DNA of 63,746 nucleotides, counting the filler, from Craspedostauros australis (Eukaryota): the NCBI GenBank assembly GCA_030167865.1. It is 16 parts of 16 records of this genome, joined end to end, with 100 filler letters (N's around TTAATTAATTAA, not from the genome) between each part and the next. Parts side by side here need not be neighbours in the genome. Positions count along the whole stretch, not along the records: positions 27,958 to 30,225 come from JALAGF010006088.1; 15 more parts are not named here. One strand, written 5' to 3'. The position numbers and the translations under genes were made by a program. The notes below the pieces were generated by a model. It was not told the DNA's origin and ran no database searches. It saw only the letters and a program-made list of their open reading frames with translations. The stretch's first letter is position 1. Each line of letters starts with the position of its first letter. Below are positions 1 to 63,746 of this stretch, one piece after another.

Positions 1-233
1 GGTACAACCAGCCACAACACACACGATATCACAGTATGCCACATGTGACTATGACACTGCACACCATGACACCTAATATCACACAAGAATATGAGATACA
101 ACACGCTCAACAGTCTCAACATGACAGTGCATGGATGCAGATGAGCTGCTGTGAACATTAGTCTTTGATTGCGTTGAAATGTCACTTTCTGAAATAACAC
201 GGTTGTTACCCTAAGGTTACAGGTTACTGTAAA

Positions 234-253
234 CCCTAACCCTAACCCTAACC
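234..253 (+). repeat. Three tandem CCCTAA telomere-type repeats
   Basis: ccctaa ccctaa ccctaa cc read directly; TTAGGG/CCCTAA is the known telomere repeat of model diatoms. Confidence 0.75.
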
Positions 254-2590
254 ATTGATACCAATTCATCACACATTAGCCCTTGATACAAGTTCATCAC
301 AAATTAACACCCTAGCCCTTGATACAAATTCATAACACCCTGACCCTTTTCATCACTCACAGCAAAACACACATTGGCTGATATCTATTCCTATACCCCA
401 CCCCCAACCACGCAACTAACTGCTGCAAATATTGCCGAAACTAGCCCTTGATACAAATTCATCACACATTAACACCCTAGCCCTTTATACAAGTTCATCA
501 CACATTAGCCCTTGATACAAATTCATAACACCCTAACCCTTACCGTCACTCATGGCACAACACACATTGGCCGATATCTATTCCTATACCCCATACCCTA
601 ACCCCAACCACACATACCCTAACTAACTCCTAACAGTATTGCCCAACCTAACCCTTGATACCAATTCATCGCACATTAACCCTTGATACAAATTCATCAG
701 CCATTCACCCTTGCCACAAGTTCAACATGCTGGAACCCTTTTCATCACTCACAGCACAACACACATTGGCCGATATCTATTACTATTCCTATACCCCACC
801 CCCAACCACGCAACTAACTGCTGCAAGTATTGCCCAAACTAACCCTTGATACCAATTCGTCACACATTAACACTCTAACAAATTCATCAGCCATTCACCC
901 TTGCCACAAGTTCAAAATGGTGGAACCCTTACCATCACTCACGGCACAACACACATTGGCCAATATCTATTCCTATACCCCACCCCCAACCACGCAACTA
1001 ACTGCTGCAAGTATTGCCCACCCAACCCTTGATACAAAATCATCACCCATTAACCCTTGATACAAATTCATCACCCATTAACCCATAATACAAAATGATC
1101 GCACATGAACACGCTAACACCCAAGCTCTTGCCATCATTAACGGCACAACACACATTGGCCGATATCCATTCCTATACCCCACCCCCAACCACGCAACTA
1201 ACTCCTAAAAGTATTGCCCAACCTAACCCTTGATACCAATTCATCACACATTAACACTCTAACAAATTCATCAGCCATTCACCCTTGATACAAATTCATC
1301 ACACCCTGACCCTTACCATCACTCACCATACAACACATATTGGCTGATATATATTCCTATACCCCACCCCCAACCACGCAACTAAGTGCTGAAATTATTG
1401 CCCAAACTAACCCTTGATACAAATTCATCACACATTAACACCCTAGCCCTTGATACAAATTCATCACAAATTAACCCTTGCTACAATTTCATAAAGCACC
1501 AACCCTTTTCATCACTCACCATACAACACACATTGGCCAAAATATATTCCTATACCCCACCCCCAACCACGCAACTAACTCCTAAAAGCATCGCCCAACC
1601 TAACCCTTGATACAAATTCATCAGCCTATTAACCCTTGATGCAAATTCATCACACATTAACCCTTGATACAAATTCATAACACCCTGACCCTTACCGTCA
1701 CTCATGGCACAACACACATTGGCCGATATCTATTACTATTCCTATACCCCATACCCTAACCCCAACCACGCAACTAACTCCTAAAAGTATTGCCCAAACT
1801 AACCCTTGATACCAATTCATCGCACATTAACACCCTAGCCCTTGATACAAATTCATCAGCCATTCACCCTCGCCACAAGTTCAAAATGCTGGAACCCTTT
1901 TGATCACTCACCATACAACACACATTGGCCAAAATATATTCCTATACCCCACCCCCAACCACGCAACTAACTCCTAAAAGCATCGCCCAACCTAACCCTT
2001 GATACAAATTCATAACACCCTGACCCTTACCGTCACTCATGGCACAACACACATTGGCCGATATCTATTACTATTCCTATACCCCATACCCTAACCCCAA
2101 CCACGCATACCCTAGCTAACTCCTAAAAGTATTGCCCAAGCTAACCCTTGATACCAATTCATCGCACATTAACACCCTAACAAATTCATCAGCCATTCAC
2201 CCTTGCCACAAATTCATCACATACTAACCCTTGATACAAATTAATCACACATTAACACCCTAACACCCTGACCCTTGATACATATTCATAACACCCTGAC
2301 CCTTACCATCACTCACGGCACAACGAAAATTAGCTGATATCTATTCCTATACCCCATACCCTAACCCCAACCACACAACTAACTCCTAACAGTATCGCCC
2401 AACCTAACCCTTGGTACATATTCATCACACAGCAACCCTTGCTACAAGTTCATAAAGCACCGACCCCTTTCATCACTCACCATACAACACATATTGGCCA
2501 ATATCTATTCCTATACCCCACCCCCAACCACGCATACCCTAACTAACTCCTAAAAGCATCGCCCAACCTAACCCTTGATACAAATTCATC
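254..2590 (+). repeat. Degenerate ~190-bp C/A-rich satellite (about 12 units) with an internal ~28-bp subrepeat
   Basis: Marker cacacattgg..atat.tattcctatacccca recurs near 368, 562, 760, 951, 1150, 1335, 1527, 1714, 1919, 2049, 2325 and 2488; subrepeat aacccttgatacaaattcatcacacatt is interspersed. Confidence 0.9.
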
Positions 2591-2968
2591 ACACACTCAC
2601 ACACACATACATGTGCTCACTCACACCCACACTCACACCCACACTAACACCCACACTAACACCCACACTAACACCCACACTCACACACACATACATGTGC
2701 TCACTCACACCCACACTCACACCCACACTCACACCCACACTCACACCCACACTAACACCCACACTAACACCCACACTAACACNNNNNNNNNNNNNNNNNN
2801 NNNNNNNNNNNNNNNNNNNNNNNNNNNNNNNNCCACACTCACACCCACACTCACACCCACACTCACACCCACACTAACACCCACACTAACACCCACACTA
2901 ACACCCACACTAACACCCACACTAACACCCACACTAACACAAACACTCACACAAACACTCACACACAC
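2591..2968 (+). repeat. 12-bp tandem array (ACCCACACTAAC / ACCCACACTCAC), spans an N gap
   Basis: Direct reading; produces the spurious TPTL-repeat ORFs. Confidence 0.92.
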
Positions 2969-2999
2969 AGTTGGAACACACTGCGGAGCGGCTGACACA

Positions 3000-5480
3000 C
3001 TATCAATACAACTCCATTTGCCATACACAACTCACACACCCAAAATGGAATGCACAGCAACTGCCATCACTCACCACACAGCACCCACTTGCAGTCACAC
3101 TTCCAGCTTCTCTCTTAACACCTCTGATTGCAGTAGTCACACATCCAACATCCCATACACACACCCCATGGCACATGTAATACACCACATCCATGTTACA
3201 TGTGGTTGGCAACTCCATGATGCTCATTGTTACCGTCACACTCAAAGATGGATCATGATGGACCATGATGGATCACAAAATCACATGCTTGCAGATACAA
3301 TGCTAACCCTAACGGCTAACCCTAACTCTCACAAGACGATCAACTGCAATAATCACGCATCCAACATCACTCGCACATGCCCCATGGTACGCACAATACA
3401 CAATACACCACATCCATATCACATGTGGCTGGCAACTACAAGATGCTCATTGTTACCGTCACACTCAAAGATGGACCATGATGGATCACAACACCCTAAC
3501 ATCTCAAACTTTGCTGATACTTCCGTCCCCTCTCACAACATCATCAACAACAATACCACCACATCCTACAACGATCGCACAGGTTACAAAGGACGCACAA
3601 TACGTCACATCCGTATCACTTATGGCTGGCAATGCCTTGATGCTCGTTGACATGCTCAAATGTGGATCATGGTGGAGCATGAATTCTCACAGTTGCTGTC
3701 ACTTCTGGCCCCTCTCACAACACCATCAGCTTCGATACTTGCACATCCCACAATGCTCACACACGCCCCATGGCACGTACAATACACAATACACCACATC
3801 CATATCACATGCAGTCGGCAACGGCATGATGCTCGTTGTCACTGTAACAGTAACACTCAAAGATGAACCAAGACGGCTCACAAAATCACATACTTGCAAA
3901 TATTTCCAGTCCCTCTCTCAACACGATCAACTGCAATAATCGCACATCCAACATCACTCGCACATGTTTGATGGCACGCACAATACACAATACACCACAT
4001 CCGTATCACATGCAGTCGGCAACTCAAAGATACTCGTTGTTACCTTCACACTCAAAGATGGATCATGGTGGAGCACAATTTCTCACACATGCTGTCATTT
4101 ACGGTCCCTCTGCAAACACCATCTAATGCAATGCAATGCATCACACATTCAACATTGTCTATTGTATGCACACGCTCCATAGCTATAGCACGTACAGCGT
4201 ACAATACAACACATCTGTATTGCATCTATCCGGCAACTCCACGATGTTCGGTGTCACACTCAAAAGATGGACCATGATGGATCACAAAATCACATACCTG
4301 CAGATACAATGCTTCCGGCTAACCCTAACTCTCTCAACAACACCAACAACGATACTCGCACATCCAACGTCGCATACACACGCCCCATGGCACGCACAAC
4401 ACACAACACACCACATCCGTACCACATGTGGCTGGCAACTCCAGGATCTTCAGTTTTGCACACAAACCTGGACCATAATGCATAATGGATCACAATAATG
4501 TCTCACACTTGCACACATTTCCAGATCCTCTCTCACCACCACCAATTGCAGTAATGGCACAACCATCAATGCTCGCACACGCCCCATAACACTCATGGCA
4601 CGATACAAGCATGGCACATGCATCCGGCTACTCAATTATATTCATTGTCACACTCAAAGGTGGACCATAATGCATAATGGATCAGAATAATATCTCACAC
4701 TTGCACACATTTTCAGATCCTCTCTCACCACCACCAATTGCAGTGATGGCACAACCAACAACGCTCACACACGCCCCATAACACTCATGGCACGATACAA
4801 GTGTGGAACATGCGGCCAGCAACTCAGTGATGCTTGTTGTTACTGTCACACTCAAAAGATGGACCATGGTGGATGATGGATCATGAAGTCTCACAATTGC
4901 AGTCACTTCCGGCCCATGGCTCAACACCATCAACAGCAATACTTTACACATCCAACAACAGCCGCACTCGCCCATACCACGCATGACATAGCCCAAGTGT
5001 ATCACATGCGGCCAGCCACCCCAACATGCTCATTGTTACACTCAAAGATGGATCATGATGGATCATGTTGGATCACAATAATATCTCACACTTGCACTCA
5101 CTTCCAGCCCATATCTCAACACCTCCAACTGCAGTAATCACACATCCAACAACGCTCATACACACTCCAAAGCTACCTTGACATGGACCAAGTGTATCAC
5201 ATGCGGTCGGATACTCCATGATGCTCGTTGTCACACTCCAAAGTGGACCATGTTGGATCACAAAACCCCAACACCCCAACATCCCACACTTGCACACATT
5301 TCCGGATAGTCTCTCACCACTGCCTATTGCGGTAATCACACATCCAACAACGTTCATACACACCCCATAACACTCATGACATGATACACGTGTGGCACAT
5401 GCGGTTGGCTACTCCATGATACTCATTATCAGACTCAAAGATGGACCATGTTGGATCACACTTGCAGTCACTTCCAGCCC
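3000..5480 (+). repeat. Second, more diverged ~200-bp satellite (about 12 units)
   Basis: Marker cactcaaagatggaccatgatggatcaca recurs near 3238, 3462, 3653, 3854, 4048, 4257, 4465, 4650, 4848, 5039, 5233 and 5433. Confidence 0.85.
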
Positions 5481-5888
5481 CTCACTCACTGGCCAACACA
5501 CACACACAGACAGCACACAGACAGTGCACACACACTGATCACACGGTTCCCTACAAGCTTGAATGGCCAAATCACAACACACTGCCCATACACTGTTCAC
5601 ACACTGCTCACAACAAGGAAATGCACAAAAACCCAAGATACAGCATCACTAATAACCCATAACCCTCAATACACGAGTAGCAAAGGCACACAAGACACAC
5701 AAAGCATGCACAGAGACAAGGCCATGACACAACATGTCACCAACTGCTCACTACACACCCATGCATGATAACCAAACACACAAAACCAAAGCAATTTCCA
5801 GGACCCATCATACACTAAGACACTGCTCACTACAGGCCAAAGCANNNNNNNNNNNNNNNNNNNNNNNNNNNNNNNNNNNNNNNNNNNN

Positions 5889-5900
5889 TTAATTAATTAA
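5889..5900. other. Artificial scaffold linker TTAATTAATTAA in N-runs (first of 15; others start at 9458, 12319, 16992, 23699, 27902, 30270, 31969, 36793, 45537, 47868, 51659, 54598, 57168, 60514)
   Basis: Identical 12-mer with stops in all six frames, always centred in a ~100-nt N block. Confidence 0.98.
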
Positions 5901-5944
5901 NNNNNNNNNNNNNNNNNNNNNNNNNNNNNNNNNNNNNNNNNNNN

Positions 5945-6360
5945 TCTGGTACCCCGAGTGATGCTCAAAGGTACCATCGTGAGCACGATGTCGTTTGTGT
6001 GGCGGAGACCTTCTGCCATAGTACGGTGCTCCTCCAAGTGCACGATTCATGGTGCGAAGGGGACGATTCCAGGTAGTTCGGTCTGTATGTGTGAAAGTAG
6101 ATGGCTGTGCTGGTGGTGGTGGTGTGTGCTTGTGATTGTCTGTTGTTGCTGCTGGTGTTGCTGTTGGTGATGAATCATGCATCGATCATCTCTAGCATTG
6201 TCCCAAACGAAAGCACTCCAGATCACCAAGTATCCCACGCTTCCCGTGGAAGCTAGTGTTGTACTTGACCTCTCACCAACATCGTGACTGGGTATCTGTC
6301 AACGTGGAAGCTCATGACCAGAGAATCTGCCATGTTCGATGTGCCTGTTTGTCAGGGGGG
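5945..6360 (-). repeat. Reverse-complement duplicate of 36849-37265 (5' part of transposase copy B)
   Basis: ORFs 5889..6182(-) and 6047..6238(-) translate identically to the start of 37026..(+) and to 36970..37161(+). Confidence 0.95.
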
Positions 6361-8859
6361 GGAAAATCGATTGGTTGGGATAGCCAGCCCTGATCCGAGA
6401 ATGGATGGATGCGAGCAGTTACTCGTAACGGCAGACAAGGCCCTTAGCCAATCATATCGCTTGAAATACGTCAAGGTGAGGGGGAATTCCTAAATTCGAA
6501 GACAAAGTATNCAGTTGAACCGAAGACATATGCACCCAAATTNTGTCTCCAGAATNTCTCAGTGATATCAATTGGGGGCCACTGCAANCCGCCAATTCGC
6601 TGCTCCGTGGGCGAAAGCCTCGTGGAACAACACCACACAAACAGCCCAGCCGATGTCGCTCGCGTGCATGTCGGAAGGAGACGAAGGTGCAGCTCTCCAA
6701 TGGTGTGTCACACGAGGGTGACAACGAGAGAGCCAGAGACAACGAACAGCTTCTACACTCATCCTTGAGTGAGGTATCAGTCTGGTACATCANNNNNNNN
6801 NNNNNNNNNNNNNNNNNNNNNNNNNNNNNNNNNNNNNNNNNNGCTTGAAATACGTCAAGGTGAGGGGGAATTCCTAAATTCGAAGACAAAGTATCCAGTT
6901 GAACCGAAGACATATGCACCCAAATTATGTCTCCAGAATGTCTCAGTGATATCAATTGGGGGCCACTGCAAACCGCCAATTCGCTGCTCCGTGGGCGAAA
7001 GCCTCGTGGAACAACACCACACAAACAGCCCAGCCGATGTCGCTCGCGTGCATGTCGGAAGGAGACGAAGGTGCAGCTCTCCAATGGTGTNNCACACNAG
7101 GGTGACAACGAGAGAGCCAGAGACAACGAACAGCTTCTACACTCATCCTTGAGTGAGGTATCAGTCTGGTACATCAGCACTTGTCNTCTCTCGACACCAG
7201 TGGGAAGCAAAGTCGACATCTACAACACGAACGACACAACCAACTCCGTGTCAGCACGCCCTCAACTGTAGGTTCGTGCAGCGGCTACGGCGACCGTTTG
7301 CATCAGAGATGGAAAGAATGTCATCATCTCTGCGATTCAACGGGACCTCCCCTCACAGACCCAGACTTTCCACGCAGATCAGCANNNNNNNNNNNNNNNN
7401 NNNNNNNNNNNNNNNNNNNNNNNNNNNNNNNNNNNNNNNNNNNNNNNNNNNNNNNNNNNNNNNNNNNNNNNNNNNNNNNNNNNNNNNNNNNNNNNNNNNN
7501 NNNNNNNNNNNNNNNNNNNNNNGACGAGAACGCGCTAAGAGGATGATAGGAACCATGTGGCAACCGTCATCCTCATCTCCACTTTCTCTCTCTCTCTCTC
7601 TCTCTCACGCAATTCGCACTTCAGGAGCCGCTTTCCATCCTTCCAGCTCCCTTTTCGTGCTGGCGTCGAAACTTCCCCTTGGCTTGGTATCTATCAGAAA
7701 TCCGCATGTATCACCTCTTTGCAACATGCACACAGGGACGTGTGTGTACGACATGGTCGAATTCGGAATGCTACTCTGCGTGCCTGGACAAGCAAGTCGT
7801 GGCCCATGCCAGTTTGATCGGCGTCCTACAAGCGCGTCTACATAGACAAGTACTCTACGACCCCGAAAGTTCTACCAACTCGCGTGATGGACATGGTGCC
7901 ACATGGTACCATATGTCGGGAACAACGCCGACGAACCTCCATCGGACGCCTCAGAGGAGAAAGGAGAGGGCAACATTGACAACCTGTTGGGAAAATGACT
8001 TCAAGCAAGAAAATAAGCGTCAAGCGGATCGGAACAGCAAAGGCATTTCCTACGATACGTACCTATTACAATTATTTAGTGTACCACAATACCAGGTAGA
8101 TGCAACCAAGCCATTGTTACAGTAACAACATACAGATCTGGAATAATGTGCTGCAGTCTTCCACCAATCCTTCATGGACACATTCTGGGCGCATTGGTGT
8201 GCAGTGTCGTTGGTTGAATCAAAGGTGTGTTGTCCCCGTTTGCGGCAACCACACTGCGAACTGAAATGCTGCGCCACGGAAACGAACGGAAATGGAAACG
8301 ATGCCGTCGTCTCGTTTGGCANNNNNNNNNNNNNNNNNNNNNNNNNNNNNNNNNNNNNNNNNNNNNNNNNNGGAAACGATGCCGTCGTCTCGTTTGGCAC
8401 TCCTATGCATCAGATATAACGTCTGGCCGCGGACCATACGAATATAGGCTGATAATCCATGAAAAATGATTGGTGCAAAGGGTTCCACGTCAGTGTCGCG
8501 ATGATGTTTCCGTCGTCACAAGGCATGGGTACAGCGAATTGAAATGAAGGAAAATAACGTTAACGTTAAATATTGCAAGAAACGATAGATATTTTTGTCA
8601 ATGCAGTGTCAAATATGGTTGTAAGGCGTTAAATTCAAATCACCCAAAACACACAAGCTTCCAACAGCGGCAAGCAGCGAGTGCGTAGCAGCTTGGACGA
8701 CCCAGAAGTCATCGTTAATTCTAATGATGCATGCTTTAATCTCCCCAATGATATAGCTAGAACGAATACGGGTACAATAGATATGAGAAACCCATTGTGA
8801 ATAGCTAAGAACATGCTAGAATCATATGGACTAACGAGGTTAGACCCTCATGGACTGTT

Positions 8860-8930
8860 GGGGTTAGGGTTCTGGTTAGGGTTAGTACTGGGGTTAGGTT
8901 AAGGTTAAGGTTAGGGGGCTTGGGGTTCGG
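8860..8930 (+). repeat. Degenerate interstitial TTAGGG-like tract
   Basis: ggggttagggttctggttagggttagtactggggttaggttaaggttaaggttaggggg. Confidence 0.7.
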
Positions 8931-11900
8931 GATGCCACCACCAGGCAACATCAAATGAGCAGCGCACCGCTGTTCCGAAAGCCGAGCAAGTCGTGGAAAC
9001 CATGGGCGCCAATTCTGCAACGGACAATGACATGTCGTGTTGGACTAGCTTCCCACTTTTTCAAACACTGATTGTCGAACGNNNNNNNNNNNNNNNNNNN
9101 NNNNNNNNNCTCAAAAGTATCAAAACAGTGACGTCTGTACGTCGCCTCCAAATTAGTTGTAGCCTTACCTCAAAACTAAAATTAAAATAACTTCTGAACT
9201 AAAGGAGATAGGGGGGAGTCTTGAGGGTTGTGTAGGGTCCTCACATATAGGGCTATCGATGTGTGAAGTTTAAGAGGCAGCAATTTGGAATCATCGGGGA
9301 ATATCCATCGATCCTGTTGAACCCGGGTCGTATCTGATTTGGTTTTGTTCCACGCATGTTTCTACCAAAACACCACATCTCACGTCTGTCTGTCCACCGA
9401 CATCTGAAAAAGTNNNNNNNNNNNNNNNNNNNNNNNNNNNNNNNNNNNNNNNNNNNNTTAATTAATTAANNNNNNNNNNNNNNNNNNNNNNNNNNNNNNN
9501 NNNNNNNNNNNNNTCTGTCCGTTACCATCGAGCCAGTGTCAAGTTCATGCACGCGTTGTTGGAGAATGGCTGTCTGCTGCTTCGTGTTTCTTGGACGCGT
9601 GGAATGTCAGTGTGCCGCGCCTTTCCAACACACTGCGTGGGGAAGACGATGTCGTTGCAACATCCGACCAAAGTCGTACCTCCGTCGGATCATGTCATCT
9701 CAACAACCNACCTACGTCATCTGATGTCNGATCAATGTTTGACCAATGTAAGNNCAATGTTACCGTAAAGTATGACATTGCGGCGGCAGGGTTTTTCCAT
9801 GTTTCGAAGGCGCAACTTGCCACCCCCCTCTGCGATCACTTAGAATGATTAGTTCGCAACTATACACATAGAATGACCAAAGGAGGCCTCCCCTATCACG
9901 TAATGGCACTTTTGTTCCCATTAATATTATAGTTATCTCTACAGGGGGTGTCTAAATTGGTGTGATTAGCCTTACTCCTACCGAAAATGTCAATTACGTC
10001 ATTCACATGTCAGACATACATCATACCAATGTATGATGTTTGTCAGCTGATTGCATACTGACGTCGGATGTTGATCAGCTTGCTGTGCATGCTGGTCCGA
10101 CCAACGTCGTACGACGTCGACTGGACCTCATANNNNNNNNNNNNNNNNNNNNNNNNNNNNNNNNNNNNNNNNNNNGTGCGGAAACATGCCTACATACACA
10201 ACATCAACGAAGCAGCGATGTTCATCATCCTCGCGGTAGCAAACGAGTTGTTCTTGCGTGAGACATGTCCGTTCTGTTCCACACCAAGCAAGCACAACAA
10301 TTAATCATTCACATCTCGCCATCTCCGCAGCGGAGGATTCGCCACACACAAGTTTGAGCAGAAACTGGCATTCTCTTGCGGTTTGACATTCGACGGCAGT
10401 CATGGGGGCACCAACAGAAGAAAAAGTACTTTATCTTTACGACCAGGTAGTTTGCATTGTTTTCTGTCAATAGTCATAGGTCTGCAGTGGTGGGCGACCC
10501 CTGTTTGCGCATGTCATTTCGGCGCAGAACGGGGGTTGCTCAGGAAGACCTGAACTGCGCACGTGTCAACGAACTGGGCGCTATCATACCGATACCNGAA
10601 AGGGGGATGCGCGCAAGATCTATCATCCACAACATCACAAGCAACATCGATTACCAGACAGGTGTATCACCAGGCAACTACTTTTGCGGTACGACTGCGA
10701 ACGACCATGAGCAACACTCCTCTCTCCAACAATGCTGTACTCTAGACACGATTAATAGTATTCTGGTGAAGCGCAGTCATCTCACGAGACACAGCGATGA
10801 ACACGACAGCGGGCTGGTTCCTTCGCAACCACTGTTGTGTGCTTTGCAGTCCTCAGTCGCACAAGATGTTCCACCCGCAGGTGTCGTTGTTGCCTGTTTA
10901 CGTGGGCAACTCCGCTTCCGCAGGTGATGGCACCGTGGCGGTCACAGTGACATTCCCCCAACCACTGATGCAATGGCTGTTGTGTGGTTCACTCAAGAAT
11001 GAGACAAGCATTGTGCGGGTACGGTTTGACTTGACATTTCCTCTGTGTTGTGTCAAGACATTTTTTGTCCGGCAAAACCACGGTCCGATTGCATGACGTT
11101 TTGCGTTTCGCTCGATTTGCTTGCTCGATGGATTGTGGCACAGCATCATTCTACGCAATCATTGGTGCGGTGGCAATGTGCGTTCCGTCAGACATAGTAC
11201 AGTTGGCCACACAAAGAACTCCTATCAATCAACACATCGGATGATGATGGTGCTGTTGATGTTGTGGTGGAAATCATGAAACACATCCTACTTTGGTCAG
11301 CAGTTCGAAACCAGGAATCTGGGCTAAAACTGATTTTCATTGAACGGACAAACGAACATNNNNNNNNNNNNNNNNNNNNNNNNNNNNNNNNNNNNNNNNN
11401 NNNNNNNNNNNNNNNNNNNNNACTAAAGTACGATCAATGTGTATTCAAAATCGGACAATACGGCATAATGTCCGAAATACGGTGCGATATCCCAACAATA
11501 CCGCAACCTCCAAGATGCAATCCGTCCAGCAATTTGTTTGTTGAGAGAAGCGTCGTAGGTTTGGATGGTCGAACAAGTGGACAATGTGATGAACGAGGAT
11601 GTGAGAATGAGGGAGAACGAGAACGAAGGCTGCTGTTGCCGAGCGTGGTGGTGAAGTGGAGTGGCATGGCATGCCTTTGCCACATTGTGACATCGACGAA
11701 CCACCCATGAGAACAGTTCGCAGGTAGAGCACAGGACGATCCCAAGAGTGTGTAGGTGCCTGGCAAGCTGGGCCCAGAAACGACTCTTCATGCCAGTCAC
11801 AACGGCGCGTGGGCACCTGCCGCCTTGTGCCATGGTGTTGTTATGGCCATGATGCACACAAATGAACGTACCGTTGACTTCGTTCTGTTTCGGTTTTCGA

Positions 11901-12753
11901 TCAGTTGGTGGTGTGTTTCGGGATGGCCTTGGGTTTGTTTTGCTTGGAGTTAGGTGTTGTACAATAAGTTGTCGCTGCTGTTGCTGTTGCTGTTGCTGTT
12001 GTTATTGTGAGACAGTTGTTTTTATGAGATACGAAAAGGGATCCAACATCATCCGAAGTGAGTATGGATGCTTTCATGCGGAGAAGTATGTTCCGGTACA
12101 TGGGAAGAGGACGATGGCTCTGCACAACACGCCCTTGATAGACACCATGCCTCTCCTCCACGTTGGTTGCTGAGAGGCAGCGATCTTCGGTGGTCCTTGA
12201 GGGTTCTCCGAGCATACGGTGGCGTGGTTCAATTGCGTGCAGTGTCATTGTGAACAACAAAAACGGGAACAATCNNNNNNNNNNNNNNNNNNNNNNNNNN
12301 NNNNNNNNNNNNNNNNNNTTAATTAATTAANNNNNNNNNNNNNNNNNNNNNNNNNNNNNNNNNNNNNNNNNNNNAATGCGCAGTACTCGTAATGGCACAG
12401 GCTACATCAACTTGGTGAAGTATTTTATGATCAAGCAGTTAGACAACGACATATATATATTATAATAATAGAATATAACCCAGGTCAGTGAGTGGACCTG
12501 CCGTTGGTAAAGTAGAGTGGTACTTTTTCTTCGATTACAACCAAACTATGCATACCAACCTACTCAATATAGTCACCATAGCAACAGGAAAATTACCCAG
12601 AATCTCAAAGTCCATAGTTTAGGTTTTATGGACCTGTCAATGTGCTTATTTTTGGACTACTCCTAAACTGGGCGATAGACATCCGACAAGTTCGATCCAA
12701 AATAACGTGTTCGTGTTCTTGGTTTTGGCGAATTTGTTCACATTTTGAATTAA

Positions 12754-15700
12754 TTAGTCCTTATTTTGTTCCTCCCTTTTCGCCATCAGTCTCCATCTCA
12801 TCCTCGTCCGAATCGCATCCCTCACTTCTTCCGGGACCATCTCTTCGTTCTCCGCGTGCCTCCTGGTGGTGTTGGCCTCGCACCACATTCTATTCTCTCT
12901 GTCCTCTTCCTCCATCTCTTCCTCTTCTTCACTCTGCTGCTGCTCTGCTGGCTTCGTACCTGATGGTTCCGCGACAGTTGCGGCTGTTGCAGGTGGTGAT
13001 GTCGATGCCATTTTGGTGTTGTTGTCGGTCGCACTTGGTGCCACGGTGGTTTTCTTCGCTGCGCGCTGTGCGTTGTTGTATGCTGCGGAAAGGTACGATT
13101 TCACGCGCATTGGACTTGCGTGCAACTGGATGTACCAATCGGTCTCCGTTCCCTCCAGCTCCATCACTCGGCGGTGCGCTTCGTGTTCTGTTGGTCGATT
13201 CTTCGGGTCCTTTTTGGCGGCTGTGCTCATTTCATCCAATTTCAGCAGTACGTACCGTGGTAACTCCGCGTTGCTGCGCGTTGTTTTCACTGCCCAGCCC
13301 TTCACCGCGAGTCGAGGGATTTCTGCTTCCGCGGTCTGGTCTTTCAAATTTGCGGTGTGGTCGTGTGGTAGCTCTCCTTGCCCCATGTTCAGTGCGTCGC
13401 GAAAGACGAGCGCTTTGCTCTCCACTGCAGTAGAGCCGCGCTTTCGCGTCTTCTTCTTCTTCTTCGGCGATTCGGCGGTGAACGGTTCCTTTCCTGACGT
13501 GTGCGTCGCGATGGTGCGGACACCCAGCTGGTTGATTTCCCATTCCTCCCATTCGGCACACGGGACAAGAACGTCGTCTGTGACACCAGATGCTGCCACC
13601 AAATTCGCCTCGTCGTCTCCAAACTTGACCTCGTGCGTTTGGCGCACCTTTTGCCCTTTCGCGCAGAAACGCTTCTTCGGCATTCCAGGGAAGCTCAGGA
13701 CGCGCCCCTCAAGGCATTCTGCGTCCACCAAAACCGTGGTTGTTCCTGCGATGTTGCCAGCTTCCAATGCGTCGAAAAGTTGGTGTTCCGTCTTGATGTC
13801 GTTGTCCTCCAGCACGTACGCTCGCAGTACAACAGTGATGTACGCAAAGTGCGTGTCGAGGCGGCTTTTTCCGGTTTGGGCTTCGGTGTAGATCCAGGCA
13901 GAAATCTTTGGGACATTTCATGTTCCAAGGTTCTTGTTGAGCACTGATGTTATCAGTGGCATGTGCTCGTGGCTCGCGAAACAAGACGCGTTATCGGATT
14001 GGATGACAATTTCAGTGACCGATGGAAGCAGTTTTCTCACCTGTTGTTGCACAATTTCGAGAAGCCCGCCAACTTGCAGGGTGTCTTGTGTTGGCCTCCC
14101 CTTTACGATGATATCGATGAAGCGATAAGTGAAAATGTCATTGTGACACATTATCACCATCGCGCCCAACAGAGACATGCCCTTCTTGCCCCAGTATTCT
14201 TGTTGAGCTTCGCCTTGGCCAGTCGGAAGAATTTTCTGCTTGTGGTCGAGCACCACATGCGCACGATCCTCTCTGTTGTTGATATTTTTGAGGCACTGCT
14301 CAATTTGTCCAAATTGAACCTTGCTGCGCACTTTGTGTGCCATGTACCACAGTATTTCGTTGTTGAACCTTGGTGCAGCATTGAGCATTGACTCCAATTC
14401 TGTCGCGTGTTCCGCAAGGTGATCTTCCATAAGCGATGTCACAAAAGGGACATATCGGTCGTCCACAAAACGCATCACCCCTGCACAACGGTTGCATACT
14501 CCAGTGTGCTGTTTGTCTGTGGGGACGCGAGGCTGTTCATTATTGTCAGTGGTGGTGTCATTGGCAGCGGCATCTGTCACACAAGTGATGTCAGGAATAT
14601 CAATAGTGATGGTTGGAGTGTCATTGGTGGCAGAAGCAATGTTGTTTGTTCAAGTGTTCTTCTTCCTGAGCTTGTGCTTGTTGGTACGTGCTCGGATTGT
14701 TGTCTTCTTCTTCTCGTTGGGCGTGAGCGCGAATTGAGCTGAGTGGAGTGGGTCATTACACTCCATCTGCATGTGAGAGGCAGTGAATTCCCATTTGACG
14801 AAGACAACAAGAAGCTCCAACGCATACAAAAGTGACTCGGCTGTGCGCACATGCTGGGAAATCATGTCATTCTCGTCCTCGGCATCGTTTGTTGCAGGAT
14901 ACTTAGCCTTCAAAAGTGTGACGAGGCGCGAGATCGTGCGTTTGAGAGTGAGCATCGCCAGCAAGAAGTGGCTCTCGAAGGAAGACAGTCCTGTGTTCAC
15001 TTTGCCACGTCGTGTTAGTAGCTTCGTCATCTCCTTAAATGCTGGCTTGCCCACCGGGTTGGTAGTGGTCGTCTTGTACATGTCGAATAGCGCCATGACG
15101 CTTTTTCCTCCACGATCGAAGACTGGAACGTTGTCGAATACAACTCCTTCCCACTCCACTGCGTGGCACAAGCCAGCCTTGTACGTGGTCGTAGTGCAGA
15201 GAAAGGACACCACGCCAGACAAAGCACATGCAGTCACACGGTATTGGAGAACTTTGGGAGGAATGGTTTCCCCATCGCTCAACATGTCATGGTAACGATG
15301 CAATGTGTTATGTTGGCTTTTTGTGACAGTTAATCGATTGCTATGTACATGCAGGCGTTCTTCCTCCGGCAATCCATTGGCGTATCCAGTGAGAATATCT
15401 GTGCATGCTTTTGGAGATGCAGACTTCGCGAGAACGGCTCTCGCACAGAGGTGCATGAGCTTGCTCCCTCCAACACATATGCGGAACAGATTTGGTGCAA
15501 GCGTCAGTGGTGGCAGCGCTTGCCCAGCTCGGACAAATTGCACCACCTCATGCATCTGGCCAGTTGGTGTCGCTTCTTTTGGGAGCAACACACCCCAGAG
15601 CGCAGAAGCAATTGGCGCCCACAGCCGTTTGATGTTGCACCAGACTTGCTTGTTGTGTTTTCCTCCAAGTGCGAATCCCGTCTTTGGCATACAGTCGAAC

Positions 15701-16599
15701 GCTTTTGGAGAAAGGCCAGACTTAACCAAACCTGCGACGCGGACCAACGCATCGCGACGCCATCCTCTCACCGTTTTGTTGATGATTCTGTTGCGTCCTG
15801 TTCGCTTCCTCCTGCAATCACGGCCATCCACGTAGTCGTCGTCGCTGTCAACGTCAACACGGGTGGAAGCGCCTCCAGCGACAGCGTTGGCATGTTGTGC
15901 AGTGCTTGCGCAGGTAGTTGGTTTGGCAGGAGACTCAACAGGAGGTGGCACGTTCACGCTGACGTCTACCACTGTGATAGCACCGACACCTTGTCCCACT
16001 GTACGCAGTGTGACCGTTGGTGTATCAAAAATGACACCAGCCACACTGGACAGGCGCACNTCAACGCGCAGGTTAGCGGCATCGACATGCGCCAAAGTTG
16101 GAACAAGGTTGCTGTCCACTGGAAGCATCGGCTTCACCTCGATCGCGTGAGTGATGTTGGTGGGCTTCCGCAATCCAGCAGACAGCTTGTCAGGCAACAG
16201 CTGCTTACGAGTAGGTGCCAAGTTGCCATTTGAATCAAAAGGAGAATCGAGAGGGGCAGCACAGGAACGAGGCTTCTTACGAGGAGATGGGCTTTCGCCC
16301 TTGATTGTTGCTTTGNNNNNNNNNNNNNNNNNNNNNNNNNNNNNNNNNNNNNNNNNNNNNNNNNNTGGAACAAGGTTGCTGTCCACTGGAAGCATCGGCT
16401 TCACCTCGATCGCGTGAGTGATGTTGGTGGGCTTCCGCAATCCAGCAGATAGCTTGTCAGGCAACAGCTGCTCACGAGTAGGTGCCAAGTTGCCATTCGA
16501 ATCAAAAGGAGAATCGAGAGGGGCAGCACAGGAACGAGGCTTCTTACGAGGAGATGGGCTTTCGCCCTTGATTGTTGCTTTGGCGGGGATGGAGGACAT
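12754..16599 (-). pseudogene. Large Sola-like (Sola3-type) DDD transposase, copy A; one frame broken by two in-frame TGA stops
   Basis: ORFs 14650..16743, 13918..14580 and 12754..13815 are in the same frame. Motifs VLDHKQKILP..EAQQEYWGKKGMSLLG, QSDNASCF, and WIYTEAQTGKSRLDTHF (read past the stop at 13918). Likely ATG at 16599. 16095-16315 is duplicated across the N gap. Confidence 0.8.
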
Positions 16600-16621
16600 G
16601 GTGTTGATGGTAGCAAAGGAG

Positions 16622-16622
16622 G

Positions 16623-16655
<33 letters not shown>
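16622..16655 (+). repeat. (GATT)n microsatellite just upstream of the likely copy A start codon
   Basis: Direct reading. Confidence 0.9.
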
Positions 16656-18004
16656 GCACGAATTGCACTGTAGAACGATGAATGAAAGCGAGGGGAGCAG
16701 GGGAAGCCGAAGGAGGTGTTGGATGAAGCAGCCAAAACAACAACCACCAATGTCATTTGTACTCTCACTCCTCTCAATACGACTGCATCACAACAGATGC
16801 AACAAGCATTGCCATGGCGGAGGCACCTCGGGAATGAAGCAAAAATGTGACGGTGGTTTTTGTGTCTGCGTGGCAACGATGTGTGCGTGCGCATGTGGTG
16901 ATGATGTGTGTGATGCCGACAAGCACAAAATGTCAATCGATTCCGCANNNNNNNNNNNNNNNNNNNNNNNNNNNNNNNNNNNNNNNNNNNNTTAATTAAT
17001 TAANNNNNNNNNNNNNNNNNNNNNNNNNNNNNNNNNNNNNNNNNNNNCTATGCTACAATAGAAATACGAGTACAGGAACACGCACAAGAGCTAAGTCCGG
17101 AGAGTTTAACTTTGGTTGATGCTGTTTTTGGCCTTTTTTTGTTCGGGACTTAAGTAGAAAATGTACTACATTCTACAGAGCAGTTTCTGTGATCCAAACA
17201 TCGCCAAACATCGCCAATTTGTTTGGCTACAGCCGGCTCTTTGAGGCACTAGAGCAGATCAAGACACTAGCAGGAGCCAAGACCGCAACTCCTCAGCTCA
17301 GCAATGTAATATCTCATAATATTAGCGAACAACATTGATTCACACACTACTCGTCTTATTGACAACGATGTCGTCATCAAAGTCTTTGTCCTCCCATGTT
17401 CCTGACTCATCTGAGCTTTCGTCCGCAAGTCTCTCGCCGCTCATTTGGTCCTGATCAGCACTTGATGCATGTTGGAAGCCTCCAAGTCGCAGCATGTCAC
17501 GAGGCGGCTGCTGATTGCGTCCGTGGTCAACTCCTGCCGTGGTCTCGAGCATTGGTGTGCTCAACACCTCATCTTGATTGCCTTCCTGTTGTTTCTGCTG
17601 TTGCTTTCTATCTTCGTCCTTGACGCTGTGCTTCCACATCGTCAAAGGATTTGTGTGTGCATGACTACCAGAGAGAGAGAGCCACCCACAAAGCGGAAGG
17701 AAGAACTGTTGCAAACGTGGATCAAGAGCGACACGACTGTACTTCAAACGTGCGTTCAGAAGTGCACGACTAAATCAACAGAATCCAAGGGGTCGAAGTG
17801 TTCGAATCCGGCTTGTCGGCATCAACAGAACGACGCCTTCGATTGTGTTCTTGGAACAGAAACCAGGATGTGAGGCGGAATGGTTTCCCTCGAAACCGAA
17901 AAGGCCTTCAACACGATGAAGTGGGCAATTGAGTTCGCTTGGCTGTGCGTCCGTGACATCATGCTTTGTCTGTGAACTGTGTGCCTCTCGATCCCGTTTA
18001 TTCT

Positions 18005-18086
18005 CTGGTTGACATGACGCTGGCCTGACATGACGCTGGTCTGACATGACGCTGGTTGACATGACGCTGGTTGACATGACGCTGGC
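18005..18086 (+). repeat. Five tandem 15-16-bp units GACATGACGCTGG(T/C)
   Basis: Direct reading; ends about 55 nt before the ATG at 18141. Confidence 0.9.
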
Positions 18087-18140
18087 ATAATCTGTTTCCT
18101 TCCACCAATACTCTACGCAATTGCAAACTCGACACTGAAG

Positions 18141-19793
18141 ATGACGATGAAGTTCTTCGATTTCGTGAGCTCCGAAGAGATCATATCCGCCTTTGATGAC
18201 GATGGTGATGGCGATGGGGTCAACGACCCGTGTTGGTCGCTCCTTCATGATGATGAAGTAGATCGGCTACTCGCGGTCGAAGCGCCGGCTGCTCTCAACG
18301 AAACAGTCGATGAGGAAAACCAGCAGCAGCAGCAACAACAACAACGACAGCAACATCGAGAGCCTTTGCAAGAGAACACAACTGGCGAATCGGTAGAGCA
18401 AGCATCAAGGCAAAGCACCAAGCGCGGTTGGGATGGGAACAGCACGGTTGCATCTCAGGATTCCGCGGACGATGTCATGCAGTCCCCGCCACCCGACCAA
18501 TTCGATGGAGAATTGCTGGATGCCGAAAGACAGCAGGCGCGCGAAATCAATGCGTTATCGCTTCAGGAGAGGGAGACGCTGTACGAGGATATCCATGGAG
18601 TTCGACGCCCAATCGAGGAAACCGAAGAATTCCGACAGGAACATTTGCAACGGTTGGAGACGGAGCTGACAGTGGGCCTCTACGACAGCAAGCGCAAGTA
18701 CAAGCTGCCGATCAAAAACACCGAGATCAAGGAGGCCTATATCATCACATCATTTCTGGCGCCGCGCATCACGTCTGATGTGAACCTGCGGCTCACGATG
18801 CTCAGAGCGACGCACTGGGACGTGCAAGAGGCAGCCATGAAGACCATGAAGTATTTCCATGCAAAGCAGAAGCTGTTTGGGAAGGAGGTCTGTCTGCGGC
18901 CGCTTGTATTCGGGGATCTGCAGCAGGATGCCCAAGAATCGATGGAACAAGGCGCTTTCAAGATACATGACGATGGTGAAGGCATCTGCTTTCGCCCCAT
19001 GATGCTCAACCTGACAAACCGCTGGAAGACAGGCACCGCGCTATCTCTGGCGCAGGCGATATTTTATTCGACGCACATGTTCGGACGGACAGTCCGTGCT
19101 CAGCAACGGGGCGTCGTTGGTATCATTTATACGATTGGGACGGACCTCGCCCATTTCAGAAGAGCGCTTGCGGCGGTTAGATTCAACATGATCGATGCGA
19201 CGCCGATGCGTCCCGCTGGGATGCATATGTGCTTTTCCAACACCCGTATCAAGCCGGTCTTATCGGCTGTGTTGAAAGCCTTGCCCAAAGCATTTCGAAT
19301 TCGATTCAAGTTGCACTTTGGGTCACCCCGGGAATGCAACAGAGAATTGATGACGTACGGGGTGCCTGCGAGCTTGTTGCCGGACGAAGACAGCATAGCT
19401 TGCGGTGGGGTGGCTGTACCTGAGATGATCACCAAGTGCTTGGCACGCGATCGAGATGCGTTGCAGAGATACTATGCAGGCAAGCCAAAGGAATGCATCG
19501 AAGGTCAGCCGCAACCGAGAGACATACTGCTGGGAAGAGGCCGCCCATATCAAAAATATCCCGGCAACATGGACTTCGCTCAGCTGCTGCAGAAGCGCAA
19601 GACATCGTACAACGACCCGCTGAAGACCAAGTCGGAAAAGACGGAGCTGACGAAGCAGTTGGTGAAGGAGTTGCGTGATGCTGGCGTGCGCTTTCTGAAA
19701 CGCGACAAATCTGGAGATTGGTGGCAAGAGGTCCCCGACACCGTGGCCAGGGAACGCGTGGCGATGAGTCTGCGCAACCTGTCGAGGAAGTGA
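18141..19793 (+). CDS. Diatom-type protein with a CRAL-TRIO-like middle region and a C-terminal DUF6824-like domain
   Basis: Uninterrupted 550-aa ORF. LSLQERETLYEDIHGV, FRIRFKLHFGS..EC..ELMTYGVP, and PRDILLGRG..YPGN..F...RFL..W.EV....ARERV..SLR match this diatom-expanded family. Confidence 0.85.
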   Translation: MTMKFFDFVSSEEIISAFDDDGDGDGVNDPCWSLLHDDEVDRLLAVEAPAALNETVDEENQQQQQQQQRQQHREPLQENTTGESVEQASRQSTKRGWDGNSTVASQDSADDVMQSPPPDQFDGELLDAERQQAREINALSLQERETLYEDIHGVRRPIEETEEFRQEHLQRLETELTVGLYDSKRKYKLPIKNTEIKEAYIITSFLAPRITSDVNLRLTMLRATHWDVQEAAMKTMKYFHAKQKLFGKEVCLRPLVFGDLQQDAQESMEQGAFKIHDDGEGICFRPMMLNLTNRWKTGTALSLAQAIFYSTHMFGRTVRAQQRGVVGIIYTIGTDLAHFRRALAAVRFNMIDATPMRPAGMHMCFSNTRIKPVLSAVLKALPKAFRIRFKLHFGSPRECNRELMTYGVPASLLPDEDSIACGGVAVPEMITKCLARDRDALQRYYAGKPKECIEGQPQPRDILLGRGRPYQKYPGNMDFAQLLQKRKTSYNDPLKTKSEKTELTKQLVKELRDAGVRFLKRDKSGDWWQEVPDTVARERVAMSLRNLSRK

Positions 19794-20879
19794 GAGGACT
19801 GCGGAGAGTACGCCAGAAATGCATTGCACTGTAATATAATAGTGATTTTTCCCCACGATAGAGGACCCCCCTTGCGCCAGGACGCAGATTTTTACTAGCG
19901 GTGTGCGTGAACTGTTGCGCCCTGACGCAAACGAAAAATAACGCGACGATTTGTCGCGACGTTTAATCGTGATAGACTCGTTCGACTAAATGGCAAACAA
20001 AACCCTTCCCACATCGAGTGTTTCTTCGTGTTGTTTTGGGTTCTCATGCCACCACCCGATTCTTCGTGTTGTTTGTTGCGCTGCACAATATCGCATGCTT
20101 TTGTGTGCATTCCATCCCAGACACTATACTTTTGCTTGTTGTTGTTTGGAGAGTAATTATGAATAGGAAGCTGCCTCTTCCAACTCGTTCGTGCAATGTA
20201 ACTGCCAAGGAACAATCTACAGTCTTTATTTGAAACCTACAGGTATCCGGTGGCTGCAATGTTCAACTGATTCCTTTCCTTTCTTCGATGTTGGTCGAAC
20301 ATGCGACCCTCTCAGCTCCCTCCTCGTGTCGTCGCGTGGTTGCTCCAGTTACTATGAATGTATCCAGTGCCGTATTCATATCTTCAGTGGCTGACCATGT
20401 GTGTCAAGATGTACATGTGAGTATCTGTCAAGATGTACGTGTATATGTGCATCGTTCACCCGTTAATCTCTCATACGCACTTGGACGGTACAACTACATT
20501 CGTGTCAATAGTATGCTGTGATTCGTCAGAATTACAGTGGAAATGGAACACACGAAAATGNNNNNNNNNNNNNNNNNNNNNNNNNNNNNNNNNNNNNNNN
20601 NNNNNNNNNNNNNNNNNNNNNNNNNNNNNNNNNNNNNNNNNNNNNNNNNNNNATCTCGAGGTACTTCCCAACTAAACCTCAGATGACAATATCATCTGAC
20701 AGACTGCTGCATCACCAATGGAACATGACATCTGGAAAGCAGAAGGACACCTACTGACGTTGACAGGATGTCATCATGTCACCACGTCGACATCTGTCTC
20801 CAAGTCAGAGCAGGAGGCGAAGATCCGATGACTGAAGGACATCAGGATCATGGATACAGAAGGTGAACTTCAAATGGTA

Positions 20880-21204
20880 AGTACTCATGGAGTAGGAACC
20901 AGTACTGAATGAACGGAGTGTTGAATGCGGAGTACGCATCGAACACAGAGTGTCGTGTAGCATGAGCACACGATGTTGAGAGAGAGAGAGAGAGAGAATA
21001 CGAAGAATAGCAAGAGAGCATCTCGTGTACCAACTCATAGTCCGAGACTGAATCTATGAAACAGATTGAAGCACTGAGAGCATCAGACAAGAGAACAAAC
21101 ACCAAGAGGATTGGAGTGCCAACATATTGAAATAGCAAACAGAACGACTATCAACAATACCGTCTTCCACGATCATAGGCTTCCAATCATAGAACTTGCC
21201 AACA
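20880..21204 (+). mobile_element. Diverged copy of LTR family 1 (3' part, ends ...aacttgccaaca)
   Basis: Colinear similarity to 30329-30652 with several CpG->TpG/CpA changes; the other end could not be located. Confidence 0.8.
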
Positions 21205-23561
21205 AAAGAAGGCTGATCTGGTCAAGCTGGAGAAGACGTAGACAGCAACATCATGGAGGGATACTTCGAGCTCCTCGATCTGTGGGAGGTTGTGATTGCG
21301 GACAAAGTTCGTTTCAAGTGACTTGGCAGCCTGCTCAGTGGTCATCTTGATACCACTGTCCATGAGGTTCATCTGGTTGATTCTGCATGGTTGGTCGGCT
21401 ATGAGGCTTTAGCAAGTTGCTGAAGTTGGTATCATCATAGAACGCCTTCCTCTTGCTTCTTCGATTGTATGTAGATATCATCAGTCAGATCAATCCAAAG
21501 GAGATGTGGTTGCGATGCCTGGGAGGTTTGCACAGTAAGTTATGCTGACCATGTAGTCCAATAACGTTGCACTGTTGAGAAAACCATCATTGTTCGAAGC
21601 AACATCAGCATCGCGATCAACACCAATGCCAACACCAATGCCAACGTCAACACCAACACCAACAATGGCACTCATGGAGGTGGCAACTATCTCACGTAGC
21701 ATCCATGAACCCATGTTGGCTTCATTTCCAATTGGTGATCCTCTCGTTGCTGATGAGGGTTGTAGATCCGCACAGGCGAGCTGTCTCTCTTGCTTTGTGC
21801 ATGTCCATGATGGCTTGAAGCCTCCAACCCTCTTGATGCTAAAGCATAGTACGAGTGCGAGTGGACCACCCAAACAGTCTTCTCCTCCCACCACCACCAT
21901 GCGCAACCGCGTCTTCTTTGCAGCGCGTTCGCGTGATGGCAACCACAACACCGAAGTCGCCGTGTTTGGTTTTGGCGCGCTTTTTGACACGATTGATGTT
22001 GAAGCACTATCATAGTCCTTCAGGTCGCCGAAACAACAGATCTGGCGAAACACAGCGAAGGTTGTCGGCGTGTATTTCCCCCACGTCGTTGGTGGTGGTG
22101 GTGGTGGTGGTGGCAGAAGAGAACAACAGATGCATGATGTGATGTAATGCAATGCGATGGATGAGCAGAGAGGAGGAGATAGTGGCCATGACAACGATAC
22201 GAGTGAAGAGCAAGGCTGGAAGACACCAGAGACAGAGATGTAGATCGGTGTACATCGCCATGTTCATACCATTTCGATCAGGCGATGCACTGTGCTCCGG
22301 CCCTCTCTCTCTCTCTCTCTCGCTCTGGAGACGCACTCCAGCACCAACAGCAGATCTATTGGCATCTTCGCCTTCCACATTGGAGGTCATTGGCCATGAG
22401 CAGACACAACATCTGTGCATCGTCTGCTGTATGATTTCAATGCATGGCCTAGTATCATTGATGGTGAAGTGGTGGATCTGAAGCTCTGCTTTCACTTCAT
22501 GTCAAGCCTGTGTCGGAATGTGTGTACTCGGATGTGTATGCATCAGTCACACTTGCGCGCCATCATCCAGAATATGTGGTGGCGGAATCACGACACAAAA
22601 CTATGACGTCACAGCGTATTAGCGCACGCTAAATCTCTAACAATAGCGACACCCGTCGACCAATCAGAAATCTTCACTTTTCTTACCTTTTCCGTTCCGA
22701 ACGGAAATTTTGGTCGAAAATCTGTTGTGTCAGATTTGTGTCGCATTTCGCGTCGCAAGAATCGTTTTCCCTCAATCACAGATCCAAAAATGTCGTGGAA
22801 ATTGATTTCTTGCCAAGATGAACCAATCTGCCCAATCAGGACAGACTTGGATCTTGGGTGTGACACGTGCGAATCTTGTCCTGACCTTCTCAAGTGAATA
22901 CGATCAATCGTGTGATCGTACTACTAGCAACATCGTGAGAAGANNNNNNNNNNNNNNNNGGCTATCGCGGTGTTTTGTTCATTGACTTTTGCACCTCATC
23001 TTCACGCAGTAACACGCACATTTGCCGTGTTGTCTCCGTGTTAATTTTACTTGCAATTTGCATGAGACCTGTCATGTCTCTCTCATGCTCACAGTTCCAA
23101 GATAACAATCTTGTGAGCTCGATAGCATCTATACTACCATACGAATAACACTCAAATAACAAACACTCATCCTCACCCCAACAACGATCTGATCACTCTA
23201 CGTTTCGGTGCGGAATCCCATCTTCGATTTCGTTCTACCAGATTAACAGTCGCAAGCTTTCACCTACTGAATTGATTGCGTGACAATCCATCCATCCTTC
23301 ATCCCTCGTCCATCCACGAGCGATCCNNNNNNNNNNNNNNNNNNNNNNNNNNNNNNNNNNNNNNNNNNNNNNNNNNNNNNNNNNNNNNNNNNNNNNNNNN
23401 NNNNNNNNNNNNNNNNNNNNNNNNNNNNNNNNNNNNNNNNNNNNAGACTTCCTGCAGCACCCTCCCGCACCAGAAGACGATTCAGTCAGTGCACTCCAGC
23501 CTCAGCTATCCTTCAGCCTCCAGCATCCTCATCCACTCGCTCCATCCATCCATCGCCAATC

Positions 23562-23654
23562 ATGTCGACCCCTGAGATGGACCTCGCCACCCTGGATCAC
23601 ATCCTCGGTGTCATTGGCATTCCTTTGGACTCCACTCCTCGCGATATCATCGCC
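23562..23654 (+). mobile_element. Possible Copia gag N-terminus, cut by the scaffold end
   Basis: MSTPEMDLATLDHILGVIGIPLDSTP resembles diatom Copia gag starts; short and uncertain. Confidence 0.35.
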
Positions 23655-25499
23655 NNNNNNNNNNNNNNNNNNNNNNNNNNNNNNNNNNNNNNNNNNNNTT
23701 AATTAATTAANNNNNNNNNNNNNNNNNNNNNNNNNNNNNNNNNNNNNNNNNNNNGCCACAAGCACAGCACACCACCGCAGAAAAGCAAAACTCGATTTGG
23801 CGGCAAAATGTGAGGAGATTGGTGACATGTGACGAGAGCCAAATTTGAATTTGAATGTTAACGTTAACTAACGGTTTGTTATTTCAAAAACGTGTTTGGA
23901 CAAGTTGAACAACGGCGTCGCTGAAATGTCAAATTCCGTGCGCAACCCGTCAAAAAAATGTCTCTCCCGAACGTGTCTGCGCACATTGCGTTGTTTGCAT
24001 CGGAAAAGCTAATCAATGCCTTGCGATCATCACGGAGCAGTGTTCATATTCGACCAAGAGGACCGTAAATCTACAAAGGTCGATAAAAATTAAAATAAGA
24101 CATTAAAGCAAAATCGGCGTCCACTATGATTCTTATATTTTTCTCTAGTTTATGAATATGTGAGTGGCTTGGCTGAAAGCCCCGTAAGTTGCCACCCCTC
24201 CAGGACCGACTGCAGGTCCCGTCACACAACCGGGTCATAAGAGCCCATTCAGTCACAAACCAACGAGTCGCGGGGGGAGCAGTCTACATGCGTTTTCAGG
24301 TTATTGCAGAATATTATGCANCNTNTTGTGAAGTATATATAAAAAAATGTCCGAGGTGGATCATCATTATATTAGATAAGTTATGGGCTGCTGTGGGTTT
24401 CAGGTAGACTCTTTGTAGGCACGCACGAAGTGAAGACGAACGGATGGTGTCAGAACACGATTTCGTTGATGGGGCTTCGGATCGACGAGAAATACAGCAT
24501 CACAGTTGCCAGCTGGTGGTTTCTGGTGGATTCCGAAGAGGGACGCTAGCGCTAAGTAGCGAGAAGCCTTGAAACCTTTTTGTTGATCTTCGAAGATGTC
24601 AAAGAAGACAAGATTGATCTTTTTGGGGCAACGAGAGAACATCAACGTTAAACATGAATCATCCTTTGTATGTGCTTCTTTCGTGCGTTCTCTGTTTGAC
24701 TCGTGCTGGAGAATATTCGAATTATTTTGATCCAATCGTTGTGTTTCCTACTGATCAACAGTTTGGGGGTCATGCGTACAGACGGATGTTCTGCCATGTA
24801 CATAGCACCAGAATGAAATGACGATCGTGTGGTTCCGCTTCTGCTCCCATTCCTGTCTCACCAAAAGACGCGCCGAATTGGTTGCATCTGCAGGCGTGCT
24901 TTATGACCGTCGCAACGAAATGTCAGGAGAGCGGGACGAAATGATTGGACAGAGAATCAAATGATGACGTTTGATAGTGTCAACGACGAAATCAAGTGAA
25001 CAATCATCTCATTTTGAATGTGAACCTGCATCACACACGTATCACACATGTAGACATCATGTAGACAAGTTCTTTTGAGAACGAACTCTATTGTAGGACG
25101 TGACGCAAGCCAATATGTAAACTGAACACCCTTGCTCCAAAGCGATGATGAGCGGGAGGATTCCACCATTTCCCTCCCCCAGCTTCCTCACTACCACCCA
25201 GAAGACTACAGTCACTTCAATGCTTCATCAATGCTCTACTTCTGAGGTTCGAAATGATGGTGTCATATATATACCTCACTGATTATAACCGTTAAGTTAT
25301 GCGCTGGGTGGCGCTTTGATTCTGCCTTGTTTATTCTCCATGTCTGCACGCAGTGGGAACGGATGTGTCAGTATTATGATTGTGTTGGGAGAGAGGGCTG
25401 TGTCCATTAGTCAGGTCTGTTTGCTGGCGATGTTGTGGTGGCAGGGGAATCGTCTCAGGGTGCTATCCGCCTATAGTTCCATTTCCAGTTCACAAGCAC

Positions 25500-26600
25500 T
25501 GCTGTGGCTGGTGACGCATTGCCTCCAAGGCCTTGGTGCATGGCTTGGACCCACGGAATGAGCTGGGCGGTCTGCTCAGTGTGCGGATGATGCTCCCAAA
25601 GTGGGTGCAGGACTGCAGGGATGGTGTTTGGCAGGCATGTTCGCAGCATCTGAAAATATTGGAGCAGCACAGGCGTCGTGTCATCGGAAGTCTGGGACGC
25701 TTTGACCTTGGTCTGGTCCTGCCATTGCATCAGTGTCGTATGCCACATGAGGTTGGTAACACTGTCCTGCCAATTGTGAAGTAGTCGAGGGCGCGCCTGC
25801 AATGGTGAGGTGCCATGGGAGGTGCTTGCGCACTCCACTGCATTGCCCATCCGCCCTAAATCATGGCCATCCAGCCTACTTTGCTTTGCTGCAGCTGTAT
25901 GGATTTNGTGGGGGAGTCGCGAACGCCGGAGAGACGATGGTGTCAACATGGCTTGGATCCAACACCTGATGTCGAACAGTGTGGACAGGACTATCCACAA
26001 ATGCCCAACGCAACCATCAACCATGTTGTTGATCACAGCATCACTCTCCATCATCATCTCAGTATGAGGATGCATTGAACTGGAATGCCTGTCATGTATG
26101 TCCATGACACAGTTACTTCTACAGAAGGTCAAAACCTCAGAATCCTGGATGGAACCCATCACTCTCTGATNNNNNNNNNNNNNNNNNNNNNNNNNNNNNN
26201 NNNNNNNNNNNNNNNNNNNNCTTTGCTTTGCTGCAGCTGTATGGATTTGGTGGGGGAGTCGCGAACGCCGGAGAGACGATGGTGTCAACATGGCTTGGAT
26301 CCAACACCTGATGTCGAACAGTGTGGACAGGACTATCCACAAATGCCCAACGCAACCATCAACCATGTTGTTGATCACAGCATCACTCTCCATCATCATC
26401 TCAGTATGAGGATGCATTGAACTGGAANGCCTGTCATGTATGTCCATGACACAGTTACTTCTACAGAAGGTCAAAACCTCAGAATCCTGGATGGAACCCA
26501 TCACTCTCTGATCTTCGTGACAGTGGAAAGCTGGCATGCAACTGCTGGCCGATGGAGTGCCAATGAAGTACACAAACAAAGCATCACCGCACATACGACC
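25500..26600 (-). pseudogene. Degenerate non-LTR retrotransposon ORF, C-terminal part
   Basis: Frameshifted motifs QSKVGWMAMI*GGWAMQW and WQDSVTNLMWHTTLMQW resemble the Q..IGW...G....W / W...LI..LW......W..RN pattern seen at the end of diatom LINE-like ORFs. Confidence 0.4.
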
Positions 26601-27957
26601 CGTGTGAGTCAATAGCGGTGCGGTCCAGGCAGGATTCTTTGATTTTGGTCCTTCGATTTAGATGAGACTTGGCACACATACACTTTAACATACTTAGATT
26701 AATAATCCGAGATTGTAGCTTCAGAGAGGCCTTATCTTTATAGTTATGAGGTGATGAAGTTGGGCAGGCTACCTCTAATGGAGCCCACGATCTGTCGTGT
26801 TGTTTTTCTCGAGTTTGAGACTATCTCATGACATTTTGGTTTGTTCACGAGTTCGAGAATCTGTTTTTCGTTGGTCCGAGGCAAAACTTGATGCCAATTG
26901 CCGCACAGACGGGCAGACGACACAATTTCTGGGTGCTCACAACATGATGAACTCGCGGTGTCAACGTGTGAAGCTGTCCCAACTGCTCTTCCCTCGCTCA
27001 TTCTTGATTCATTGCACACAGGATTATGATGGTGAAGGCGGTACTTCGAATGGAGAGGGGATAGTCGAGCTTTAAAGCTTCTGAAAGAGTGAGGCGACGA
27101 TGGAGAATGGGATTGACATCCTCAGTCTCGTGCATTGCCGTGTTGTACTGTGACGAATGTCCTTGTTCGCATGTGTTCGATCTCAGTCGTCCAATTCAAC
27201 CCTTGTCGAAGAAATCGTCCCAAGTCTTTGAAGGAAGTCATTTATGAAGTATCGAAGTACATGTAGTCTTCTGGGTGGCAGTGAGTAAGCTGGAGAAGAA
27301 GCAATGGTGGAACCCCTTTAGTCAACATAAATTCAAAGCGGGAGAAGCCATTTTAAATATTGGCTCGCTTAACTCTCATTAACGTTACTCATGTTGGATG
27401 GCAACGATCTACGCAATTTCGTCTACTGAGAAATGTGAACGTTTGAAATTCAAATTTGAAATTATCCGTTGGTACTCGTATTTTATCATTGACATTCGTC
27501 AAACGTCATCATCAGTATTCCTTGTCCAATCACTTCGTCTCATTATCATGACGTATGTATGCGGGTACACGGACAGACAGTATCTGGTTCTCGCAAAGCA
27601 TTCGAACTCAACAAATTCAATCGCATCGTTCGGTGAGAGGCGTTGGGTGGACCAACAGATTCGTCCCACCGACACCGTCAACAATAGAAACTGAACAACA
27701 ACGCAATTGCATCCAGCACAGCAAGTCAACCAGGGCCACAGGTCAACATGATCATCAACAACGACTCCATTGCGGCCATCGACGATATGGTCAGTGTGTG
27801 CTTAGCAGAATGACACTGCGTAGTTCAGTATTGACAGCATCGTCGATGGCCATGAGANNNNNNNNNNNNNNNNNNNNNNNNNNNNNNNNNNNNNNNNNNN
27901 NTTAATTAATTAANNNNNNNNNNNNNNNNNNNNNNNNNNNNNNNNNNNNNNNNNNNN

Positions 27958-30225
27958 TCCTCGCAGGGATTGAGCGTTCCTGTGACGTTCCATCCATAGT
28001 GTCTCGCCGTCCTGGAGATCGTGTAAGAGTCAACGTGGCCTAGCATCTTATGCAACTTATTCACATCCATGGGCTTCTTTGTGTCGAATCCGATGTTCGC
28101 CATCTCTTCGTCTTTGGGGACTGGAACCATGTTCACACCCAACACAAAGCCACTGTGCGTTGCCATGATCCGGTCAAACCGGATGCGCTGTCCNNNCTTC
28201 TCCAATGCGATGATGACACCTTTGTTACTGATGTCGAACCCATTCTGGAGTGCTTTACCGATGCTGAGGAGATTCACCCAGAGCTTTGGCACGTACCTCA
28301 CTCCCTTCAGGATGATGATGGCGCTCTTGCCATCCTTCTGCAACACTTTCATGCGTAAATCTCCGACCTTGGTGGCACGCAAGAATTTACCGCTTCCGAC
28401 CTTCACCGAAAAATTAGAGAGGCGCACATTAGTCATGCCCTCATCGTTATTCGTGAGGTGGCATGATGCACCTGTGTCGCCCAACCATGTGTTTGCTTCA
28501 TGCTGGTCTGGCGCGATGAGCTTGCTGCTGCTGCTGCTCCCCTCGAGATCCCCGACCACCATGGCCAAGTCATAGCCTCGAGTAGCCATCGCGATGTGGT
28601 CCGCCATCTCCAGTCGGTATTGCGNNNNNNNNNNNNNNNNNNNNNNNNNNNNNNNNNNNNNNNNNNNNNNNNNNGCGTAAATCTCCGACCTTGGTGGCAC
28701 GCAAGAATTTACCGCTTCCGACCTTCACCGAAAAATTAGAGAGGCGCACATTAGTCATCCCCTCATCGTTATTCGTGAGGTGGCATGATGCACCTGTGTC
28801 GCCCAACCATGTGTTTGCTTCATGTTGGTCTGGCGCGATGAGCTTGCGGCTGCTGCTGCTCGCCTCGAGATCCCCGACCACCATGGCCAAGTCATAGCCT
28901 CGAGTAGCCATCGCGATGTGGTCCGCCATCTCCAGTCGGTATTGCGGACTCCCCACACGGGGTCCCTTCTTTGGCAACTCGCGACATTCTATTCCGTCGC
29001 GTACTTCGGTGTCTTCCCAGTTGTACATCCACATGAGTCGCTGAGCTGACATTTTGCTCATTCTCGCGATCAGGTGATTTGGGAGGAGTGGAAGTTGCCT
29101 TTCTTCAAGTAGCTCATTAACCATCACGAGCTTGCATGACACATCGAACATTCCGTTTATCCCGATTTGCGTGAGCATGTAGTAGAGCTCACGAGCGCCC
29201 ATACACTGTGCTCCTGCGTCGATGGTCGCCTTTCTCACGTCGTAGCATAGAAGTGCCACATTGAAGCGCACATCGTTCGCCTCCAATNCGTTGGATAGGG
29301 AGACCCTNANGGCGTCCTCCACTGATCCGAATCGACCAAGGATCTCGCGACGGCGAGCAATCTCGGCTTCAGTGCTCGGTGGGAAAGTGTCATCTCCCCA
29401 GAGGGTGCGGATCTTGAATGGATTATACTCGGTGCAATCCGTGCACCATGAGTACATCGCTCCGCGAGTGAGACAGAGTGGGCACCATGCGTCCATTCTG
29501 CTTCTCTCACATGCGCGGTCGATCTCTTCACGCAAGAAGCGATCGATGGGGTTACCAGTGCGAGCCACTGTCGTTCCTCTCCCATGCGCAGTCGGCGCGT
29601 CGTCGAAGTCCATTCCAGGCATCGCGATCTCTTCATTGTCCGCGATGATCTCGTCGATGACGTCGTACTCAATCAGGTCTTCACTCATGAGCTCGAGGAT
29701 ATCGACCTTGCTGTCGTTGGTTGGCGATTCGGCTCTCGCAGCCGGAGGGAATGTTCCCATGAACTCCACGATGTCGTCCTCGTCGTCGCTATCGATCACA
29801 ATCTCGTTATGATCGTTGATTTCGACGAAGTCTCCGTCCGCGATGATGAGCGCCATATCATCCATCGCGTCGTCGCCATCCATTGCCACATTGGCACTTT
29901 CGGCGTCTTTCATCGCTGCTTTCAGCTTAAAGCATTGAAGGATCTTGTGCCCTGCCTTTCCGCAGTAGTTGCACTTGCCGTCGAACTGCACCTTCTTGAG
30001 TCCGCCTTTGGCGTTGGTGTTGTGGCCTTGTTTCTTGGCACCACCGCCTCTCTTGTTGTTGTTGCCTCCCTTGGCTGGCGCACGACAGTCCGCCTTCTTG
30101 TGCCCGTAGGCGCCACAGTTGCGACAGTTTCCCTTGAACTGGCCAACTCCAATCAGTGCGAACTCTTCGCTACCGTTGTTGCCTGCGCGCTTATAACCAT
30201 GTTTGAGATGGTGGCGGTCGTAGGT
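27958..30225 (-). mobile_element. Ty1/copia gag-pol fragment: two CCHC knuckles, extra domain, aspartic protease, pre-integrase
   Basis: CRNCGAYGHKKADC, CNYCGKAGHKILQC, WLGDTGASCH, VRYVPKLWVNLLSI, LHKMLGH; ~250 nt duplicated across the N gap. Confidence 0.92.
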
Positions 30226-30325
30226 NNNNNNNNNNNNNNNNNNNNNNNNNNNNNNNNNNNNNNNNNNNNTTAATTAATTAANNNNNNNNNNNNNNNNNNN
30301 NNNNNNNNNNNNNNNNNNNNNNNNN

Positions 30326-30652
30326 GGCGAGTACTCATGGAGTAGGAGCCAGTACTGAATGAACGGAGTGTCGAATACGGAGTACGTATCGAACACGGAG
30401 TATCGTGCGTGACGAGCACACGATGTTGAGAGAGAGAGAGAATACAGAAGAGGAGCGAGAGAGCATCTCGCGTACCGACTCATAGTCGGAGACTGAATCT
30501 ACGAAACAGATTGAAGCACCGAGAGCATCGGGCGAAAGAACGGCGTACACCGAGAGCATCGGAGTAGCCAAGTAATGAAATAGCAAACAGACGACTATCA
30601 ACCAACACCATCTTCCACGATCGTAGGTTACCGTGAGCGGAACTTGCCAACA
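30326..30652 (+). mobile_element. LTR family 1, partial, probably a 5' LTR
   Basis: Ends ...gaacttgccaaca at the same base as three other copies that have different flanks; followed by an ORF at 30735. Confidence 0.8.
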
Positions 30653-30734
30653 CGTTTATAAACGATAGATCAGGGCGAGCCCGCGGCTCGGATCGTGCGA
30701 GGAAGACGAACATCATTCAATAGCAACAAGCTGA

Positions 30735-30923
30735 ATGAGCGAAGAAGAGGAATTGAGAGACATCCCTCTGTCCCAACTGGCTATCAAGCAAGAAGAAGGT
30801 GCGAGTGAGACTCCACCACCAGAAGAGAAAGGAGTAGCAGCGGCTACTGTCCTATCAGGCGCAGACGCAAGCGCGATCGACGAGACCGAAGAAGAACGGT
30901 CTGCAAGGCTACACCGCGAGAAG
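30735..30923 (+). CDS. Start of an ORF just downstream of the LTR (putative gag), truncated by a gap
   Basis: ATG 83 nt after the LTR end; charged sequence; no diagnostic motif. Confidence 0.4.
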
Positions 30924-30973
30924 NNNNNNNNNNNNNNNNNNNNNNNNNNNNNNNNNNNNNNNNNNNNNNNNNN

Positions 30974-31301
30974 GGCGAGTACTCATGGAGTAGGAGCCAG
31001 TACTGAATGAACGGAGTGTCGAATACGGAGTACGTATCGAACACGGAGTATCGTGCGTGACGAGCACACGATGTTGAGAGAGAGAGAGAATACAGAAGAG
31101 GAGCGAGAGAGCATCTCGCGTACCGACTCATAGTCGGAGACTGAATCTACGAAACAGATTGAAGNNNNNNNNNNNNNNNNNNNNNNNNNNNNNNNNNNNN
31201 NNNNNNNNNNNNNNNNCCAAGTAATGAAATAGCAAACAGACGACTATCAACCAACACCATCTTCCACGATCGTAGGTTACCGTGAGCGGAACTTGCCAAC
31301 A
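30974..31301 (+). mobile_element. LTR family 1, probable 3' LTR abutting transposase copy D
   Basis: Matches 30326-30652; after ...gccaaca the sequence switches to ccagtgtgctgtttgtctg, which matches 14501 onward. Confidence 0.82.
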
Positions 31302-31711
31302 CCAGTGTGCTGTTTGTCTGTGGGGACGTGAGGCTGTTCGTTGTTGGCAGTGGCGGTGTCATTGGCAGCGGCATCTGTCACACAAGTGATGTCACGAATA
31401 TCAGTTGTGATGCTTGGAGTGTCATTGGTGACTGAAGAGATGCCTTTGGTTCCGGTGCTCTTCTTACGGAGCTTGTGCTTGTTAGTACGTGCTCGGGTTG
31501 ATTGGGATCGTTTCGTTGTTTTCTTCTCCTCCTCATTGGGCGTGAGCGCGAATTGAGCCGAGTGCAGTGGGTCGTCACACTCCATCTGCATGTGAGAGGC
31601 AGTGAATTCCCATTTGACGAAGACAACAAGAAGTTCCAACGCGTACAACAGAGACTCGGCTGTGCGCAGATGTTGGGAAATCACGTCATTCTCGTCCTCG
31701 GCATTGTTTGT
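31302..31711 (-). pseudogene. Internal fragment of the Sola-like transposase (copy D), close relative of copy A
   Basis: AEDENDVISQHLRTAESLLYALELLVVFVKWEFTASHMQMECDDPLHSAQFALTPNE nearly identical to 14501-14890. Confidence 0.9.
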
Positions 31712-32026
31712 GATAATCAGCAATTACACACAGGACAAGAGGAGAGCACCAAACACTGCACTTACGACGCCGCCTGGGTGATCAATCCAATAGGTGAAGT
31801 TGGAGATGTTTGGTGTATTTGGTTGCTAAGTTATTGGTGTGTCAATTGATGATTGAGTTTGAATTATGAGATGATGATCTCCTATTTCTAATGATGGTGC
31901 CTATTGCACGGTTGCTAACGTGCTNNNNNNNNNNNNNNNNNNNNNNNNNNNNNNNNNNNNNNNNNNNNTTAATTAATTAANNNNNNNNNNNNNNNNNNNN
32001 NNNNNNNNNNNNNNNNNNNNNNNNAT

Positions 32027-33907
32027 GCTTCTGAGAATACCAATCGCGACAGCAACGGACGCGTCGATAGCAGCCCTGGCTTGGACCTGCAACAGGATGC
32101 AACGGATCCAAATCAAAAGGCTCCGATCATGGCGACGCTGGCGCCTTGCGTTGATCAGGTTCGGGAAGGTCTCAAGGACGAAATCACGCAAGAGCTTCGA
32201 ATCCAACAACAGAGTGCGAGGGTGTCGTACGATTACACTCACCTTCAAACTGCCATCGTGGTGGCGAGCGACGGGAAGGCCGTGGATATGGAGAACACCA
32301 TGCTCGCCGACGGACGAAGTGAAAACCTCCACGAGAACAACGACGAGTCAGACAGCAATGCTGCAGTCGCTCAACGCAAGCGCCGGCAATTGCAGATGGT
32401 GGCAATTGCCATCTGTTTACTCAGCACAATCGGAATTGTCGTAGCTGTCATCCTTGCCACAGGCGCGGGCACAGATGCTGGTAATGGCAGTGCCGTCGGA
32501 GACAACGAAACAGACGACCAGGTGGGATTTAGCAACACTTCATCTCCAACCATCATGCCAACACTCTCTCCGACACCCTCCCCGACACCCTCTCCGACCT
32601 TCTCCCCGACACCCTCCCCGACCTCCCCCCCGACAACTAAAATATCATCTTTTCCGACTCTGTCAACGGACATGGACCTTCTCGTCAGCATCATCGGTCC
32701 TGCCTTGATGGGGCCGCCTTCCTTCACCAACGCAACGGTATTCATGGACAAAGAATCAGACGAATATCAAACCGTGCTGTGGATGTCAACCTCCGATCAA
32801 CGGACTGCGGAGTTGATACTGCGGAACGACCCTTCTGACGCCGCGCACCTGCTGGAACGCTACATCGTCTCCAAGATGTACCTCGCAATGAATGGATTCG
32901 CGTGGAGAAACCAGCCCAACTTCCTCACCGACATGGACATCTGCCTGTGGAACCAAGTGGAACCCCAAGAATATGGTATTTTCTGCGATCCGGAAGGCTT
33001 TGTCCAATCCATCATGTTCATCGACAACAACATGGAAGGCACCATCCCTTTGGACTTCTACCAATTGTCCAATCTACAGAATGTATGCTTCAGCGTCAAC
33101 TTCAAAATCACTGGGACGATTTCGTCGTACATCGGCAACTTGCGCAATCTGGCTACTTTCCAAGCCCACTCGACCAGCCTCAGTGGATCAATCCCAACAG
33201 AAATTGGATTGCTGGTGGACCTGATGCAACTGTACCTACCCTCCACACGACTCTCTGGGGAAATCCCGTCAGAGCTCGGGCGCCTCACGGCGCTGACCCA
33301 GCTTGACCTCTTCGAAACTCAGATCTCCGGCACGATCCCAACTGAACTGGGGAATTGCACGAGCATGGTCATTTTGGGAATGCATGACATGCCAAAGCTG
33401 AACGGGACTTTACCATCCGAACTGGGGAGGATGACGAGGCTGGCCAACGTCTTCTTCACAAACACGGGCCTGAGCGGAACAGTTCCCTCGTCTTTCGCCC
33501 AGATGTTCAACCTGTTCCAATTCCACATTGAAAGATCCAGGATCACTGGCAACCTGGATCCGATCTTTTGCAGTGACAACACGGTCCCGGCAGACATGTG
33601 GAGCGACTGCAGACCGGATCTTGTCAATGGTAACCCAGCCCGTGTGGCATGCAGCTGTTGCGCAGTCTGTTGCAGCGACGGCCAGGCATGCGAGAGGCGA
33701 ATACCGCAACACGCCGAATGCAACAGAAATTGCGTCGCCTGCGATACTTTTGGCAAAGGTGTCTATGCGTCGACCTGCGAATCGTGTCCGTCCTTCCATG
33801 ATCCCGACACGAACGAGACTGTGCATCAGTGCTCCGGCTCGTGCCAATGGAATTCAACAGAGGGCGTTTGCCAGACCAGAACAACCGGATTCTACGATGG
33901 TGATTGA
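32027..33907 (+). CDS. Leucine-rich repeat receptor-like protein (TM helix, P/T/S stalk, LRRs, Cys-rich tail); 5'-truncated
   Basis: TM VAIAICLLSTIGIVVAVIL; (SPTP)n stalk; LLERY...W.....FL....C.W cap; repeated LSGxIPxELGxL; frame open from the scaffold start. Confidence 0.92.
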   Translation, partial: ASENTNRDSNGRVDSSPGLDLQQDATDPNQKAPIMATLAPCVDQVREGLKDEITQELRIQQQSARVSYDYTHLQTAIVVASDGKAVDMENTMLADGRSENLHENNDESDSNAAVAQRKRRQLQMVAIAICLLSTIGIVVAVILATGAGTDAGNGSAVGDNETDDQVGFSNTSSPTIMPTLSPTPSPTPSPTFSPTPSPTSPPTTKISSFPTLSTDMDLLVSIIGPALMGPPSFTNATVFMDKESDEYQTVLWMSTSDQRTAELILRNDPSDAAHLLERYIVSKMYLAMNGFAWRNQPNFLTDMDICLWNQVEPQEYGIFCDPEGFVQSIMFIDNNMEGTIPLDFYQLSNLQNVCFSVNFKITGTISSYIGNLRNLATFQAHSTSLSGSIPTEIGLLVDLMQLYLPSTRLSGEIPSELGRLTALTQLDLFETQISGTIPTELGNCTSMVILGMHDMPKLNGTLPSELGRMTRLANVFFTNTGLSGTVPSSFAQMFNLFQFHIERSRITGNLDPIFCSDNTVPADMWSDCRPDLVNGNPARVACSCCAVCCSDGQACERRIPQHAECNRNCVACDTFGKGVYASTCESCPSFHDPDTNETVHQCSGSCQWNSTEGVCQTRTTGFYDGD

Positions 33908-36900
33908 GGAAACACATCAGAGGAGCCCCCATCCCGTCCCGTCACAAATGAAACTGCGCGAAGAGTTGATGGGACAGCAGCTCTCATGGAAGGTACCTAC
34001 ATTCCACATGCACGAACGGAGTTATGCGTACCTGCGCTCATCCCCGATGTAGCTACGAGTAGAAAGTAATATTGGTATGGTGCGCGTACACACACACACA
34101 CACACACACACACCCTATCCGAAATAGAGAACCCACAATGTTAGTAGAGGACAGTCAGAACGCTTTCGTGGAGGTTGTTGCCAATGGAGGTGTTTGCGAG
34201 ACTCATAATGGAGGTGGTAAGGGTCATAATTTCATAATATCCACAAGGATTTTTCGTCGCACAAAAGTCGAAAAGTTGCGTCAGGACGCAACAGTCTCAG
34301 AAAATTTCGATTTCTTGCGTCAGGACGCAAACTGAGAATTAGCGTGGGAAATTAACACGATGAAAAAAATGCATCGACTAGTTGGACTGATGGACTCGAA
34401 AAGATCCTCCTCTTGTGCGGACTTCCTTCGTGTTATTTTCTGAGCTTGTTTCTCGTGTTGTTTTCGCGTAGTGTTCAGTGTTCTCTAGATCAAGCACATA
34501 CTCTAGAGGATGCTGCCATTTGCAGTGATCATGAGGATGCCAACTCTAGTTTGTTGGTACCATATTAGTAATAGCACTACCACAACAGCATAGACGTTGT
34601 GTTTTGTTTAGCTAGCCAGTGTCTTCATGTCTACTCGACTACGTGCATTTCTTCGTGTATCGATAGGACCTGCGGTTCTTTCCGTGCCTACTTCACATTG
34701 AGCAGTTCCTCTCCAGGCATCTTCACATGGAATCAGTGTCTAATTCATTCATTGTGAGGTGAGATGTGCATCTTGGTTTGTNTTTGCATCTATTTTGCGT
34801 CCTGTTCCGTTGGGTCCAANCTCATTGCATGATCCAATCGAATCAAGATCGCCATCCGTGTGCTTATCTTTCAAGCAAAGATTGCTTGCTACATTGAGAA
34901 ACATGAATGTGTTAGTACTATCATGAATAAGAAGATGTACATATGTGATAGCAGGANGGCAATCGGATTCACCCAGATTCTGGCCGCACGCATGACCGCC
35001 GCGAATGCAGTTGCTTTCCCACACATTTGTTTCTGCCAACCAAAGGGATCTCACTTGACAACAGTGCAGGTACATACTGGCAAACACCATCTGCTTCTAT
35101 TGTTTGTATGCCTCATGTGGTCTTAGAATTGAACTCTGCACAGGAAGACCATCCATGCCTTCGTTGGTGCAAANNNNNNNNNNNNNNNNNNNNNNNNNNN
35201 NNNNNNNNNNNNNNNNNNNNNNNTTGAGCAGTTCCTCTCCAGGCATCTTCACATGGAATCAGTGTCTAATTCATTCATTGTGAGGTGAGATGTGCATCTT
35301 GGTTTGTATTTGCATCTATTTTGCGTCCTGTTCCGTTGGGTCCAATCTCATTGCATGATCCAATCGAATCAAGATCGCCATCCGTGTGCTTATCTTTCAA
35401 GCAAAGATTGCTTGCTACATTGAGAAACATGAATGTGTTAGTACTATCATGAATAAGAAGATGTACATATGTGATAGCAGGATGGCAATCGGATTCACCC
35501 AGATTCTGGCCGCACGCATGACCGCCGCGAATGCAGTTGCTTTCCCACACATTTGTTTCTGCCAACCAAAGGGATCTCACTTGACAACAGTGCAGGTACA
35601 TACTGGCAAACACCATCTGCTTCTATTGTTTGTATGCCTCATGTGGTCTTAGAATTGAACTCTGCACAGGAAGACCATCCATGCCTTCGTTGGTGCAAAA
35701 TCTTGCGTGAGATTCTGTTTTGCGGCGGGGATGCGCCAAGTGTTGGAAGTCCAAACCCGGTAAGCACAAGCTTAAGGACAATTGACAGAGCATAACATTT
35801 TATTTGAAGCGATGTGGAATGAAAGAGAGCCTTGTACTTTCATGAAAACCAAGATTGTTGATGATCAATGTGCGGAGGCGAATTGTCGTGCAGAAGGCAT
35901 GCACTATGTGCCCCAAACAGCACCACAGATAACACAGAGCTGATGGGTGAGCGGAAGTACTCTTTTAACTGAGAAGGAGCGAAAATAGGCAGCAAAGATG
36001 GCAAAGAGAATGGTAGTTTCACAACAGGAAGGAGGACAACGGAGCCGGATGCGAAATATCTGGCTGCTTTCCTCCTCTACGCAAGCAAGAGAGTATGGAA
36101 GAGGCGAAGAATGTGATTTACAACACATAGAATCACTAATGTATGGATTGCAACATTGAGAGAGTTGTTTCGATACTATTGTTGCTGGAAGTGGAGCGCA
36201 AATAAGATTTACATCCGTCAGTACAAAACAACACGGTAAAGCACACAGTATTTGTCCAAAAGCACAGGCGACAAATGACGATATTGGACGATTTGTGGAG
36301 CGAGTGTTCGAGTGAGTCATAATATTTTGCGCTCCGTGTTTTAACACGGAGCGAGTCGATCAAGACCTTGAAATGAAAAGTCTAATCGGATTTCTGGGAT
36401 TTACAAACAAATCACATATTAACAATACTCGTCATCTCTTTATGCATAATGGAACCTTTCAGATTGTAGTTAGTTTCATTTTAAGTTTTATGGATCAATC
36501 AATGTGTTTAGTCTAGTCGCGTGAATCCAACAGCACAAAATTTGTTTGTTTCTGCCGAAGGTTCGATGATGTTCTCACGTATTTATCGTCTGGTGATCAG
36601 TCACGAACTTGCTTCCGAAGGTCTCAGTCGTTTGGTACACGTTAATTACACGTTAGCATGTGGCGCATGATTCCACATTCTGCTCGTCACAAAACACGTG
36701 ACACAAAACACATCACACAAAACACATCATCCCCATCATTTTGCAAAANNNNNNNNNNNNNNNNNNNNNNNNNNNNNNNNNNNNNNNNNNNNTTAATTAA
36801 TTAANNNNNNNNNNNNNNNNNNNNNNNNNNNNNNNNNNNNNNNNNNNNCCCCCTGACAAACAGGCACATCGAACATGGCAGATTCTCTGGTCATGAGCTT

Positions 36901-37025
36901 CCACGTTGACAGATACCCAGTCACGATGTTGGTGAGAGGTCAAGTACAACACTAGCTTCCACGGGAAGCGTGGGATACTTGGTGATCTGGAGTGCTTTCG
37001 TTTGGGACAATGCTAGAGATGATCG

Positions 37026-40000
37026 ATGCATGATTCATCACCAACAGCAACACCAGCAGCAACAACAGACAATCACAAGCACACACCACCACCACCAGCA
37101 CAGCCATCTACTTTCACACATACAGACCGAACTACCTGGAATCGTCCCCTTCGCACCATGAATCGTGCACTTGGAGGAGCACCGTACTATGGCAGAAGGT
37201 CTCCGCCACACAAACGACATCGTGCTCACGATGGTACCTTTGAGCATCACTCGGGGTACCAGACCAACACACCATCCCCCCACAGACAGGCCTCCAGTTT
37301 TGGGGCATCTGTCCTGCGTGATTCTCAACCGTACTTCTCCCCTCCTGCAATGCCTCCTCTGCCGTCACCAGAGCATCGGATGCCACCACAGTACCTGCCT
37401 CCACCATGGCACGGGGTGCCACACACGCAGGCGCCGCCGTACCTGTATGGAATGCCACCACGATCTTCGCACCCTGTGACATCACCACCCCAGAGCACGT
37501 ATGCGTACAGTGGCAGAGCACATGATCAACATTATCACACCGCATACTCTTCACCACCTGCACCACAATATGCGGCTGGACAAACGTATTGGCAGCAATC
37601 GGCATACAGTGGGTCTCCACTATCGCCATCCCCACTCCGAGCAGAGCCACATACTTCACTTGCTCAACCATATGTGGACACGCAACTGCAGCAGCATTCG
37701 CACATGCAACTGCAGATGCATCTCACGCCACCTGCTACTCACCCCCAGTTCGGATCCGATAATCCTCCAAGTTCCTCTGACGGCAATGCTGTGCACGGAC
37801 TCGAGGTGCTGGCATGTCCATGGCCTCCCGATTTGGCCTGTCCCGCACCTACGATATGTCGATATAGAGATGNNNNNNNNNNNNNNNNNNNNNNNNNNNN
37901 NNNNNNNNNNNNNNNNNNNNNNTCGCACCCTGTGACATCACCACCCCAGAGCACGTATGCGTACAGTGGCAGAGCACATGATCAACATTATCACACCGCA
38001 TACTCTTCACCACCTGCACCACAATATGCGGCTGGACAAACGTATTGGCAGCAATCGGCATACAGTGGGTCTCCACTATCGCCATCCCCACTCCGAGCAG
38101 AGCCACATACTTCACTTGCTCAACCATATGTGGACACGCAACTGCAGCAGCATTCGCACATGCAACTGCAGATGCATCTCACGCCACCTGCTACTCACCC
38201 CCAGTTCGGATCTGATAATCCTCCAAGTTCCTCTGACGGCAATGCGCATTCCACCATGAGTGGAGTTGCCACTGAACCAGGGCAGCGCGATCCGTCGCAA
38301 GAACATGGCGCAGTCGCACACAACAGCCATCAATTCGCCACCCCACCCGCGGTTGCTGCCGGCACCACGACCACCACGACCACCACCACCACAAAGCCAG
38401 GACAGCGCAACCGTTTTGGCATCATGAGGTGTGTCGGATGCAACGAGCACTTCTGTACTCTAGCTTGTTGCTTCCAAGACGGCATTGATTTGGGACTTTG
38501 CATGGACTGCTTTGTTGCATCAGCCATCAGAACCAATGACTTCACGTCCACAGCAGCAGCAACAACAACAACAACACCAACACACGCTGCGACGAACGAA
38601 CCAACCGACCATGCAAGTCTTTAAGTCCAAAACCCCGATCCGCCAACAATGGAAATGGAGGTCATTGACAACCAGACGCTCGATGCAACAGACACCCCGG
38701 CAGGGACCGACACGCCTGTCAAGGACAGCCATCACACCAACAATGACATCGGCAACGGTCATGACCAAACCATCACCAACAACGCAAGCACTGGCGCAGT
38801 TCGTGACGTTGATGTGGCTGAGCAACGTGCTCAGGAGGAGCCGCACGATGAGCCACATGATGATGCTGATGTCCAGGGCGATGTCAAGATCCTCGATGAC
38901 GCAGAGTCGACAGACCCAAGCGCAGACGCGGAGATGATGAGTGTCCTCGAACTCAGGTCCGACGAACAGGAGGGCAGCGGCAACAGCGACGACAACGACA
39001 GCGACTATGACCAAGCCGAAGATAACGGCAACGAATCGGACGCCGATGAAACGATGAAAAGCAAGCTGATCTCTATTCTCGCCGAAGGACAAAGGCACGC
39101 AGCTTATTTGAGAGACTTCCCAAACAACGGCTTCGTGAAGGTCCCAGACAACACCGAATTACAATCACAAATGTGGTCAGTGATCACCCGGGCCTGGAAC
39201 GAATTGAGCGCTGTCGGATCCAGAATACTTTTTTCGAACACGACGCCTCTTCGTCAGCTGAAGGAAGTCATGAAGTTTGTGCGAGAGGACCAACAGTTGC
39301 CATCAACGACATTGGAGGAGACTGTCTGTCTGATGATATTCTTTGGAAGCCACGACGTGGCACAAATGGGACGCGCAATCCTCGCCCACACCTCCAGCCG
39401 CGAAGACTGCGCAAAAATTCTCCGCGGGCACGCAGACAAGCTTTCAGAAGAACAGCGAGCACAGGTCGATTCCATGCGCACGAACCTGTGGCATGTCTGC
39501 TACAACAACGCAATGGAGGATGCAATCAAGCTTCTTGGTGGAGCCGAGTTCCCGCTCAAGGGAAAGCGAACCCGTCTTTGCAAGGAAAAGCTGCAGGAAT
39601 TGATTTCCTTTCTCACCTCAGTCACACACTACAAACCCGGCACATCGCGCTCGGTGAAAATGCATGGCATCGTCTACGAAGGATTGCCTGTGTTTCTGCG
39701 CGGCAAAAACTCCGTGAGAGGGTTGTTCCGCAAGTACAAGATGAGCGTTGAGAACAAGCCGGTGGGGTACAACACATTCCGAGAGATATTCGCGCTCCTG
39801 ACCAGGCGTGGCAAGTGCCAAACGGGCCTGTCTTCCTACTACGTTGACATGATGTAAGTATCAGTGAAGCTTTCGGATATGTTTACGAGACTCGGCGTGT
39901 TGCTGGGCGGCGTTGACAGGAAGAAGGAGCTTGGCGAGGATGACAGCATGAAGGAACTTGACGAGGATGACAGGAGGAAGGAGCTTGGCGAGGATGACAG

Positions 40001-42362
40001 CAGGAAGGAGCTTCGCGACGAGATAGGAAGGATTGTCGAAGATTGGAACGAAATCTTCGCATTTGTCAAGTGGGACTACACCCATTCGCACATGAAGCTT
40101 CGTTCCGTATTCGACATGCTGCATCCGTGTGAATATGCGCTCCGCTCCGACTATGACATCCACACCGAGAAAGTGTGCGAACGTTGCGCAGACATCCACG
40201 ATTTCTTTCCAGTCCGTGTCCAAGAGTTTCTGCGCCGTGCCATCAAGCATGTTCGAGGCGAAGAGAACAGGAAAGAAGTNGAGACGATGTTTGGGGCTGT
40301 CCTTATCTGCCAGGAGCAGCTTCGAGTATACATGAGTCACAAAGTGAGGGCAATGGTCCAATTCNAGGCAATTCGGGAGGAGAAGGAATCTCTGAAGCAC
40401 AATCCGCGCAAGATGATGGTGGTGCTCGATCACAAGCAGAAAATATTGCCTATCTGCAGCAAAGAGGCCCAATCTGAATACTTTGGGAAGAGAGGTATGT
40501 CGTTGCTGGGTGTGATGACAATTACGTTTGAAGATGGTGCCTATCACTATCGTTTCGTGGATCTGCTCATCAAAACCTACCATTCACAGGACCAGGTGCA
40601 GGTTGCTGGAGCGCTCAAGTTGCTCATGACGAAGATCCTGCCCAAGATGCACCCTGATCGGACAGAAATCGTGATACAAAGTGACAATGCTAGCTGCTTC
40701 TCGAGTCCGTCGCTGATGCGATACATTCATGGGCGGAATCGCGGGGAGGAGGGCGTCGCATTCAATCCCGAAGCCGAGGATCCCAAGACAGAAGAAGTCT
40801 ATGCTGCGGCCAAAGCGGAGGTGGAGACCATCAACAGCGCCAACGCACTGCCCAGACCATCTCATCAAATCATCCGATGGCTGTTTACGGAGGCCCAGAC
40901 AGGCAAGGGCCTGCTGGATGCGCACTTCAGCTACATCAATAAAGGTCTCACTTGGTACATTGACGGATCCGAAAACGGTAAATCACAAACGGAAGAGCAT
41001 GTGTTCAATATTCTTGTGGGGAAGCAGATCAAAGGCAGCGTGACGTTGCTGTTGGAGGGAAAAGACCTGCAAGCGCCGCTTCTGTTCCCAGTCGATCCAA
41101 CGCGCAAAACAACATTCTCCACCACCATCCCACCCAAAACTCGCGCCACGCATGAGTTGGATTTTCGTAACGGCAGTGTCAAAGTCACGGCGTCGTCGGA
41201 TGTATCAGATCCAGTGTTGGTGGACAAGCACCTCGACAAGTACTACATGCAGAACCTCGAGATGAGCATTTTGAAGGGCACGGTGGAGCCAGTGGAGGCT
41301 GCGTTCGTCATCAAGCCAGGAGGAGCCAAGAAATCAACGAAGCAGGCGGCGAAAGCCACTGCAGCAGCAGCCGACAACTCCACGAATCAGGCAGCACATT
41401 CCATCCCTGCAGCAGCCGACGACTCCACGAATCAGGCTGCACATTCCACCCCGGCAGCAGCCACACAATCCACGGAGCAAGCAGCGCAATCCACCCAGGC
41501 AGCAGCCAACGAATCTACGGAAGATGCTGCTCGATCCACCCAGGCAGCAGCAACACAATCCACGGAGCAAGCGGCGCCCTCCACCCAGGCAGCAGCCGCT
41601 CAATCCACCTCGACGGCATCCAACGCATCTACGGAACATGCTGCTCAACCCACGGAGGTTGCGGCCGCCCATTCCATCCAGGCGACAGCCAACGAATGTA
41701 CGGAAGTTGCTGCTCGAACCACCCAGATAGCAGCCGCACAATCCACAGAGCAGGTCGTGCAATCCACCTCGGCAGCACCCAACAATTCTTCGGAAGATGC
41801 TGCTCAATCCACCCAGGCAACAGCCACACAATCCACAGAGCAAGCAGCGCAATCCACCAAGAAGCCAACTAGCTCGAAACGAAAGAGAGGCGAGGACCGC
41901 ACCAAAACAATAGACTGGCGTAAGGGTGTGAGGAAGCGTGCAATGGAAGAAGTGGTCCCGCCTCGTTCATCATACAAGGACGGCGCAACAAAAGATGCCC
42001 CAGCCAATTGTCGAGCTGGTTGGGCGAAGACCTTCCAAGACAAGCCGAAACTCACCACAGCTCAGAAAGCCGCGGCATCGTCCGAGAAGGCACCCCTCAT
42101 GTCGAGGGCGGTCGCAGAGATCATTTGTCGGGCGAAGATCGATGGTGAGAAAGATAAAGACAAACGAGAGACGGCGTACGTCGTGTACGATGCCTTGCTG
42201 AAAGGACCTCTGATTGCTGATTGGGAAGGACGCATGAAGACAACCATAGCATTCATCAAATCATTCCTGGCAGGTCCAGTGAAGCGTGCGATAACGTACT
42301 TGAAAGAGCTAGAGAAATTGGACAAATGCGAACAAAGAGAACAACAAGGAATACGAGGTTGA
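37026..42362 (+). pseudogene. Very large Sola-like DDD transposase, copy B; one frame broken by in-frame TAA at 38622 and 39855
   Basis: ORFs ending 38624, 38649..39857 and 39864..42362 are in frame. VLDHKQKILP..EAQSEYFGKRGMSLLG, QSDNASCF, WLFTEAQTGKGLLDAHF. A ~320-nt segment is duplicated across the N gap. Confidence 0.8.
41340..41860 (+). repeat. Coding tandem repeat, ~45-nt / 15-aa unit (AATQSTEQAAQSTQA-like), about 11 copies
   Basis: Visible in the translation of 39864..42362. Confidence 0.85.
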
Positions 42363-44632
42363 AGAGGAGGACATGATACCGTTGGACATTGTGGAAGCCG
42401 ATCAAAATCTGATGGAGTTGACCGACCCGGACACCTGGGCAGGAGGAGACCCAAATGATCCGGATTATGATGAGAGCGGCATCCTTGTTCTGCATGGTGG
42501 TATGGTGCTTGAAAGCGAGGAAGAATCGCCTGCTTCCGGTTGAACAAAAGCCGATGGCGAGGAGTACAATAATGGTCCCATTTCCAGATCTGTCCAATTC
42601 ACGTAAACAAGCCAATGGATAACGATCACATCAGCAGCGAACAACACAGATGATGATTTGTGTTGTATTGTGTTCTGTTTTGTCTTGTGTGGTAGTCTAC
42701 ATACCAATACAACGTATAGTGCGCTTTTTATTGTTGTTTGATCAACATGGCCGGAGGTGGGGACGATGCTGCATTCTCCGCTTTCGTCGCCAGATTTTGA
42801 ACGGAGAGCAACGCCCTCTCTCTAGCTTGATTTGCGGAGCCTTCTCTTGTTTTTGTTCGTGATTTCCTCCTCCTGAAAACAATTTTTTTGGTAGCGGTAA
42901 TCGTGGTATAAATTTTATTACATATGACTTTCCATTTGTTCCCGTGTTGTACTGCAGTCACGGAAACAGAGCTCGCGTATTCCATGAAACCTCGCACGGA
43001 TTGACGTGCTTTGTCGTGCTCAAATTCTCAACGAGACGTAGAAGCACAAGGAACAAACCAGGTAACATGAAACTGTATGCGGATTTGTTCATTAAATGTT
43101 CAACTTCACTAAACCCCAAAGGTCCAAACAACGAAACCCACACAAACACACGACAATGGCGTCCCAAAACCACAACCAAGAGCAGCCATCAAATATGCCG
43201 CAAGTACCACACCTCCATATGGACTTCCAAGCACGTCGACGGATCTGAAATCTTACAGATTATGGATACGTGTGGTATCGCATGTATAACCCAGCGGTGG
43301 ACGGAGATATATCGAACGGAATCAGAACCATCGTTTTGACGCAACATCTGCTCCAAGGAAAAGAGCCTGTATGATCGAGACAGACCATTCCGACCACCAT
43401 TGATGCGCAAGATGTATGGAATGGATCATGATGGAGGTACCCACGAAGTTTGGCGTCCATCCGGCGGTGGATACGTCGTCGTCAACAAGCAAAAGTGGTT
43501 TCCAAGAGTTTTTGGGGGTAGGGGCGGCACCCGATGCCCGTCGCTTGGGACCGGGCGCTACACCACACATCTACGACATGGACACACCGCCCATACAAGA
43601 AGCACTCAGAGTCACTTGGGAGATCGGTTGAGTAATATTCCAGTGAGAACTTCCAATGTTTACCAGGATCATTCTCGACGCCAACGACGGGAGGTTGGTT
43701 TTGGAGCATCGAACAATTCGAGAGTGGCATTCGCAAAACCAAGCCGCCCGTCATGGGTATCCACTCGCCAGCCCTTTCGGCCGCGCCACTATGTTGCCTG
43801 GATCCTACTGGATCCGGGATGCTGCATGGCGGTAGCAACGAAGGTCGGATGCATGAAATGTCTTGATTGCATGACAGAGGACCGGAGTTTTTCGCCTGGT
43901 GTCGAAACTCCAGATTTCCACATATCGCAAGCTGGAGAGAGAACAATGAGCAAACCTGGCACAATACATGCCCAGCCAATGGATACGAAAGCGTTCAGAG
44001 CGATAGGATGCTCGGATACGATGGATGTGACGGGGATGGGCATGATCATGGACCATGAAGCAGGGGTGTCCCCTAGAGTTTTTGGACATCACAACACGTA
44101 GTCGTACGGACCGAAATGGCAATACAAATAATGTTGATTAAAGTGCGACGTTCACTCTCGTCAAAAGTCCAGCATTCACATGATACGCTCAGTTTATGGT
44201 TCAAATGAGATGGTGTATCGTATCGGTATGTATTAGTGCGTTTTGCATGGCATCACCAGGGGTTTGCTGTTGCTGGTTTGGAGTTGTTCTCGTGATTGCC
44301 GTCCGCAAAGCACAACAGGATCACGCAGTTGGATGAAAAACTCTCGTGGCTGTTGTTGCAGTTCAACAGGAATCAGATGGAACTACTGATACGATAGAAT
44401 AGAGTATAATAGAAGATAATTGAATATACTAGGGTATACTACAGTATTATACGTACGTACGTGTGGTTGAATTAGCTGTTGCAATGAAGTGTTTCCATCA
44501 TTTACCAGCGTTGTTCAGAGAACAAGTCCGTGCATCAAAGATGAGTTTTATTTCTATACTTACCTGTGAATGATCCTGTCGATGCAGGTAGTGCTGTCAC
44601 CATCAACTCAACCGTCGACGTCTCACAATGCA

Positions 44633-45379
44633 TGTTGGAAATCCGGGGTTATAGTTAGTACTAAGATCTAATCTGCTGTTAGAAACTGTACCGTTTTAGA
44701 ACTGTGAGCACAATCTCACTTTCTCTTCCGATTTCGTTTTCTTGACAGGCATCTGTCGCGGTAACGACACGGGGCATCCTGTTGTTTCTTAGGTGCTTCC
44801 CTCTTCGTTCATCATGCTCTGTTCTTGCTTCCTTGTCTCTGCATCGTCGTAGCTGTCTACGCTTGCATGGTAGGGATCTGCANTCTTGAGCANTTGCCTA
44901 TCTCATGTTTNCGTCGTTGATTCNCATGACACCGTCGTCTCATGATCGATGTCATCTTTGGTGATGTTCCAAACCTGCGGATATTCTGATCCTTTCTGAT
45001 GTTCCAAACCTGCGGATGTTCTTGTCCGCAGGGGAGGCATGTGCTGTCCTCTGAAGAAGGTGCGTCACCTGCCCATGGACATGTTGTTCTGATCGACGTC
45101 GTCGTCTGGATGGTTGCCATGGTTGGCGTGGTATCGGGACCTCCTGATCCGCCGTGGGTGTCTTCCTTACNNNNNNNNNNNNNNNNNNNNNNNNNNNNNN
45201 NNNNNNNNNNNNNNNNNNNNNNNNNNNNNNNNNNNNNNNNNNNNNNNNNNNNNNNNNNNNNNNNNNNNNNNNNNNNNNNNNNNNNNNNNNNNNNNNNNNN
45301 NNCAAAGCTGTGACGAACAATGTTGGGAGGTGCGGCAATTACGGGTATTCCGACAAAGTCGTACCCTCAATTCCTAACA
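44633..45379 (-). mobile_element. LTR family 2 (TGTTGGAAATCC...AATTCCTAACA), probably the 3' LTR of a minus-strand Copia
   Basis: Imperfect inverted termini; same first 17 nt as 59523; on the minus strand it is preceded by purine-rich GGAAGGG and a reading KNHFIQLRSAMD* that resembles an RNase H end. Confidence 0.65.
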
Positions 45380-45916
45380 CCCTTCCATTGTCGCATCGAC
45401 AACATAATATCCATCATCACCGTCCTTCTCTCTCACCTTTCGCCTTACTCCCTTTAATCCATTGCAGACCGCAGTTGGATGAAGTGATTCTTNNNNNNNN
45501 NNNNNNNNNNNNNNNNNNNNNNNNNNNNNNNNNNNNTTAATTAATTAANNNNNNNNNNNNNNNNNNNNNNNNNNNNNNNNNNNNNNNNNNNNAAGCTGGT
45601 GGTGATCATCTGTACGGAAAGCGTCGGGGCAGATGGATGGGATGTTCTGAGCAATGAAACAATAGTGCCATACTAATGGACGAGGTAGTGTGGATGAGGC
45701 TGAGAGCTTGTTCCGATTTCCTCGCAAGCACAAACATTTCCTAATTGATGGCGTGTGCTCGTCGTCTCTCCGCGATTGACTTGTGTTCGCGTGAGAGCAA
45801 AATGTGAGCCACTGCTCTGCGCCGAGAACTGGTGTCCATTTGCAAGAGAACTGCGCATCCCGATTCACAAGTCGAGCAACAAATCGCGCACACTCCAGAC
45901 TACATTCGTCACTTTC

Positions 45917-46040
45917 CGATACGATACGATACGATACGATACGATACGATATGATACGACACGACATGACATGACATGACATGACATGACATGACATGAC
46001 ATGACATGACATGACATGACATGACATGACATGACATGAC
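45917..46040 (+). repeat. Compound pentanucleotide microsatellite (CGATA)n grading into (GACAT)n
   Basis: Direct reading. Confidence 0.95.
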
Positions 46041-47923
46041 ACACTACTAATACCAGCACCATACGTATTGGATAGATTGATGAATGGATGGATGGAGCTG
46101 TGATCATCCCAAGGATACCGTATCGACACACTTGGCGACAAACCATAGTCGCCGTATTGGTACCATCGCAGGACATGGTGCAGATACGCGGAGCAAACGC
46201 CGGTACGTGCAGCCACAAATTGCTACACGCAACTGTGAAAGGGAATGGCGCAAGTCACTGATTAGCTCATGAGCAGAAGTCAGCACATTTGCTCTTGGAG
46301 TCAGTCCAGTTGTACCAGACAATGTTACCAGCATCATGGAGATTGCATTGTACTTGGAGCAGAGCATTTGGGATCGATCATTCAAGAATCTTATTCCATT
46401 CGGCATGGCGCTTGGTGTCGGCGGCGATGGTGTCCAGGTAGCATTCTGTGGCAATTCTGCAGGTGCCCCCTTGTGCCTACTCTAGCAATCCACTGATTAC
46501 ATTCTTATCATTGAAAGACAGGTGTGCTCATACACTAGACAGTGTACGACAGCACCATCATACCNNNNNNNNNNNNNNNNNNNNNNNNNNNNNNNNNNNN
46601 NNNNNNNNNNNNNNNNNNNNNNNNNNNNNNNNNNNNNNNNNNNNNNNNNNNNNNNNNNNNNNNNNNNNNNNNNNNNNNNNNNNNNNNNNNNNNNNNNNNA
46701 TCTACTGAATTTTTCAATAGTGGTATACGATGTTGTTGTGTGCGTAGCACAATTGCAAACATTACTGCATTCATCCTTTGCACAATCCTCTCCGTTGGAT
46801 GAACTCCATACCTTGATTTCAACGCTGCCGACATACCCACCCACCAATACAATGCATGCGATTCACCCTGTGCTATTTTTAGTTCGGCGCGTTGTGTTGC
46901 CGGATTCTCGTTTTCTCTGGTGTTATTTCTCACGATAAAGTTGCAATATCTTCCCCCTTCCGCTGCGTTCACGGACTCCATCGGTTTCGACAGCCACATG
47001 CCCGGACTGCCGTCGTCTTCTTCGTCTTGTCGTCTACTTTGTAGTCGTTCAATTTCATTTCGCAATTCCGCCTGGTGCTATTTCTATGCCAACAAAAGCA
47101 TACCTATGCCGGGACCCCGTGTTATTCCTCACGATAAAATTGTTGCACCCTCACCTGAACGTTTCCATCACGCATTCTATCAGTTTCGACGTCTGGAGGG
47201 ACGAACCACTCTCGTCCCCTCCGCCTCATTGTTTACTTTGTAGTCGTCCAATTGTTATTTCGCAATTCCGTTTGGTGCTATTTCTATCCCACCAAATCCA
47301 TACCCATGCAAATTCCGCTCCGTCGTCATGCACCTTCTGGAGGGCATCGTCAGTGTCATGTACGATTGCCGCGATTGAGGTGAGTCTATGCCATTCCAGT
47401 TGCATCAACCATTCATGTTACTCAATACTGTATGGTGTTTGGCTGATGGGAAAGGGGAGGTTGGGCCTGAGCGATCTACACGCTCCGAATTGATGTTGCT
47501 CGCAATCCTCTTGCGAGGGCTCCGGACTCCGGCAGACAGTTTGTTGACTTTCAATTGCTCGCGGATCCGTGTGGTGTTGGCCTTTTCGAATTCCACCAAT
47601 GGAAGGAGATGAACATGACATTCATACATCAGGTTGCGCAGGTTTGCGGATGACGCGGATGCTGGAGATGGTGCGGGGCATGATTTCCTACCGCTTGGCA
47701 TCACGAGGCCAACGACTCAAGCAACAGAATTGACGATCGGCGACGGCAGTGGACAAATTGCAGCGGCTCCTGAAATATGTGGAACCACGGACGCGTTCCT
47801 GCACCATTGTGAGCGCTGCGCTTNNNNNNNNNNNNNNNNNNNNNNNNNNNNNNNNNNNNNNNNNNNNTTAATTAATTAANNNNNNNNNNNNNNNNNNNNN
47901 NNNNNNNNNNNNNNNNNNNNNNN

Positions 47924-50900
47924 AGGCGCGACCTTCAACAACGAGTGTGACATTGAGATCCTAGGCAACCACGAGCAAAATTGCACACTCAATGCAACCA
48001 ACGAGAAGCTCTTCGTCTGTGTGCACATCACCACCAATAATGGCATGATTCTTGACACCTCCAAGGTCACAGTCCAGGCCTTTGGACAGGGCTCCAATGC
48101 TGGGACAAAAGTGCATGTCAAAGTCTGCGTCCCGACTCCTCCAGCTTTCCCCGCACCCCTTCCCACACTGACTATCCAACCAGCAAAGAAAGGCAAGTGC
48201 ATCCAATGCCGCAAGGCTGGCGACAACGAAGCCTTCCGCCCCAAGGGACGCAACAAAATCAAGAGCAGGAAATCAAATGCGGGAAGATTCCAAAACAAAT
48301 ACAACACGAACAAGAGAGATGCGTTTGAAACCATCCACAATGTTTGCAAGAGCTTGGAGTGAAGAACCTTGCGACTGTGCTGACCAAATTTCCTCATTGC
48401 GGATTTGTATTGGGGCGCAAATCCAACAAGCAAGTGTGAAGCAAAGCGAAGAAGATCTTCGCAGTGGCCTCCAATGCGCTGTGGAAAGCGCTGATCCCAG
48501 CCATGACCTTGCCAGTTCCGCAGATGGAGCAAGTGGTGGCGTTCGTGCGCGCGGGGGTAGACTTGCCACCTATCAAGCTGGCTCCCAACCTCTACGCGAT
48601 TTGCCTCGTCGGCAAGAAAAACATTGCACGCAAAGCAAGGTGCATTCTTGCCATGTCTGTCTNNNNNNNNNNNTGTACTAACCTCCTCTCGCGACACAAG
48701 AGCGAACTTCCTGACGATCAGCGTCTTCGCCTCTTGCCAGAGCAATACACCATCACACGAGGCCAGCTCCTCACTCTGCGCAACTACTACGAGCTCTTGC
48801 GCGAGGGCAATGTGCTTGGTGCTGCTGTTCACGACTATCGTGTCAGCACATACAGCTTGGCCGGCATGGCGTCCTTCATCAGCAACACAACCACATACAA
48901 GGTGGGCCTTTGTCACACTATCAAATTGGGAGGGGTGATATTTGAAAACGTGCCNNNNNNNNNNNNNNNNNNNNNNNNNNNNNNNNNNNNNNNNNNNNNN
49001 NNNNGCACAACACGAACAAGAGAGATGCGTTTGAAACCATCCACAAGGTTTGCAAGAGCTTGGAGTGAAGAACCTTGCGACTGTGCTGGCCGACTTGCCG
49101 CGTTACGGGTTTGTGTTGGGGCACAATTCCGACAAGCAAGTGTGGAGCAAAGCGAAGAAGATCTTCGCGGTGGCCTCCAATGCGCTGTGGAAAGCGCTGA
49201 TTCTGGCAATGAACTTGCCANNNNNNNNNNNNNNNNNNNNNNNNNNNNNNNNNNNNNNNNNNNNNNNNNNNNNNNNNNNNNNNNNNNNNNNNNNNNNNNN
49301 NNNNNNNNNNNNNNNNNNNNNNNNNNNNNNNNNNNNNNNNNNNNNNNNNNNNNNNNNNNNNNNNNNNNNNNNNNNNNNNTGTACTAACCTCCTCTCGCGA
49401 CACAAGAGCGAACTTCCTGACGATCAGCGTCTTCGCCTCTTGCCAGAGCAATACACCATCACACGAGGCCAGCTCCTCACTCTGCGCAACTACTACGAGC
49501 TCTTGCGCGAGGGCAATGTGCTTGGTGCTGCTGTTCACGACTATCGTGTCAGCACATACAGCTTGGCNNNNNNNNNGTCCTTCATCAGCAACACAACCAC
49601 ATACAAGGTGGGCCTTTGTCACACTATCAAATTGGGAGGGGTGATATTTGAAAACGTGCCAGTATTCGAATGTGGCAGAACAAGCGTAGACGAGCTGTTC
49701 CACATGTACAAGATTACGACAAACAATCCAGTCAGCAAGCCAGCATTCTGAGCAATGACAGGCCTGCTCACACGCAGAGACAAAGTGGTTACTGGTCTCT
49801 CCTCTTTCGAAAACTACTTCTGGATGGCAATGAAGACGTTGAAGGAGATGCTCATGCGCTTGAATACCCTACTCGAGGATTCATTCAACAGTGATGACGG
49901 ACACGACGACCTAACCATGGAGTATATTCAAACCTGTGAGACATTGGTGTGCAATCTGGACCTAATGATCACATGCCTCAAGTGGGAGTATACTGCGTCG
50001 CACATGCAGATCAAGTGCAAAGAAGACTGCATGCACTGCGCTCTTTTCGCGCTTCGCCGCGATCCAAAAACGCGACAGGCTAAATCTACACTCAACACCA
50101 CCACCACAGCACCTGCCAGCACCGATATGACATGCGTGGTCATTCATCCTCCCACAACAACAACAGAGTGTGATGCCAATGCCATTTCTCCCATCACTCA
50201 TGATCAACAAGGCAAAGTATGCGACAGATGTGGAGACGCGATGCGATTCATGGATGTTCGCGTCGCACCATTCATCGAGACGCTCAAGGCCGATCATCTT
50301 GGCGACCATGAGGATGAATTAGGCAGTATGCTGGAGGCGGTACTGGGCTTCTACAATTAGATCACTGTGTACATGGCACACCAAGTGAGAGCAAAGGTCC
50401 AATTCAATCAGATGAACAAGTACAAGGCCAAGCTCAACAACAATGACAAGTGCACCTATGTCGTCATCAACCATAAGCAGAAGATTCTGCTGACAGCACA
50501 AGGAAAATTGCAGACAGAGTACTGGGGCAAGAAGGGCATGTCGCTCCTTGGTGTTATGATTGTCACTTGCAAAGATGACAAATTCACGTATCGCTTTGTT
50601 GATATAATTGTTCATGACCTGCCAACCCAAGACACACTTAAAGTTGGTGGGCTTCTCAAAGCCATCCAAAAGAAGGTACGCGATCTCCTACCATTGGTGA
50701 CAGAAATCATCATGCAGTCAGACAACGCTGGCTGCTTTGCCAGCCACAAGCACATCGTGCTCGTCTCATCACGGATCAACAAGAATGTGTCATGCAACAG
50801 ACTTCCCCAATTTGTCATTTGGATCTACACAGAAGCCCAAACCGGCAAAGGGCGAATCGACACTCACTTCGCCTACATCACTATCGTACTACGATCCTAT

Positions 50901-51614
50901 GTGCAAAGTGGTGGCAAAATTCAAACCGAACATGAGATCTTCGACGCATTGCAAATGGGAAATATCAGAGGCACTACCACCGTCTTGGTTGACGCATCGG
51001 GTTTGAAAGGTCGCTGTGTGACGCACAAGACAAATGCACGCATCAAATTCCGCGCGAAGGGCATGAATGTACGATCAACGCACGAGGCGCAACACAGAAA
51101 CGGCTACGCAGACATACTTGCAGCTTCAAATGTTACTGATCCAGTGCATGTGGAGGAAGTTGAATGGGAAGACTATGACGTCATGAATTCCGAGGTTCCT
51201 ATCATGATAGAACACCAGTCCACACAAGAGCCACTCGCAACAACATCACCACGGAAGCAGAAAAAGACTCTCAGGTTCGCGAAGAGTGCCACCGAAAGCA
51301 AGGCGCTGATGTACCTCGAAGGGATCAACATGGCAGCCTTGGAGACACCTGACGTAAGTAGTGTGCTGCAGGACACCACAGCAGCAACAGAACATCCGCG
51401 ATTGGCTGAACCTGGCTGGGCTGCGAAAGCCATACGATGTAACAAGCCCATTCGCCCATACCTGGTGGAAGTGTTGGAGGAGGTGTGCAGAGTGGCACGC
51501 GCGGACCCGAAGAACAGACCAACTGAGTATGAGGCATTCAGGCGGTGCATGGAGACGACCGAAATGAAGACTGACTGGTATGCGCGGGTACACGTGAACC
51601 CAATGCGAGTGAAG
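47924..51614 (+). pseudogene. Sola-like DDD transposase, copy C; truncated at both ends, with stops and a frameshift
   Basis: VVINHKQKILL..EYWGKKGMSLLG (first Asp changed to Asn), QSDNAGCF, WIYTEAQTGKGRIDTHF; in-frame stops at 49749 and 50358; colinear with copy A. Confidence 0.82.
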
Positions 51615-51715
51615 NNNNNNNNNNNNNNNNNNNNNNNNNNNNNNNNNNNNNNNNNNNNTTAATTAATTAANNNNNNNNNNNNNNNNNNNNNNNNNNNNNN
51701 NNNNNNNNNNNNNNG

Positions 51716-52951
51716 CTCGACAAGCTATCGACGGCGGCGTACCTGACAAAACCCAGCCTACTTCCGTTGGTCCTCCTGAAGAGCGTGAGGCGGACGTTCA
51801 ACAACGGCATCACTCTGTACTCCCCAGCCGCATTCGCAATCCTTGGGATGATCCTGGGTTGGACGCTGGGACGATCACAGGAGAGTCGAGTTTGCGCCAA
51901 CCACGCAATCGACATGGTGCAGAAGATGGAAGATCGGTCGTCGGAGGCCAGAGTCATCCTCTTGTGCAACGCCTTCGTGCTGCAATTCACCCAGGCGTTC
52001 GAAACCTTGAGAAAATCGCTGTTGCGAGCTTACAGCATCGGAATGGCGACGGGGGATGTCGAATCGGCCCTGTGGTGCATGTTCGTCTTCATCGACATGT
52101 CTTGGTTCACCGGCAAGTCACTCCATACCCTCGACATGGATTGTTCCACCTACAGCAAAGTATCGGCGGACTTCGGCCAGATGCGGCAGGCGGAATGTAT
52201 CAAGCTGACTTGGCAAGCCATACTGAATCTGAGGGGATTCGCCAAGGATCCATCCATCATGGTCGGGGACGCGTGTGACGAGGTCACAGCAATGCCTCGG
52301 TACGAGCAACAAGGAGACGACTTTCTGAAAGCAACACTGCTGAGAATGAAGATCATGATGGCGACATACTTCGGAGATTTTGAGACCGCCGCTGATCTTG
52401 CCCTGATCACGTTTGATCTGCACCATGAGGCAATCCCAGCCAGCCTAGTATTTCTTCCATCGTCCTTCTTCTGTTCCTTCGCGTGCTACGTGGCCGTGTC
52501 GATGAACCGGAGGAGCAGGCGGGTCATTCGGCAATACAAACGCATGGCGACTCGGGCTCGACGGATGATCCAGATGTGGAACAATCGGGGCAATCCGAAC
52601 TGCGCGCACTACTTGGCCATCCTCGATGCAGAGAGATCCATCGGGAAATCTCCCACCCCGCCGGGCCGCTTCGCTGGAAGATCCAACAACCAGCATCCAG
52701 CAGTTACAAGCTACCAAAAGGCAATCCGGTTGACAGCGCGCCGTGGTTTCATCAACGATCGGGCATTTGCCAACGAAAGGCTTGCATACTACTTCCGCCA
52801 ACACACGGACGATGAAGAGAGCGCGCGGTTTCATTTTGACGAGGCCATGCGCTTGTACAAAGAATGGGGCGCCGATGGGAAAGTGAAATCGATGGAAGGC
52901 AAGAGCAACCACCTGTGGCAGCCACCGTCTGAGATCGAAGTCACGATGTGA
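51716..52951 (+). CDS. C-terminal helical/TPR-like part of a STAND/AAA-ATPase-type signalling protein; 5'-truncated
   Basis: AYSIGMATGDVESA, GNPNCAHYLAILDAE, YQKAI....RRGFINDRAFANER....A..LY.EWGA.GKV; pattern of the helical C-terminus in the diatom-expanded family related to bacterial kinase-ATPase sensors. Confidence 0.78.
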   Translation, partial: LDKLSTAAYLTKPSLLPLVLLKSVRRTFNNGITLYSPAAFAILGMILGWTLGRSQESRVCANHAIDMVQKMEDRSSEARVILLCNAFVLQFTQAFETLRKSLLRAYSIGMATGDVESALWCMFVFIDMSWFTGKSLHTLDMDCSTYSKVSADFGQMRQAECIKLTWQAILNLRGFAKDPSIMVGDACDEVTAMPRYEQQGDDFLKATLLRMKIMMATYFGDFETAADLALITFDLHHEAIPASLVFLPSSFFCSFACYVAVSMNRRSRRVIRQYKRMATRARRMIQMWNNRGNPNCAHYLAILDAERSIGKSPTPPGRFAGRSNNQHPAVTSYQKAIRLTARRGFINDRAFANERLAYYFRQHTDDEESARFHFDEAMRLYKEWGADGKVKSMEGKSNHLWQPPSEIEVTM

Positions 52952-53362
52952 GGCGCGAACTGAAGACTTGATTACCTTCGTTCGACGAGCTACCAGTTCC
53001 CATGTTGCGAACAGTCATTACATCGGAGGACGCGTCATACGAGCTATTGGCAGGAATCCGATGGCTGTAGCGGCATCCGTTCAATCCTATCTGAAGTGAT
53101 CACAACAGATGATATGGTAGAATGAATTGTATTGAGATACGAGCTATGGGAGAGTAGTCAAGTCATCTGATACGATTGTATTGGTTCGGTTGTCGTCGCT
53201 GTGTAGCGTGTGAAACCAATTCATTGTGTGAGTATCGTGGAGTGTGATGTGGTGTGGAGTTTTGGATGTCACCCGCACACGACCGTCTCTGATCCGTCCC
53301 CACAGCCCACCACGGATCCGCATTCGTAGCACAGCTCAGCTCGAGCAGCGAGAGGTCCTTCT

Positions 53363-54553
53363 TCATTTGCCACCCCGGACCTTTTTGGTCTGCCGTATGA
53401 TGCCCGACTCCAGCTTTTCCCGATGGCATTTGGCAAACTGGCGGAACTCCTCCAAACAGTCCAGATCAGCCTGGGCCACTTCTGTTGGTTGGCCGCGCTT
53501 GCACAGCGACATCTGCCGGGCCTTCTTGCTTCGTCCTTGATTGCATGGGAACCCGATCTCCATGTAGTTGCACTCGGTGGTGGCAATTTTGTAGAAATCT
53601 GGCCACAACCGAGGCGTCGTCTCCGTGAACAGGAACAGCGTGCCCTCTGGAACCACGTCGAAAAGTTCTCGGAAGAACACGAAGTTGGACTTGCGCAGGT
53701 TGATGGCGTTCTCGGACACGCAGTACTGGCATGTCCAGATGTTGGTCGTCTCAATCTTATCCAGCATGGCCCGGTTGTTGGGATGTGCGAGAGGCGTCGT
53801 GATATCGCATTTCCCACCCCACGACGCGGTCAGGTTGGTCTGTTGCAGCGCGATTTGGGTTGATTCGCTCATGGCGACCACCAGATCCTCCCAGCCCTCC
53901 TCGTAATCCATCACATTGGCATGCAAGGCGGACATTCCGCTGCCTGAGGATGAGAAGGTCGCTACCAGCGCGGCGGCGACGAAATCGTACCCAGGTCCGC
54001 CACCCAACGACGTCAAAGTACACGCCGTCGGCTGTCCATCCGATCCATCCAGCAGCCGCTGCTGCTCCATGCCTTTGCTCCAGTGGTGCGGGACCGATGG
54101 ATTTTGAGTTGTGTACATCAGCAGGTCCGAAAGTAATCGAGCACGGCAGAAGAAATCCAGGGCGTACCCGGACCTCGATCCGGCATCACCGAAGCACGGC
54201 ATCGTGCCTTGATCGGCAGCCACGCCCAGATTGAACCAGAGCGAGCCAAATGCTTCTTGATCGACGGGATGTGGCAAACGCTGCGACAGGTGATGCCGGA
54301 TGGAATCGATGGAAAGCTGCGACCAATGACGCCACCCCTTGGTGGCCTTCAGAGAGCCGGGAGTGCGGCGGAGGTTGCGATTCGCCAATTGCATCAGTTC
54401 CTCGGCGCTGAGGATACTAGCAGAGCTAGTGCTTTCATCATCGTCGCTGCGATTGTCGGCCACGACAGTACCATCAGCGAAATTGGCATTCTTCCGCAGC
54501 TGTCGCTTGACATAGCTCGTCCTTGACAGAGACTTCGTGTCATGTCGTGCGTC
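53363..54553 (-). CDS. Putative class I SAM-dependent methyltransferase-like protein; 5'-truncated
   Basis: Motif-I-like LTSLGGGPGYDF, acidic VMDYEEGW, CDIT, YCVSEN; frame open to the scaffold end; convergent with the preceding gene. Confidence 0.62.
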   Translation of the reverse strand, partial: DARHDTKSLSRTSYVKRQLRKNANFADGTVVADNRSDDDESTSSASILSAEELMQLANRNLRRTPGSLKATKGWRHWSQLSIDSIRHHLSQRLPHPVDQEAFGSLWFNLGVAADQGTMPCFGDAGSRSGYALDFFCRARLLSDLLMYTTQNPSVPHHWSKGMEQQRLLDGSDGQPTACTLTSLGGGPGYDFVAAALVATFSSSGSGMSALHANVMDYEEGWEDLVVAMSESTQIALQQTNLTASWGGKCDITTPLAHPNNRAMLDKIETTNIWTCQYCVSENAINLRKSNFVFFRELFDVVPEGTLFLFTETTPRLWPDFYKIATTECNYMEIGFPCNQGRSKKARQMSLCKRGQPTEVAQADLDCLEEFRQFAKCHREKLESGIIRQTKKVRGGK

Positions 54554-54654
54554 NNNNNNNNNNNNNNNNNNNNNNNNNNNNNNNNNNNNNNNNNNNNTTA
54601 ATTAATTAANNNNNNNNNNNNNNNNNNNNNNNNNNNNNNNNNNNNNNNNNNNNG

Positions 54655-56862
54655 CCCTTCTGGTTGCCCGAGGACGACAAGTCCATGGATAGCACGGAAA
54701 TGATGTGCTTCCTCACCAACGAGTTCGAACTTGATTCAACAGAGGTCAAAAATGTGACCAACCCAAGACTCGTAACAACCCAAGAAATTACGAACATCAA
54801 GAAAAACATGAGCAACGACCACGCCATGATGCCTCCCGAAGAGGAGACCACCAAAGACCTCGCCCTCACGTCCACCGACGAAGAGATGGGCGACCAAGGC
54901 AACGAAGAGCCAAATCAAGGCTCCGAGTGGACAGCGGAAGAGCGGGCGGCCCACCACCCAGGGGTGTATGGTCACTACGGACCACCAGCGGTCGCCGCCG
55001 AGCGCATCAACCGCGAACTCTTCCCGTCCGAAGACGAGTCCACCAATGACGACGAGTTCTTCGACGAGGTCATCTACGATGAAGACCTCGTCAGCACCGA
55101 AGAAGAGTCTACCAACGAAGTGGCGATGGTGATTGGAGCGGAAGACATCTGCAGAGAGCCTGTCTTCTCACTCTCCACCAACAAGTCTCCCATCGAGAAG
55201 ACGATCGAAGCAGCAGGGCGCGCAATGTACCAAGGATGGGCATCGTGTCCACTGTGCTTCAAACAAGGGTACATCTACTCGTACTGCGTCGATTGTCCAG
55301 CCCAGCCCTTCCTCATCGATCTACCGGAAGGAACGGACGTGGTGAAACCCACAACCCACGAAGAACGCGATGAACGCCGCGCAAAGCTCGCAAAGGAGGA
55401 GTCCCTCGCACTCGCAGTGCGATACTCATTGAGCAACGCCATGCCGGCTGACAGTGTGCGTTCCGAGCTTGCCTTGCTGTGCTTCGACACAGTGGAGGAG
55501 TACAACTCGAGAGACAGACGCACTTGCGCGGATGCTCGCACCCTCTACTTCCTCCTACGCGAAATCGGGATGATGACTCCGTTCAACGTCATGAAGTACA
55601 TGCCGTTTATCAACGAAAGGCTGGAGAAGGAGCAGTTGTCAGCCATCCACCACGGACTCATCGGGAGCCTGGCCTCGCGTGGAGCACTCCAAGTCATGTG
55701 GAAATACCACCCAGGTCACTACGGAGTCCGCAGCCCAAATGCGTTCCCTGAATTCCCCATCTACAGCGAGAGAAACCCGCAACCAGACATGGCAATGGTG
55801 ATCGGTGACATCGACGGCGTGGAAGAACGCCGCATCACGCTCGCCCCAGACCGCCATGAGGCAAACACTTGGTTGGGCGACTCAGGTGCCTCGTGCCACC
55901 TAACCAACAACGACGAGGGNATGACCAACGTGCGCGTNGCCGACCACTCCATCAAGATCGGCAGCGGTCGCTACATCAAGGCAACAAAGGTGGGCGACAA
56001 GCGCATGGTGGTAATGCAGAAAAACGGTACCACCGCAACCATCCTCCTCAAGCACGTGAAGTTCGTGCCCAAATTATGGGTGAACCTCCTCAGCATCAAC
56101 AAAGCGCTTGAGAGCGGCTTCAACATCAGCAACCACGGTGTTGTGATGAGCCTGGAGAAGCGCGGACAACGTATTACGTTTGACCGGCTTATGGCTACCC
56201 ACAGCGGGTTCGTGAGCGGCGTCAACATGATCACCGCCCCTCACCCTCACGATCAAGCCNNNNNNNNNNNNNNNNNNNNNNNNNNNNNNNNNNNNNNNNN
56301 NNNNNNNNNCCCAAATGCGTTCCCTGAACTCCCCATCTACAGCGAGAGAAACCCGCAACCAGACATGGCAATGGTGATCGGTGACATCGACGGTGTGGAG
56401 GAACGCCGCATCACGCTCGCCCCAGACCGCCATGAGGCAAACACCTGGTTGGGCGACTCAGGTGCCTCGTGCCACCTAACCAACAACGACGAGGGGATGA
56501 CCAACGTGCGCGTAGCCGACCACTCCATCAAGATCGGCAGCGGTCGCTACATCAAGGCAACAAAGGTGGGCGACAAGCGCATGGTGGTAATGCAGAAAAA
56601 CGGTACCACCGCCACCATCCTCCTCAAGCACGTGAAGTTCGTGCCCAAATTGTGGGTGAACCTTCTCAGCATCAACAAAGCGCTCGAGAGCGGGTTCAAC
56701 ATCAGCAACCGCGGAGTGGTGATGAGCCTGGAGAAGCACGGACAACGCATTACGTTTGACCGGCTTATGGCTACCCACAGTGGATTCGTGAGCGGTGTTA
56801 ACATGATCACCGCCCCTCACCCTCACGATCAAGCCAATGTTGGCGTGTCCACCAAGACCGCG
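54655..56862 (+). mobile_element. Ty1/copia polyprotein fragment: acidic linker, extra domain, aspartic protease (same family as 27958-30225)
   Basis: WLGDSGASCH, VKFVPKLWVNLLSI; the protease segment is duplicated across the N gap; cut at 56863 by an LTR. Confidence 0.9.
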
Positions 56863-57123
56863 TGTTGGCAAGTTCCGCGCACGGTAACCTACGATCGTGG
56901 AAGATGGTGTTGGTTGATAGTCGTCTGTTTGCTATTTCATTACTTGGCTACTCCNATGCTCTCGGTGTACGCCCGTTCTCTTGCCCGATGCTCTCGGCGC
57001 TTCAATCTGTTTCGTAGATTCAGTCTCCGACTATGAGTTGGTACGCGAGATCCTCTCTCGCTCCTCTCTGTATTCTCTCTCTCTCTCTCAACATCGTGTG
57101 CTCGTGCTACACGATGCTTCGTG
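56863..57123 (-). mobile_element. LTR family 1 inserted in opposite orientation into the Copia ORF
   Basis: tgttggcaagttccgc... is the reverse complement of the LTR end at 30652 and 31301. Confidence 0.88.
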
Positions 57124-57223
57124 NNNNNNNNNNNNNNNNNNNNNNNNNNNNNNNNNNNNNNNNNNNNTTAATTAATTAANNNNNNNNNNNNNNNNNNNNN
57201 NNNNNNNNNNNNNNNNNNNNNNN

Positions 57224-58100
57224 GATCATCGAAAGCTCGACGCGCACATCGGTGGCAGACGCCATGCTGCTCAACGAGTATCGAACCAAGAGGCAGATCG
57301 GACCTGCATCCACAAGCAGTCCTCTGCGCTCCTCATCACTCGTTTCGCCTTCATTGTAGTTGGCGTTGCCGTCTTCCTCTTCATTCTCGGATGAAAAGGG
57401 TTGTCTGTTGATCAACTCCATCGTGATCGTTCGTAGACCCGTAGTAGCTATACACTCCTGGAGTGTACTCGGCTATCTCCTCCCTGGTCCACTCGCAGTC
57501 GTTGACTGGTGTTCCGCTGTCGAAGTCGGAAACCCCATCATTGTTGATTGTTACGAGTGCCATGTTGTTCGTGATCGCGTTNTCGTCGCGCATCATCGTG
57601 TAGTTTCACATGGTCACATTTTGGTCGTTGTTCGCGATTTCGGTGATGGCCACGAATTTCGTGTTGGTCACATTTTTGATGCCGACCACATTTTCGTTGA
57701 TGGGCATGGACATCGGCTCGTCAGTTTGTGATGAGAGCGATGTCATCCATCCCTTCCATCCTGTCTGTTGCGACCTTGACCGACCTGGCTTCCTTCATCT
57801 CACTATCGTGGGCATCGCGGTTAGGACGTCTGCTCCTGAACCGACCGATCCGTTGTCAGTGTCATCTATCTTTCTCACTCTCTCACTGCCGTTGCCTCGT
57901 GCGCACTTATAACCGTGTTTGATACGGTGGCGGTCGTAGATGAGGCTCATGGCTTCGTAGAGGTCTTGAATCATCATCTTCGTTGATGGCAAGGATACCT
58001 CCTGTTCCTCGTCTTTTGTATTGAGCCTGGGATCGAAGCGCGGAAGGACCTCCCGTCCAGCTTGTTCCAGCGCTTTCCCTTCTCGTTGAAGCACACACTT
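57224..58100 (-). pseudogene. Degenerate third member of the same Copia family
   Basis: YDRHRIKHGYK (cf. YDRHHLKHGYK near 30200), EWTREEIAEYTPGVYSYYG (cf. EWTAEERAAHHPGVYGHYG), VRYSLSSMASATDVRVEL (cf. VRYSLSNAMPADSVRSEL); frameshifted. Confidence 0.72.
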
Positions 58101-59065
58101 CCTGTGTTGCTATTCTCGTTGTTGTCGCCAATTCATGGCTGGTAGATTGCATTCTTACCTCCTCGATCATCTCACAGTAGGAATCGCAGCCAGCCCTCGA
58201 GCATGTATCACACGATGGCAGTCGGTGCCACGTGATCATCTCGATGCTTTCCATTGCTGCTCCTCGCGTCACTCTTGAGATGATCATGATCATGGGCCAT
58301 GCCCATGCCTGCGTAGATCTTGGTCGTCCTTTACCTGATCATCCCTGCCTGCATGCTCGTGCTCGATTGCGTCGCGCGCACCATGCGCACAGACGTTCAG
58401 CATCAGCGATCTGTGTTGCTCCTCGTTCATCTCGGCTTCCTTATCGACCGAGTGCTGATGAGGCAGCTCCATTCTTGCAGGGTAGGTTGGAAGCTCTCAT
58501 TGCTTCCTCAATTGCATCTTGTTGAGCTCCGTCAGCTGTCTCGCCCTCATGGCGCAGTGTGCTGAATCCGATGCATCCGAGAGCGTGGCCTGCTGCGTCC
58601 GAATCTCTTCTTGCGTACAGCTCGTTCTCGTACTCCAACACAGCCGTGAAGGTCTCCATGCCTTCCTCGACTTCATGGTCCCATGACCATGGACAGTTCT
58701 TCCAATGCGTGGGTTCTGAGCGCCTCCTTGCTTCAGCAATACATGTAGTGTCTGTACTTGCCTCAGCTGCGGTCTCCACTCTGCTGGTGGACTCGCGGTG
58801 GTGCTCGATTCGATCATCATCATCGTCTTGATATCGTCGTTCGTGTGGGGGTTACCATGCCGATCTTGGCATCCATTGGCAAGGAGCATCATGCTCCAGA
58901 GCGGCTTGCTCTCCTCTCTCTTCACACAGGCGACCATTACTCGCGATGGTCTTGAGTGTAGATGGTGGTCATGTCGATGATGGTGATGTTGGCTAGTGTT
59001 GGTGGTGGTGGAAACNNNNNNNNNNNNNNNNNNNNNNNNNNNNNNNNNNNNNNNNNNNNNNNNNN

Positions 59066-59522
59066 AACCGGTGAAACCGCCATTCCAACTGTTCGCACGA
59101 CCCACGTTTCGGCCTCATCCACGACTCAACCAAGGATGTCACGTTTCAGCGCGGATCCTGATGATGCGGCCACCCGAGCCAACAACCGTATCCTCATTAC
59201 CAAGGAAGAACGCGCTGCACTCGAAGGAAAGGACCGCACCAAGGTCAGAGAACAAGCCGTTGAGCCTCTCGAGCCGCTCTTCGTGATGGTGAACCAAACC
59301 ACTGCCATCAATGACAACAAGTTCCTCGAAAAGAACTATGACTTCGCCCGACTCAAAGAAAACCTCCGCAACCGCCTCAAGATGTACTCAATGTACGAGC
59401 CATTCCAAATCATCCAATCCACTCGGAACGAGGCTGGGGATCTTGACTTTGATCGAACCGCCGCTGACGATACCTTCATTGATCTGCTGGACAACGCGTT
59501 CACGCTCGACCAAGACGTTGTA
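59066..59522 (+). mobile_element. Probable Copia gag-like ORF interrupted by an LTR
   Basis: LKENLRNRLKMYSMYEPFQII...FIDLLDNAFTL resembles diatom Copia gag; coding character stops at the TGTTGG terminus. Confidence 0.5.
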
Positions 59523-60469
59523 TGTTGGAAATCCGGGGTACCCCAGTCTCTAGTAGTAGTATCTGGTTACCTATTCCTGTTATTGTATTGTTGGAACTGT
59601 GAGTACAACATCTTCATCACTTTCAATTCCATTTGCCAAAGCATACATAATCCACAGTAGCACACAGTCTTGCCCTTGCNCATGCAGTGCTGTCCTCCTG
59701 CTTCATCATGTCATGCAGCATGTACTCCATGTACATCTCATCTTGCAGTATTGGTTCATCTCATCGTGCATCTCATCATGCATCTCATCATGCATCTCAG
59801 ATATTCCATCTCCTGCCCTCTACCGATAGTTTCGTTAGCATAGACATCGCCGAGTCGTAGGCGTCACACAGCTCGGGCCATTCGATCAGATCACGATTTC
59901 CCATTCGTCACAGGAGCACCCTGGATGGGAGCTCATTCAGCTCCTCATCATCACACATCTCCGATCATCTCCGATCATCTCCGATGCTTCTCCGATCGTT
60001 TTTCCCATTACTTCGCCGATCACTTCACCGGCTTCCTGGAAGTTCGTCATCACTGGTTCGTTCACAGGCCATCTCACACTTCGTGACATTGGCCTTCCTC
60101 CAGTACTCTTTTNNNATTGGTTGCGACATGGGGGCCGTAGTCGCTCGTATCGTGATGTTGGTCACGATTCCAACATCCCTGCCCCCTGCGACATACACGT
60201 GTGATTGGTATTCCTGCATTGAGGTCACGGACACCATAGTCCGGTTCGCATTCGGCACGTGTCGTTCTCCATCACAAAACACGTGCAGCTCACATTTTTC
60301 TGTCACAAAGATCCACAGGTGGGAGTTGCGGTAATGTATCATATCATGACATTCGACTCCTGACTCTTGACTTCTTGGGAGGTGCGGTAATGTAGCATTT
60401 TACAATGCTCGACTCCACATTCTTGGGAGGTGCGGCAATTCGGTGTTTCACAACACCCGATTCCTGACA
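59523..60469 (-). mobile_element. Complete ~947-bp LTR, family 2
   Basis: Termini TGTTGGAAATC...GATTCCTGACA; shares tgttggaaatccggggt and ttgggaggtgcggcaatt with 44633-45379; strand inferred from that copy. Confidence 0.72.
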
Positions 60470-60570
60470 NNNNNNNNNNNNNNNNNNNNNNNNNNNNNNN
60501 NNNNNNNNNNNNNTTAATTAATTAANNNNNNNNNNNNNNNNNNNNNNNNNNNNNNNNNNNNNNNNNNNNA

Positions 60571-63500
60571 CGAAAAATGCAAACAGCAGCCGCCCGTGTG
60601 CAGGAGTGCCCGCTATGTGCGGCATGCCAATTCGGCAAACAACACCGCAGACCAACGCCAGGCACAACACAGCACGCAATACTGGACCGACAGGGTGTGA
60701 TCAAAACTGATCATCTCTTCCCTGGCCAACAGGTCTCCGTGGATCACTTCGTGGGACGCACGCTGGGCCGTCTATTCACTGGAAGGGGCAAATCCGACTC
60801 CTCTGAGATGTACAAGGGCGGAGCGATGTTTGTGGACCATGCATCAGGGTACATTCACGTGGAACCTGTTGCGTCCCTCACCACTCATGCAACCCTCGAA
60901 GCCAAGACACGATTTGAGTCCATGTGTCGCGATGTGGGTGTACCAGTGCGCTCCTATCTATCGGACAATGCCACCACCTTCACATCGCCAGACTACACCA
61001 AACACCTCGAGCGCTTCCACCAAGTGCATCGCTTCGCCGGAGTCGGTGCCCATCATCACAACGGAGTGGCCGAGCGGAGCATTCGTACCATCATCTCCAT
61101 GGCACGCACGATGATGATGCATCAGAGTATTCACTGGCCGACGATGTTTGACGCACAGCATTGGCCCATGGCGGTCGTGCATGCAGCGTACATTCACAAT
61201 CGGGTCCCCAACGCAGCCACTGGATTGACACCAATGGACATCCTTTCGCGTACTCGCATCCCGCTGAAGCAGCTTCACAACCTTCATGTGTGGGGCAGCC
61301 CAGTATACGTGTTGAACAAAGCTCTCGGCGATGGTCGCAAGATCCCACGATGGGAACCACGCGGAGAACGGTACGTCAACATGGGTCTCTCCACCCGTCA
61401 CGCATCAACAGTCCCCCTGGTGTTGTCACCACGGACAGGATCGATTACCCCGCAATTCCACGTCGTTTTTGACGACTGGTTCGCAACCATCGCAACAAAC
61501 CCAAGCGACCTTCCCGACTACAACACCAGTGAGTGGACTCACATGTTCGGCGATACAACCTACCAAATCCCTTTTGACGACGAAGACATCATCGCCATGG
61601 AAGAAAGAGACATCGAACGTGAAGACGCAAACGACCACCAACGGTTTCACTCCACAAACGATGCCCCGATGCCACTGCCATCATCAGGCGCGCCACCGGT
61701 ATTCACGCGAACTCCGATCAACACAAATTCACCAGCTCACATTTTGGAACAGCCGTCGGAACCGGAAATGAACAGCGACACAACACCGGTCGATCAAGTG
61801 CAACCACCTCAACCAACCTCCCAACCAGCGGATACTGTTGAAGATCACACACGCACACCACCAATGCCACCAACAGAGGGAGGCGAGGAGCCGAAAGAAC
61901 GTGCCGTCACAACTTCGCCAAACCTGTTGCCACCAACAGAGGGAGCGACAAACGATGACGAAAGCGGTATAATGCCGATCGCAAGTGATTCCCCTCCAGC
62001 TTCGCCACCTCGTGAGCCCATTCACGCGCCAACGAAAAGAGACAAGGCAAAATCATCCAAGCCACCTCCACTTCGCCGCTCGGAGCGTATCAACAAACGA
62101 GAGCCACGAGAACGCAAAACCGTCGAGCGACTCACCTACAACAAATTAAGGGGCAAAGTCGTGTGGGCAGATGACGACACACCACCCATCGAAGCTAGCG
62201 CCAACGTGACAACTCAACACACAGGTGACCACAGCAAGACCCAAGCGGTACAGAGCATGAAGAACGTCCTGCAGGAGTGCCGCCAGTCGCTAATGGAGTT
62301 CACGGAGCACCCTGACGACCAGGTAACACAAAAAGCCAAGGTCCTGGTCCGTGACGCGGAATCCATGCTCCGAAATTTGAAAACCATCGATACCGAAGAG
62401 CTACGAAAGGACGAACGGCGTTGGGCGCAGGGCGACCTCGAAATGGAACGGATGCTACGTGCAAGACAGCTCGAGATCCGAGCCGAGATGCGCAGGGAAC
62501 AAGAGGAGGCAGCGGCCAATGAAGCTACATCCCGGCATGAACATCACATCCTCATGATGAGCAACCAGTCCGACCCGCCCTCAGAGGACGACGACTCATC
62601 CCCCGGCAACACCATGGACCCCATCGACATCGGCCACCTGTGGCCACATCACGTCAACATCACTTGGCACATCCGCCACTACTTTGACCATGTGGTGCGG
62701 TTCCGATTCCCGACAGAAGCTGCAAGGAGCCAGTGCATCTACTACGCCATCCGTAGATTTGTTGACGCCATCGATGAAATGCTCGAAACAGGTGAGTATC
62801 ACCTCCCCGTCTCGTACTTCGGATTCATACCAAGGGTACAAGGTCAACGGTATACCCTGGAACGAGCTATCGCGGCCATGGAGAACGGTCTACGACCACC
62901 GGACGAAGATGAACGGGTACAGGACTTCATGCGACGAGCGGGCTTCGCGTGGCATCTCATCACGCATGACGAGCGATTTGAGATCGGAATACTTCACTTG
63001 CACATCCAGCTTGGAGTCGCACCCGAGGTACCACCAACGATCATGGCCCCACCGAGCGAATTCGAACCAGCAGAACAGCACGCTTCGGCATCAACTCACT
63101 ACGCCTACCAACCACCGCCGTATGACGACGAAACCGACGAACACTACGCGATGGCAGCAGCGGTCGAGCACGACGACAACGACAACCACAGTGCCCTCAT
63201 CACATACGACCTGCTCANCTTCTTCACCAGCGGCGGCGACCTCGATATCGCAGATCGCCACTACAGCTACAAGGCGTCAAAAGCTGACCCTGACACTCTT
63301 TCCTTCAACGAGGCAATGAATGACGACAACAAAAGCGAATGGATGGCCGCCGCGCACAAGGAAATTCACGATCTCACCAACAAAGGGACGTGGATTGAGG
63401 TGCCGAAATCCTCCATCACCGATCGCATCTTCCCTGGCACATGGGTGTTCCGACGCAAGCGAATGCCTGACGGCACGGTCAAGAAATATAAAGGCCGATG

Positions 63501-63746
63501 GTGCTGCAGAGGCGATATGATGACCGAAACGGAAGCGACCTACGCTCCAGTCGTCGCATGGTCGTCCGTCCGCGTCTTTCTCATCCTTTCCATTCTGCTC
63601 CGCTGGGTCACGACATCGATCGATTTTTCGAACGCGTTCGTCCAAGCCGACATCCACCGGCCTGTCTACTTACATCTTCCTCGCGGCTTCCGATCAACGA
63701 ATGGACCTGACACGTGCCTCAAGCTGATTAAAAGCCTTTACGGTCT
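60571..63746 (+). mobile_element. Ty1/copia (CoDi-like) pol, open across the whole scaffold: integrase, long insert, reverse transcriptase N-terminus
   Basis: Frame starting at 60571: CAACQFGKQ, PGQQVSVDHF, FVDHASGYIH, LSDNA, NGVAERSI, ITPQFHVVFDDWF, then DPDTLSFNEAM..W..A..KEI..L, GTWVFRRKRMPDG.VKKYKGRWC.RGD, IDFSNAFVQA. Absent from the ORF track because it has no stop in the window. Confidence 0.95.

What the first reader, a model, noticed from the sequence alone, without database searches (positions are those of the whole stretch)
29020..29490. Conserved extra C4-zinc + helical domain inside Copia polyproteins, between Gag and protease
Seen: between the CCHC knuckles and the WLGD(T/S)GAS protease, two diverged elements (here and 55237-55710) share a ~155-aa segment: CPLC...G..YS.C.DC...PF...E...RR..L....S...A.R.SLSN......VR...ALLC.D......D......AR.LY..L..IG....F.V......NE.LE..QL......LI........MW.Y. 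The acidic linkers around it do not align. A third decayed copy (57224-57420) keeps the RYSLS..VR.EL part but appears to lack the Cys motif. Established: canonical Copia has only a short linker here. Inference: a selected cargo protein, for example an anti-silencing or chromatin/RNA-binding factor, made as part of the polyprotein.
Basis: partly seen in the sequence, partly recalled or inferred. Interest (0 to 1): 0.75.

Follow-up and report, generated by a model that had tools for sequence, protein, structure and literature searches.

The report
Unnamed folded domain inside Copia retrotransposons
A group of Copia jumping genes carries, inside its single polyprotein between the capsid and protease parts, an unnamed folded domain (a five-helix bundle, often with a zinc finger) that looks set up to be cut out as a separate accessory protein; its job is not yet known.

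Summary
The segment (window 28990-29568 and 55159-55740, 36% identical) sits in frame between tandem CCHC knuckles and the protease in at least six diverged Copia lineages of this genome (154 matches). AlphaFold folds it confidently (pLDDT 86). It has two separable parts: a CxxC-x3-G-x5-CxxC zinc finger and a five-helix bundle of the SAM/Rad51-N/aIF2alpha-domain-2 fold class (Z 6-8, middling). Among about 118 outside Copia relatives (median linker about 60 aa), about 16 carry the bundle and 11 the zinc finger at the same place, in any combination. A second Copia group in this genome has the bundle only. No Pfam, PDB or viral match was found. It is under purifying selection (dN/dS 0.20), but no more than its linkers (0.23-0.26), and it diverges far faster than Gag. 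The motif that marks the protease/integrase junction also flanks it, so it is probably released as a free protein. Best reading: a protein-interaction accessory factor. Anti-silencing is possible but unsupported. The third window copy lost the zinc finger by deletion in a dead family. This is a new variant of Copia with function untested.

The parts
28570..30273 (-). Copy 1: partial Copia polyprotein ORF (end of Gag, two knuckles, acidic linker, module, start of protease); lineage A, same as L084, 95% identical to L032
30085..30126 (-). CCHC knuckle 1
29932..29973 (-). CCHC knuckle 2
29614..29631 (-). Putative protease cleavage motif (E-x-A-M type) before the module
   Evidence: cleavage is inferred
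29434..29484 (-). C4 zinc finger, CxxC-x3-G-x5-CxxC (copy 1)
29287..29433 (-). Strand plus two-helix connector joining the finger to the bundle (acidic spacer in outside relatives)
29017..29286 (-). Five-helix SAM-like bundle (copy 1)
28876..28893 (-). Putative cleavage motif after the module, about 28 aa before the protease DTG
   Evidence: cleavage is inferred
28077..28809 (-). Copia aspartic protease (Pol_BBD), partly duplicated by the assembly (28353-28624 repeats 28675-28946)
54610..57036 (+). Copy 2: partial polyprotein ORF (lineage B); protease stretch duplicated across a gap; cut after the protease by an inserted LTR
55117..55134 (+). Putative cleavage motif before the module (copy 2)
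55246..55296 (+). C4 zinc finger (copy 2)
55441..55713 (+). Five-helix SAM-like bundle (copy 2; the modelled sequence)
55786..55803 (+). Putative cleavage motif after the module (copy 2)
55870..56260 (+). Protease (copy 2)
57224..59016 (-). Copy 3: decayed non-autonomous derivative of lineage C; module remnant at 57224-57403, zinc finger removed by a deletion of about 300 nt near 57334-57360

Best explanation
The module is an accessory protein of a Copia clade, encoded at the Gag/protease junction of a single Gag-Pol ORF. It is translated with Gag and enters the particle with it. The element's own protease cuts it out at the flanking [ED]-x-A-[LMN]-hydrophobic sites, giving a product of about 220-260 aa. 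Its core is a SAM-like five-helix bundle that serves as a protein-interaction surface, with an optional C4 zinc finger that stabilises it or adds a second surface. It most likely works as an adaptor, contacting itself, other particle proteins or a host factor during assembly, maturation or delivery to the genome, as the Gag spacer proteins p6 and p12 do in retroviruses (analogy recalled). Shown: position, frame, selection, modularity, motif placement. Predicted: the fold. Inferred: cleavage, zinc binding, protein binding.
For: In frame in long ORFs such as L030 (1982 aa) and L031 (1746 aa), with order Gag-CCHC-module-PR-IN-RT. Two models from 18%-identical lead sequences give five helices (pLDDT 85.6 and 87.5), and both lists are dominated by SAM, Rad51-N, NusA-AR and aIF2alpha domain 2. 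The second alignment included 12 rows from this genome, so the models are not fully independent. Conserved columns are hydrophobic core plus Asn, Gly and Thr, with no catalytic set. The bundle is neutral or acidic in 25 of 30 segments. The motif lies within 45 aa after the module in 31 of 32 copies and within 40 aa before it in 25 of 37, against 0 of 23 windows in integrase, and it recurs at the PR/IN junction. Ty1 sites read N*NV, A*AV and H*NV (PMC6952103, passages). dN/dS is 0.20.
Against: Fold scores are only Z 6-8, which the tool calls common, and Foldseek found nothing. No binding partner is identified. dN/dS equals that of the linkers. Most lineage D copies lack the nearby upstream motif (about 10 of the 12 misses). 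The motif is loose: it occurs in 5 of 28 RT-RH windows and inside the module in some lineages. At least 7 relatives inside the carrier group lack the bundle in open reading frames, so it is dispensable for some lineages. This genome's fused form also has conserved arginines that could bind nucleic acid.
Confidence: 0.45

Rival explanations
1. Nucleic-acid-binding extension of nucleocapsid: the finger and bundle bind the element's RNA or cDNA (as Smaug-type SAM or HhH domains do) and help packaging, priming or strand transfer.
For: It lies right after the knuckles. The fold class includes DNA and RNA binders such as Rad51-N, Pol X and NusA. R73, R74, R88, R101 and R127 are at least 90% conserved in 36 copies from this genome.
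Against: There is no G-h-G hairpin between helices 4 and 5. Most segments are neutral or acidic and sit in very acidic linkers. No basic residue is conserved across the 30-sequence family alignment.
Confidence: 0.2
2. Counter-defence factor: the freed protein binds or mimics a host silencing or translation-control component (small-RNA, DNA-methylation or eIF2 machinery) and evolves in an arms race.
For: Between lineages the bundle is 31-49% identical against Gag 63-82% and protease 70-84%. It has been gained, lost or duplicated repeatedly. The top fold match of the outside model is aIF2alpha domain 2 (Z 8.0, rmsd 3.5, 80 residues, 18% identity).
Against: No region has pooled dN/dS near or above 1. 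The aIF2alpha match is only about 1 Z above SAM hits and reaches only Z 5.1 with the other model. Fast divergence with a kept core also fits a plain scaffold. No host target was found.
Confidence: 0.17
3. Cis-acting spacer: a folded block that times protease activation or separates Gag from Pol in a one-ORF polyprotein, with no job once it is cut out.
For: Constraint equals that of the linkers. Conservation is of the hydrophobic core only. Many relatives have long acidic spacers with no domain.
Against: The four Cys and the Gly are invariant across six lineages, and the same spacing recurs in 11 outside elements. A spacer would not need a kept zinc site or a kept fold at under 20% identity.
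Confidence: 0.13
4. Functionless captured host fragment hitchhiking in one successful family.
For: No homologue among 1.84 billion representatives apart from one spurious repeat protein.
Against: dN/dS CI 0.16-0.24. It is kept in frame across lineages 29-49% identical. Profile homology with outside elements has probability 92.8, E 4e-7, against at most 1.3 for controls. It accumulates stops only in dead derivatives.
Confidence: 0.03

Closest known systems
Ty1/copia (Pseudoviridae) elements with tandem CCHC, such as diatom CoDi6.2-6.5 (PMC2806351, passages and section 18 read)
   Same: Gag, tandem knuckles, PR-IN-RT-RH order, one ORF.
   Different: Carriers hold a 90-190 aa folded module between knuckles and protease; the passages read mention only the knuckles in this region.
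SAM-like fold class: SAM domains (5jti, 3k1r), Rad51 N-terminal domain (3lda), NusA AR (1u9l), aIF2alpha domain 2 (1yz6), AF1548 C-terminal domain (1y88)
   Same: Five-helix arrangement; rmsd 1.8-3.5 over 57-80 residues; the turn motif 'gI.t..d' (motif likeness recalled).
   Different: No sequence-profile match; identity mostly 8-19%; longer first two helices; no HhH G-h-G; Z only 6-8.
Extra domains in LTR polyproteins: chromodomain and aRH (PMC6317226, passages), dUTPase and ORF3 cargo (PMC5408684, abstract), NADAR (PMC12477816, passages)
   Same: A lineage-restricted cargo domain in an LTR element.
   Different: Those are recognisable families, mostly in Ty3/gypsy and in Pol or separate ORFs; this is unnamed, in Copia, at the Gag/PR junction.
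DnaJ-type or anti-TRAP CxxCxGxG zinc hairpins (recalled)
   Same: Two CxxC pairs, a Gly four residues after the first pair, a strand after the second.
   Different: No Pfam match; the second half is usually CxxC-x-D-[ST]-G in outside elements and lacks the Gly in this genome.
Retroviral Gag spacer proteins (HIV p6, MLV p12; recalled)
   Same: Small non-enzymatic product released from Gag by the protease.
   Different: Those are largely unstructured and unrelated in sequence; the likeness is one of position and logic only.

Membership tests
Ty1/copia | Pol order PR-IN-RT-RH with Copia-type RT (RVT_2) | tested here: met
   Pol_BBD, rve, SH3, RVT_2 in order in 3 of 3 ORFs; RNase H motif read by eye in L030 and L031
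Ty1/copia | Copia-type Gag with CCHC knuckle | tested here: met
   Retrotran_gag_2 in 2 of 3 and zf-CCHC in 3 of 3
Ty1/copia | Paired LTRs and primer site for lineages A-F | tested here: inconclusive
   Contigs are short; a motif scan of 7 loci found no clear LTR-PBS junction
CoDi6 | Tandem CCHC in Gag | tested here: met
CoDi6 | RT tree placement with named CoDi references | not testable with these tools
   No named CoDi sequence was available; relatives bear no organism names
SAM domain | Match to SAM Pfam profiles | tested here: not met
   0 of 36 and 0 of 23 members
SAM domain | Five-helix SAM-like fold | tested here: inconclusive
   Best SAM hits Z 6.3 and 6.8 (rmsd 1.8, 62 residues); middling by the tool's own scale
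SAM domain | Head-to-tail self-association | not tested
   The complex predictor was not available
HhH DNA-binding motif | G-hydrophobic-G hairpin between the last two helices | tested here: not met
   No such conserved columns in 30 aligned segments
a/eIF2alpha domain 2 | Fold and homology to the middle helical domain | tested here: inconclusive
   Z 8.0 with the outside model, 5.1 with the window model; no PDB profile hit
DnaJ-type C4 zinc finger | CxxCxGxG repeats or Pfam match | tested here: inconclusive
   Partial motif in 12 outside fingers; no Pfam hit in 19 whole proteins
Transposon anti-silencing proteins (VANC-like) | Sequence-specific loss of silencing of its own element | not testable with these tools
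   No expression or methylation data; no family match

The most novel reading that the evidence does not exclude
A Copia clade of probably diatom hosts encodes a protease-released, fast-evolving counter-defence or targeting protein at the Gag/Pol junction: a SAM-like or eIF2alpha-like decoy with a swappable zinc finger that engages host silencing or translation control. It would be a retrovirus-style accessory protein in a Pseudoviridae polyprotein, and the junction would be a general cargo slot.
Probability: 0.17. Interest if true: 0.8.

Novelty: new variant of a known kind. Interest (0 to 1): 0.52.

Why it matters
Copia elements are usually treated as minimal Gag-Pol machines, and their extra domains are far less studied than those of Ty3/gypsy. 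This gives a defined, foldable, selected module with predicted cut sites, and natural elements with both parts, one part or neither, so its role can be tested directly. It also marks a large Copia group in a host group where Copia activity shapes genomes (PMC2806351).

Tried and rejected
Searches with no informative hit: Pfam on the domain, on 36 own copies, on 23 bundle segments and on 19 outside polyproteins; NCBIfam and PHROGs; PDB by profile, where the best hits were a MetAP zinc finger at E 0.28 and designed repeat proteins; Foldseek on PDB and viral structures; ESM Atlas, best 0.85 and 0.82, leads only. The word-index search with one copy found none of 5199 candidates. The profile search of 1.84 billion representatives gave one hit, P0003, a Lys-rich repeat protein rejected as spurious. 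The metagenome contig scan had 55 pattern matches and none confirmed. No sequencing run was listed, which says nothing on expression. The profile search with the bundle returned 9 proteins: P0008, P0028 and close relatives; the 4 new ones I read looked like Copia polyproteins or fragments. No host gene of origin was found, but sensitivity is low. A single origin of the module is not shown: FastTree puts all carriers in one 51-row clade (SH 89), IQ-TREE splits them into two groups plus P0004 with a weak base. A profile of this genome's C4 finger was too weak to recover outside fingers, so the motif pattern was used instead (0 matches in reversed linkers, 56). The third window copy was rejected as a functional finger-less variant. 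A homodimer prediction could not be run, so there is no verdict. The N-terminal half was not modelled alone, so its fold is barely tested.

Full report
Observation. The window is a gapped assembly. Copy 1 (28570-30273, minus) reads Gag end, two CCHC knuckles, acidic linker, the segment, protease. Copy 2 (54610-57036, plus) reads acidic linker, the segment, protease. The segments are 36% identical over 173 aa, E about 4e-29. Pfam sees the knuckle and the protease but nothing in the segment. The third copy at 57224-57403 matches weakly (E 0.003). It is 88-97% identical in DNA to loci L057-L061, which belong to a decayed family that jumps from the end of the module to the end of integrase. This subfamily also lost about 300 nt covering the Cys motif.

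Family in this genome. A search with copy 2 gave 154 matches from 150 of 167 candidates scored, a lower bound. I fetched 89 loci (83 contigs by my count of the listed places). All 89 hold the module; 86 have Gag or Pol homology and the other 3 are short and have the Copia linker. Of 92 hits reaching the end of the profile, 66 have the protease motif in frame downstream, 17 end within 70 aa, and 9 do not show it (gaps, dead copies, fragments). Long ORFs such as L030 (1982 aa, with gaps) and L031 (1746 aa) run Gag-knuckles-module-PR-IN-RT-RH with no stop. At least six lineages exist, 29-49% identical in the module. In 36 clean copies the four Cys, a Gly, an L-S-N motif and a few core residues are invariant.

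Structure. AlphaFold on that alignment gave pLDDT 85.6 and pTM 0.87: short strands around the Cys cluster, then nine helices. Foldseek found nothing in PDB or viral structures. VIA-align matched residues 99-185 to five-helix domains: AF1548 (Z 7.0, rmsd 2.0, 60 aa), Rad51 N-terminal domain (6.9), SAM (6.3), NusA (6.0); the top row was a mitoribosomal protein at Z 7.1 with rmsd 4.9. A second model of the bundle from outside protein P0008 (pLDDT 87.5, same five helices) matched aIF2alpha domain 2 (Z 8.0, rmsd 3.5, 80 aa), tankyrase SAM (6.8, rmsd 1.8) and NusA (6.5); Foldseek again found nothing. That these belong to one SAM-like fold class is recalled. The scores are middling and do not show homology or function. 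The N-terminal half is barely tested.

Outside relatives. Direct searches with this genome's sequences found no true homologue. I therefore took the 120 listed of 200 closest relatives by protease-integrase and read their linkers. The protease was located in 119. Among the 100 with a knuckle the median linker is 60.5 aa and 31 are 150 aa or longer; 11 of 119 carry the exact CxxC-x3-G-x5-CxxC spacing, with 0 matches in reversed linkers. P0033 starts inside the protease and was dropped, leaving 118 linkers. A profile from this genome alone scored five linkers at 10-19 bits against 4.8 for the best decoy. I then anchored 18 candidates by eye: 14 of 18 scored 10 bits or more in leave-one-out tests, 4 did not; two of those four reached 10-11 bits with a larger profile against 2.4 for decoys. 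Profile-profile comparison of own against outside bundles gave probability 92.8, E 4e-7, over 53 columns; reversed and 20 shuffled controls gave at most 1.3. The parts separate: bundle only (P0004, P0019), finger only (P0199), two fingers (P0028), both, or neither. A second Copia group in this genome, 40-46% identical in protease, has the bundle without the finger: 13 of 16 ORFs passed, none has the motif. The relatives carry no usable organism names.

History. In a FastTree of 139 PR-IN sequences all carriers lie in one 51-row clade (SH 89) with several non-carriers inside and none among the 88 rows outside. The label needs 5 changes against at least 15 in 500 shuffles (107 labelled rows). 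IQ-TREE on 61 chosen rows gives two supported carrier groups (98, 93) plus P0004 with an unresolved base. One gain followed by losses is plausible but not shown.

Selection. Over 21 pairs the module's dN/dS ranged 0.04-0.31. Pooled over 9 non-overlapping pairs it is 0.20 (CI 0.16-0.24): finger 0.14, bundle 0.23, upstream linker 0.23 (7 pairs), downstream linker 0.26 (7 pairs), protease 0.10 (7 pairs), Gag 0.25 (4 close pairs, wide CI) (gaps ignored). So it is selected but not more than the linkers. Between lineages the bundle is 31-49% identical, Gag 63-82%, protease 70-84%. What sets it apart from the linkers is a kept length, core and fold, not a lower rate.

Processing. A motif [EDQ]-x-A-[LMNFY]-hydrophobic stands before and after the knuckles, in the linker, on both sides of the module, and at the PR/IN junction. 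It lies within 45 aa after the module in 31 of 32 copies and within 40 aa before it in 25 of 37; most misses are lineage D. Background: 0 of 23 integrase windows, 1 of 16 module windows, 5 of 28 RT-RH windows. Ty1 protease cuts at N*NV, A*AV and H*NV (PMC6952103, passages), which is compatible. Release as a free protein is an inference.

Mechanism. No catalytic residues are conserved, the bundle is mostly neutral or acidic, and the HhH glycines are absent. I therefore favour a protease-released protein-interaction adaptor (0.45) over nucleic-acid binding (0.20), counter-defence (0.17), a cis spacer (0.13) and no function (0.03). The complex predictor was not available, so self-association is open.

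Literature. Eight searches listed no paper describing such a domain. Read in passages: PMC2806351 (plus section 18; tandem CCHC in CoDi6.2-6.5), PMC6317226, PMC12477816, PMC6952103, PMC13547354 and bioRxiv 10.1101/2025.10.24.684338; abstract and outline only: PMC5408684. The library lacks most subscription journals, Repbase and GyDB entries; I did not read the supplement of PMC2806351, and bioRxiv supplements are closed, so an earlier mention is not excluded. Earlier scan notes hold nothing on this sequence or genome; two unchecked notes report a Tpt1 enzyme at the same junction in dinoflagellate Copia.

Verdict. A real, selected, undescribed two-part module of a Copia clade: a new variant of a known kind, interest 0.52.

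Noticed in passing
window 62641-63027 (+), in the Copia ORF 60526-63744: A different Copia element carries a non-repetitive stretch of about 130 aa between integrase and RT with no Pfam match and no match to the bundle profile. It has 26 matches in the genome: 19 at 93-100%, 5 at 53-56% and 2 weak, so it may be a second unnamed cargo domain.
   Followed up: partly
window 30326-30925 (+); L094, L103, L108: 5' LTR end, leader and probable Gag start of the bundle-only Copia group. The LTR's CA end is followed by a 12-nt perfect palindrome instead of the usual TGG primer site.
   Followed up: partly
window 56863-57120 (-), also 21204 and 31301: LTR pieces of the same group; one is inserted in reverse into copy 2 just after the protease.
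   Followed up: partly
L036/L048, L031/L040, L045/L069: Synonymous divergence changes in blocks along the polyprotein (module 1.0 against 0.25-0.34 in the flanks for L036/L048), suggesting recombination that swaps the module between subfamilies.
   Followed up: no
L050-L061, L063, L073 and window 57224-59016: A multi-copy decayed family lacking protease and integrase, with shared stops and nested deletions, spread as non-autonomous copies.
   Followed up: partly
P0034, P0048, P0050; P0025/P0216; P0008 family: Other outside Copia relatives carry different non-acidic blocks at the same junction: an aromatic-rich block in P0034, P0048 and P0050, an unrelated block in P0216, and a different Cys cluster before the bundle in P0008.
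   Followed up: no
window 37023-42362 (+) and 49752-52951 (+): Chains of long same-frame ORFs (533, 410, 834 aa; 202, 433, 426 aa) separated by single stops or short breaks; no clear Pfam match in the five scanned; a 45-nt repeat at 41300-41900.
   Followed up: no
window 228-5460: Arrays of about 190-200 nt repeats containing telomere-like TAACCC units with strong C and A skew, probably subtelomeric.
   Followed up: no
window 28353-28946, 55734-56609, 34698-35523, 37467-38222: Near-identical duplications of about 300 nt, at least the first two across N gaps; probably assembly artefacts. The doubled protease in copies 1 and 2 is of this kind.
   Followed up: yes
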